A stretch of 64,000 nt of DNA from Botryllus schlosseri (lineage: Eukaryota), in the NCBI GenBank assembly GCA_051294905.1, contig CM119371.1, forward strand, positions 18,974,001 through 19,038,000, written 5' to 3'. The translations under genes were made by a program, and so were the position numbers. Positions 1-64,000 of this stretch are shown here, piece by piece (the stretch's first letter is position 1; each line of letters starts with the position of its first letter). Under the pieces are notes generated by a model that saw only the letters and a program-made list of their open reading frames with translations, was not told where the DNA came from and did not search any database.

Positions 1-1172
1 TCGTGTCGGGTCCACAATTCTGTGTAGAATTGTTCAATCTGGTTAGCAATAATATTACGGTCAGTCGTTACCGTTCCATCTCTGAGCTGAAGTTCTTTAA
101 GCTCAGTCTTACGCCGTCTGGTCTTCAATTCTTGCCAAAATTGTCTCGTCGTGTTAGGTTCACCTTCGCAACGGTCAATTTTGGTTAACATGCGCAATTT
201 TCCCTTTACCCTCTGATACGTTATCTGAGGATCACAAGTTTTATATTTGTCTATCTCATATCTCTTGCTTACGTTGGCAATTCTATCTTTTAGTCTGTCC
301 CACCATTGTTGAATGCCATGGCAGTGTTGGATATTATTCTCTTCAAAGCTGATGAGATTAGATATTATATCTCGGTACACGTCATCTCGCAAAAGGTCAT
401 TATTACACTTCCAATTTTTTCTTCCCCACAGAGTGCTTGGCTCAATTGCGAGTGTTATTGTCGGACTTATGTGGTCAGCCACAAGGTTATTTTCATGCCC
501 TGCATTCTGGACATGGCTCATGAGTTCACAAGATGCGTAGAAACGATCTAGTCTCCTCGCGGTTTTTCCAGTGACGTAAGTGAATACTTCGGCAAGAGGA
601 TGTTTACTCCTAAACACGTCAATCAGTTCCGCGTCATTAGTTAGCTTTTCAAAGTGTCTCTCGGCGCTTCTGACATGGAGGCTCTGTTTAATTCGAGTGT
701 CTTTTTTGTCAATAATTAGGTTGAAATCACCACCCATTATAACCGGGACTTCAATTTCATGGATTTCTGATTCTAGTTTGATTAGGAAATCGTCACGTAA
801 CTTTCTCGCATCTGCGGATTGTCCAGACGGGGCATAAATATTTATTATAGCTATTGGGCATTTGTCAATTTGAATGCAGAGGCATTGGGCACGGTTTTCA
901 ATCATGCTATAGTGGCGCAAAATTTTACCTTCGTGATGTTCTTTAATCATTATCGCAGTGCCAGAGTATTGTCTCACTTCGTTCTTTGTGTTGAAGTAGA
1001 TAATAAATCCGATTTCCGCTGCCCAGTTACGTATATCCACATTATCGATCTTATGCGTTTCCTGAATCAATAGTATATCCAAATTCGATGTCTGTATATA
1101 TTGTTCCAAATCCTGTAGTCTGTTTGATAATCCATTTACGTTAATCGATGCTATTTTCAATAGGTTCGCCAT
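1..1172 (-). CDS. ORF2 N-terminal APE endonuclease domain (RT expected beyond window edge; absent from ORF track)
   Basis: Manual translation from ATG at 1172: MANLLKIASINVNGL...DILLIQETH...INIYAPS...IMGGDFN...RLDRFY...ADHISP, the ordered APE/EEP motifs of L1/Tx1 ORF2. Overlaps ORF1 by 32 nt in another frame. Confidence 0.92.
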   Translation of the reverse strand, partial: MANLLKIASINVNGLSNRLQDLEQYIQTSNLDILLIQETHKIDNVDIRNWAAEIGFIIYFNTKNEVRQYSGTAIMIKEHHEGKILRHYSMIENRAQCLCIQIDKCPIAIINIYAPSGQSADARKLRDDFLIKLESEIHEIEVPVIMGGDFNLIIDKKDTRIKQSLHVRSAERHFEKLTNDAELIDVFRSKHPLAEVFTYVTGKTARRLDRFYASCELMSHVQNAGHENNLVADHISPTITLAIEPSTLWGRKNWKCNNDLLRDDVYRDIISNLISFEENNIQHCHGIQQWWDRLKDRIANVSKRYEIDKYKTCDPQITYQRVKGKLRMLTKIDRCEGEPNTTRQFWQELKTRRRKTELKELQLRDGTVTTDRNIIANQIEQFYTELWTRH

Positions 1173-2517
1173 TGATTCTGTTTTGGGGGTCCTGCTGGAT
1201 TATGGCTGTCTTTCTTTTAGTGTTGTCTTTTTTAATGCAATTTATATTCGGTTTTATTATCCTCACTTGGTTGCTTGTGTTGTTCCTGGTCGTTACTCTG
1301 TTTCCGTTTTGTTGTTTCGACGCTTTATCACAGCTGGCGCTCGATTTTGGTCCTTTGTTGGCATTAGACGACTTTTTACTGAGTAGCTTTTGGGCCGTCT
1401 GTGTTTCATTTGATTTGCCTGATTCGCGTTTTTTCTCGCTGACCTGAGGCTGTACGGAGTGTTCCTCTGTTGTGTCTTCATTCTCGTATGCAGCGTCCGG
1501 TGATGTGTAAGATTTCGTCATCACTGGGCTATTCGGCGCTGTTTGATTTTTGTTCGTGTCCTCATTCTGACTCATATTCAGGTCAGCTGGTTTCTCTGTT
1601 GTTATTCTCGTCGATCCGTTCGTTTCGTCGGTTATTCTCTCACCAGCATTGGGTTCGCTTGAGTTTTTTCTTACAGGTTTATCTACGATTTGATCATTGA
1701 CTCCCTCAGCCTTTTCGATTCCAGCCTCGTGTTCGTTTTGTCTTTTGCCACGTTTTGCTTTACAAGTTTCTGCGCCATGGCCTATCCTGCCGCACTTGGT
1801 GCATTCCAATTTTTCGGCTGGGCAATCTCTGATCATGTGACCCGTTCCGTTGCAGTTGTAGCAACGCTTTTGATATGCATCTGCAGCAGTCTTGATCCAA
1901 CATCTCACACCATCAATTATCATACTATCTGGCATATCTTCTTCACTGAAATCTTCCATCCAGATGTTAGTGAAGCCATTGTACCAGTTAGTATTCTTGT
2001 AAAGTACTCTTGTCTGATTGACAACCTTTCCGAATCCATATTTGTTCAGTTGTTCAACTGCTGTGTCTCTTTTTGTTTCACATGCTATGCCTTTGACAAT
2101 AAGATGTGTTGCTGGACGCTTTGGGAGCTCTATGGTTATCTCTTTAAACCTTGCTTGCGTAGGGTTTTGGCTTAGCTGCTGTAGCAATTCATCTTTTAGC
2201 TTCTTTCCACTTTTGTCTTCTTTCATTGTGATAACGAATGTTCCGGCTTTCAGTTTGTATATTCCTTCAATGTGTTCATGGTACTTTGCAGTGATGGTGT
2301 TGCTTTCCAGCTCTTTTGCTACAATATGAAGGTCAAGGTTGTCTTCTCCCCTTACGAAGTAAGACCTATTTCTCGTATTCTTGTAGATCGGTATTTCTTT
2401 CTTGGTTTTCTTGTATGTTGTTGTATTCTTTGATTTCGACGTTACTGTTGCAAATGATGGCTGTGTATCATTTCCTTCTGCTTCACTAGCGTTGCAGGTC
2501 GTCATGGCCGTCGCCAT
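1141..2517 (-). CDS. ORF1 gag-like nucleic-acid-binding protein with two zinc knuckles
   Basis: CYNCNGTGHMIRDC and CTKCGRIGHGAETC (CX2CX4HX4C), followed by a low-complexity tail. First ATG is at 2517; the track starts at TTG 2523. Confidence 0.88.
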   Translation of the reverse strand: MATAMTTCNASEAEGNDTQPSFATVTSKSKNTTTYKKTKKEIPIYKNTRNRSYFVRGEDNLDLHIVAKELESNTITAKYHEHIEGIYKLKAGTFVITMKEDKSGKKLKDELLQQLSQNPTQARFKEITIELPKRPATHLIVKGIACETKRDTAVEQLNKYGFGKVVNQTRVLYKNTNWYNGFTNIWMEDFSEEDMPDSMIIDGVRCWIKTAADAYQKRCYNCNGTGHMIRDCPAEKLECTKCGRIGHGAETCKAKRGKRQNEHEAGIEKAEGVNDQIVDKPVRKNSSEPNAGERITDETNGSTRITTEKPADLNMSQNEDTNKNQTAPNSPVMTKSYTSPDAAYENEDTTEEHSVQPQVSEKKRESGKSNETQTAQKLLSKKSSNANKGPKSSASCDKASKQQNGNRVTTRNNTSNQVRIIKPNINCIKKDNTKRKTAIIQQDPQNRINGEPIENSID

Positions 2518-2551
2518 TATCAATCTTTTACCTTTCTCAGGTGTTATGACT

Positions 2552-2623
2552 TATATCCAGTATATTTCGTTTATCCAATATATTCGGTATATCCAATATT
2601 TCGTGTATTCCAGTAATACCTCG
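2552..2623. repeat. Four degenerate 16-20 bp tandem repeats in the retrotransposon 5' UTR
   Basis: tatatccagtatatttcg / tttatccaatatattcgg / tatatccaatatttcg / tgtattccagtaatacctcg. Confidence 0.7.
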
Positions 2624-2646
2624 CCTCTAAGCTAGCAATCTTCCGC

Positions 2647-2681
2647 AGATCGGGTGTATTCAACGTGGTATGGTCGTAGGC
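2647..2681 (-). pseudogene. 5S rRNA 5' stub (nt 1-35) interrupted by the retrotransposon
   Basis: Identical to nt 1-35 of neighbouring 5S genes and in 462-bp register (2681 = 3143-462). The match stops at 2647. Confidence 0.95.
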
Positions 2682-3017
2682 GACAGTGGATACAATCTGT
2701 GCCGTTTTATGTGACATTCTATCGGGCGAAAAGTCGCCACGCTGTCAACGAGACGCCTGAAAAGCAGATTGTCTGATTGCTCGGAGGCACTTTCGGACGA
2801 ACTGGTCGAAAAACACACATATAAATTAAGCTCTCCGTGTAAGAGTTTATTTTATTGCAATTCTCGTCATGTCAAAACGGCACGAGATTGCGATAAACGG
2901 CCCTGCACAACTACAAATTGAGCGCGAGTTCATAGCTGAAAGAAGCGGCGGCCGGCAAATGATGACATTCATAGTTGTACGTGCAATCAAATTGATCGAG
3001 TTTGTGTGAAAAACTGC

Positions 3018-3021
3018 AAAA
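3018..3021 (-). terminator. Pol III oligo-T terminator (representative; second T-run at 3009-3013)
   Basis: TTTT 4 nt after helix I end, present in every unit. Confidence 0.8.
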
Positions 3022-3143
3022 GGCGGCCTACTACACCCGGTATTCCCAGCCGGTCACCCATGCAAGTACTAACCGGGCCCAACGTTGCTTGACTTCCGAG
3101 ATCAGACGAGATCGGGTGTATTCAACGTGGTATGGTCGTAGGC
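3022..3143 (-). rRNA. 5S rRNA gene, type I (first full copy; repeated every 462 bp to 33512-33633)
   Basis: Reverse complement GCCTACGACCATACCACGTTGAATACACCCGATCTCGTCTGATCTCGGAAGTCAAGCAACG...TTAGTACTTGCATGGGTGACCGGCTGGGAATACCGGGTGTAGTAGGC is a typical metazoan 5S with helix I pairing, box A and box C, followed by CGCC-TTTT. Confidence 0.97.
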
Positions 3144-3166
3144 GACAGTGGATACAATCTGTGCCG

Positions 3167-3172
3167 TTTTAT
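3167..3172 (-). promoter_or_regulatory. TATA-like upstream element at -29 to -24 of 5S (representative)
   Basis: ATAAAA at the same offset in type I, B and C flanks despite otherwise different flanks; GTAAAA in type A. Confidence 0.55.
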
Positions 3173-6100
3173 GTGACATTCTATCGGGCGAAAAGTCGCC
3201 ACGCTGTCAACGAGACGCCTGAAAAGCAGATTGTCTGATTGCTGTGAAGCACTTTCGGACGAACTGGTCGAAAAACACACATATAAATTAAGCTCTCCGT
3301 GTCAGAGTTTATTTTATTGCAATTCTCGTCATGTCAAAACGGCACGAGATTGCGATAAACGGCCCTGCACAACTACAAATTGAGCGCGAGTTCATAGCTG
3401 AAAGAAGCGGCGGCCGGCAAATGATGACATTCATAGTTGTACGTGCAATCAAATTGATCGAGTTTGTGTGAAAAAATGCAAAAGGCGGCCTACTACACCC
3501 GGTATTCCCAGCCGGTCACCCATGCAAGTACTAACCGGGCCCAACGTTGCTTGACTTCCGAGATCAGACGAGATCGGGTGTATTCAACGTGGTATGGTCG
3601 TAGGCGACAGTGGATACAATCTGTGCCGTTTTATGTGACATTCTATCGGGCGAAAAGTCGCCACGCTGTCAACGAGACGCCTGAAAAGCAGATTGTCTGA
3701 TTGCTCGGAGGCACTTTCGGACGAACTGGTCGAAAAACACACATATAAATTAAGCTCTCCGTGTAAGAGTTTATTTTATTGCAATTCTCGTCATGTCAAA
3801 ACGGCACGAGATTGCGATAAACGGCCCTGCACAACTACAAATTGAGCGCGAGTTCATAGCTGAAAGAAGCGGCGGCCGGCAAATGATGACATTCATAGTT
3901 GTACGTGCAATCAAATTGATCGAGTTTGTGTGAAAAATTGCAAAAGGCGGCCTACTACACCCGGTATTCCCAGCCGGTCACCCATGCAAGTACTAACCGG
4001 GCCCAACGTTGCTTGACTTCCGAGATCAGACGAGATCGGGTGTATTCAACGTGGTGTGGTCGTAGGCGACAGTGGATACAATCTGTGCCGTTTTATGTGA
4101 CATTCTATCGGGCGAAAAGTCGCCACGCTGTCAACGAGACGCCTGAAAAGCAGATTGTCTGATTGCTCGGAGGCACTTTCGGACGAACTGGTCGAAAAAC
4201 ACACATATAAATTAAGCTCTCCGTGTAAGAGTTTATTTTATTGCAATTCTCGTCATGTCAAAACGGCACGAGATTGCGATAAACGGCCCTGCACAACTAC
4301 AAATTGAGCGCGAGTTCATAGCTGAAAGAAGCGGCGGCCGGCAAATGATGACATTCATAGTTGTACGTGCAATCAAATCGATCGAGTTTGTGTGAAAAAA
4401 TGCAAAAGGCGGCCTACTACACCCGGTATTCCCAGCCGGTCACCCATGCAAGTACTAACCGGGCCCAACGTTGCTTGACTTCCGAGATCAGACGAGATCG
4501 GGTGTATTCAACGTGGTATGGTCGTAGGCGACAGTGGATACAATCTGTGCCGTTTTATGTGACATTCTATCGGGCGAAAAGTCGCCACGCTGTCAACGAG
4601 ACGCCTGAAAAGCAGATTGTCTGATTGCTCGGAGGCACTTTCGGACGAACTGGTCGAAAAACACACATATAAATTAAGCTCTCCGTGTAAGAGTTTATTT
4701 TATTGCAATTCTCGTCATGTCAAAACGGCACGAGATTGCGATAAACGGCCCTGCACAACTACAAATTGAGCGCGAGTTCATAGCTGAAAGAAGCGGCGGC
4801 CGGCAAATGATGACATTCATAGTTGTACGTGCAATCAAATTGATCGAGTTTGTGTGAAAAATTGCAAAAGGCGGCCTACTACACCCGGTATTCCCAGCCG
4901 GTCACCCATGCAAGTACTAACCGGGCCCAACGTTGCTTGACTTCCGAGATCAGACGAGATCGGGTGTATTCAACGTGGTGTGGTCGTAGGCGACAGTGGA
5001 TACAATCTGTGCCGTTTTATGTGACATTCTATCGGGCGAAAAGTCGCCACGCTGTCAACGAGACGCCTGAAAAGCAGATTGTCTGATTGCTCGAAGGCAC
5101 TTTCGGACGAACTGGTCGAAAAACACACATATAAATTAAGCTCTCCGTGTAAGAGTTTATTTTATTGCAATTCTCGTCATGTCAAAACGGCACGAGATTG
5201 CGATAAACGGCCCTGCACAACTACAAATTGAGCGCGAGTTCATAGCTGAAAGAAGCGGCGGCCGGCAAATGATGACATTCATAGTTGTACGTGCAATCAA
5301 ATTGATCGAGTTTGTGTGAAAAATTGCAAAAGGCGGCCTACTACACCCGGTATTCCCAGCCGGTCACCCATGCAAGTACTAACCGGGCCCAACGTTGCTT
5401 GACTTCCGAGATCAGACGAGATCGGGTGTATTCAACGTGGTGTGGTCGTAGGCGACAGTGGATACAATCTGTGCCGTTTTATGTGACATTCTATCGGGCG
5501 AAAAGTCGCCACGCTGTCAACGAGACGCCTGAAAAGCAGATTGTCTGATTGCTCGGAGGCACTTTCGGACGAACTGGTCGAAAAACACACATATAAATTA
5601 AGCTCTCCGTGTAAGAGTTTATTTTATTGCAATTCTCGTCATGTCAAAACGGCACGAGATTGCGATAAACGGCCCTGCACAACTACAAATTGAGCGCGAG
5701 TTCATAGCTGAAAGAAGCGGCGGCCGGCAAATGATGACATTCATAGTTGTACGTGCAATCAAATCGATCGAGTTTGTGTGAAAAAATGCAAAAGGCGGCC
5801 TACTACACCCGGTATTCCCAGCCGGTCACCCATGCAAGTACTAACCGGGCCCAACGTTGCTTGACTTCCGAGATCAGACGAGATCGGGTGTATTCAACGT
5901 GGTATGGTCGTAGGCGACAGTGGATACAATCTGTGCCGTTTTATGTGACATTCTATCGGGCGAAAAGTCGCCACGCTGTCAACGAGACGCCTGAAAAGCA
6001 GATTGTCTGATTGCTCGGAGGCACTTTCGGACGAACTGGTCGAAAAACACACATATAAATTAAGCTCTCCGTGTAAGAGTTTATTTTATTGCAATTCTCG

Positions 6101-9100
6101 TCATGTCAAAACGGCACGAGATTGCGATAAACGGCCCTGCACAACTACAAATTGAGCGCGAGTTCATAGCTGAAAGAAGCGGCGGCCGGCAAATGATGAC
6201 ATTCATAGTTGTACGTGCAATCAAATTGATCGAGTTTGTGTGAAAAATTGCAAAAGGCGGCCTACTACACCCGGTATTCCCAGCCGGTCACCCATGCAAG
6301 TACTAACCGGGCCCAACGTTGCTTGACTTCCGAGATCAGACGAGATCGGGTGTATTCAACGTGGTGTGGTCGTAGGCGACAGTGGATACAATCTGTGCCG
6401 TTTTATGTGACATTCTATCGGGCGAAAAGTCGCCACGCTGTCAACGAGACGCCTGAAAAGCAGATTGTCTGATTGCTCGGAGGCACTTTCGGACGAACTG
6501 GTCGAAAAACACACATATAAATTAAGCTCTCCGTGTAAGAGTTTATTTTATTGCAATTCTCGTCATGTCAAAACGGCACGAGATTGCGATAAACGGCCCT
6601 GCACAACTACAAATTGAGCGCGAGTTCATAGCTGAAAGAAGCGGCGGCCGGCAAATGATGACATTCATAGTTGTACGTGCAATCAAATTGATCGAGTTTG
6701 TGTGAAAAACTGCAAAAGGCGGCCTACTACACCCGGTATTCCCAGCCGGTCACCCATGCAAGTACTAACCGGGCCCAACGTTGCTTGACTTCCGAGATCA
6801 GACGAGATCGGGTGTATTCAACGTGGTATGGTCGTAGGCGACAGTGGATACAATCTGTGCCGTTTTATGTGACATTCTATCGGGCGAAAAGTCGCCACGC
6901 TGTCAACGAGACGCCTGAAAAGCAGATTGTCTGATTGCTGTGAAGCACTTTCGGACGAACTGGTCGAAAAACACACATATAAATTAAGCTCTCCGTGTCA
7001 GAGTTTATTTTATTGCAATTCTCGTCATGTCAAAACGGCACGAGATTGCGATAAACGGCCCTGCACAACTACAAATTGAGCGCGAGTTCATAGCTGAAAG
7101 AAGCGGCGGCCGGCAAATGATGACATTCATAGTTGTACGTGCAATCAAATTGATCGAGTTTGTGTGAAAAATTGCAAAAGGCGGCCTACTACACCCGGTA
7201 TTCCCAGCCGGTCACCCATGCAAGTACTAACCGGGCCCAACGTTGCTTGACTTCCGAGATCAGACGAGATCGGGTGTATTCAACGTGGTGTGGTCGTAGG
7301 CGACAGTGGATACAATCTGTGCCGTTTTATGTGACATTCTATCGGGCGAAAAGTCGCCACGCTGTCAACGAGACGCCTGAAAAGCAGATTGTCTGATTGC
7401 TCGGAGGCACTTTCGGACGAACTGGTCGAAAAACACACATATAAATTAAGCTCTCCGTGTAAGAGTTTATTTTATTGCAATTCTCGTCATGTCAAAACGG
7501 CACGAGATTGCGATAAACGGCCCTGCACAACTACAAATTGAGCGCGAGTTCATAGCTGAAAGAAGCGGCGGCCGGCAAATGATGACATTCATAGTTGTAC
7601 GTGCAATCAAATTGATCGAGTTTGTGTGAAAAACTGCAAAAGGCGGCCTACTACACCCGGTATTCCCAGCCGGTCACCCATGCAAGTACTAACCGGGCCC
7701 AACGTTGCTTGACTTCCGAGATCAGACGAGATCGGGTGTATTCAACGTGGTATGGTCGTAGGCGACAGTGGATACAATCTGTGCCGTTTTATGTGACATT
7801 CTATCGGGCGAAAAGTCGCCACGCTGTCAACGAGACGCCTGAAAAGCAGATTGTCTGATTGCTGTGAAGCACTTTCGGACGAACTGGTCGAAAAACACAC
7901 ATATAAATTAAGCTCTCCGTGTCAGAGTTTATTTTATTGCAATTCTCGTCATGTCAAAACGGCACGAGATTGCGATAAACGGCCCTGCACAACTACAAAT
8001 TGAGCGCGAGTTCATAGCTGAAAGAAGCGGCGGCCGGCAAATGATGACATTCATAGTTGTACGTGCAATCAAATTGATCGAGTTTGTGTGAAAAACTGCA
8101 AAAGGCGGCCTACTACACCCGGTATTCCCAGCCGGTCACCCATGCAAGTACTAACCGGGCCCAACGTTGCTTGACTTCCGAGATCAGACGAGATCGGGTG
8201 TATTCAACGTGGTATGGTCGTAGGCGACAGTGGATACAATCTGTGCCGTTTTATGTGACATTCTATCGGGCGAAAAGTCGCCACGCTGTCAACGAGACGC
8301 CTGAAAAGCAGATTGTCTGATTGCTGTGAAGCACTTTCGGACGAACTGGTCGAAAAACACACATATAAATTAAGCTCTCCGTGTCAGAGTTTATTTTATT
8401 GCAATTCTCGTCATGTCAAAACGGCACGAGATTGCGATAAACGGCCCTGCACAACTACAAATTGAGCGCGAGTTCATAGCTGAAAGAAGCGGCGGCCGGC
8501 AAATGATGACATTCATAGTTGTACGTGCAATCAAATTGATCGAGTTTGTGTGAAAAAATGCAAAAGGCGGCCTACTACACCCGGTATTCCCAGCCGGTCA
8601 CCCATGCAAGTACTAACCGGGCCCAACGTTGCTTGACTTCCGAGATCAGACGAGATCGGGTGTATTCAACGTGGTATGGTCGTAGGCGACAGTGGATACA
8701 ATCTGTGCCGTTTTATGTGACATTCTATCGGGCGAAAAGTCGCCACGCTGTCAACGAGACGCCTGAAAAGCAGATTGTCTGATTGCTCGGAGGCACTTTC
8801 GGACGAACTGGTCGAAAAACACACATATAAATTAAGCTCTCCGTGTAAGAGTTTATTTTATTGCAATTCTCGTCATGTCAAAACGGCACGAGATTGCGAT
8901 AAACGGCCCTGCACAACTACAAATTGAGCGCGAGTTCATAGCTGAAAGAAGCGGCGGCCGGCAAATGATGACATTCATAGTTGTACGTGCAATCAAATTG
9001 ATCGAGTTTGTGTGAAAAACTGCAAAAGGCGGCCTACTACACCCGGTATTCCCAGCCGGTCACCCATGCAAGTACTAACCGGGCCCAACGTTGCTTGACT

Positions 9101-12100
9101 TCCGAGATCAGACGAGATCGGGTGTATTCAACGTGGTATGGTCGTAGGCGACAGTGGATACAATCTGTGCCGTTTTATGTGACATTCTATCGGGCGAAAA
9201 GTCGCCACGCTGTCAACGAGACGCCTGAAAAGCAGATTGTCTGATTGCTGTGAAGCACTTTCGGACGAACTGGTCGAAAAACACACATATAAATTAAGCT
9301 CTCCGTGTCAGAGTTTATTTTATTGCAATTCTCGTCATGTCAAAACGGCACGAGATTGCGATAAACGGCCCTGCACAACTACAAATTGAGCGCGAGTTCA
9401 TAGCTGAAAGAAGCGGCGGCCGGCAAATGATGACATTCATAGTTGTACGTGCAATCAAATTGATCGAGTTTGTGTGAAAAAATGCAAAAGGCGGCCTACT
9501 ACACCCGGTATTCCCAGCCGGTCACCCATGCAAGTACTAACCGGGCCCAACGTTGCTTGACTTCCGAGATCAGACGAGATCGGGTGTATTCAACGTGGTA
9601 TGGTCGTAGGCGACAGTGGATACAATCTGTGCCGTTTTATGTGACATTCTATCGGGCGAAAAGTCGCCACGCTGTCAACGAGACGCCTGAAAAGCAGATT
9701 GTCTGATTGCTCGGAGGCACTTTCGGACGAACTGGTCGAAAAACACACATATAAATTAAGCTCTCCGTGTAAGAGTTTATTTTATTGCAATTCTCGTCAT
9801 GTCAAAACGGCACGAGATTGCGATAAACGGCCCTGCACAACTACAAATTGAGCGCGAGTTCATAGCTGAAAGAAGCGGCGGCCGGCAAATGATGACATTC
9901 ATAGTTGTACGTGCAATCAAATTGATCGAGTTTGTGTGAAAAATTGCAAAAGGCGGCCTACTACACCCGGTATTCCCAGCCGGTCACCCATGCAAGTACT
10001 AACCGGGCCCAACGTTGCTTGACTTCCGAGATCAGACGAGATCGGGTGTATTCAACGTGGTATGGTCGTAGGCGACAGTGGATACAATCTGTGCCGTTTT
10101 ATGTGACATTCTATCGGGCGAAAAGTCGCCACGCTGTCAACGAGACGCCTGAAAAGCAGATTGTCTGATTGCTGTGAAGCACTTTCGGACGAACTGGTCG
10201 AAAAACACACATATAAATTAAGCTCTCCGTGTCAGAGTTTATTTTATTGCAATTCTCGTCATGTCAAAACGGCACGAGATTGCGATAAACGGCCCTGCAC
10301 AACTACAAATTGAGCGCGAGTTCATAGCTGAAAGAAGCGGCGGCCGGCAAATGATGACATTCATAGTTGTACGTGCAATCAAATTGATCGAGTTTGTGTG
10401 AAAAACTGCAAAAGGCGGCCTACTACACCCGGTATTCCCAGCCGGTCACCCATGCAAGTACTAACCGGGCCCAACGTTGCTTGACTTCCGAGATCAGACG
10501 AGATCGGGTGTATTCAACGTGGTATGGTCGTAGGCGACAGTGGATACAATCTGTGCCGTTTTATGTGACATTCTATCGGGCGAAAAGTCGCCACGCTGTC
10601 AACGAGACGCCTGAAAAGCAGATTGTCTGATTGCTGTGAAGCACTTTCGGACGAACTGGTCGAAAAACACACATATAAATTAAGCTCTCCGTGTCAGAGT
10701 TTATTTTATTGCAATTCTCGTCATGTCAAAACGGCACGAGATTGCGATAAACGGCCCTGCACAACTACAAATTGAGCGCGAGTTCATAGCTGAAAGAAGC
10801 GGCGGCCGGCAAATGATGACATTCATAGTTGTACGTGCAATCAAATTGATCGAGTTTGTGTGAAAAAATGCAAAAGGCGGCCTACTACACCCGGTATTCC
10901 CAGCCGGTCACCCATGCAAGTACTAACCGGGCCCAACGTTGCTTGACTTCCGAGATCAGACGAGATCGGGTGTATTCAACGTGGTATGGTCGTAGGCGAC
11001 AGTGGATACAATCTGTGCCGTTTTATGTGACATTCTATCGGGCGAAAAGTCGCCACGCTGTCAACGAGACGCCTGAAAAGCAGATTGTCTGATTGCTCGG
11101 AGGCACTTTCGGACGAACTGGTCGAAAAACACACATATAAATTAAGCTCTCCGTGTAAGAGTTTATTTTATTGCAATTCTCGTCATGTCAAAACGGCACG
11201 AGATTGCGATAAACGGCCCTGCACAACTACAAATTGAGCGCGAGTTCATAGCTGAAAGAAGCGGCGGCCGGCAAATGATGACATTCATAGTTGTACGTGC
11301 AATCAAATTGATCGAGTTTGTGTGAAAAACTGCAAAAGGCGGCCTACTACACCCGGTATTCCCAGCCGGTCACCCATGCAAGTACTAACCGGGCCCAACG
11401 TTGCTTGACTTCCGAGATCAGACGAGATCGGGTGTATTCAACGTGGTATGGTCGTAGGCGACAGTGGATACAATCTGTGCCGTTTTATGTGACATTCTAT
11501 CGGGCGAAAAGTCGCCACGCTGTCAACGAGACGCCTGAAAAGCAGATTGTTTGATTGCTGTGAAGCACTTTCGGACGAACTGGTCGAAAAACACACATAT
11601 AAATTAAGCTCTCCGTGTCAGAGTTTATTTTATTGCAATTCTCGTCATGTCAAAACGGCACGAGATTGCGATAAACGGCCCTGCACAACTACAAATTGAG
11701 CGCGAGTTCATAGCTGAAAGAAGCGGCGGCCGGCAAATGATGACATTCATAGTTGTACGTGCAATCAAATTGATCGAGTTTGTGTGAAAAAATGCAAAAG
11801 GCGGCCTACTACACCCGGTATTCCCAGCCGGTCACCCATGCAAGTACTAACCGGGCCCAACGTTGCTTGACTTCCGAGATCAGACGAGATCGGGTGTATT
11901 CAACGTGGTATGGTCGTAGGCGACAGTGGATACAATCTGTGCCGTTTTATGTGACATTCTATCGGGCGAAAAGTCGCCACGCTGTCAACGAGACGCCTGA
12001 AAAGCAGATTGTCTGATTGCTCGGAGGCACTTTCGGACGAACTGGTCGAAAAACACACATATAAATTAAGCTCTCCGTGTAAGAGTTTATTTTATTGCAA

Positions 12101-15100
12101 TTCTCGTCATGTCAAAACGGCACGAGATTGCGATAAACGGCCCTGCACAACTACAAATTGAGCGCGAGTTCATAGCTGAAAGAAGCGGCGGCCGGCAAAT
12201 GATGACATTCATAGTTGTACGTGCAATCAAATTGATCGAGTTTGTGTGAAAAATTGCAAAAGGCGGCCTACTACACCCGGTATTCCCAGCCGGTCACCCA
12301 TGCAAGTACTAACCGGGCCCAACGTTGCTTGACTTCCGAGATCAGACGAGATCGGGTGTATTCAACGTGGTATGGTCGTAGGCGACAGTGGATACAATCT
12401 GTGCCGTTTTATGTGACATTCTATCGGGCGAAAAGTCGCCACGCTGTCAACGAGACGCCTGAAAAGCAGATTGTCTGATTGCTGTGAAGCACTTTCGGAC
12501 GAACTGGTCGAAAAACACACATATAAATTAAGCTCTCCGTGTCAGAGTTTATTTTATTGCAATTCTCGTCATGTCAAAACGGCACGAGATTGCGATAAAC
12601 GGCCCTGCACAACTACAAATTGAGCGCGAGTTCATAGCTGAAAGAAGCGGCGGCCGGCAAATGATGATATTCATAGTTGTACGTGCAATCAAATTGATCG
12701 AGTTTGTGTGAAAAATTGCAAAAGGCGGCCTACTACACCCGGTATTCCCAGCCGGTCACCCATGCAAGTACTAACCGGGCCCAACGTTGCTTGACTTCCG
12801 AGATCAGACGAGATCGGGTGTATTCAACGTGGTATGGTCGTAGGCGACAGTGGATACAATCTGTGCCGTTTTATGTGACATTCTATCGGGCGAAAAGTCG
12901 CCACGCTGTCAATGAGACGCCTGAAAAGCAGATTGTCTGATTGCTCGGAGGCACTTTCGGACGAACTGGTCGAAAAACACACATATAAATTAAGCTCTCC
13001 GTGTAAGAGTTTATTTTATTGCAATTCTCGTCATGTCAAAACGGCACGAGATTGCGATAAACGGCCCTGCACAACTACAAATTGAGCGCGAGTTCATAGC
13101 TGAAAGAAGCGGCGGCCGGCAAATGATGACATTCATAGTTGTACGTGCAATCAAATTGATCGAGTTTGTGTGAAAAAATGCAAAAGGCGGCCTACTACAC
13201 CCGGTATTCCCAGCCGGTCACCCATGCAAGTACTAACCGGGCCCAACGTTGCTTGACTTCCGAGATCAGACGAGATCGGGTGTATTCAACGTGGTATGGT
13301 CGTAGGCGACAGTGGATACAATCTGTGCCGTTTTATGTGACATTCTATCGGGCGAAAAGTCGCCACGCTGTCAACGAGACGACTGAAAAGCAGATTGTCT
13401 GATTGCTCGGAGGCACTTTCGGACGAACTGGTCGAAAAACACACATATAAATTAAGCTCTCCGTGTAAGAGTTTATTTTATTGCAATTCTCGTCATGTCA
13501 AAACGGCACGAGATTGCGATAAACGGCCCTGCACAACTACAAATTGAGCGCGAGTTCATAGCTGAAAGAAGCGGCGGCCGGCAAATGATGACATTCATAG
13601 TTGTACGTGCAATCAAATTGATCGAGTTTGTGTGAAAAATGGCAAAAGGCGGCCTACTACACCCGGTATTCCCAGCCGGTCACCCATGCAAGTACTAACC
13701 GGGCCCAACGTTGCTTGACTTCCGAGATCAGGCGAGATCGGGTGTATTCAACGTGGTATGGTCGTAGGCGACAGTGGATACAATCTGTGCTGTTTTATGT
13801 GACATTCTATCGGGCGAAAAGTCGCCACGCTGTCAACGAGACGCCTGAAAAGCAGATTGTCTGATTGCTGTGAAGCACTTTCGGACGAACTGGTCGAAAA
13901 ACACACATATAAATTAAGCTCTCCGTGTCAGAGTTTATTTTATTGCAATTCTCGTCATGTCAAAACGGCACGAGATTGCGATAAACGGCCCTGCACAACT
14001 ACAAATTGAGCGCGAGTTCATAGCTGAAAGAAGCGGCGGCCGGCAAATGATGACATTCATAGTTGTACGTGCAATCAAATTGATCGAGTTTGTGTGAAAA
14101 ATTGCAAAAGGCGGCCTACTACACCCGGTATTCCCAGCCGGTCACCCATGCAAGTACTAACCGGGCCCAACGTTGCTTGACTTCCGAGATCAGACGAGAT
14201 CGGGTGTATTCAACGTGGTATGGTCGTAGGCGACAGTGGATACAATCTGTGCCGTTTTATGTGACATTCTATCGGGCGAAAAGTCGCCACGCTGTCAACG
14301 AGACGCCTGAAAAGCAGATTGTCTGATTGCTGTGAAGCACTTTCGGACGAACTGGTCGAAAAACACACATATAAATTAAGCTCTACGTGTCAGAGTTTAT
14401 TTTATTGCAATTCTCGTCATGTCAAAACGGCACGAGATTGCGATAAACGGCCCTGCACAACTACAAATTGAGCGCGAGTTCATAGCTGAAAGAAGCGGCG
14501 GCCGGCAAATGATGACATTCATAGTTGTACGTGCAATCAAATTGATCGAGTTTGTGTGAAAAATTGCAAAAGGCGGCCTACTTCACCCGGTATTCCCAGC
14601 CGGTCACCCATGCAAGTACTAACCGGGCCCAACGTTGCTTGACTTCCGAGATCAGACGAGATCGGGTGTATTCAACGTGGTATGGTCGTAGGCGACAGTG
14701 GATACAATCTGTGCCGTTTTATGTGACATTCTATCGGGCGAAAAGTCGCCACGCTGTCAACGAGACGCCTGAAAAGCAGATTGTCTGATTGCTGTGAAGC
14801 ACTTTCGGACGAACTGGTCGAAAACACACATATAAATTAAGCTCTCCGTGTCAGAGTTTATTTTATTGCAATTCTCGTCATGTCAAAACGGCACGAGATT
14901 GCGATAAACGGCCCTGCACAACTACAAATTGAGCGCGAGTTCATAGCTGAAAGAAGCGGCGGCCGGCAAATGATGATATTCATAGTTGTACGTGCAATCA
15001 AATTGATCGAGTTTGTGTGAAAAATTGCAAAAGGCGGCCTACTACACCCGGTATTCCCAGCCGGTCACCCATGCAAGTACTAACCGGGCCCAACGTTGCT

Positions 15101-18100
15101 TGACTTCCGAGATCAGACGAGATCGGGTGTATTCAACGTGGTATGGTCGTAGGCGACAGTGGATACAATCTGTGCCGTTTTATGTGACATTCTATCGGGC
15201 GAAAAGTCGCCACGCTGTCAACGAGACGCCTGAAAAGCAGATTGTCTGATTGCTCGGAGGCACTTTCGGACGAACTGGTCGAAAAACACACATATAAATT
15301 AAGCTCTCCGTGTAAGAGTTTATTTTATTGCAATTCTCGTCATGTCAAAACGGCACGAGATTGCGATAAACGGCCCTGCACAACTACAAATTGAGCGCGA
15401 GTTCATAGCTGAAAGAAGCGGCGGCCGGCAAATGATGACATTCATAGTTGTACGTGCAATCAAATTGATCGAGTTTGTGTGAAAAATTGCAAAAGGCGGC
15501 CTACTACACCCGGTATTCCCAGCCGGTCACCCATGCAAGTACTAACCGGGCCCAACGTTGCTTGACTTCCGAGATCAGACGAGATCGGGTGTATTCAACG
15601 TGGTGTGGTCGTAGGCGACAGTGGATACAATCTGTGCCGTTTTATGTGACATTCTATCGGGCGAAAAGTCGCCACGCTGTCAACGAGACGCCTGAAAAGC
15701 AGATTGTCTGATTGCTCGGAGGCACTTTCGGACGAACTGGTCGAAAAACACACATATAAATTAAGCTCTCCGTGTAAGAGTTTATTTTATTGCAATTCTC
15801 GTCATGTCAAAACGGCACGAGATTGCGATAAACGGCCCTGCACAACTACAAATTGAGCGCGAGTTCATAGCTGAAAGAAGCGGCGGCCGGCAAATGATGA
15901 CATTCATAGTTGTACGTGCAATCAAATTGATCGAGTTTGTGTGAAAAACTGCAAAAGGCGGCCTACTACACCCGGTATTCCCAGCCGGTCACCCATGCAA
16001 GTACTAACCGGGCCCAACGTTGCTTGACTTCCGAGATCAGACGAGATCGGGTGTATTCAACGTGGTATGGTCGTAGGCGACAGTGGATACAATCTGTGCC
16101 GTTTTATGTGACATTCTATCGGGCGAAAAGTCGCCACGCTGTCAACGAGACGCCTGAAAAGCAGATTGTCTGATTGCTGTGAAGCACTTTCGGACGAACT
16201 GGTCGAAAAACACACATATAAATTAAGCTCTCCGTGTCAGAGTTTATTTTATTGCAATTCTCGTCATGTCAAAACGGCACGAGAATGCGATAAACGGCCC
16301 TGCACAACTACAAATTGAGCGCGAGTTCATAGCTGAAAGAAGCGGCGGCCGGCAAATGATGACATTCATAGTTGTACGTGCAATCAAATTGATCGAGTTT
16401 GTGTGAAAAAATGCAAAAGGCGGCCTACTACACCCGGTATTCCCAGCCGGTCACCCATGCAAGTACTAACCGGGCCCAACGTTGCTTGACTTCCGAGATC
16501 AGACGAGATCGGGTGTATTCAACGTGGTATGGTCGTAGGCGACAGTGGATACAATCTGTGCCGTTTTATGTGACATTCTATCGGGCGAAAAGTCGCCACG
16601 CTGTCAACGAGACGCCTGAAAAGCAGATTGTCTGATTGCTCGGAGGCACTTTCGGACGAACTGGTCGAAAAACACACATATAAATTAAGCTCTCCGTGTA
16701 AGAGTTTATTTTATTGCAATTCTCGTCATGTCAAAACGGCACGAGATTGCGATAAACGGCCCTGCACAACTACAAATTGAGCGCGAGTTCATAGCTGAAA
16801 GAAGCGGCGGCCGGCAAATGATGACATTCATAGTTGTACGTGCAATCAAATTGATCGAGTTTGTGTGAAAAATTGCAAAAGGCGGCCTACTACACCCGGT
16901 ATTCCCAGCCGGTCACCCATGCAAGTACTAACCGGGCCCAACGTTGCTTGACTTCCGAGATCAGACGAGATCGGGTGTATTCAACGTGGTATGGTCGTAG
17001 GCGACAGTGGATACAATCTGTGCCGTTTTATGTGACATTCTATCGGGCGAAAAGTCGCCACGCTGTCAACGAGACGCCTGAAAAGCAGATTGTCTGATTG
17101 CTCGGAGGCACTTTCGGACGAACTGGTCGAAAAACACACATATAAATTAAGCTCTCCGTGTCAGAGTTTATTTTATTGCAATTCTCGTCATGTCAAAACG
17201 GCACGAGATTGCGATAAACGGCCCTGCACAACTACAAATTGAGCGCGAGTTCATAGCTGAAAGAAGCGGCGGCCGGCAAATGATGATATTCATAGTTGTA
17301 CGTGCAATCAAATTGATCGAGTTTGTGTGAAAAATTGCAAAAGGCGGCCTACTACACCCGGTATTCCCAGCCGGTCACCCATGCAAGTACTAACCGGGCC
17401 CAACGTTGCTTGACTTCCGAGATCAGACGAGATCGGGTGTATTCAACGTGGTATGGTCGTAGGCGACAGTGGATACAATCTGTGCCGTTTTATGTGACAT
17501 TCTATCGGGCGAAAAGTCGCCACGCTGTCAATGAGACGCCTGAAAAGCAGATTGTCTGATTGCTCGGAGGCACTTTCGGACGAACTGGTCGAAAAACACA
17601 CATATAAATTAAGCTCTCCGTGTAAGAGTTTATTTTATTGCAATTCTCGTCATGTCAAAACGGCACGAGATTGCGATAAACGGCCCTGCACAACTACAAA
17701 TTGAGCGCGAGTTCATAGCTGAAAGAAGCGGCGGCCGGCAAATGATGACATTCATAGTTGTACGTGCAATCAAATTGATCGAGTTTGTGTGAAAAAATGC
17801 AAAAGGCGGCCTACTACACCCGGTATTCCCAGCCGGTCACCCATGCAAGTACTAACCGGGCCCAACGTTGCTTGACTTCCGAGATCAGACGAGATCGGGT
17901 GTATTCAACGTGGTATGGTCGTAGGCGACAGTGGATACAATCTGTGCCGTTTTATGTGACATTCTATCGGGCGAAAAGTCGCCACGCTGTCAACGAGACG
18001 ACTGAAAAGCAGATTGTCTGATTGCTCGGAGGCACTTTCGGACGAACTGGTCGAAAAACACACATATAAATTAAGCTCTCCGTGTAAGAGTTTATTTTAT

Positions 18101-21100
18101 TGCAATTCTCGTCATGTCAAAACGGCACGAGATTGCGATAAACGGCCCTGCACAACTACAAATTGAGCGCGAGTTCATAGCTGAAAGAAGCGGCGGCCGG
18201 CAAATGATGACATTCATAGTTGTACGTGCAATCAAATTGATCGAGTTTGTGTGAAAAATGGCAAAAGGCGGCCTACTACACCCGGTATTCCCAGCCGGTC
18301 ACCCATGCAAGTACTAACCGGGCCCAACGTTGCTTGACTTCCGAGATCAGGCGAGATCGGGTGTATTCAACGTGGTATGGTCGTAGGCGACAGTGGATAC
18401 AATCTGTGCTGTTTTATGTGACATTCTATCGGGCGAAAAGTCGCCACGCTGTCAACGAGACGCCTGAAAAGCAGATTGTCTGATTGCTGTGAAGCACTTT
18501 CGGACGAACTGGTCGAAAAACACACATATAAATTAAGCTCTCCGTGTCAGAGTTTATTTTATTGCAATTCTCGTCATGTCAAAACGGCACGAGATTGCGA
18601 TAAACGGCCCTGCACAACTACAAATTGAGCGCGAGTTCATAGCTGAAAGAAGCGGCGGCCGGCAAATGATGACATTCATAGTTGTACGTGCAATCAAATT
18701 GATCGAGTTTGTGTGAAAAATTGCAAAAGGCGGCCTACTACACCCGGTATTCCCAGCCGGTCACCCATGCAAGTACTAACCGGGCCCAACGTTGCTTGAC
18801 TTCCGAGATCAGACGAGATCGGGTGTATTCAACGTGGTATGGTCGTAGGCGACAGTGGATACAATCTGTGCCGTTTTATGTGACATTCTATCGGGCGAAA
18901 AGTCGCCACGCTGTCAACGAGACGCCTGAAAAGCAGATTGTCTGATTGCTGTGAAGCACTTTCGGACGAACTGGTCGAAAAACACACATATAAATTAAGC
19001 TCTACGTGTCAGAGTTTATTTTATTGCAATTCTCGTCATGTCAAAACGGCACGAGATTGCGATAAACGGCCCTGCACAACTACAAATTGAGCGCGAGTTC
19101 ATAGCTGAAAGAAGCGGCGGCCGGCAAATGATGACATTCATAGTTGTACGTGCAATCAAATTGATCGAGTTTGTGTGAAAAATTGCAAAAGGCGGCCTAC
19201 TTCACCCGGTATTCCCAGCCGGTCACCCATGCAAGTACTAACCGGGCCCAACGTTGCTTGACTTCCGAGATCAGACGAGATCGGGTGTATTCAACGTGGT
19301 ATGGTCGTAGGCGACAGTGGATACAATCTGTGCCGTTTTATGTGACATTCTATCGGGCGAAAAGTCGCCACGCTGTCAACGAGACGCCTGAAAAGCAGAT
19401 TGTCTGATTGCTGTGAAGCACTTTCGGACGAACTGGTCGAAAACACACATATAAATTAAGCTCTCCGTGTCAGAGTTTATTTTATTGCAATTCTCGTCAT
19501 GTCAAAACGGCACGAGATTGCGATAAACGGCCCTGCACAACTACAAATTGAGCGCGAGTTCATAGCTGAAAGAAGCGGCGGCCGGCAAATGATGATATTC
19601 ATAGTTGTACGTGCAATCAAATTGATCGAGTTTGTGTGAAAAATTGCAAAAGGCGGCCTACTACACCCGGTATTCCCAGCCGGTCACCCATGCAAGTACT
19701 AACCGGGCCCAACGTTGCTTGACTTCCGAGATCAGACGAGATCGGGTGTATTCAACGTGGTATGGTCGTAGGCGACAGTGGATACAATCTGTGCCGTTTT
19801 ATGTGACATTCTATCGGGCGAAAAGTCGCCACGCTGTCAACGAGACGCCTGAAAAGCAGATTGTCTGATTGCTCGGAGGCACTTTCGGACGAACTGGTCG
19901 AAAAACACACATATAAATTAAGCTCTCCGTGTAAGAGTTTATTTTATTGCAATTCTCGTCATGTCAAAACGGCACGAGATTGCGATAAACGGCCCTGCAC
20001 AACTACAAATTGAGCGCGAGTTCATAGCTGAAAGAAGCGGCGGCCGGCAAATGATGACATTCATAGTTGTACGTGCAATCAAATTGATCGAGTTTGTGTG
20101 AAAAATTGCAAAAGGCGGCCTACTACACCCGGTATTCCCAGCCGGTCACCCATGCAAGTACTAACCGGGCCCAACGTTGCTTGACTTCCGAGATCAGACG
20201 AGATCGGGTGTATTCAACGTGGTGTGGTCGTAGGCGACAGTGGATACAATCTGTGCCGTTTTATGTGACATTCTATCGGGCGAAAAGTCGCCACGCTGTC
20301 AACGAGACGCCTGAAAAGCAGATTGTCTGATTGCTCGGAGGCACTTTCGGACGAACTGGTCGAAAAACACACATATAAATTAAGCTCTCCGTGTAAGAGT
20401 TTATTTTATTGCAATTCTCGTCATGTCAAAACGGCACGAGATTGCGATAAACGGCCCTGCACAACTACAAATTGAGCGCGAGTTCATAGCTGAAAGAAGC
20501 GGCGGCCGGCAAATGATGACATTCATAGTTGTACGTGCAATCAAATCGATCGAGTTTGTGTGAAAAAATGCAAAAGGCGGCCTACTACACCCGGTATTCC
20601 CAGCCGGTCACCCATGCAAGTACTAACCGGGCCCAACGTTGCTTGACTTCCGAGATCAGACGAGATCGGGTGTATTCAACGTGGTATGGTCGTAGGCGAC
20701 AGTGGATACAATCTGTGCCGTTTTATGTGACATTCTATCGGGCGAAAAGTCGCCACGCTGTCAACGAGACGCCTGAAAAGCAGATTGTCTGATTGCTCGG
20801 AGGCACTTTCGGACGAACTGGTCGAAAAACACACATATAAATTAAGCTCTCCGTGTAAGAGTTTATTTTATTGCAATTCTCGTCATGTCAAAACGGCACG
20901 AGATTGCGATAAACGGCCCTGCACAACTACAAATTGAGCGCGAGTTCATAGCTGAAAGAAGCGGCGGCCGGCAAATGATGACATTCATAGTTGTACGTGC
21001 AATCAAATTGATCGAGTTTGTGTGAAAAACTGCAAAAGGCGGCCTACTACACCCGGTATTCCCAGCCGGTCACCCATGCAAGTACTAACCGGGCCCAACG

Positions 21101-24100
21101 TTGCTTGACTTCCGAGATCAGACGAGATCGGGTGTATTCAACGTGGTATGGTCGTAGGCGACAGTGGATACAATCTGTGCCGTTTTATGTGACATTCTAT
21201 CGGGCGAAAAGTCGCCACGCTGTCAACGAGACGCCTGAAAAGCAGATTGTCTGATTGCTGTGAAGCACTTTCGGACGAACTGGTCGAAAAACACACATAT
21301 AAATTAAGCTCTCCGTGTCAGAGTTTATTTTATTGCAATTCTCGTCATGTCAAAACGGCACGAGAATGCGATAAACGGCCCTGCACAACTACAAATTGAG
21401 CGCGAGTTCATAGCTGAAAGAAGCGGCGGCCGGCAAATGATGACATTCATAGTTGTACGTGCAATCAAATTGATCGAGTTTGTGTGAAAAAATGCAAAAG
21501 GCGGCCTACTACACCCGGTATTCCCAGCCGGTCACCCATGCAAGTACTAACCGGGCCCAACGTTGCTTGACTTCCGAGATCAGACGAGATCGGGTGTATT
21601 CAACGTGGTATGGTCGTAGGCGACAGTGGATACAATCTGTGCCGTTTTATGTGACATTCTATCGGGCGAAAAGTCGCCACGCTGTCAACGAGACGCCTGA
21701 AAAGCAGATTGTCTGATTGCTCGGAGGCACTTTCGGACGAACTGGTCGAAAAACACACATATAAATTAAGCTCTCCGTGTAAGAGTTTATTTTATTGCAA
21801 TTCTCGTCATGTCAAAACGGCACGAGATTGCGATAAACGGCCCTGCACAACTACAAATTGAGCGCGAGTTCATAGCTGAAAGAAGCGGCGGCCGGCAAAT
21901 GATGACATTCATAGTTGTACGTGCAATCAAATTGATCGAGTTTGTGTGAAAAATTGCAAAAGGCGGCCTACTACACCCGGTATTCCCAGCCGGTCACCCA
22001 TGCAAGTACTAACCGGGCCCAACGTTGCTTGACTTCCGAGATCAGACGAGATCGGGTGTATTCAACGTGGTATGGTCGTAGGCGACAGTGGATACAATCT
22101 GTGCCGTTTTATGTGACATTCTATCGGGCGAAAAGTCGCCACGCTGTCAACGAGACGCCTGAAAAGCAGATTGTCTGATTGCTCGGAGGCACTTTCGGAC
22201 GAACTGGTCGAAAAACACACATATAAATTAAGCTCTCCGTGTAAGAGTTTATTTTATTGCAATTCTCGTCATGTCAAAACGGCACGAGATTGCGATAAAC
22301 GGCCCTGCACAACTACAAATTGAGCGCGAGTTCATAGCTGAAAGAAGCGGCGGCCGGCAAATGATGACATTCATAGTTGTACGTGCAATCAAATTGATCG
22401 AGTTTGTGTGAAAAATTGCAAAAGGCGGCCTACTACACCCGGTATTTCCAGCCGGTCACCCATGCAAGTACTAACCGGGCCCAACGTTGCTTGACTTCCG
22501 AGATCAGACGAGATCGGGTGTATTCAACGTGGTATGGTCGTAGGCGACAGTGGATACAATCTGTGCCGTTTTATGTGACATTCTATCGGGCGAAAAGTCG
22601 CCACGCTGTCAACGAGACGCCTGAAAAGCAGATTGTCTGATTGCTGTGAAGCACTTTCGGACGAACTGGTCGAAAAACACACATATAAATTAAGCTCTAC
22701 GTGTCAGAGTTTATTTTATTGCAATTCTCGTCATGTCAAAACGGCACGAGATTGCGATAAACGGCCCTGCACAACTACAAATTGAGCGCGAGTTCATAGC
22801 TGAAAGAAGCGGCGGCCGGCAAATGATGACATTCATAGTTGTACGTGCAATCAAATTGATCGAGTTTGTGTGAAAAATTGCAAAAGGCGGCCTACTTCAC
22901 CCGGTATTCCCAGCCGGTCACCCATGCAAGTACTAACCGGGCCCAACGTTGCTTGACTTCCGAGATCAGACGAGATCGGGTGTATTCAACGTGGTATGGT
23001 CGTAGGCGACAGTGGATACAATCTGTGCCGTTTTATGTGACATTCTATCGGGCGAAAAGTCGCCACGCTGTCAACGAGACGCCTGAAAAGCAGATTGTCT
23101 GATTGCTGTGAAGCACTTTCGGACGAACTGGTCGAAAAACACACATATAAATTAAGCTCTCCGTGTCAGAGTTTATTTTATTGCAATTCTCGTCATGTCA
23201 AAACGGCACGAGATTGCGATAAACGGCCCTGCACAACTACAAATTGAGCGCGAGTTCATAGCTGAAAGAAGCGGCGGCCGGCAAATGATGATATTCATAG
23301 TTGTACGTGCAATCAAATTGATCGAGTTTGTGTGAAAAATTGCAAAAGGCGGCCTACTACACCCGGTATTCCCAGCCGGTCACCCATGCAAGTACTAACC
23401 GGGCCCAACGTTGCTTGACTTCCGAGATCAGACGAGATCGGGTGTATTCAACGTGGTATGGTCGTAGGCGACAGTGGATACAATCTGTGCCGTTTTATGT
23501 GACATTCTATCGGGCGAAAAGTCGCCACGCTGTCAATGAGACGCCTGAAAAGCAGATTGTCTGATTGCTCGGAGGCACTTTCGGACGAACTGGTCGAAAA
23601 ACACACATATAAATTAAGCTCTCCGTGTAAGAGTTTATTTTATTGCAATTCTCGTCATGTCAAAACGGCACGAGATTGCGATAAACGGCCCTGCACAACT
23701 ACAAATTGAGCACGAGTTCATAGCTGAAAGAAGCGGCGGCCGGCAAATGATGACATTCATAGTTGTACGTGCAATCAAATTGATCGAGTTTGTGTGAAAA
23801 AATGCAAAAGGCGGCCTACTACACCCGGTATTCCCAGCCGGTCACCCATGCAAGTACTAACCGGGCCCAACGTTGCTTGACTTCCGAGATCAGACGAGAT
23901 CGGGTGTATTCAACGTGGTATGGTCGTAGGCGACAGTGGATACAATCTGTGCCGTTTTATGTGACATTCTATCGGGCGAAAAGTCGCCACGCTGTCAACG
24001 AGACGCCTGAAAAGCAGATTGTCTGATTGCTCGGAGGCACTTTCGGACGAACTGGTCGAAAAACACACATATAAATTAAGCTCTCCGTGTAAGAGTTTAT

Positions 24101-27100
24101 TTTATTGCAATTCTCGTCATGTCAAAACGGCACGAGATTGCGATAAACGGCCCTGCACAACTACAAATTGAGCGCGAGTTCATAGCTGAAAGAAGCGGCG
24201 GCCGGCAAATGATGACATTCATAGTTGTACGTGCAATCAAATTGATCGAGTTTGTGTGAAAAATGGCAAAAGGCGGCCTACTACACCCGGTATTCCCAGC
24301 CGGTCACCCATGCAAGTACTAACCGGGCCCAACGTTGCTTGACTTCCGAGATCAGGCGAGATCGGGTGTATTCAACGTGGTATGGTCGTAGGCGACAGTG
24401 GATACAATCTGTGCTGTTTTATGTGACATTCTATCGGGCGAAAAGTCGCCACGCTGTCAACGAGACGCCTGAAAAGCAGATTGTCTGATTGCTGTGAAGC
24501 ACTTTCGGACGAACTGGTCGAAAAACACACATATAAATTAAGCTCTCCGTGTCAGAGTTTATTTTATTGCAATTCTCGTCATGTCAAAACGGCACGAGAT
24601 TGCGATAAACGGCCCTGCACAACTACAAATTGAGCGCGAGTTCATAGCTGAAAGAAGCGGCGGCCGGCAAATGATGACATTCATAGTTGTACGTGCAATC
24701 AAATTGATCGAGTTTGTGTGAAAAATTGCAAAAGGCGGCCTACTACACCCGGTATTCCCAGCCGGTCACCCATGCAAGTACTAACCGGGCCCAACGTTGC
24801 TTGACTTCCGAGATCAGACGAGATCGGGTGTATTCAACGTGGTATGGTCGTAGGCGACAGTGGATACAATCTGTGCCGTTTTATGTGACATTCTATCGGG
24901 CGAAAAGTCGCCACGCTGTCAACGAGACGCCTGAAAAGCAGATTGTCTGATTGCTGTGAAGCACTTTCGGACGAACTGGTCGAAAAACACACATATAAAT
25001 TAAGCTCTACGTGTCAGAGTTTATTTTATTGCAATTCTCGTCATGTCAAAACGGCACGAGATTGCGATAAACGGCCCTGCACAACTACAAATTGAGCGCG
25101 AGTTCATAGCTGAAAGAAGCGGCGGCCGGCAAATGATGACATTCATAGTTGTACGTGCAATCAAATTGATCGAGTTTGTGTGAAAAATTGCAAAAGGCGG
25201 CCTACTTCACCCGGTATTCCCAGCCGGTCACCCATGCAAGTACTAACCGGGCCCAACGTTGCTTGACTTCCGAGATCAGACGAGATCGGGTGTATTCAAC
25301 GTGGTATGGTCGTAGGCGACAGTGGATACAATCTGTGCCGTTTTATGTGACATTCTATCGGGCGAAAAGTCGCCACGCTGTCAACGAGACGCCTGAAAAG
25401 CAGATTGTCTGATTGCTGTGAAGCACTTTCGGACGAACTGGTCGAAAAACACACATATAAATTAAGCTCTCCGTGTCAGAGTTTATTTTATTGCAATTCT
25501 CGTCATGTCAAAACGGCACGAGATTGCGATAAACGGCCCTGCACAACTACAAATTGAGCGCGAGTTCATAGCTGAAAGAAGCGGCGGCCGGCAAATGATG
25601 ACATTCATAGTTGTACGTGCAATCAAATTGATCGAGTTTGTGTGAAAAAATGCAAAAGGCGGCCTACTACACCCGGTATTCCCAGCCGGTCACCCATGCA
25701 AGTACTAACCGGGCCCAACGTTGCTTGACTTCCGAGATCAGACGAGATCGGGTGTATTCAACGTGGTATGGTCGTAGGCGACAGTGGATACAATCTGTGC
25801 CGTTTTATGTGACATTCTATCGGGCGAAAAGTCGCCACGCTGTCAACGAGACGCCTGAAAAGCAGATTGTCTGATTGCTCGGAGGCACTTTCGGACGAAC
25901 TGGTCGAAAAACACACATATAAATTAAGCTCTCCGTGTAAGAGTTTATTTTATTGCAATTCTCGTCATGTCAAAACGGCACGAGATTGCGATAAACGGCC
26001 CTGCACAACTACAAATTGAGCGCGAGTTCATAGCTGAAAGAAGCGGCGGCCGGCAAATGATGACATTCATAGTTGTACGTGCAATCAAATTGATCGAGTT
26101 TGTGTGAAAAATGGCAAAAGGCGGCCTACTACACCCGGTATTCCCAGCCGGTCACCCATGCAAGTACTAACCGGGCCCAACGTTGCTTGACTTCCGAGAT
26201 CAGGTGAGATCGGGTGTATTCAACGTGGTATGGTCGTAGGCGACAGTGGATACAATCTGTGCTGTTTTATGTGACATTCTATCGGGCGAAAAGTCGCCAC
26301 GCTGTCAACGAGACGCCTGAAAAGCAGATTGTCTGATTGCTGTGAAGCACTTTCGGACGAACTGGTCGAAAAACACACATATAAATTAAGCTCTCCGTGT
26401 CAGAGTTTATTTTATTGCAATTCTCGTCATGTCAAAACGGCACGAGATTGCGATAAACGGCCCTGCACAACTACAAATTGAGCGCGAGTTCATAGCTGAA
26501 AGAAGCGGCGGCCGGCAAATGATGACATTCATAGTTGTACGTGCAATCAAATTGATCGAGTTTGTGTGAAAAATTGCAAAAGGCGGCCTACTACACCCGG
26601 TATTCCCAGCCGGTCACCCATGCAAGTACTAACCGGGCCCAACGTTGCTTGACTTCCGAGATCAGACGAGATCGGGTGTATTCAACGTGGTATGGTCGTA
26701 GGCGACAGTGGATACAATCTGTGCCGTTTTATGTGACATTCTATCGGGCGAAAAGTCGCCACGCTGTCAACGAGACGCCTGAAAAGCAGATTGTCTGATT
26801 GCTGTGAAGCACTTTCGGACGAACTGGTCGAAAAACACACATATAAATTAAGCTCTACGTGTCAGAGTTTATTTTATTGCAATTCTCGTCATGTCAAAAC
26901 GGCACGAGATTGCGATAAACGGCCCTGCACAACTACAAATTGAGCGCGAGTTCATAGCTGAAAGAAGCGGCGGCCGGCAAATGATGACATTCATAGTTGT
27001 ACGTGCAATCAAATTGATCGAGTTTGTGTGAAAAATTGCAAAAGGCGGCCTACTTCACCCGGTATTCCCAGCCGGTCACCCATGCAAGTACTAACCGGGC

Positions 27101-30100
27101 CCAACGTTGCTTGACTTCCGAGATCAGACGAGATCGGGTGTATTCAACGTGGTATGGTCGTAGGCGACAGTGGATACAATCTGTGCCGTTTTATGTGACA
27201 TTCTATCGGGCGAAAAGTCGCCACGCTGTCAACGAGACGCCTGAAAAGCAGATTGTCTGATTGCTGTGAAGCACTTTCGGACGAACTGGTCGAAAAACAC
27301 ACATATAAATTAAGCTCTCCGTGTCAGAGTTTATTTTATTGCAATTCTCGTCATGTCAAAACGGCACGAGATTGCGATAAACGGCCCTGCACAACTACAA
27401 ATTGAGCGCGAGTTCATAGCTGAAAGAAGCGGCGGCCGGCAAATGATGATATTCATAGTTGTACGTGCAATCAAATTGATCGAGTTTGTGTGAAAAATTG
27501 CAAAAGGCGGCCTACTACACCCGGTATTCCCAGCCGGTCACCCATGCAAGTACTAACCGGGCCCAACGTTGCTTGACTTCCGAGATCAGACGAGATCGGG
27601 TGTATTCAACGTGGTATGGTCGTAGGCGACAGTGGATACAATCTGTGCCGTTTTATGTGACATTCTATCGGGCGAAAAGTCGCCACGCTGTCAACGAGAC
27701 GCCTGAAAAGCAGATTGTCTGATTGCTCGGAGGCACTTTCGGACGAACTGGTCGAAAAACACACATATAAATTAAGCTCTCCGTGTAAGAGTTTATTTTA
27801 TTGCAATTCTCGTCATGTCAAAACGGCACGAGATTGCGATAAACGGCCCTGCACAACTACAAATTGAGCGCGAGTTCATAGCTGAAAGAAGCGGCGGCCG
27901 GCAAATGATGACATTCATAGTTGTACGTGCAATCAAATCGATCGAGTTTGTGTGAAAAAATGCAAAAGGCGGCCTACTACACCCGGTATTCCCAGCCGGT
28001 CACCCATGCAAGTACTAACCGGGCCCAACGTTGCTTGACTTCCGAGATCAGACGAGATCGGGTGTATTCAACGTGGTATGGTCGTAGGCGACAGTGGATA
28101 CAATCTGTGCCGTTTTATGTGACATTCTATCGGGCGAAAAGTCGCCACGCTGTCAATGAGACGCCTGAAAAGCAGATTGTCTGATTGCTCGGAGGCACTT
28201 TCGGACGAACTGGTCGAAAAACACACATATAAATTAAGCTCTCCGTGTAAGAGTTTATTTTATTGCAATTCTCGTCATGTCAAAACGGCACGAGATTGCG
28301 ATAAACGGCCCTGCACAACTACAAATTGAGCGCGAGTTCATAGCTGAAAGAAGCGGCGGCCGGCAAATGATGACATTCATAGTTGTACGTGCAATCAAAT
28401 TGATCGAGTTTGTGTGAAAAAATGCAAAAGGCGGCCTACTACACCCGGTATTCCCAGCCGGTCACCCATGCAAGTACTAACCGGGCCCAACGTTGCTTGA
28501 CTTCCGAGATCAGACGAGATCGGGTGTATTCAACGTGGTATGGTCGTAGGCGACAGTGGATACAATCTGTGCCGTTTTATGTGACATTCTATCGGGCGAA
28601 AAGTCGCCACGCTGTCAACGAGACGCCTGAAAAGCAGATTGTCTGATTGCTCGGAGGCACTTTCGGACGAACTGGTCGAAAAACACACATATAAATTAAG
28701 CTCTCCGTGTAAGAGTTTATTTTATTGCAATTCTCGTCATGTCAAAACGGCACGAGATTGCGATAAACGGCCCTGCACAACTACAAATTGAGCGCGAGTT
28801 CATAGCTGAAAGAAGCGGCGGCCGGCAAATGATGACATTCATAGTTGTACGTGCAATCAAATTGATCGAGTTTGTGTGAAAAATGGCAAAAGGCGGCCTA
28901 CTACACCCGGTATTCCCAGCCGGTCACCCATGCAAGTACTAACCGGGCCCAACGTTGCTTGACTTCCGAGATCAGGCGAGATCGGGTGTATTCAACGTGG
29001 TATGGTCGTAGGCGACAGTGGATACAATCTGTGCTGTTTTATGTGACATTCTATCGGGCGAAAAGTCGCCACGCTGTCAACGAGACGCCTGAAAAGCAGA
29101 TTGTCTGATTGCTGTGAAGCACTTTCGGACGAACTGGTCGAAAAACACACATATAAATTAAGCTCTCCGTGTCAGAGTTTATTTTATTGCAATTCTCGTC
29201 ATGTCAAAACGGCACGAGATTGCGATAAACGGCCCTGCACAACTACAAATTGAGCGCGAGTTCATAGCTGAAAGAAGCGGCGGCCGGCAAATGATGACAT
29301 TCATAGTTGTACGTGCAATCAAATTGATCGAGTTTGTGTGAAAAATTGCAAAAGGCGGCCTACTACACCCGGTATTCCCAGCCGGTCACCCATGCAAGTA
29401 CTAACCGGGCCCAACGTTGCTTGACTTCCGAGATCAGACGAGATCGGGTGTATTCAACGTGGTATGGTCGTAGGCGACAGTGGATACAATCTGTGCCGTT
29501 TTATGTGACATTCTATCGGGCGAAAAGTCGCCACGCTGTCAACGAGACGCCTGAAAAGCAGATTGTCTGATTGCTGTGAAGCACTTTCGGACGAACTGGT
29601 CGAAAAACACACATATAAATTAAGCTCTACGTGTCAGAGTTTATTTTATTGCAATTCTCGTCATGTCAAAACGGCACGAGATTGCGATAAACGGCCCTGC
29701 ACAACTACAAATTGAGCGCGAGTTCATAGCTGAAAGAAGCGGCGGCCGGCAAATGATGACATTCATAGTTGTACGTGCAATCAAATTGATCGAGTTTGTG
29801 TGAAAAATTGCAAAAGGCGGCCTACTTCACCCGGTATTCCCAGCCGGTCACCCATGCAAGTACTAACCGGGCCCAACGTTGCTTGACTTCCGAGATCAGA
29901 CGAGATCGGGTGTATTCAACGTGGTATGGTCGTAGGCGACAGTGGATACAATCTGTGCCGTTTTATGTGACATTCTATCGGGCGAAAAGTCGCCACGCTG
30001 TCAACGAGACGCCTGAAAAGCAGATTGTCTGATTGCTGTGAAGCACTTTCGGACGAACTGGTCGAAAAACACACATATAAATTAAGCTCTCCGTGTCAGA

Positions 30101-33100
30101 GTTTATTTTATTGCAATTCTCGTCATGTCAAAACGGCACGAGATTGCGATAAACGGCCCTGCACAACTACAAATTGAGCGCGAGTTCATAGCTGAAAGAA
30201 GCGGCGGCCGGCAAATGATGATATTCATAGTTGTACGTGCAATCAAATTGATCGAGTTTGTGTGAAAAATTGCAAAAGGCGGCCTACTACACCCGGTATT
30301 CCCAGCCGGTCACCCATGCAAGTACTAACCGGGCCCAACGTTGCTTGACTTCCGAGATCAGACGAGATCGGGTGTATTCAACGTGGTGTGGTCGTAGGCG
30401 ACAGTGGATACAATCTGTGCCGTTTTATGTGACATTCTATCGGGCGAAAAGTCGCCACGCTGTCAACGAGACGCCTGAAAAGCAGATTGTCTGATTGCTC
30501 GGAGGCACTTTCGGACGAACTGGTCGAAAAACACACATATAAATTAAGCTCTCCGTGTAAGAGTTTATTTTATTGCAATTCTCGTCATGTCAAAACGGCA
30601 CGAGATTGCGATAAACGGCCCTGCACAACTACAAATTGAGCGCGAGTTCATAGCTGAAAGAAGCGGCGGCCGGCAAATGATGACATTCATAGTTGTACGT
30701 GCAATCAAATCGATCGAGTTTGTGTGAAAAAATGCAAAAGGCGGCCTACTACACCCGGTATTCCCAGCCGGTCACCCATGCAAGTACTAACCGGGCCCAA
30801 CGTTGCTTGACTTCCGAGATCAGACGAGATCGGGTGTATTCAACGTGGTATGGTCGTAGGCGACAGTGGATACAATCTGTGCCGTTTTATGTGACATTCT
30901 ATCGGGCGAAAAGTCGCCACGCTGTCAACGAGACGCCTGAAAAGCAGATTGTCTGATTGCTCGGAGGCACTTTCGGACGAACTGGTCGAAAAACACACAT
31001 ATAAATTAAGCTCTCCGTGTAAGAGTTTATTTTATTGCAATTCTCGTCATGTCAAAACGGCACGAGATTGCGATAAACGGCCCTGCACAACTACAAATTG
31101 AGCGCGAGTTCATAGCTGAAAGAAGCGGCGGCCGGCAAATGATGACATTCATAGTTGTACGTGCAATCAAATTGATCGAGTTTGTGTGAAAAACTGCAAA
31201 AGGCGGCCTACTACACCCGGTATTCCCAGCCGGTCACCCATGCAAGTACTAACCGGGCCCAACGTTGCTTGACTTCCGAGATCAGACGAGATCGGGTGTA
31301 TTCAACGTGGTATGGTCGTAGGCGACAGTGGATACAATCTGTGCCGTTTTATGTGACATTCTATCGGGCGAAAAGTCGCCACGCTGTCAACGAGACGCCT
31401 GAAAAGCAGATTGTCTGATTGCTCGGAGGCACTTTCGGACGAACTGGTCGAAAAACACACATATAAATTAAGCTCTCCGTGTAAGAGTTTATTTTATTGC
31501 AATTCTCGTCATGTCAAAACGGCACGAGATTGCGATAAACGGCCCTGCACAACTACAAATTGAGCGCGAGTTCATAGCTGAAAGAAGCGGCGGCCGGCAA
31601 ATGATGACATTCATAGTTGTACGTGCAATCAAATTGATCGAGTTTGTGTGAAAAATGGCAAAAGGCGGCCTACTACACCCGGTATTCCCAGCCGGTCACC
31701 CATGCAAGTACTAACCGGGCCCAACGTTGCTTGACTTCCGAGATCAGGCGAGATCGGGTGTATTCAACGTGGTATGGTCGTAGGCGACAGTGGATACAAT
31801 CTGTGCTGTTTTATGTGACATTCTATCGGGCGAAAAGTCGCCACGCTGTCAACGAGACGCCTGAAAAGCAGATTGTCTGATTGCTGTGAAGCACTTTCGG
31901 ACGAACTGGTCGAAAAACACACATATAAATTAAGCTCTCCGTGTCAGAGTTTATTTTATTGCAATTCTCGTCATGTCAAAACGGCACGAGATTGCGATAA
32001 ACGGCCCTGCACAACTACAAATTGAGCGCGAGTTCATAGCTGAAAGAAGCGGCGGCCGGCAAATGATGACATTCATAGTTGTACGTGCAATCAAATTGAT
32101 CGAGTTTGTGTGAAAAATTGCAAAAGGCGGCCTACTACACCCGGTATTCCCAGCCGGTCACCCATGCAAGTACTAACCGGGCCCAACGTTGCTTGACTTC
32201 CGAGATCAGACGAGATCGGGTGTATTCAACGTGGTATGGTCGTAGGCGACAGTGGATACAATCTGTGCCGTTTTATGTGACATTCTATCGGGCGAAAAGT
32301 CGCCACGCTGTCAACGAGACGCCTGAAAAGCAGATTGTCTGATTGCTCGGAGGCACTTTCGGACGAACTGGTCGAAAAACACACATATAAATTAAGCTCT
32401 CCGTGTAAGAGTTTATTTTATTGCAATTCTCGTCATGTCAAAACGGCACGAGATTGCGATAAACGGCCCTGCACAACTACAAATTGAGCGCGAGTTCATA
32501 GCTGAAAGAAGCGGCGGCCGGCAAATGATGACATTCATAGTTGTACGTGCAATCAAATTGATCGAGTTTGTGTGAAAAATTGCAAAAGGCGGCCTACTAC
32601 ACCCGGTATTCCCAGCCGGTCACCCATGCAAGTACTAACCGGGCCCAACGTTGCTTGACTTCCGAGATCAGACGAGATCGGGTGTATTCAACGTGGTATG
32701 GTCGTAGGCGACAGTGGATACAATCTGTGCCGTTTTATGTGACATTCTATCGGGCGAAAAGTCGCCACGCTGTCAACGAGACGCCTGAAAAGCAGATTGT
32801 CTGATTGCTCGGAGGCACTTTCGGACGAACTGGTCGAAAAACACACATATAAATTAAGCTCTCCGTGTAAGAGTTTATTTTATTGCAATTCTCGTCATGT
32901 CAAAACGGCACGAGATTGCGATAAACGGCCCTGCACAACTACAAATTGAGCGCGAGTTCATAGCTGAAAGAAGCGGCGGCCGGCAAATGATGACATTCAT
33001 AGTTGTACGTGCAATCAAATTGATCGAGTTTGTGTGAAAAATGGCAAAAGGCGGCCTACTACACCCGGTATTCCCAGCCGGTCACCCATGCAAGTACTAA

Positions 33101-33511
33101 CCGGGCCCAACGTTGCTTGACTTCCGAGATCAGGCGAGATCGGGTGTATTCAACGTGGTATGGTCGTAGGCGACAGTGGATACAATCTGTGCTGTTTTAT
33201 GTGACATTCTATCGGGCGAAAAGTCGCCACGCTGTCAACGAGACGCCTGAAAAGCAGATTGTCTGATTGCTGTGAAGCACTTTCGGACGAACTGGTCGAA
33301 AAACACACATATAAATTAAGCTCTCCGTGTCAGAGTTTATTTTATTGCAATTCTCGTCATGTCAAAACGGCACGAGATTGCGATAAACGGCCCTGCACAA
33401 CTACAAATTGAGCGCGAGTTCATAGCTGAAAGAAGCGGCGGCCGGCAAATGATGACATTCATAGTTGTACGTGCAATCAAATTGATCGAGTTTGTGTGAA
33501 AAATTGCAAAA

Positions 33512-33633
33512 GGCGGCCTACTACACCCGGTATTCCCAGCCGGTCACCCATGCAAGTACTAACCGGGCCCAACGTTGCTTGACTTCCGAGATCAGACGAG
33601 ATCGGGTGTATTCAACGTGGTATGGTCGTAGGC
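33512..33633 (-). rRNA. 5S rRNA gene, last type I copy (5' flank is from array 2)
   Basis: Type I coding sequence, but the flank switches to acgtgacatttttcgttcatctc from 33661. Confidence 0.93.
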
Positions 33634-34061
33634 GACAGTGGATACAATCTGTGCCGTTTTACGTGACATTTTTCGTTCATCTCAGGCGAAAAGTCGCCAC
33701 GCTGCCAACGATGAGACGCCTGAAAAGCAGATTGTCTGATTGCGCCAAGGCACTTTCGGCCCAATAACTGGAAAGAAAAGTCTGCTAGCGGTCGAATATC
33801 ATTGGCGTCCTGCTCTGTTCTTGTATCTGGTCAACAAACACACAAGTAAGCTCTCGCTGTCAGAGTAGTTATTTTATTGCACTTTTCGTCATGTGAAAAC
33901 AGCACGAGATTTCGATATAATGACAATGTGTTAGGCCTAGTATAACTACAAATTGAAATAAGCGGCGGCCAGCAAATGATGACATTCATAGTTGTACGTA
34001 GGCCTACGTGCGCTTACAAAACAGTTGCAAGCAAATTGATCGTGTTTGCGCGACAAAAATA

Positions 34062-34179
34062 GCCTTCTACACCCGGTATTCCCAGCCGGTCACCCATGCA
34101 AGTACTAACCGGGCCCAATGTTGCTTGACTTCCGAGATCGGACGAGATCGGGTATATTCAACGTGGTATGGTCGTAGGC
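34062..34179 (-). rRNA. 5S rRNA variant type B (also at ~35085, 36612, 37635, 38658, 40698, 42741, 44767, 45789)
   Basis: 5S sequence with C26T, T40C, T114A (some copies also G61A) relative to type I; ends GGCTA-TTT. Confidence 0.85.
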
Positions 34180-34537
34180 AAGTGTGGTTACCAATTCTGA
34201 CGTTTTATGTTGACAATTTCCGTCGCCATGCTGTCGACGAGACGCCAGAAAAGCAGATTGTCTGATTGCGCTGGGGCATTTTCAACCCGTCTGCCAGCGT
34301 TCGAATATCGTTGGCATCCTGCTCTGTTCTTGTATCTTGTGGACAAACACACAATTAAGCTCTCGCTGTCAGAGTAGTTATTTTATTGTACTTTCTGTCA
34401 TGTCAAAACAGTACGAGAGTTTGATATAATGAAAATGTGTTAGGCCGATTACAATTCCAAATTTCGCGCGATAGTTCATTTGAAAATAAAGCACAGCAAT
34501 CGAATTGATCGAGTTTGTGCGGAAAAAAAATGCAAAA

Positions 34538-34656
34538 GCCTACATGCACCCGGTATTCCCAGCCGGTCACCCATGCAAGTACTAACTGAGCCCAACGCCG
34601 CTTAACTTCCGAGATCAGACGAGATCGGGTGTATTCAACGTGGTATGGTCGTAGGC
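34538..34656 (-). rRNA. 5S rRNA variant type A (also at ~35561, 37088, 38111, 39133, 40151, 41174, 42194, 43203, 44220, 45242)
   Basis: 5S sequence with C53T, A58G, A59G, C68T, G70A and TA>CAT at nt 111-112; ends GGC-TTTT. Confidence 0.85.
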
Positions 34657-36115
34657 GACAGTGGATACAATCTGTGCCGTTTTACGTGACATTTTTCGTT
34701 CATCTCAGGCGAAAAGTCGCCACGCTGCCAACGATGAGACGCCTGAAAAGCAGATTGTCTGATTGCGCCAAGGCACTTTCGGCCCAATAACTGGAAAGAA
34801 AAGTCTGCTAGCGGTCGAATATCATTGGCGTCCTGCTCTGTTCTTGTATCTGGTCAACAAACACACAAGTAAGCTCTCGCTGTCAGAGTAGTTATTTTAT
34901 TGCAATTTTCGTCATGTGAAAACAGCACGAGATTTCGATATAATGACAATGTGTTAGGCCTAGTATAACTACAAATTGAAATAAGCGGCGGCCAGCAAAT
35001 GATGACATTCATAGTTGTACGTAGGCCTACGTGCGCATACAAAACAGTTGCAAGCAAATTGATCGTGTTTGCGCGACAAAAATAGCCTTCTACACCCGGT
35101 ATTCCCAGCCGGTCACCCATGCAAGTACTAACCGGGCCCAATGTTGCTTGACTTCCGAGATCGGACGAGATCGGGTATATTCAACGTGGTATGGTCGTAG
35201 GCAAGTGTGGTTACCAATTCTGACGTTTTATGTTGACAATTTCCGTCGCCATGCTGTCGACGAGACGCCAGAAAAGCAGATTGTCTGATTGCGCTGGGGC
35301 ATTTTCAACCCGTCTGCCAGCGTTCGAATATCGTTGGCATCCTGCTCTGTTCTTGTATCTTGTGGACAAACACACAATTAAGCTCTCGCTGTCAGAGTAG
35401 TTATTTTATTGTACTTTCTGTCATGTCAAAACAGTACGAGAGTTTGATATAATGAAAATGTGTTAGGCCGATTACAATTCCAAATTTCGCGCGATAGTTC
35501 ATTTGAAAATAAAGCACAGCAATCGAATTGATCGAGTTTGTGCGGAAAAAAAATGCAAAAGCCTACATGCACCCGGTATTCCCAGCCGGTCACCCATGCA
35601 AGTACTAACTGAGCCCAACGCCGCTTAACTTCCGAGATCAGACGAGATCGGGTGTATTCAACGTGGTATGGTCGTAGGCGACAGTGGATACAATCTGTGC
35701 CGTTTTACGTGACATTTTTCGTTCATCTCAGGCGAAAAGTCGCCACGCTGCCAACGATGAGACGCCTGAAAAGCAGATTGTCTGATTGCGCCAAGGCACT
35801 TTCGGCCCAATAACTGGAAAGAAAAGTCTGCTAGCGGTCGAATATCATTGGCTTCCTGCTCTGTTCTTGTATCTGGTCAACAAACACACAAGTAAGCTCT
35901 CGCTGTCAGAGTAGTTATTTTATTGCACTTTTCGTCATGTGAAAACAGCACGAGATTTCGATATAATGACAATGTGTTAGGCCTAGTATAACTACAAATT
36001 GAAATAAGCGGCGGCCAGCAAATGATGACATTTATAGTTGTACGTAGGCCTACGTGCGCATACAAAACAGTTGCAATCTAATTGATCGAGTTTGTGCGAC
36101 AAAAATGCAAAAGCC

Positions 36116-36233
36116 GTCTACTACACACGGTATTCCCAGCCGGTCACCCATGCAAGTACTAACCGGGCCCAACGTTTCTTGACTTCCGAGATCGGACGAG
36201 ATCGGGTATATTCAACGTGGTATGGTCGTAGGC
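36116..36233 (-). rRNA. 5S rRNA variant type C, possibly non-functional (also at ~39688, 41729, 43758)
   Basis: Carries the type B C26T and T40C changes plus C57A, G107T and G117A, which each break a helix pair. Confidence 0.7.
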
Positions 36234-39200
36234 AAGTGTGGTTACCAATTCTGACGTTTTATGTGACAATTTCCGTCGACAGCCGCCAGAAAAGCAGATT
36301 GTCTGATTGCGCTGGGGCATTTTCAACCCGTCTGCCAGCGTTCGAATATCGTTGGCATCCTGCTCTGTTCTTGTATCTTGTGGACAAACACACAATTAAG
36401 CTCTCGCTGTCAGAGTAGTTATTTTATTGCACTTTTCGTCATGTGAAAACAGCACGAGATTTCGATATAATGACAATGTGTTAGGCCTAGTATAACTACA
36501 AATTGAAATAAGCGGCGGCCAGCAATTGATGACATTCATAATTGTACGTAGGCCTACGTGCGCATACAAAACAGTTGCAAGCAAATTGATCGTGTTTGCG
36601 CGACAAAAATAGCCTTCTACACCCGGTATTCCCAGCCGGTCACCCATGCAAGTACTAACCGGGCCCAACGTTGCTTGACTTCCGAGATCGGACGAGATCG
36701 GGTATATTCAACGTGGTATGGTCGTAGGCAAGTGTGGTTACCAATTCTGACGTTTTATGTTGACAATTTCCGTCGCCATGCTGTCGACGAGACGCCAGAA
36801 AAGCAGATTGTCTGATTGCGCTGGGGCATTTTCAACCCGTCTGCCAGCGTTCGAATATCGTTGGCATCCTGCTCTGTTCTTGTATCTTGTGGACAAACAC
36901 ACAATTAAGCTCTCGCTGTCAGAGTAGTTATTTTATTGTACTTTCTGTCATGTCAAAACAGTACGAGAGTTTGATATAATGAAAATGTGTTAGGCCGATT
37001 ACAATTCCAAATTTCGCGCGATAGTTCATTTGAAAATAAAGCACAGCAATCGAATTGATCGAGTTTGTGCGGAAAAAAAATGCAAAAGCCTACATGCACC
37101 CGGTATTCCCAGCCGGTCACCCATGCAAGTACTAACTGAGCCCAACGCCGCTTAACTTCCGAGATCAGACGAGATCGGGTGTATTCAACGTGGTATGGTC
37201 GTAGGCGACAGTGGATACAATCTGTGCCGTTTTACGTGACATTTTTCGTTCATCTCAGGCGAAAAGTCGCCACGCTGCCAACGATGAGACGCCTGAAAAG
37301 CAGATTGTCTGATTGCGCCAAGGCACTTTCGGCCCAGTAACTGGAAAGAAAAGTCTGCTAGCGGTCGAATATCATTGGCGTCCTGCTCTGTTCTTGTATC
37401 TGGTCAACAAACACACAAGCAAGCTCTCGCTGTCAGAGTAGTTATTTTATTGCACTTTTCGTCATGTGAAAACAGCACGAGATTTCGATATAATGACAAT
37501 GTGTTAGGCCTAGTATAACTACAAATTGAAATAAGCGGCGGCCAGCAAATGATGACATTCATAGTTGTACGTAGGCCTACGTGCGCTTACAAAACAGTTG
37601 CAAGCAAATTGATCGTGTTTGCGCGACAAAAATAGCCTTCTACACCCGGTATTCCCAGCCGGTCACCCATGCAAGTACTAACCGGGCCCAATGTTGCTTG
37701 ACTTCCGAGATCGGACGAGATCGGGTATATTCAACGTGGTATGGTCGTAGGCAAGTGTGGTTACCAATTCTGACGTTTTATGTTGACAATTTCCGTCGCC
37801 ATGCTGTCGACGAGACGCCAGAAAAGCAGATTGTCTGATTGCGCTGGGGCATTTTCAACCCGTCTGCCAGCGTTCGAATATCGTTGGCATCCTGCTCTGT
37901 TCTTGTATCTTGTGGACAAACACACAATTAAGCTCTCGCTGTCAGAGTAGTTATTTTATTGTACTTTCTGTCATGTCAAAACAGTACGAGAGTTTGATAT
38001 AATGAAAATGTGTTAGGCCGATTACAATTCCAAATTTCGCGCGATAGTTCATTTGAAAATAAAGCACAGCAATCGAATTGATCGAGTTTGTGCGGAAAAA
38101 AAATGCAAAAGCCTACATGCACCCGGTATTCCCAGCCGGTCACCCATGCAAGTACTAACTGAGCCCAACGCCGCTTAACTTCCGAGATCAGACGAGATCG
38201 GGTGTATTCAACGTGGTATGGTCGTAGGCGACAGTGGATACAATCTGTGCCGTTTTACGTGACATTTTTCGTTCATCTCAGGCGAAAAGTCGCCACGCTG
38301 CCAACGATGAGACGCCTGAAAAGCAGATTGTCTGATTGCGCCAAGGCACTTTCGGCCCAATAACTGGAAAGAAAAGTCTGCTAGCGGTCGAATATCATTG
38401 GCGTCCTGCTCTGTTCTTGTATCTGGTCAACAAACACACAAGTAAGCTCTCGCTGTCAGAGTAGTTATTTTATTGCAATTTTCGTCATGTGAAAACAGCA
38501 CGAGATTTCGATATAATGACAATGTGTTAGGCCTAGTATAACTACAAATTGAAATAAGCGGCGGCCAGCAAATGATGACATTCATAGTTGTACGTAGGCC
38601 TACGTGCGCATACAAAACAGTTGCAAGCAAATTGATCGTGTTTGCGCGACAAAAATAGCCTTCTACACCCGGTATTCCCAGCCGGTCACCCATGCAAGTA
38701 CTAACCGGGCCCAATGTTGCTTGACTTCCGAGATCGGACGAGATCGGGTATATTCAACGTGGTATGGTCGTAGGCAAGTGTGGTTACCAATTCTGACGTT
38801 TTATGTTGACAATTTCCGTCGCCATGCTGTCGACGAGACGCCAGAAAAGCAGATTGTCTGATTGCGCTGGGGCATTTTCAACCCGTCTGCCAGCGTTCGA
38901 ATATCGTTGGCATCCTGCTCCGTTCTTGTATCTTGTGGACAAACACACAATTAAGCTCTCGCTGTCAGAGTAGTTATTTTATTGTACTTTCTGTCATGTC
39001 AAAACAGTACGAGAGTTTGATATAATGAAAATGTGTTAGGCCGATTACAATTCCAAATTTCGCGCGATAGTTCATTTGAAAATAAAGCACAGCAATCGAA
39101 TTGATCGAGTTTGTGCGGAAAAAAATGCAAAAGCCTACATGCACCCGGTATTCCCAGCCGGTCACCCATGCAAGTACTAACTGAGCCCAACGCCGCTTAA

Positions 39201-42200
39201 CTTCCGAGATCAGACGAGATCGGGTGTATTCAACGTGGTATGGTCGTAGGCGACAGTGGATACAATCTGTGCCGTTTTACGTGACATTTTTCGTTCATCT
39301 CAGGCGAAAAGTCGCCACGCTGCCAACGATGAGACGCCTGAAAAGCAGATTGTCTGATTGCGCCAAGGCACTTTCGGCCCAATAACTGGAAAGAAAAGTC
39401 TGCTAGCGGTCGAATATCATTGGCTTCCTGCTCTGTTCTTGTATCTGGTCAACAAACACACAAGTAAGCTCTCGCTGTCAGAGTAGTTATTTTATTGCAC
39501 TTTTCGTCATGTGAAAACAGCACGAGATTTCGATATAATGACAATGTGTTAGGCCTAGTATAACTACAAATTGAAATAAGCGGCGGCCAGCAAATGATGA
39601 CATTTATAGTTGTACGTAGGCCTACGTGCGCATACAAAACAGTTGCAATCTAATTGATCGAGTTTGTGCGACAAAAATGCAAAAGCCGTCTACTACACAC
39701 GGTATTCCCAGCCGGTCACCCATGCAAGTACTAACCGGGCCCAACGTTTCTTGACTTCCGAGATCGGACGAGATCGGGTATATTCAACGTGGTATGGTCG
39801 TAGGCAAGTGTGGTTACCAATTCTGACGTTTTATGTGACAATTTCCGTCGACAGCCGCCAGAAAAGCAGATTGTCTGATTGCGCTGGGGCATTTTCAACC
39901 CGTCTGCCAGCGTTCGAATATCGTTGGCATCCTGCTCTGTTCTTGTATCTTGTGGACAAACACACAATTAAGCTCTCGCTGTCAGAGTAGTTATTTTATT
40001 GTACTTTCTGTCATGTCAAAACAGTACGAGAGTTTGATATAATGAAAATGTGTTAGGCCGATTACAATTCCAAATTTCGCGCGATAGTTCATTTGAAAAT
40101 AAAGCACAGCAATCGAATTGATCGAGTTTGTGCGGAAAAAAAATGCAAAAGCCTACGTGCACCCGGTATTCCCAGCCGGTCACCCACGCAAGTACTAACT
40201 GAGCCCAACGCCGCTTAACTTCCGAGATCAGACGAGATCGGGTGTATTCAACGTGGTATGGTCGTAGGCGACAGTGGATACAATCTGTGCCGTTTTACGT
40301 GACATTTTTCGTTCATCTCAGGCGAAAAGTCGCCACGCTGCCAACGATGAGACGCCTGAAAAGCAGATTGTCTGATTGCGCCAAGGCACTTTCGGCCCAA
40401 TAACTGGAAAGAAAAGTCTGCTAGCGGTCGAATATCATTGGCGTCCTGCTCTGTTCTTGTATCTGGTCAACAAACACACAAGTAAGCTCTCGCTGTCAGA
40501 GTAGTTATTTTATTGCACTTTTCGTCATGTGAAAACAGCACGAGATTTCGATATAATGACAATGTGTTAGGCCTAGTATAACTACAAATTGAAATAAGCG
40601 GCGGCCAGCAAATGATGACATTCATAGTTGTACGTAGGCCTACGTGCGCTTACAAAACAGTTGCAAGCAAATTGATCGTGTTTGCGCGACAAAAATAGCC
40701 TTCTACACCCGGTATTCCCAGCCGGTCACCCATGCAAGTACTAACCGGGCCCAACGTTGCTTGACTTCCGAGATCGGACGAGATCGGGTATATTCAACGT
40801 GGTATGGTCGTAGGTAAGTGTGGTTACCAATTCTGACGTTTTATGTTGACAATTTCCGTCGCCATGCTGTCGACGAGACGCCAGAAAAGCAGATTGTCTG
40901 ATTGCGCTGGGGCATTTTCAACCCGTCTGCCAGCGTTCGAATATCGTTGGCATCCTGCTCTGTTCTTGTATCTTGTGGACAAACACACAATTAAGCTCTC
41001 GCTGTCAGAGTAGTTATTTTATTGTACTTTCTGTCATGTCAAAACAGTACGAGAGTTTGATATAATGAAAATGTGTTAGGCCGATTACAATTCCAAATTT
41101 CGCGCGATAGTTCATTTGAAAATAAAGCTCAGCAATCGAATTGATCGAGTTTGTGCGGAAAAAAAATGCAAAAGCCTACATGCACCCGGTATTCCCAGCC
41201 GGTCACCCATGCAAGTACTAACTGAGCCCAACGCCGCTTAACTTCCGAGATCAGACGAGATCGGGTGTATTCAACGTGGTATGGTCGTAGGCGACAGTGG
41301 ATACAATCTGTGCCGTTTTACGTGACATTTTTCGTTCATCTCAGGCGAAAAGTCGCCACGCTGCCAACGATGAGACGCCTGAAAAGCAGATTGTCTGATT
41401 GCGCCAAGGCACTTTCGGCCCAATAACTGGAAAGAAAAGTCTGCTAGCGGTCGAATATCATTGGCGTCCTGCTCTGTTCTTGTATCTGGTCAACAAACAC
41501 ACAAGTAAGCTCTCGCTGTCAGAGTAGTTATTTTATTGCACTTTTCGTCATGTGAAAACAGCACGAGATTTCGATATAATGACAATGTGTTAGGCCTAGT
41601 ATAACTACAAATTGAAATAAGCGGCGGCCAGCAAATGATGACATTCATAGTTGTACGTAGGCCTACGTGCGCATACAAAACAGTTGCAATCTAATTGATT
41701 GAGTTTGTGCGACAAAAATGCAAAAGCCGTCTACTACACACGGTATTCCCAGCCGGTCACCTATGCAAGTACTAATCGGGCCCAACGTTTCTTGACTTCC
41801 GAGATCGGACGAGATCGGGTATATTCAACGTGGTATGGTCGTAGGCAAGTGTGATTACCAATTCTGACGTTTTATGTGACAATTTCCGTCGACAGCCGCC
41901 AGAAAAGCAGATTGTCTGATTGCGCTGGGGCATTTTCAACCCGTCTGCCAGCGTTCGAATATCGTTGGCATCCTGCTCTATGTTCTTGTATCTTGTGGAC
42001 AAACACACAATTAAGCTCTCGCTGTCAGAGTAGTTATTTTATTGTACTTTCTGTCATGTCAAAACAGTACGAGAGTTTGATATAATGAAAATGTGTTAGG
42101 CCGATTACAATTCCAAATTTCGCGCGATAGTTCATTTGAAAATAAAGCACAGCAATCGAATTGATCGAGTTTGTGCGGAAAAAAAATGCAAAAGCCTACA

Positions 42201-45200
42201 TGCACCCGGTATTCCCAGCCGGTCACCCATGCAAGTACTAACTGAGCCCAACGCCGCTTAACTTCCGAGATCAGACGAGATCGGGTGTATTCAACGTGGT
42301 ATGGTCGTAGGCGACAGTGGATACAATCTGTGCCGTTTTACGTGACATTTTTCGTTCATCTCAGGCGAAAAGTCGCCACGCTGCCAACGATGAGACGCCT
42401 GAAAAGCAGATTGTCTGATTGCGCCAAGGCACTTTCGGCCCAATAACTGGAAAGAAAAGTCTGCTAGCGGTCGAATATCATTGGCGTCCTGCTCTGTTCT
42501 TGTATCTGGTCAACAAACACACAAGTAAGCTCTCGCTGTCAAAGTAGTTATTTTATTGCACTTTTCGTCATGTGAAAACAGCACGAGATTTCGATATAAT
42601 GACAATGTGTTAGGCCTAGTATAACTACAAATTGAAATAAGCGGCGGCCAGCAAATGATGACATTCATAGTTGTACGTAGGCCTACGTGCGCATACAAAA
42701 CAGTTGCAAGCAAATTGATCGTGTTTGCGCGACAGAAATAGCCTTCTACACCCGGTATTCCCAGCCGGTCACCCATGCAAGTACTAACCGGGCCCAACGT
42801 TGCTTGACTTCCGAGATCGGACGAGATCGGGTATATTCAACGTGGTATGGTCGTAGGCAAGTGTGGTTACCAATTCTGACGTTTTATGTGACAATGTCCG
42901 TCGACAGCCGCCAGAAAAGCAGATTGTCTGATTGCGCTGGGGCATTTTCAACCCGTCTGCCAGCGTTCGAATATCGTTGGCATCCTGCTCTGTTCTTGTA
43001 TCTTGTGGACAAACACACAATTAAGCTCTCGCTGTCAGAGTAGTTATTTTATTGTACTTTCTGTCATGTCAAAACAGTACGAGAGTTTGATATAATGAAA
43101 ATGTGTTAGGGCGATTACAATTCCAAATTTCGCGCGATAGTTCATTTGAAAATAAAGCACAGCAATCGAATTGATCGAGTTTGTGCGGAAAAAAATGCAA
43201 AAGCCTACATGCACCCGGTATTCCCAGCCGGTCACCCATGCAAGTACTAACTGAGCCCAACGCCGCTTAACTTCCGAGATCAGACGAGATCGGGTGTATT
43301 CAACGTGGTATGGTCGTAGGCGACAGTGGATACAATCTGTGCCGTTTTACGTGACATTTTTCGTTCATCTCAGGCGAAAAGTCGCCTCGCTGCCAACGAT
43401 GAGACGCCTGAAAAGCAGATTGTCTGATTGCGCCAAGGCACTTTCGGCCCAATAACTGGAAAGAAAAGTCTGCTAGCGGTCGAATATCATTGGCGTCCTG
43501 CTCTGTTCTTGTATCTGGTCAACAAACACACAAGTAAGCTCTCGCTGTCAGAGTAGTTATTTTATTGCACTTTTCGTCATGTGAAAACAGCACGAGATTT
43601 CGATATAATGACAATGTGTTAGGCCTAGTATAACTACAAATTGAAATAAGCGGCGGCCAGCAAATGATGACATTTATAGTTGTACGTAGGCCTACGTGCG
43701 CATACAAAACAGTTGCAATCTAATTGATCGAGTTTGTGCGACAAAAATGCAAAAGCCGTCTACTACACACGGTATTCCCAGCCGGTCACCCATGCAAGTA
43801 CTAACCGGGCCCAACGTTTCTTGACTTCCGAGATCGGACGAGATCGGGTATATTCAACGTGGTATGGTCGTAGGCAAGTGTGGTTACCAATTCTGACGTT
43901 TTATGTGACAATGTCCGTCGACAGCCGCCAGAAAAGCAGATTGTCTGATTGCGCTGGGGCATTTTCAACCCGTCTGCCAGCGTTCGAATATCGTTGGCAT
44001 CCTGCTCTGTTCTTGTATCTTGTGGACAAACACACAATTAAGCTCTCGCTGTCAGAGTAGTTATTTTATTGTACTTTCTGTCATGTCAAAACAGTACGAG
44101 AGTTTGATATAATGAAAATGTGTTAGGGCGATTACAATTCCAAATTTCGCGCGATAGTTCATTTGAAAATAAAGCACAGCAATCGAATTGATCGAGTTTG
44201 TGCGGAAAAAAATGCAAAAGCCTACATGCACCCGGTATTCCCAGCCGGTCACCCATGCAAGTACTAACTGAGCCCAACGCCGCTTAACTTCCGAGATCAG
44301 ACGAGATCGGGTGTATTCAACGTGGTATGGTCGTAGGCGACAGTGGATACAATCTGTGCCGTTTTACGTGACATTTTTCGTTCATCTCAGGCGAAAAGTC
44401 GCCACGCTGCCAACGATGAGACGCCTGAAAAGCAGATTGTCTGATTGCGCCAAGGCACTTTCGGCCCAATAACTGGAAAGAAAAGTCTGCTAGCGGTCGA
44501 ATATCATTGGCGTCCTGCTCTGTTCTTGTATCTGGTCAACAAACACACAAGTAAGCTCTCGCTGTCAAAGTAGTTATTTTATTGCACTTTTCGTCATGTG
44601 AAAACAGCACGAGATTTCGATATAATGACAATGTGTTAGGCCTAGTATAACTACAAATTGAAATAAGCGGCGGCCAGCAAATGATGACATTCATAGTTGT
44701 ACGTAGGCCTACGTGCGCATACAAAACAGTTGCAAGCAAATTGATCGTGTTTGCGCGACAGAAATAGCCTTCTACACCCGGTATTCCCAGCCGGTCACCC
44801 ATGCAAGTACTAACCGGGCCCAACGTTGCTTGACTTCCGAGATCGGACGAGATCGGGTATATTCAACGTGGTATGGTCGTAGGCAAGTGTGGTTACCAAT
44901 TCTGACGTTTTATGTTGACAATTTCCGTCGCCATGCTGTCGACGAGACGCCAGAAAAGCAGATTGTCTGATTGCGCTGGGGCATTTTCAACCCGTCTGCC
45001 AGCGTTCGAATATCGTTGGCATCCTGCTCTGTTCTTGTATCTTGTGGACAAACACACAATTAAGCTCTCGCTGTCAGAGTAGTTATTTTATTGTACTTTC
45101 TGTCATGTCAAAACAGTACGAGAGTTTGATATAATGAAAATGTGTTAGGCCGATTACAATTCCAAATTTCGCGCGATAGTTCATTTGAAAATAAAGCACA

Positions 45201-46265
45201 GCAATCGAATTGATCGAGTTTGTGCGGAAAAAAATGCAAAAGCCTACATGCACCCGGTATTCCCAGCCGGTCACCCATGCAAGTACTAACTGAGCCCAAC
45301 GCCGCTTAACTTCCGAGATCAGACGAGATCGGGTGTATTCAACGTGGTATGGTCGTAGGCGACAGTGGATACAATCTGTGCCGTTTTACGTGACATTTTT
45401 CGTTCATCTCAGGCGAAAAGTCGCCACGCTGCCAACGATGAGACGCCTGAAAAGCAGATTGTCTGATTGCGCCAAGGCACTTTCGGTCCAATAACTGGAA
45501 AGAAAAGTATGCTAGCGGTCGAATATCATTGGCGTCCTGCTCTGTTCTTGTATCTGGTCAACAAACACACAAGTAAGCTCTCGCTGTCAGAGTAGTTATT
45601 TTATTGCACTTTTCGTCATGTGAAAACAGCACGAGATTTCGATATAATGACAATGTGTTAGGCCTAGTATAACTACAAATTGAAATAAGCGGCGGCCAGC
45701 AAATGATGACATTCATAGTTGTACGCAGGCCTACGTGCGCATACAAAACAGTTGCAAGCAAATTGATCGTGTTTGCGCGACAAAAATAGCCTTCTACACC
45801 CGGTATTCCCAGCCGGTCACCCATGCAAGTACTAACCGGGCCCAACGTTGCTTGACTTCCGAGATCGGACGAGATCTGGTATATTCAACGTGGTATGGTC
45901 GTAGGCAAGTGTGGTTACCAATTCTGACGTTTTATGTTGACAATTTCCGTCGCCATGCTGTCGACGAGACGCCAGAAAAGCAGATTGTCTGATTGCGCTG
46001 GGGCATTTTCAACCCGTCTGCCAGCGTTCGAATATCGTTGGCATCCTGCTCTGTTCTTGTATCTTGTGGACAAACACACAATTAAGCTCTCGCTGTCAGA
46101 GTAGTTATTTTATTGTACTTTCTGTCATGTCAAAACAGTACGAGAGTTTGATATAATGAAAATGTGTTAGGCCGATTACAATTCCAAATTTCGCGCGATA
46201 GTTCATTTGAAAATAAAGCACAGCAATCGAATTGATCGAGTTTGTGCGGAAAAAAAAATGCAAAA

Positions 46266-46274
46266 GCCTACATG
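46266..46274 (-). pseudogene. 3'-terminal 9 nt of a type A 5S gene cut by the Polinton
   Basis: Normal type A 3' flank and aaaa-gcctacatg, then an abrupt switch to agtagt instead of cacccgg. Confidence 0.88.
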
Positions 46275-46560
46275 AGTAGTGTATTCGATCGCTCTGGGGG
46301 TGGCAGGGGCTCTTATGGGCGGGGTGGTGACGGGCTGGAAAACCGGGGGTGGTGAGCGGCTCTTATTTCTTATGGCGGGGGTGGTGAGCGGCTATTGCGT
46401 CTTATGGCGGGGGTGGTGAGCGGCTCTTATTTCTTATGGCGGGGGTGGCGAGCGGCTGGAAAACCGGGGGTGGCGAGCGGCTCTTATTTCTTATGGCGGG
46501 GGTGGCGAGCTAACGTTTTCGTCTTATGGCGGGGGTGGCGAGCGGCTATTGCGTCTTGTG
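46275..46560 (+). repeat. Polinton terminal region (probable TIR) with ~9 G-rich subrepeats
   Basis: Starts with AGTAGT. Core GGGGGTGG(T/C)GAGCGGC recurs every 25-33 bp. The partner TIR is not visible, so TIR length is unknown. Confidence 0.8.
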
Positions 46561-47121
46561 GTCGAACGGTAACCCTTTTCAGTATAGACTGCGGTCGCAA
46601 GCGGCTTCGTTGTTGGCATGTCGTACTTCGTGTTGAATATGTATCAAGTAAATAGTCATGTGAATGAACCTTTGTTAATGTGTATATCGTCGTGTATTAT
46701 TACACGGTCTCTACTGATTCACCATGTGTTCTTATGGATGCGTTCGTGATTCGCACTTTCAACCATCTCTCGCGTGGTGTTGAATAGTCACCAACAATAA
46801 CCGCGCAAACGGAAACGTGGCTTGCAAGAGGATTAAGCAGTGCGACCTATATTTCGAATGACCTGCGCGCAGAATTGTTTCACGGCCAACCGCTACTATC
46901 GAATATTACACTAGACCAGTCAGTGCGAAATAGTTTGATCGTAAATTATGATATATGATGTCGTAGTTTAGTCGTGTCAAATGACCGATCGTGTTCTCTT
47001 TCCTCGCTATTGATTGCTAGCTGAATAATACTTTCGGATTATTCCGCTGTTTCGCGCCTACAGAATAGTCTGCTGTTCACAGTCACAACAAGAATCACAA
47101 GTATACACATTTACACATTCG

Positions 47122-47127
47122 TTTATT
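47122..47127 (-). terminator. Polyadenylation signal closing the Polinton structural gene cluster
   Basis: AATAAA overlapping the protease stop codon, followed by a GT-rich tract on the minus strand. Confidence 0.6.
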
Positions 47128-47569
47128 ACTCTGAAATCAAACTCTTCACAAAAGCACGTACAATCGTATCATTCACTTTTTTATCATCGCCAAAATTATC
47201 CAAGTATTCCTCGGTTGAAAACCCTTGAGCTCTTTTTATCAAGAATGCGATAGCATGATCTCCACACACATTCGAAGTTTTACTCTGTAACTGTTTGCCA
47301 GTCACAGAAAATTCATCCGGCTCCAGGAATTCGATTATCTGAGGTTTTAGTGGTCCGAAGCCTAGCGAATCATGAAAATGAGTATCGTCATCTCTGTATA
47401 TAGACACCCAGTGAGACCCAGGCAAACTCGACTCATCGTAATTAATGGTGATAGCGAATTTTCCGCTAGTTGGTTTCTTCGGTAACTGATCTACTGGATA
47501 AGTTCCTAGATATAGACTTTGTGTGTCAGGATGGTTATAGAGAATATCATTGATCTCAGACGTATTCAT
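47126..47569 (-). CDS. Adenain-like (C5) cysteine protease
   Basis: GSHW, HDSLG, LQ and VCGDH motifs. The likely start MNTSEI overlaps the MCP stop (ATGA). Confidence 0.9.
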   Translation of the reverse strand: MNTSEINDILYNHPDTQSLYLGTYPVDQLPKKPTSGKFAITINYDESSLPGSHWVSIYRDDDTHFHDSLGFGPLKPQIIEFLEPDEFSVTGKQLQSKTSNVCGDHAIAFLIKRAQGFSTEEYLDNFGDDKKVNDTIVRAFVKSLISE

Positions 47570-48530
47570 ATTTCGACGACTTGTCTTTTTTGATTCAGCT
47601 GTAGAAGATGTTGAAACTCCTTCAAACATAACAAGGTTACGGAGGTTGGTAAAGGCTTCGACGTAGTCAAAACCAGATGCACAGTTCCCGTCTTATGAAG
47701 TTGATAACATCCCAAACTATTATCAGGTGTCAAATCAAACACAAAAAGAGTGTACCCCTTGACATAATCTTCGCGAGAAATATTCAAAGGTGCCTCGGAT
47801 TCCCAGCGACCTGTCTGAGAGAATAGTGTCATATAACCTTCGAGTCCGCCATGTTTATCAAAATCGAAATGAAATTCGCGTCCGTTAATTTGTCGCCCGT
47901 CCACACTTAACGAAAGATTTTGAACATCAAAGTGTTTAAAGTTGAATGGATTTTTGGCTCGAACACCGTTAAATGTCGTGGTCTCGACTAAACCAATTAC
48001 GATCTTCTTTGGCATGGTGCCGCTAACTAACTCTCTATCAATTTTCGACAAGCCCGCCGCGAATGTATGAGTCGACATTTGTAAGCGTATCCAGGGGTAC
48101 TTGGCAGTATTCTTCTGTAATACAGACTTGTGTGCTAAGCTTACACTTTCAGCGATCTTCATCTGTTTGACATACACCTCCATTTCGAGTAAAACAATTT
48201 GTACATCTTCCACATCACCAAGCAGACAGAAATTATCTTCGTTACGTGTAAATTTTAATTTCATGTCGACATTATCCAACATACATCTAGACTGTTCAAA
48301 AAGACCCATTCGAATTTTTCCGATCAACTCTAGCGGAGTGCTGTTTTTTGTAAGGTCTTTTCGTTTAACATATCCAGTATTCGCTGCACCAAGAACATCC
48401 ATAGATCCAGCGACATCTTTATAAAAACCTTGGCCTTGCACAAAACTCTCCGAGGCCCCGTGAGTATCATTCAACAACCGAGAGATATAAGCTTTGTACG
48501 CATGACAATTATCCGAATTTGTGATAACCT
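47566..48530 (-). pseudogene. Polinton major capsid protein (PY), 3' part
   Basis: AYKAYISRLLN, KNPFNFKHF and GYTLFVFDLTPD motifs. Joins the 5' part in frame when the Gypsy element is removed. Confidence 0.9.
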
Positions 48531-48843
48531 TATAGCGTGCTCTGTCGTGGGCGCGCGTTCTTCTTGGTCCGCGGCTCGATAAGTCAAAGTAGACAAGTCA
48601 GCATTGCTCTTTTAATAAAACAACTAAAACATGACGATGCTCGTCCGACGGATACTAAAAGACGACTGGCTCGGACGGTGACTAAAAGCGACTGACCCGG
48701 ACGGTGACTAAAAGCGACTGACCCGGACGGTGACTAAAAGCGACTGCTCGTAAAAAGAGTACAACACAAGACCTAGCCTAGCAGTAACATAATCAGTGAT
48801 CAGCGGGGATAATTACAGGTTAATCATGGAGCGGTACGCTACA
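48531..48843 (-). repeat. 3' LTR
   Basis: Direct repeat of 53484-53796. Ends TGTAGCG...CGCTATA; contains a 26-bp repeat x3 (48672-48746). Confidence 0.95.
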
Positions 48844-49170
48844 AGGGCCCCCCTGGTTGGTAAAAGCTTTAGGATATAATATGGACACTACATCAGTCGG
48901 CGATTCAAGTATATATACGAATGAAGGACGCTACCAGACATGGTAGTGATTACAGATTAGGTTTCGAATACGAGTTCAATTCTAATGGTATAACGAAAGC
49001 AAGGTGGGTGTGGTGGTGAAACTATAACGGCAGAATGATTCGTTCAGCGATAAAGATGCACTTTACAATGTGAAAATCTCGATGAGACAAGATTTCTAGA
49101 ACATACAGGAGATGAAAAAGCCTGTTGCGAAAAAATACAAGCGATGGTGGTAAAGTGAATGAGTAACACA

Positions 49171-50350
49171 CTAAATATCCATTTTAAATACTGGTGACAA
49201 CACAAAATCATTCAAGTGATGTGGAGTACGAATAATACGGCCACTGGCCGACACAGAGTTTGTTCGCGAAGTGTCAACTTGCGGTGGCGTCAATTCGTCG
49301 AGACGCTCGATGGGAAGTCTGCCAGGTATAAGCCTGTCGGTTGAGGCGTCATAAGGACCCTTATTCGTTAGAATTGTGAAACATTTATGAGTGCGTTTTA
49401 AAACTTGATGCGGACCAGAATAAACCGGATCGAGTGATCTACGATGACCATCTATCCGCAAGAAAACGTGCGTGCAATTATTCAAATCGTTCGGGACATA
49501 AGATTTTTGATTCGAATGAAACCTAGTCGGCATCTCACCCACGGCTGAGAAAAAGCGTTTCAATTCACCAACGTAGTTGAAATCATTAGCGTTATTACCA
49601 CTGGAAGAAGGATTGACTAATTGACCGGGTAGTCGAAGGGAAGTGCCATACACAAGCTCTGCTGGTGAATAACCGAGATCTTCCTTGACAGAACATCGAA
49701 GCCCTAAAACAATTAAGCCTAAGTGATGATACCAATTATGAGGACTTTCTAATGCGCGGAGGGAGGCTTTCAAAGTTCTGTTATAGCGTTCGACAAGAGA
49801 ATTTTGCTCCGGCTTATACGCCAAGGTTTTGATGTGGAAAATACCCAAGAATTGCATATACTGAGTCCATTCAAGCGAGGTAAACTGACTTCCTCGGTCG
49901 GTTATTATTTTACGGGGTGAGCCGAAATTTGACACCCAGCCAAAACTAAACGCATCAATAACAGTTTGAGCACGAATGTCCATCATGGGAACACATACAG
50001 GCCAGCGAGTATAGCGATCAACACACATCAAAATATACGAGTAACCGCAACTATTCGGGAGTGACAATATGTCGACGTTAACCGTATGAAAGCGTTCGGA
50101 AGGGACGGGAAGATTGGTAATTGCAGTTCGAGTATGCCTATGAATCTTCGATCGTTGACACTGCTGACAATGACGGACGAAATCGTTCACATGTCGTTTC
50201 ATGCCAGGCCATACATAACGTTCAGCTATCAATTTAGTGGTCGCGCGTATACCGGGGTGCGAAATATCATGCACACTGTGCATTACAGTCTCTCGAAGTG
50301 CCGCAGGAACGTAGGGACGTTCTCTACCAGGCAAAGACTTGTCGAAGATG
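49171..50350 (-). CDS. Gypsy integrase (frameshifted from the rest of pol)
   Basis: HHCC finger (HDISH...CQQC), DDE (VDI, TDRGSQF, VERYNRTLK), GPY-like YSGPH. Confidence 0.88.
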
Positions 50351-52289
50351 ATATAGGATCGTTGAACTCTTCGAAATGTACTTCCGCGAGATGCAAGGAG
50401 TGGTCATCGGCGTTAGCGAGGAGTTCCTTGAGCTCTGCATCGTCTTTCTGGGCTTCTAGTAATGCTTCCGCTGTGATGGGAACAGTGTTCGGAAAAATCG
50501 CGTTCACCTCGAGTCTGGAGAGAGTATCCGCAGCCGTGTTCAGAGTCCCTTTGATGTGTCTAACGTCGTCGGTATATTCCGTGATAAATTCCAACTGTCT
50601 TGCTTGACGATCCAGAAGTCTGTCGGTTGGATTCCTTAACGATTTTACAAGGCCGTCATTATCGGTAATCAGTTGAAATTTCCTACCCTTTAGCTGGACA
50701 TGAAAATGCTTGATTGCTGAATAAGCCGCTAAAAGCTCGCGATCAAATGCGGAGTACTTGCGCTGTGTCGGGTTCAAGGTTTTCGAGAAGAATGCTAAGG
50801 GGGACCACGAATCATCAGATTTCTGTTGCAAAACAGCTCCAATTCCGACTTGACTAGCGTCTACCACGAGTGACAGTTCGGCATCATGAATCGGGTGGAA
50901 TAATATGACATTATCGGACAGTTCGGTCTTGATGCGTTCGAAAGCAGTGTTAGCACTGTCTGTCCATTTGACACGATCACGCTTATTCGATGCTGCATTG
51001 GCCACGTCATACAGTGGCTTCAAAATCTCGGCACACTTTTTGACAAAACGGTGGTAATAGCAGACTAGTCCAAGGAATGAACGTAGTTGTTTTACATTTT
51101 CAGGACGAGGATAGTTAGAGATCACTTCAACCTTTGAGGGCAAGGGACTAATTCCCCTTGCATTAACAAGGTGACCTAAAAATTCGATTTCTTCCTTACC
51201 GAAACTGCACTTATCGACATTTATGACCAGTCCGAACTTACGAAACCTTGAAAACAAATTCGTCAATGTTGCCATGTGCTCTTCCTCAGTACGAGTCGCA
51301 ATTAAAATGTCGTCTAAAAACACAAAAATATTGTCTAGTCCTTCGGTTACTTCAGATATAAAACGGCTAAAAGTACTACAAGCGTTGGTCAAGCCGAACA
51401 TCATCGTCGTTGGTTGGAATAGTCCTTCGGGACAAATAAAAGCAGCCTTCTCTTGATCGTCTGGATGAAGAGGAATTTGATGGTACGCCTTCGCTAAGTC
51501 AACTTTGCTAAAAACATTACAGTTCGACAGTTCATCGGTAAAATCACGCAGAAATGGGACAGGCCATCGATCCTTGACCGTCTGATTGTTTAATTTCCTA
51601 TAGTCGACACAGATTCTAATATCATCTATGCCCTTTGGTACGACAGTAATGGGAGAGGCGAAAGGCGATTTTGAGCGAATGATTACACCGGACTTCAACA
51701 TCTCTTGCAATCGATTCTTCACCTTCTGTTTCAAATGGGGCGGCAATGGGCGACAGCGAGAACGAGTGGGACATCCGTTAGTAATAATTCGATGTACAGT
51801 ACCGTGCTTAGCTCGTACTGCTGCATTCCGTGGAATGGTAATGTCGTTGAATCTCGACAAAAGATCTACATATGGTGTATTGTGATCAGGCGCTATAAAG
51901 TTCAGCCCGCGAACTACTGGATTACACTTCCAGCCCGGAATGAAACCTCCTGAAACAGTATCAATCAGACAATTGCTCCTCAAATCAACGACGAGAGAAA
52001 ATCGCTCAATAAAATCAGCCCCCAATATGGCAATGTGTGTATCGGCAATATAGAATCGAAATCCATACTTGTGTCTATCGGAGAACTCGATCCGTAAATA
52101 TCTCGTTCCAAACGTCGCAATTTTTGATCCATTTGTAGCGTACAGATTTGGTCCTGGTTTATTCTTGAAAACGTTACTTGAAGTCGGTAGAACAGAAACG
52201 GATGCTCCTGTATCGACGAGGAAAATCTGCCCTGAAATCGAATCTCGCACATGCAATAAAGGGTTTTGACATTCAGAGTTGGCATTCAC
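50283..52289 (-). CDS. Gypsy pol: aspartic protease, reverse transcriptase, RNase H
   Basis: LVDTGA, RICVDYRKLN, DLAKAYHQI, MMFGL, FLDD, DAS, RELLA, TDN and ADTLSR motifs. Confidence 0.93.
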   Translation of the reverse strand: MNANSECQNPLLHVRDSISGQIFLVDTGASVSVLPTSSNVFKNKPGPNLYATNGSKIATFGTRYLRIEFSDRHKYGFRFYIADTHIAILGADFIERFSLVVDLRSNCLIDTVSGGFIPGWKCNPVVRGLNFIAPDHNTPYVDLLSRFNDITIPRNAAVRAKHGTVHRIITNGCPTRSRCRPLPPHLKQKVKNRLQEMLKSGVIIRSKSPFASPITVVPKGIDDIRICVDYRKLNNQTVKDRWPVPFLRDFTDELSNCNVFSKVDLAKAYHQIPLHPDDQEKAAFICPEGLFQPTTMMFGLTNACSTFSRFISEVTEGLDNIFVFLDDILIATRTEEEHMATLTNLFSRFRKFGLVINVDKCSFGKEEIEFLGHLVNARGISPLPSKVEVISNYPRPENVKQLRSFLGLVCYYHRFVKKCAEILKPLYDVANAASNKRDRVKWTDSANTAFERIKTELSDNVILFHPIHDAELSLVVDASQVGIGAVLQQKSDDSWSPLAFFSKTLNPTQRKYSAFDRELLAAYSAIKHFHVQLKGRKFQLITDNDGLVKSLRNPTDRLLDRQARQLEFITEYTDDVRHIKGTLNTAADTLSRLEVNAIFPNTVPITAEALLEAQKDDAELKELLANADDHSLHLAEVHFEEFNDPISSSTSLCLVENVPTFLRHFERL

Positions 52290-53251
52290 TGATGAAAATT
52301 GTTGCGATCCCTCACGAGGCCTCCGTCTAAAAAAGGGCGATTTGAAGAGTAGGAACAGGGTGGACGGCAGTTTCGAGCTCGATCACCGAATTTATCATGA
52401 TAAAAGCACAATTGATTCGTACCGCGCAGATGAGCAAATCGAGTTACCTCGCCACGTGTCTCTGAACGGTTTGACAGCGTCCGAAAAGCTGGTCGATCAC
52501 CTCTAAAAGGTTCACGGCGAGGAACGGTACTACGATTGAAATTGTGCGAGCTTTGTCCGCCCGATGCAGGTAAATCTCGTGCCGAAGGTATCGCCTTCAA
52601 TTCCCTGACCTCTCGAGCTATCGATTGAACAGTTAGTTGCAATTCATCTAATTGATTTGTGGGAGGATAACTGTAATGATTTGAAACCACACGAGGAGAA
52701 GCGCGAGTGTATATACTATCAGCTCTTAGGGCAAGCTGTTCCACGGTATCGTCTACATGTGACGACAATATCCCAGCAATATGATCTGGCAAATGGTGAA
52801 GGAACGTTTCCTTTAAATAACAGTCGGAACCTGGTGTGTTTGATAGAGCCCCCATTGCATTCCGCAATTTTTTCAGAAGTTCAGAGGGTTTTAAATCTCT
52901 ACAGCGATCACTATAAAGTTCCTTAACACGGTCTCGTAAGGGAACAGCGTACTCACGCATCAGAAGATCACGCAATACTTCGTAGCAGTCGTCGTCTTCT
53001 GGGGCAGGTAACTTCAATCGAATCGATTCGAGCTGCTTGCCGTCCAGACATCTCAGAACGTGAAAATACTTCGCCGCAGAGTCCGTAACCCCATAACTGA
53101 CAAATCCGGCTTCCACCGAAACAAACCACGACTCCGGCGAATGGGACCAGAAATTGACCACCGGTGGCGGCATCCTCGGGGCACCAGTGAAATTGGCCGA
53201 GCTGGCAATATCTTCCACCGATTGTTGTCGTCGTCGTCGTCGAGAAGACAT
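52286..53251 (-). CDS. Gypsy gag
   Basis: FWSHSPESWF N-terminal motif and CFYHDKFGDRARNCRPPC knuckle; lies between PBS and pol. Confidence 0.9.
   Translation of the reverse strand: MSSRRRRRQQSVEDIASSANFTGAPRMPPPVVNFWSHSPESWFVSVEAGFVSYGVTDSAAKYFHVLRCLDGKQLESIRLKLPAPEDDDCYEVLRDLLMREYAVPLRDRVKELYSDRCRDLKPSELLKKLRNAMGALSNTPGSDCYLKETFLHHLPDHIAGILSSHVDDTVEQLALRADSIYTRASPRVVSNHYSYPPTNQLDELQLTVQSIAREVRELKAIPSARDLPASGGQSSHNFNRSTVPRREPFRGDRPAFRTLSNRSETRGEVTRFAHLRGTNQLCFYHDKFGDRARNCRPPCSYSSNRPFLDGGLVRDRNNFHQ
52328..52334 (-). other. Putative -1 ribosomal frameshift heptamer U UUU UUA for gag-pol
   Basis: Gag frame reads CCT TTT TTA; the -1 frame is open from here into pol. Confidence 0.75.
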
Positions 53252-53323
53252 TTCAAATACAGCAGAGAGTGAGCAAGGGATTCGAGTCGGCTAGTGCAAG
53301 TCGGGTTCGAATCGGCTGGCGAT

Positions 53324-53472
53324 ATCACGTCGGCTAGGAAGGCTAGCGAAATCACGTCGGGGTTTCAAGTCGGCTGGCGAAATCACGTCGGCTAGGATGA
53401 CTAGCGAAATCACGTCGGCTAGGATAGCTAGCGAGATCACGTCGGCTAGGAAGGCTAGCGAGATCACGTCGG
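53324..53472. repeat. 27-bp tandem repeat in Gypsy leader, each unit containing ATCACGTCGG
   Basis: Copies at 53324, 53351, 53382, 53409, 53436 and 53463. Confidence 0.9.
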
Positions 53473-53480
53473 GGTCACCA
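53463..53480 (-). other. Primer-binding site for tRNA-Trp
   Basis: TGGTGACCCCGACGTGAT, 3 nt inside the 5' LTR; complement of the eukaryotic tRNA-Trp 3' end, same PBS as avian leukosis/sarcoma viruses. Confidence 0.9.
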
Positions 53481-53483
53481 AAA

Positions 53484-53796
53484 TATAGCGTGCTCTGTCG
53501 TGGGCGCGCGTTCTTCTTGGTCCGCGGCTCGATAAGTCAAAGTAGACAAGTCAGCATTGCTCTTTTAATAAAACAACTAAAACATGACGATGCTCGTCCG
53601 ACGGATACTAAAAGACGACTGGCTCGGACGGTGACTAAAAGCGACTGACCCGGACGGTGACTAAAAGCGACTGACCCGGACGGTGACTAAAAGCGACTGC
53701 TCGTAAAAAGAGTACAACACAAGACCTAGCCTAGCAGTAACATAATCAGTGATCAGCGGGGATAATTACAGGTTAATCATGGAGCGGTACGCTACA
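53484..53796 (-). repeat. 5' LTR
   Basis: Direct repeat of 48531-48843, followed by the PBS. Confidence 0.95.
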
Positions 53797-54107
53797 ACCT
53801 CATTTGAAATAGTTACATCGATTTGTTTGAAAAGAGAATCCAACATGTTATTGACCAGACCCACTTGTGTATCGTTTGCTAAATCAGTTCCATCGCGTTT
53901 AGTGAGCTTCAAACGTAATCTCAAGAACGTGTTTTGTAGATCCATATATCGATCCGTCCTTGGTAATTGTACTTCCATGACATTACCTAAACTATGGGGT
54001 TTGACGACGACATATTGCGATTCCTCAATACTGGTTTGTGTGTGGGGTATACTAAATATGTTTAATCCAGAGTTATGACATTCTCGGGAACCCGCATGCA
54101 TCAACAT
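53797..54107 (-). pseudogene. Polinton major capsid protein (PY), 5' part
   Basis: LNIFSIPHTQTSIE, YMDLQNTFL and VNNMLDSLFKQIDV motifs typical of the Polinton MCP N-terminus. Confidence 0.9.
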
Positions 54108-54112
54108 AGTTC

Positions 54113-54484
54113 TTAGTCGAATATATCCTGTTGTTTACGACGACGTTTGGGTGAAGTGTTCTTTGACTTTGTTTTTTTCCTTTTTATAGCTTTTGGGGTT
54201 AAAATTTTATCAATTACTCGACCGCCAGCTTGTTTACTTCTCTTGACAACACTAGACTTGATCGAGTTACCCCGTAATAGATCTCTCGCTATTTCACCTC
54301 CAGTCCGTAACAATTGACCACCAGCGTATTTTGCAATAGGTGTCACTAAACGACCGAGTGATTTAAACAAACTCCCGATACCGGAGCCGGCTTGAACTCC
54401 ACCACTAAAATATCCATAACCATCACCTGTCTGGTTATAATGACGATGGACAGAATGATGATCACACGTGAAAACAACTTTCAT
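54113..54484 (-). CDS. Basic core/membrane-active virion protein candidate
   Basis: QAGSG-IGSLFKSLGRLVTP amphipathic segment and K/R-rich tail ending DIFD; immediately upstream of MCP. Confidence 0.7.
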   Translation of the reverse strand: MKVVFTCDHHSVHRHYNQTGDGYGYFSGGVQAGSGIGSLFKSLGRLVTPIAKYAGGQLLRTGGEIARDLLRGNSIKSSVVKRSKQAGGRVIDKILTPKAIKRKKTKSKNTSPKRRRKQQDIFD

Positions 54485-54876
54485 AATCGCTTCCTAATGT
54501 TAAATGTAGCTTGCAATGAACGACTTATTATATTTATAGGTTCCCCAAACTCATCCCTGAGGTAAAGACATACAGAATCTACAACATCTTTTGAAACAGG
54601 GAAATAATACGGATTTGTCGCTACCCAATTATGCGTGACATCACCAGGTGTCAGCGGTATAACTCGTAATAAACGCGCTAACACATCTCCAAGTAAGTGA
54701 GGGTTAATAATATCGCAATACACAAACAAATATTGACCAATCGCCGGTTCGGTTAAAGTGAAATCGATCTCCATGAGGGCTAATTCACAATATCTTGTCG
54801 GGATGTTGTTGATGGTGAGTAGTCTGTGTTCAAAATCAACACCAAGCATAGAGGTGGTTAACGTCACTATTTTCAT
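54481..54876 (-). CDS. Minor capsid (penton/PX-like) paralog 3, 131 aa
   Basis: ELALMEI...LFVYCDII...GD...LLRVI...PYYFPV...YLRDEFG. Confidence 0.78.
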   Translation of the reverse strand: MKIVTLTTSMLGVDFEHRLLTINNIPTRYCELALMEIDFTLTEPAIGQYLFVYCDIINPHLLGDVLARLLRVIPLTPGDVTHNWVATNPYYFPVSKDVVDSVCLYLRDEFGEPINIISRSLQATFNIRKRL

Positions 54877-55544
54877 CGTGCGTGGAGTGTCAATGTGGTC
54901 TCTATATCATGTACTAACTGACCGTATTGATCCCGGATGGTGATTTTTATATCGCGGATGTGGTTAATCGATACTGGGAAATAAAAAGGTTTTTCATATA
55001 CAACTTCTTGTCTCATACACGTCTCGTTATTTACTTGGATCACACGAAGCAATTGACTCATGTAATCACCCACCGGATGATGTCGTAGTACATTGATATA
55101 CACAAAAAGATATCTGAGGTGGGGTTGAGTTGGTTTAGGTTTGATCGACGTGACATTACATACTGGTGTCGACACTTGATCAACTACACTGAAATAATTC
55201 GTGAATATATCCGTGGGGTGGAGTGTGATACGTTTCGAGTAACGAATTCGGAAAAGTTCATCGTTGATTCTTTCGGTGAAACAGTGTTTGAAACTGTCAG
55301 ATAATATTCTTCGCGTCAACTCGAGGTTGTTTGCATAATTCCCAAGTGGTGTTAGGTACGCTTCTACTATTCGATCTTTCTCATTATGTAGCTCCCAGAG
55401 TGCTTGATCACGATTGATTATAATTCGATCAAGAGATTCACTGACAAAACTCATATCCATCAACGCAAGCTCATTACAAATAATTTCATTCGGTAACACC
55501 ACCGAGAATTCACCTTGGGTGCCAGACAACGTGATGTAACTCAT
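54873..55544 (-). CDS. Minor capsid (penton/PX-like) paralog 2, 223 aa
   Basis: YITL...ELALMDM...LFVYIN...GD...LLRVI...PFYFPV...IRDQYG. Confidence 0.78.
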   Translation of the reverse strand: MSYITLSGTQGEFSVVLPNEIICNELALMDMSFVSESLDRIIINRDQALWELHNEKDRIVEAYLTPLGNYANNLELTRRILSDSFKHCFTERINDELFRIRYSKRITLHPTDIFTNYFSVVDQVSTPVCNVTSIKPKPTQPHLRYLFVYINVLRHHPVGDYMSQLLRVIQVNNETCMRQEVVYEKPFYFPVSINHIRDIKITIRDQYGQLVHDIETTLTLHAR

Positions 55545-56371
55545 ATTGAATCAACAGCTCTACGACGGAAGCGTAGGGTTACTGTCACTGGTGCTTTTCG
55601 AAATTTAATAGGGTTGCCAGCTGCATCACGTAGATAAATTCGTATTGTTCTAAAATTGTTTCTCGCTAAAGCAAAGAAGTATGGTTTTGGGAATATGTTG
55701 ATTTGGTTTTCATTCGGTTTAGCGGTTACAGTAACCACCCGTAAAAGTTGTTGTAGTTTGTTACCGTGCGGTCTTGGTTGTATCAGATCACAATACACAT
55801 AAACCTTATCAATCCGTTCCAGCTTTACCGCAGGTGTAAATATAAATTCTACCACTCCGCGGCGACGAGATACAACGCGTCTAAATGTTATTGTATCCAA
55901 CACAGAACCAAGCGGTATCAGTCCGTAAGGCTCGGGTGAATCATGCGTGGTGCGGGGTATGTGTTTGGCGCTAGAGTCTGCGGTGTCAGTATTTATGGAT
56001 GCAGCTCGCTTGGGTCTTTTTTTACTCGTGACTAATCTTCTGAATGTGATTCTAAAGTCTCCGAATCCTTGTAAAATGAAAATGTCGCCCAAGTAATATT
56101 TCTCGTACGATTCTAACATTTCACCGATGCTGTAATACGAACCTTCGGGAATATAATACCGTTCGGTGTATCCATTTGCATCGACAAATCCAAAACCTAT
56201 ACTTTTCGCTGTCACTTCAATTCGCGGTTGGAAATCATGTGGGAAGGTCAGCTCACATAATCCTAGCTCATGGCGATTCATTTCTAATTCTTTGTAAAGT
56301 TCCGTTTGAAAATCTGTGCTAGTATTCGGAAATTTATCCAAACTCGCGTTCGAAGGTAGAGTCAACAACAT
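55541..56371 (-). CDS. Minor capsid (penton/PX) paralog 1, 276 aa
   Basis: MLLTLPSNAS...ELGLCELTFP...VYVYCDLI...LLRVV...PYFF...YLRDAAG; start placed at ATG 56371. Confidence 0.83.
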   Translation of the reverse strand: MLLTLPSNASLDKFPNTSTDFQTELYKELEMNRHELGLCELTFPHDFQPRIEVTAKSIGFGFVDANGYTERYYIPEGSYYSIGEMLESYEKYYLGDIFILQGFGDFRITFRRLVTSKKRPKRAASINTDTADSSAKHIPRTTHDSPEPYGLIPLGSVLDTITFRRVVSRRRGVVEFIFTPAVKLERIDKVYVYCDLIQPRPHGNKLQQLLRVVTVTAKPNENQINIFPKPYFFALARNNFRTIRIYLRDAAGNPIKFRKAPVTVTLRFRRRAVDSI

Positions 56372-56384
56372 TTTATTGTTTCTT

Positions 56385-56618
56385 TCAACATATACGATGA
56401 GGTGATGGATTCGGTAATAAATACCCAAGTGAAGAAGACAGTAGCGTTAAATATATCTCACGATCCACCCCGACAGAAATTTGATATAATGAAAACACGA
56501 TTACACACACTAACATACAAATCTGTACAATAAACACAATCTGGTTTTTCAGACTGTTCGAGACTTGACCCATGCGAGATGAGTCGGAATCAGAATCCAT
56601 AGTTTGGTTGAACAACAT
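56385..56618 (-). CDS. Small two-helix membrane protein
   Basis: Two hydrophobic stretches ending LLSSSLGYLLPNP; packs tightly between integrase and penton. Confidence 0.65.
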   Translation of the reverse strand: MLFNQTMDSDSDSSRMGQVSNSLKNQIVFIVQICMLVCVIVFSLYQISVGVDREIYLTLLSSSLGYLLPNPSPHRIC

Positions 56619-56627
56619 TTTCAGAGT

Positions 56628-57698
56628 CTATTTATACAAATCCGAGACCCAAGAATTAAATTTAGACGGGTAACCCAACCATTTTACAAGATATTGCGTT
56701 TTCTTTCCTTTCCTGCGAGTAGACAGGATTTTCTCGATATTATAAATATTATTATTTTTAGTTATTGGTTGTAACTCTTCACGCTGAAAGCGACCGTCTA
56801 TAACTTCACCGTGGTAGTCTTTCAACTGATAAGTAGGAGGGTCACCTTTACGACATTGAGATACGAAAAAGATTTCTTCGGTCCAACTCGCCAAGGCACT
56901 TTTTACAAAATTACCACGCGATTTCGAAATCCTGACGGGTGTGCCGATAGTTAGTTTGGGTTTTTTAGGGGTCATGTCACCGTATAACCTATGAAAAATT
57001 TGTTCTTGATTCGAATAATTAACATCCGCTGGAGGACACCCTATAGCCACGTGAAAAGTAGTGTTATACCCCTGGCATATCTCAGACAGGACACTGACAT
57101 AATTCAAAGTCTTATTATGCGTGAAATAACGGTATAACACTTGCTTCAGCGTACGAATAACACGCTCGCATATCGATGCTTTCAGTTCGCTATTTGTATG
57201 AAAATGTCGCACATTGTTCTCTTTTAAGAAAGTCTGAAACGCACGATTAGTAAACTCAGAACCCTGATCACTTTGAATAACATGAGGTATACGATCCTTA
57301 AATATTTCCTTGAATCCGCGAATAATACCTTGCGAGGTTTTGTTTTTGAGTGGATACAGATATAAAAATCGGCTGAAACAATCGATCGTCACCAACACAT
57401 ATTTAAAATTATCGTTTTCTTTTGAAAGATTTTGCATATGCATGAGATCGGTTTGATACTGAACACCAAGACCGGACGTAATCACTCTAGGTCTCTTAAA
57501 TTTCTTTCGATAGGGAAAATGTTTCGTGTACGCGTCCTTGTTCGAAAGAAACTCCTTGACTTTGGCTCTATTCCGCCCTCTAGAGAATACGTATGCACCG
57601 CGGTAACTACCAGGTAGCCCTGGTGTGAAATACTTAGTATGGCTCCCATCCGTATCGTCTCGGGGTCTTGGGTGTACGACCGCTTTTCGTCTTGGCAT
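56628..57698 (-). CDS. Polinton retroviral-like integrase with C-terminal chromodomain
   Basis: DDE motifs QTDL, QSDQGSEF, ICERVIRTLK; chromodomain YNIEKIL...YLVKWLGYP...NSWV. Confidence 0.94.
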   Translation of the reverse strand: MPRRKAVVHPRPRDDTDGSHTKYFTPGLPGSYRGAYVFSRGRNRAKVKEFLSNKDAYTKHFPYRKKFKRPRVITSGLGVQYQTDLMHMQNLSKENDNFKYVLVTIDCFSRFLYLYPLKNKTSQGIIRGFKEIFKDRIPHVIQSDQGSEFTNRAFQTFLKENNVRHFHTNSELKASICERVIRTLKQVLYRYFTHNKTLNYVSVLSEICQGYNTTFHVAIGCPPADVNYSNQEQIFHRLYGDMTPKKPKLTIGTPVRISKSRGNFVKSALASWTEEIFFVSQCRKGDPPTYQLKDYHGEVIDGRFQREELQPITKNNNIYNIEKILSTRRKGKKTQYLVKWLGYPSKFNSWVSDLYK

Positions 57699-58032
57699 GT
57701 TGAGTCTTTACTTTGCTTCGTTGGCTACTCGGTGAGTGGGGTTTAGGAATTCTTGGTGGTTCACCCTTGATCAGACGTCGCAGTGCGTCCAACTCACTAG
57801 CCGAAAATAGATTCCTTTGTTCTGATATATCGATTTTCATCGGTTGATTCAGTGTGTCGTGTTTTGTTTGATAACGATTTATAGCGTCGTTATATAAGGC
57901 TAATTTTCGTTCTTGGGGTATGTTCATCTGTAATATGTCGCTCATACATTTGTCGATATCCAAATCCAATTTCTGAACGTCAGCGGCGTTGATCGGATTC
58001 GGATTTATGAAGATTTTTTTAAAAGAAGTCAT
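57634..58032 (-). CDS. Hypothetical Polinton protein
   Basis: ATGA-coupled to the upstream gene; helical MSDIL...KLALYNDAINRY segment. Confidence 0.65.
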   Translation of the reverse strand: MTSFKKIFINPNPINAADVQKLDLDIDKCMSDILQMNIPQERKLALYNDAINRYQTKHDTLNQPMKIDISEQRNLFSASELDALRRLIKGEPPRIPKPHSPSSQRSKVKTQHAKTKSGRTPKTPRRYGWEPY

Positions 58033-58376
58033 TTTTTGAAAAGATTACCGAGTAAACCAGTGACGACGGGTAGGATGCTTGATAATAGAGTCATAAACAT
58101 ACCCCCATTCTGGTTGACCATACGTTTTTTATGTCGAATAGGGATGTCTTTCCTGACAAGTCGACGTAAACTACATTTATGAACTGATAGTCGCTTTCTT
58201 TTATACTTTGAAAGAGGGATGTTGCCGTTTAAAATGTTCTTTGTACAATCACATATACACTCGATCAACTCTCTGCTGGCACCCGATATAATTTGCTTGC
58301 GTATTTCGGGTTTACTTTTATGTAGGAACTCTAGTGTGGGTATATGCCGCCGTGTCCGAGCTGGTACCTTGGTCAT
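58029..58376 (-). CDS. Small basic Polinton protein (PW-like) with QNGG site and amphipathic C-terminus
   Basis: CICDCTKNILNGNIPL...QNGG-MFMTLLSSILPVVTGLLGNLFKK. Confidence 0.75.
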   Translation of the reverse strand: MTKVPARTRRHIPTLEFLHKSKPEIRKQIISGASRELIECICDCTKNILNGNIPLSKYKRKRLSVHKCSLRRLVRKDIPIRHKKRMVNQNGGMFMTLLSSILPVVTGLLGNLFKK

Positions 58377-58409
58377 TTTGAGTTTAAAGTCGTCTCTGTG
58401 CTTGGCTAT

Positions 58410-59021
58410 TTATACCAGTGGGCTATAAACCACCATGGTTTCACCAGGGAATATATTGGTCATAACTCGTCGATTTTCAGGTGCTTCTTGCGTGAGATCA
58501 AGGAATAAATAACTATGAGGTTGTCTAGCAGCGTCACGATAAGCCTCTGTTAAAAATCTAGAGTTTGGGTACATTTGTCGACCAAGAAAACTGATCTGCT
58601 GTTGGTCGCGCGGATTCTTGAAAATCACCATATACGAGCTTGAGAGACTCAAGTCACGTGCTCCTTTACCCTTGTGGTACAGGTTCTGCGTGATATAGCA
58701 AATTGATTTGGCTGAATGATGAGAAAATCTTGTAAAGTAGTCTGCAATTTTCGCGGTCTCAGTCATGAAATCATCCACTATAATCAAGGTGTCTTCAGAG
58801 CAAACCTTCAACTCTTCTAAAATATCTAGACCGGCGTGAAATTCTACATTATGCATCGTCTTGAAAACTTCCTGATAATTATTGTAACAATATACGACCC
58901 TGGATACACTTGGTTTAATCATTGATGTCGCATGCCTAATCAGCTTTGCAACAAAAGTAGTCTTCCCACTTCTTGAAGGACCACTCACAATACACGCGAA
59001 TGGGTGGATCAATTCCATCAT
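58410..59021 (-). CDS. A32/FtsK-like DNA packaging ATPase
   Basis: Walker A GPSRSGKT, Walker B LIIVDD, then FSHH and ITQN motifs. Confidence 0.93.
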   Translation of the reverse strand: MMELIHPFACIVSGPSRSGKTTFVAKLIRHATSMIKPSVSRVVYCYNNYQEVFKTMHNVEFHAGLDILEELKVCSEDTLIIVDDFMTETAKIADYFTRFSHHSAKSICYITQNLYHKGKGARDLSLSSSYMVIFKNPRDQQQISFLGRQMYPNSRFLTEAYRDAARQPHSYLFLDLTQEAPENRRVMTNIFPGETMVVYSPLV

Positions 59022-59651
59022 TTGTTGTTTATTGAAATCTCTATAAAGTGCATGTGTTTATATATCAACAAGCTTGGGAATATCCACTGTTGTAGTCATC
59101 TTGTTCTAGTGGAATATATAAACCCAGTAGAGTTCGATTTAACAATTTTCCCCGGGTTATGAAATCTTCATCTGTTCCTCATCGTCAGTGGAAGTTGTAG
59201 TGTTACAAACGCTTTATTCAGGTTGTCAAGCAGCTGATCCCAATCTGTAAAATAATAAATCACATAAGAGGATTCATAACACGAGAGGATTCATAGAGCT
59301 TTAAAATCTAGCAGTGTTACTATACCAAACTATAGACCTTACCACGGATCACAAGTTTTGGTGGTCTGCTTTTCATCAATCGGATATCATCGACGTTGGG
59401 AGTTGTTTGGTAGAACCAAGAATCATGAACTGTGGTAATTCCCGCTCCAATGTAATCATCTCTACATGTAAACTATTCAAATCTAATGACATAACAGACT
59501 TTAGAAAGCGTTATCCATCTGGAAAACAAATGACACGTTACCACACACAAGTCAATCAAACATATAAACAAGTAATAAATAAGTAAATCAAAATAAAATC
59601 GAACACACACAGAATATACAAATAAAATGCAATAACACACAAAATATACAA

Positions 59652-62600
59652 TTACACATTTAATGGTAGGGTTGACACACCATCCTCGAGCACTCGACGT
59701 TTGGCATAGAAATAGGACAATGTTTTACGCTGTTGTTTGTACGTATAGACACCCCCATCTCTGCACCGAAACCCCTTGTTCACTCCTCCCGTAGCTTCCT
59801 TAGATGTCAAGACACCCAGAAAATTTTCGAAATCAATTTGGTTGGATTTCTGGAGCCCTTTGGACGCTAATTTTTTCTTTGGTCCATCACAAAAGTAATT
59901 TTTGGATTGGAGCCCACAGAAAGATGTACCACCTTCATACTCCACTTTCATCAAACCCGGTTGACGGAGGTAATACGCATACGTGTCTTTGCAACACTGT
60001 CTCGAGCGATCAAAAGAAACCGGATCAGCCAAAAACTCAGTTCGGTGCTCATCGCAAAAATAGCGCGGAAACCAGTTCTCGTATTCAAGATAAAATTCAT
60101 CTCTTTTCTCAGGGATAAGAATATCGTCGAATGAGGCTGAATGCGAAAGATAGAGGGAGTCTGTGTCCATCATTAATAGCATGAAGCACTCGTCACGGAA
60201 ATATTTACACAAGCAGTCATAAAAAAACGACAACATCTTGAGCTTAGCATTGTTATACACCCAGAATCCTACTTGAATACAGTTACCCCACTTGATCGTT
60301 TTAAGTCGCTTCGTTATTTCAAACAGATCAGCGTGTAATTCGTCACATTTCACAAAAAAACGATCCTTCACATTGGCGCCCAATTCGCTTTTATCACAGT
60401 ACGAGGTTCGTTTGAATTTACGTGGATTCATCAAAACCCGACCATAACTACTGTTTCCGGCTAATTTTTGCGTTAGGGCAATGATCTCTAGGCTAGGGTC
60501 GCGGTCCCCAGCTCGTCGACAGTCTGAGACATTTTTCGCAAAGTTGTCAAAACAGGTCTTTTTTGTGAATTCGACCGCCTCATGAATTTTGGATATAATC
60601 AATCCGTGTTCAACATACCACTTGATCAAGTCGGAGGTCAACAAGATTTTCTTACCCCAGTATGAAGCAACTAACATACGCGTGGGTTTGGTGAGTAATT
60701 TACGATCAATGGCGAACTGTTTCATGTGACCTGACAAATGCTCGCGAGACACCATCGTATTTTTGAATATCGGACATAGTTCAACAAACTTCCTTTGCAA
60801 ATGATTTGGCGTAAAAATATCGACTGATAAACACCCGAAGAATGTACCACTCATTACCATCTCCATCAATTTATGTGCGGTGACAGACTTGGTTCGAGTC
60901 AATTGTGGTTGAATACCATTAAGATATCGCACAATATCAGGATTTTCCTGTTTCTCCGTGCGCCAGTCACATTCCCATTTACATATGACTTGGTAATTGA
61001 GGCTTTTGTAATAATCATGAACACGTTTAGTCCGTTCTCGACGTTCCAAATCATCACAACCAAATCTGCACTGATGTGCATGGAAATGACATCCAAGAAA
61101 AGACAAGATTACCCCTTGACCAGCTGAATTACGATAGAACCCGTCAGCAGGGTAATTACGAGCTCCTACGCGGATTTCAGGTCCATTAAAAGCATGGTGG
61201 ACATGTACATTGTGGGTATACGAATACCAGTTTAACCATTGAGCTGCTGTCTCCCCCCATTTCGGTGCGGTCTTCACCGGTTTGAATTTAGTACACTCAG
61301 CATCGAGTGGTTGCCAATGTACCGGGAAACCGGTTGGACTAGGTTCACTCAAAGCAAAAAGGTATAACGAATTGCTGTCCAGCCCTGTTACATGTTGGGT
61401 AATCTGTGCGTTTTCCTTATAAAAAACTTCTTTGATTCGAGTTTCACCCTGTTTTTGATATCGATGGAAAATGACCGACGGTCCGCCCACTAAATTGTCT
61501 CTGAATAGCGAAACCAGATCTTGGTGTTTATCATTGAACAAGGTGAAATCACGCGGAATGCTATTGAAAAGATGCCTCGATACAACCCCGGGTAGGGAGA
61601 CAGCTTCTTTGAATATATCCACACTGAATTGACTTTTGAAAGATTGAAATTGTTTTTCTAACCCCTCAATGAAGTAATGAGTATCGATTGCGTTGTACCA
61701 TTTGAGATAATCGCGTAAAGTGGTCATTTTGTTATCGTTCCAAACCTTCAAACAGTTTTCATATTCAGCTGCGGATATATTACGACCTTTTAACGAGCTG
61801 TAAAAGTCGCTGTGGCTAGGAAGACTCGGATAATCTAACTTTTCCAAACTAGTCAGAAACTCGTACGGAAAATGACCTTTAGCGGCGCTGCATTTGAAGG
61901 CTTTCAAATAAGCATCGTACGAGAACCCAGGTGCCAAGTAATTCACAATATCCAAAAATTTCAATCTGTTGGTTGTCAACGAGAGGAAGTTGTTACCCCG
62001 TTTCAATACACTCAGATTTTCATCAACGAGTAAACCCATCAAGTACTCTTTGAGACAGTTCAAGTCATACCGGCCGCCATTGAACGATAAAACAGGGATT
62101 TGTTTTAAATATCGCATGAGCTCCTCTTGTAAACGTTCAAGTGGTATTTTTTTCTCGGAAGGATCGAGTGCTTTCATTTCGGTAATTTTAGTTTCGAGCA
62201 TGCCCAAGTAGTGTTGATATTCCATCTGTAACAACCTAAATGACTCACTTTGAATATCATGAAAATGATCAACCATTTCCGCACACAAGTCGTTTGGGTC
62301 GCCGTTCGAGACAATTACATACGGTTCCAAGAACCCTTCCACATTAGAAGATATACTAACGGAAATGGGGATATGTTTACACTCCCATGAAGTTTTGGAG
62401 GAATCTGGAATATCACACTTCTCAAACATGCTCTCGATATCAAACGCGATACGGTATTTGAAATAACGAAGCTGGTGGGGAACGAACACCCCTTCTAGAT
62501 CGAGTTTTTCAAAAATGTTCAAAGGAGGGCTATACACGCCACCCGGAAACACTTCAACAGGACCCGTTGCACATTTGTGTCTGGTCAATTCATACTGCAA

Positions 62601-63248
62601 ATTGAAAAATCTTTGACAAACATCACATCGATAGCTCTCCATATATCGCCTCATATCAGTAATTAGGCAGAAATGGTTGCTTTCTAAATGTAAGTACACA
62701 GGTTTCCCTTCAAACGTACTACGACGTAGTGCGACAGCTTTACCCTCGGTCTTGGTGTACACGAATATAGCGACATTAAACAAATCCTCGATATCATCCA
62801 ACATGTCAAGAGTTACACCAGAATCTACATTGATGCCATATACCGACGTGAATTGTTGAGCCATTGCTTTTGTATCTTTTCCTAGCGAGTGGGCGATACA
62901 ACGAAAAGCACACAGATTGTCGTTGTACAGGTTCTTATTTTTTCGACGCAACATTGTCATGATACATCTCGCTCTCGCAAGCCATTTCGGTAGCTTAATA
63001 CCAACACAACCAATCAACACACCATTGGTAGGATATACATATAACCGCGGGTTGATCAGACAGAACGATTGTGAATCACAGAAAACATCCAACCGCTTAC
63101 GATTGCTGACGCAAGTATTGTGCACGTGGCTACTGTTTACTACATACGATTTCACCGCTTGCCAGTTCTGGGGTGTAATTTGTTGGTGTTGGTTGTCGAT
63201 CTCTGGCGTCGCATCCCCATCCCTGTGATTCCACAGACATCGACTCAT
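59652..63248 (-). CDS. polB: Protein-primed family B DNA polymerase
   Basis: Exo motifs FDIES, FNGGRYD and YNAID; KGHFPYE; pol motifs DSNSLY, KLAGNSSYG, MDTDS, KNY. ATG 63248 directly follows a splice-acceptor-like TTTTACAG; the track start at 63371 is TTG. Confidence 0.93.
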   Translation of the reverse strand: MSRCLWNHRDGDATPEIDNQHQQITPQNWQAVKSYVVNSSHVHNTCVSNRKRLDVFCDSQSFCLINPRLYVYPTNGVLIGCVGIKLPKWLARARCIMTMLRRKNKNLYNDNLCAFRCIAHSLGKDTKAMAQQFTSVYGINVDSGVTLDMLDDIEDLFNVAIFVYTKTEGKAVALRRSTFEGKPVYLHLESNHFCLITDMRRYMESYRCDVCQRFFNLQYELTRHKCATGPVEVFPGGVYSPPLNIFEKLDLEGVFVPHQLRYFKYRIAFDIESMFEKCDIPDSSKTSWECKHIPISVSISSNVEGFLEPYVIVSNGDPNDLCAEMVDHFHDIQSESFRLLQMEYQHYLGMLETKITEMKALDPSEKKIPLERLQEELMRYLKQIPVLSFNGGRYDLNCLKEYLMGLLVDENLSVLKRGNNFLSLTTNRLKFLDIVNYLAPGFSYDAYLKAFKCSAAKGHFPYEFLTSLEKLDYPSLPSHSDFYSSLKGRNISAAEYENCLKVWNDNKMTTLRDYLKWYNAIDTHYFIEGLEKQFQSFKSQFSVDIFKEAVSLPGVVSRHLFNSIPRDFTLFNDKHQDLVSLFRDNLVGGPSVIFHRYQKQGETRIKEVFYKENAQITQHVTGLDSNSLYLFALSEPSPTGFPVHWQPLDAECTKFKPVKTAPKWGETAAQWLNWYSYTHNVHVHHAFNGPEIRVGARNYPADGFYRNSAGQGVILSFLGCHFHAHQCRFGCDDLERRERTKRVHDYYKSLNYQVICKWECDWRTEKQENPDIVRYLNGIQPQLTRTKSVTAHKLMEMVMSGTFFGCLSVDIFTPNHLQRKFVELCPIFKNTMVSREHLSGHMKQFAIDRKLLTKPTRMLVASYWGKKILLTSDLIKWYVEHGLIISKIHEAVEFTKKTCFDNFAKNVSDCRRAGDRDPSLEIIALTQKLAGNSSYGRVLMNPRKFKRTSYCDKSELGANVKDRFFVKCDELHADLFEITKRLKTIKWGNCIQVGFWVYNNAKLKMLSFFYDCLCKYFRDECFMLLMMDTDSLYLSHSASFDDILIPEKRDEFYLEYENWFPRYFCDEHRTEFLADPVSFDRSRQCCKDTYAYYLRQPGLMKVEYEGGTSFCGLQSKNYFCDGPKKKLASKGLQKSNQIDFENFLGVLTSKEATGGVNKGFRCRDGGVYTYKQQRKTLSYFYAKRRVLEDGVSTLPLNV

Positions 63249-63859
63249 CTGTAAAATTGATAACGCATGGTTACATTCAACACTCGGTAATATTAAACTA
63301 GTGTTACTTACAATGTGGTTTCTTTTTCGGTGTCTTCCTTGGATCTTTATACTAAACAAGTAACATGTCAAACTATGTCGCTAACATAGTGCTATAGCAG
63401 ATAACTTACCAGTAGACTTGTGTATCCCACTTAATCATTGAGTTCGCTTTGTCTGTTCAACAACAAAATCATTACATCATGCTCACTAGTTCTGTGCAGT
63501 AATAACTCACCGTTTCAATTCTTTAATTCCACGCCTGTTTTGTCTGGGGACTGAATAAATAACAAATTATATTCATAAATCGAAGTATTCACACCGAATA
63601 ACTTACCTATTAAACCCTTAATCCCTGCGTCGATGTAATCTCTATATGTAAACTATTTAAATCTAATGACATAACCGACTTGAGATATGAAATAATGTTA
63701 TCCACCTGGAAACAAATGATACATTAACAAACAACACAAAAATCATATTAAACAAACAAAATGTACAAATATATTCCAATAACACCACACACAATACATA
63801 CAAGTACATCTCAATAGAATTCAATGACAGGATTATTTTCTTGGGTCGCAATGAAAATG

Positions 63860-64000
63860 ATTGAGATCATGAAAGACACATCGGCGTCGTAGTTTTTTTC
63901 ACCGTATAAATGGTGTGGTACATCTTGATCGTGCAAGTCCTGGCGGTATTTCGATATCAGCTCAATCAATCAACAAACCATCAGTGGGGTATACGTAAAA
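63860..64000 (-). pseudogene. Second copy of the PolB N-terminal region (ORF ends at TGA 63962-63964, decayed remnant beyond)
   Basis: FYVYPTDGLLID*ADIEIPPGLARSRC aligns without gaps to PolB LYVYPTNGVLIGCVGIKLPKWLARARC. Confidence 0.7.

Follow-up and report, generated by a model that had tools for sequence, protein, structure and literature searches.

The window, the whole 64-kb stretch of DNA analysed here, contains a 5S rDNA tandem array (2647..46274, minus strand; Rfam, TRF and scripts) joined directly to a Polinton, which runs past the window edge at 64000 and has its far end beyond it. Rfam identifies 91 intact 5S genes, every one on the minus strand, laid out as 67 type I genes in 462-bp units followed by a mosaic of nine type B, 11 type A and four type C genes. 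Gene fragments are found at both array edges, a 35-nt piece at the left and a 9-nt piece at the right. Positions 1-2646 hold a LINE on the minus strand, with a zinc-knuckle ORF1 (1141-2523) and an APE-type ORF2 from 1172 leftwards. The LINE meets the array directly after nt 35 of a 5S gene, so the array block is bounded by a LINE at the left and by the Polinton at the right.

The four gene types can be distinguished by sequence. Type A has several internal differences and by its Rfam span has one extra base near the 3′ end, and type C carries changes in the last helix and has the lowest Rfam scores (82-89 bits). One possibility is that the presence of four types in one array reflects somatic versus oocyte-type sets; folding of three of the types taught us nothing further. 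Between 13651 and 33171, minor type I variants recur in a pattern, e.g., six copies sharing a 3′ change that usually sit two units after another variant. Judged from the sequence, this patterning suggests higher-order repeats formed by recent unequal crossing over.

Beyond the last type B gene, the array runs on in register into a type A unit and then breaks. As read from the sequence, it stops at 46274, right after GCCTACATG, and AGTAGT begins at 46275. Because all 5S genes are on the minus strand, the letters retained are a gene 3′ tail, namely the last 9 nt (gene nt 111-119) of a split type A gene (46266..46274, minus strand), with the T-run terminator of that gene at 46262-46265 (minus strand), both assigned by sequence and unit comparison. 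The break thus lies inside 5S gene sequence, only 9 nt from the 3′ end of the type A gene. The hexamer TACATG at 46269-46274 (plus strand) corresponds to gene nt 111-116 of 119 and is the predicted left copy of a 6-bp target site duplication (TSD), following the 6-bp rule given in the accessible part of PMC8097293. The element's first bases (46275..46280, plus strand) form the Polinton end motif (AGT)2, which is the commonest end motif among vertebrate Mavericks according to the same part of that paper. Comparison of array units showed that the element's A replaces a C of the intact gene, making the breakpoint exact and free of microhomology. There are no N letters in the 64-kb window. The 490 bp left of the junction differ from the closest other type A units (six of 11) by 1-3 mismatches and a longer A run, and the remaining five units differ in their upstream neighbour or carry small deletions. 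The original prediction that the array ends mid-gene with AGTAGT directly next to it is therefore correct in both letters and coordinates in this window.

Downstream of the junction lies the gene set of a Polinton: protease, capsid (split), rve-chromo integrase, ATPase and protein-primed family B DNA polymerase (pPolB). Repeat scans detected subterminal G-rich repeats with a period of 25-33 nt (46296..46561, plus strand) inside the presumed terminal inverted repeat. An adenain-type cysteine protease of 167 aa (47126..47629, minus strand) was recognised with an Atlas feature score of 0.96, to clusters in which 25-62% of members carry PF00770; the ORF had no Pfam-A match. The major capsid protein gene is present on the minus strand as a C-terminal piece (47566..48530) and an N-terminal piece (53797..54107), covering approximately residues 107-424 and 4-108, respectively, of a 426-aa homologue. 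Its assignment as a double jelly-roll capsid comes from Atlas scores of 0.96-0.98 to clusters in which 10-82% of members carry PF21738, with an Atlas recognition of 2236 that is slightly below the 2300 mark. The capsid has 85 homologues and no match among PDB sequences.

Four further ORFs of 123, 131, 223 and 295 aa (54113..56428, minus strand) have no Pfam or PHROG matches and, by position, are likely the PW and minor-capsid-type genes. They are followed by a 356-aa open frame for an rve integrase with a C-terminal chromodomain (56628..57698, minus strand; Pfam), two small ORFs of 132 and 115 aa without family matches (57634..58376, minus strand) and a 203-aa P-loop ATPase (58410..59021, minus strand). 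The ATPase ORF has PHROG ATPase matches and weak Pfam matches to AAA_14 (below cut-off) and RNA_helicase; from its position it would be the packaging ATPase, the family matches being weak. A 1239-codon open frame (59652..63371, minus strand) encodes the pPolB, with a DNA_pol_B_2 match (E 5.7e-7) above the Pfam cut-off. By every feature with a clear result (pPolB, rve integrase, capsid, protease and left-end motif) the element qualifies as a Polinton. The polymerase gene is flanked on either side by short direct repeats rich in A and T (48 nt at 92%, 24 nt at 83% and 34 nt at 82%), which lie ~4.2 kb apart at 59458-59547 and 63638-63733 and are possibly shared regulatory sequence.

The Polinton capsid gene is broken in two by a Gypsy-type LTR retrotransposon (48531..53796, minus strand), defined by its LTRs, TSD and ORFs. 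The two 313-nt LTRs (48531-48843 and 53484-53796) are identical and the element has a 4-bp TSD, indicating that the insertion is recent. Gag-like, RT-RNase H and integrase ORFs are found in separate frames. The LTRs end TG...TA on the minus strand, and a minisatellite of 27/58 nt is located at 53300-53476 within the Gypsy element.

Because AGTAGT is also present in 25 array spacers, the hexamer alone is not diagnostic of a Polinton end. If the break were random, the next six letters would by arithmetic match one or other of the two common Maverick end hexamers (motifs from PMC8097293) in ~2/4096 cases, and Polinton genes lie beyond the break; the join of array to Polinton is not coincidental. 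This bears out the earlier claim of a Polinton end inside 5S coding sequence, both (AGT)2 at 46275 and the gene set beyond it being in place. It is highly improbable that the join is secondary or artificial, through misassembly or through a deletion after insertion that left no 5S beyond the far end: the end motif starts at the very base after the break, microhomology and N gaps are both absent, and the final unit of the array keeps to the B-A alternation. What such a reading has in its favour is that the far end lies outside the window and that no contig bridges the junction among the 32 of 22209 pieces listed. Those pieces and the 24 of 521 loose ends listed contain nothing at the terminus (46274-46275), which carries no weight either way. 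No second copy of the element's first 17 nt is present in the window, with up to three mismatches allowed.

Sequencing runs that hold part of 45907-48500 account for 20 rows from 12 studies. Contigs of four runs (of 24 listed) were mapped to 45907-47700, of which 368 bp are 5S spacer, and in all four numerous diverged contigs (19841, 232, 1529 and 528 records) cover the whole stretch. The covered stretch has 103 variable places, and some forms skip parts of the terminal region. These diverged contigs, variable places and deleted forms place the element in a polymorphic, many-copy family, which implies many chances to land. Single-contig depths of the element interior versus the B/A/C-type spacer (3474 versus 18304 in run X18, 54 versus 194 in X6, and 11-24 versus 54 in X5) hint at a sizeable family, depth not being equal to copy number. 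Run X6 has no cover at 46249 with the element end covered, and such a hole proves nothing. Within 46327-47122, contigs in several runs skip, e.g., from 46420 to 46722 or from 46690 to 46963, and contigs in several runs leave the terminal region at 46663, 46690 and 46893. These skips and exits may stem from relatives with deletions, or mark where the far terminal repeat ends on its inner side.

At the junction position, the type I genes have TACTAC (61) or TACTTC (6), the nine type B genes TTCTAC, the four type C genes TACTAC, and the type A genes TACATG (10) or TACGTG (1). The original prediction held that TACATG occurs only in type A; this is true among the 91 intact genes, the 11 occurrences in the array being ten intact type A genes and the junction. 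The restriction to type A carries no information, since a TSD consists of whatever the struck gene holds. Moreover, 27 of 114 type A gene hexamers do not occur in types I, B and C (one representative each), making a private site a one-in-four event. The junction hexamer is present in 10 of 91 intact genes and is thus a target sequence not conserved among copies. A single gene among the 92 copies in the window was struck, in a stretch where the four 5S types differ. A site private to 11 of 92 gene copies would be the opposite of what is expected for the target of a 5S-specific element; the target choice of Dada elements, as described in the accessible part of PMC8869645, rests on common primary sequence.

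A chance model was calculated with all values assumed (50, 200 or 1000 copies, arrays of 44 kb to 1 Mb, genomes of 0.3-1 Gb). Under these assumptions 5S coding DNA would be hit at least once with a probability of 0.001-0.04 for 50 copies, 0.002-0.15 for 200 and 0.01-0.57 for 1000; such a hit is improbable if the family is small and nothing unusual if it is large. With coding sequence making up 25% of the array, random insertion into the array will often strike a gene, and scanning very many windows will pick out such insertions post hoc.

We conclude, with a probability of roughly 0.7, that a standard Polinton/Maverick landed once in the 3′ end of a type A 5S gene without recognising its sequence. 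In this family, a DDE integrase would cut the two host strands at positions 6 bp apart and attach the (AGT)2 ends there, with repair then duplicating the 6 host bp; a 6-bp duplication upon Polinton integration is described in the available text of PMC8097293. Sequence presumably mattered little in the choice of site, which the chromodomain perhaps biased towards methyl-lysine chromatin. In vertebrate Mavericks, the information content drops off into host DNA with no target sequence (PMC8097293, accessible part), and sequence-specific integration was not found for mavirus-like elements in the accessible part of PMC8547959. The copy may persist through array redundancy, the loss of one gene among 90 or more being cheap. 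The split 5S gene is probably dead because its terminator is now >17 kb away. The Gypsy element broke the capsid gene later. Restoration of the last 5S helix by the element end was considered and found uninformative, as two of three replaced positions would be pairable if the far end equals the near end, a result with a chance of ~1 in 4 (arithmetic), and the first T4 run lies ~240 nt inside the element.

The integrase matches rve (E 2.5e-16) and Chromo (E 4.6e-9) in Pfam. Residues D84, D144 and E178 are invariant in 14/14 aligned integrases and are the likely catalytic residues, and no added domain was seen in the 14-sequence alignment. Among the best 120 of 737 homologues, the closest integrase outside the element's own family is 57% identical, indicating a new member within the Polinton group, and one match at 98% is probably a sister copy. 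The chromodomain matches the methyl-lysine readers CBX2, CDYL and HP1. Its aromatics 319, 340 and 343 align opposite CBX2 aromatics that make up the binding cage. The domain may bias the element towards methylated chromatin. The rve and Chromo pair is found in 115 of the best 120 of 737 homologues, and a domain this near to universal among relatives cannot single out 5S; the suggestion that a chromodomain integrase aids 5S targeting is accordingly unsupported, the domain being standard. A chromodomain is also described for Spodoptera Maverick integrases in the accessible part of PMC5803895. It is distinctly unlikely that the insertion reflects a general preference for silent repeat chromatin exerted through the chromodomain, with the 5S array as one such region. 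The likeness to CBX2, CDYL and HP1 speaks for such a preference, as does the heterochromatin bias of LTR elements with a chromodomain (as cited in the available parts of PMC6839031 and PMC5803895). Nearly all relatives share the domain, however, so that this family is not singled out, and the preference overlaps with a single landing without sequence recognition, the reading we favour.

Other 5S-Polinton junctions were sought in contig collections. The element's terminal 20-mer matched nothing in either viral or metagenome contigs, and these collections are therefore blind to the flanks of the element's family. A general pattern search for the 5S internal motif followed within 30 nt by an end hexamer returned 17 metagenome loci, none of which matched any of 12 Polinton proteins. 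Rfam, applied to 15 of the 17, gave one full 5S match (L009); the two loci omitted repeat the matched text of L005/L011 and L009, and the remaining metagenome loci look like 5S-fragment repeats. At L009 (2931-3048) and L012, 5S-like sequence becomes tRNA-looking after the internal promoter motif, and probably represents a SINE that either inserted into a 5S gene or arose from one. Searching viral contigs with the 5S motif alone gave six loci, chance matches by eye and without a Polinton protein match. A protease scan of viral contigs returned 0 loci, and an integrase-profile scan returned five loci at 26-34% identity with no RNA family match. No second 5S-Polinton junction was thus found in metagenome or viral contigs, collections that lack the element's own end. 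Neither a target-specific Polinton nor a second 5S-Polinton junction was found in the literature searched, which did not extend to Repbase or most subscription papers. PMC12220804 was rejected as a precedent, its accessible part describing a 5S gene carried inside a PLV and not a PLV inserted into 5S, and PMC12859917 offered nothing pertinent.

These searches bear on whether the element's family prefers 5S genes, at or near gene nt 110-116, and also lands elsewhere, as Pokey does for 28S. We consider this unlikely. Were it so, the likeliest mechanism would be tethering to the RNA polymerase III complex by position, immediately beyond the internal promoter, and not by reading TACATG. The clean junction within the coding sequence, with a far side that would retain 116 of 119 nt, is consistent with such a preference; DDE transposons can evolve 5S targeting, as Dada-5S illustrates (PMC8869645, accessible part), and a chance insertion is improbable if the family has few copies. 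Against this stand a single junction beside 91 adjacent intact genes that were not struck, a site private to one gene variant, an integrase without a special domain, and the absence of a second case from the viral and metagenome contig searches. It is correspondingly doubtful that this would be the first Polinton lineage aiming at 5S, with array chromatin or the polymerase III complex positioning its integrase. There is likewise little probability that the lineage cuts in the last helix, downstream of the internal promoter, to keep 116 of 119 nt ahead of the element. The proposed 5S-targeting Polinton is therefore unsupported, since neither the private hexamer nor the standard chromodomain lends it support and there is one junction only. 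The caution in the original prediction that a single junction cannot separate targeting from chance stands, with one junction among 92 gene copies.

As a chance insertion, the locus is of minor significance: a 5S array block that has a young Polinton, itself carrying a nested Gypsy, at one of its ends. Should targeting be demonstrated, it would represent a virus-like element with a 15-20 kb capacity integrating into a multicopy safe harbour, and would offer a direct test of the function of the Polinton integrase chromodomain.

Comparison with the animal Polintons/Mavericks in the accessible part of PMC8097293 demonstrates a shared (AGT)2 end, protease, major capsid, rve integrase, ATPase and pPolB. 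A length of >17 kb including the nested element is a further likeness, and the core genes are all on one strand, as in Xenopus tropicalis. In contrast to those Mavericks, the integrase gene here lies between the minor-capsid-type ORFs and the ATPase, the integrase ends in a chromodomain (a word absent from the paper's text), and the capsid gene is in two pieces. A C-terminal integrase chromodomain, proposed to affect target choice, is also present in Spodoptera Sf Maverick 1 and 2; compared by description, neither 5S nor another target is described for them in the accessible part of PMC5803895.

The 5S gene is a known target of Dada-5S and of the LINE Mutsu (available parts of PMC8869645 and PMC3706591, respectively), both of which insert within the 5S coding sequence, as the Polinton did here. 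By eye, the Dada-5S target lies a few bases from the junction, its plus-strand start in an intact gene being ~9 nt right of the break. As far as those sources describe them, Dada-5S and Mutsu are families that have inserted repeatedly at a single conserved site, using enzymes unrelated to the Polinton integrase, whereas the Polinton here is known from a single junction in a variable stretch and has a retroviral-type integrase. Pokey, a DNA transposon that prefers 28S and has copies elsewhere too (PMC3706591, accessible part), provides a model for partial rDNA preference, although both its target gene and its transposase differ from those of the Polinton described here.
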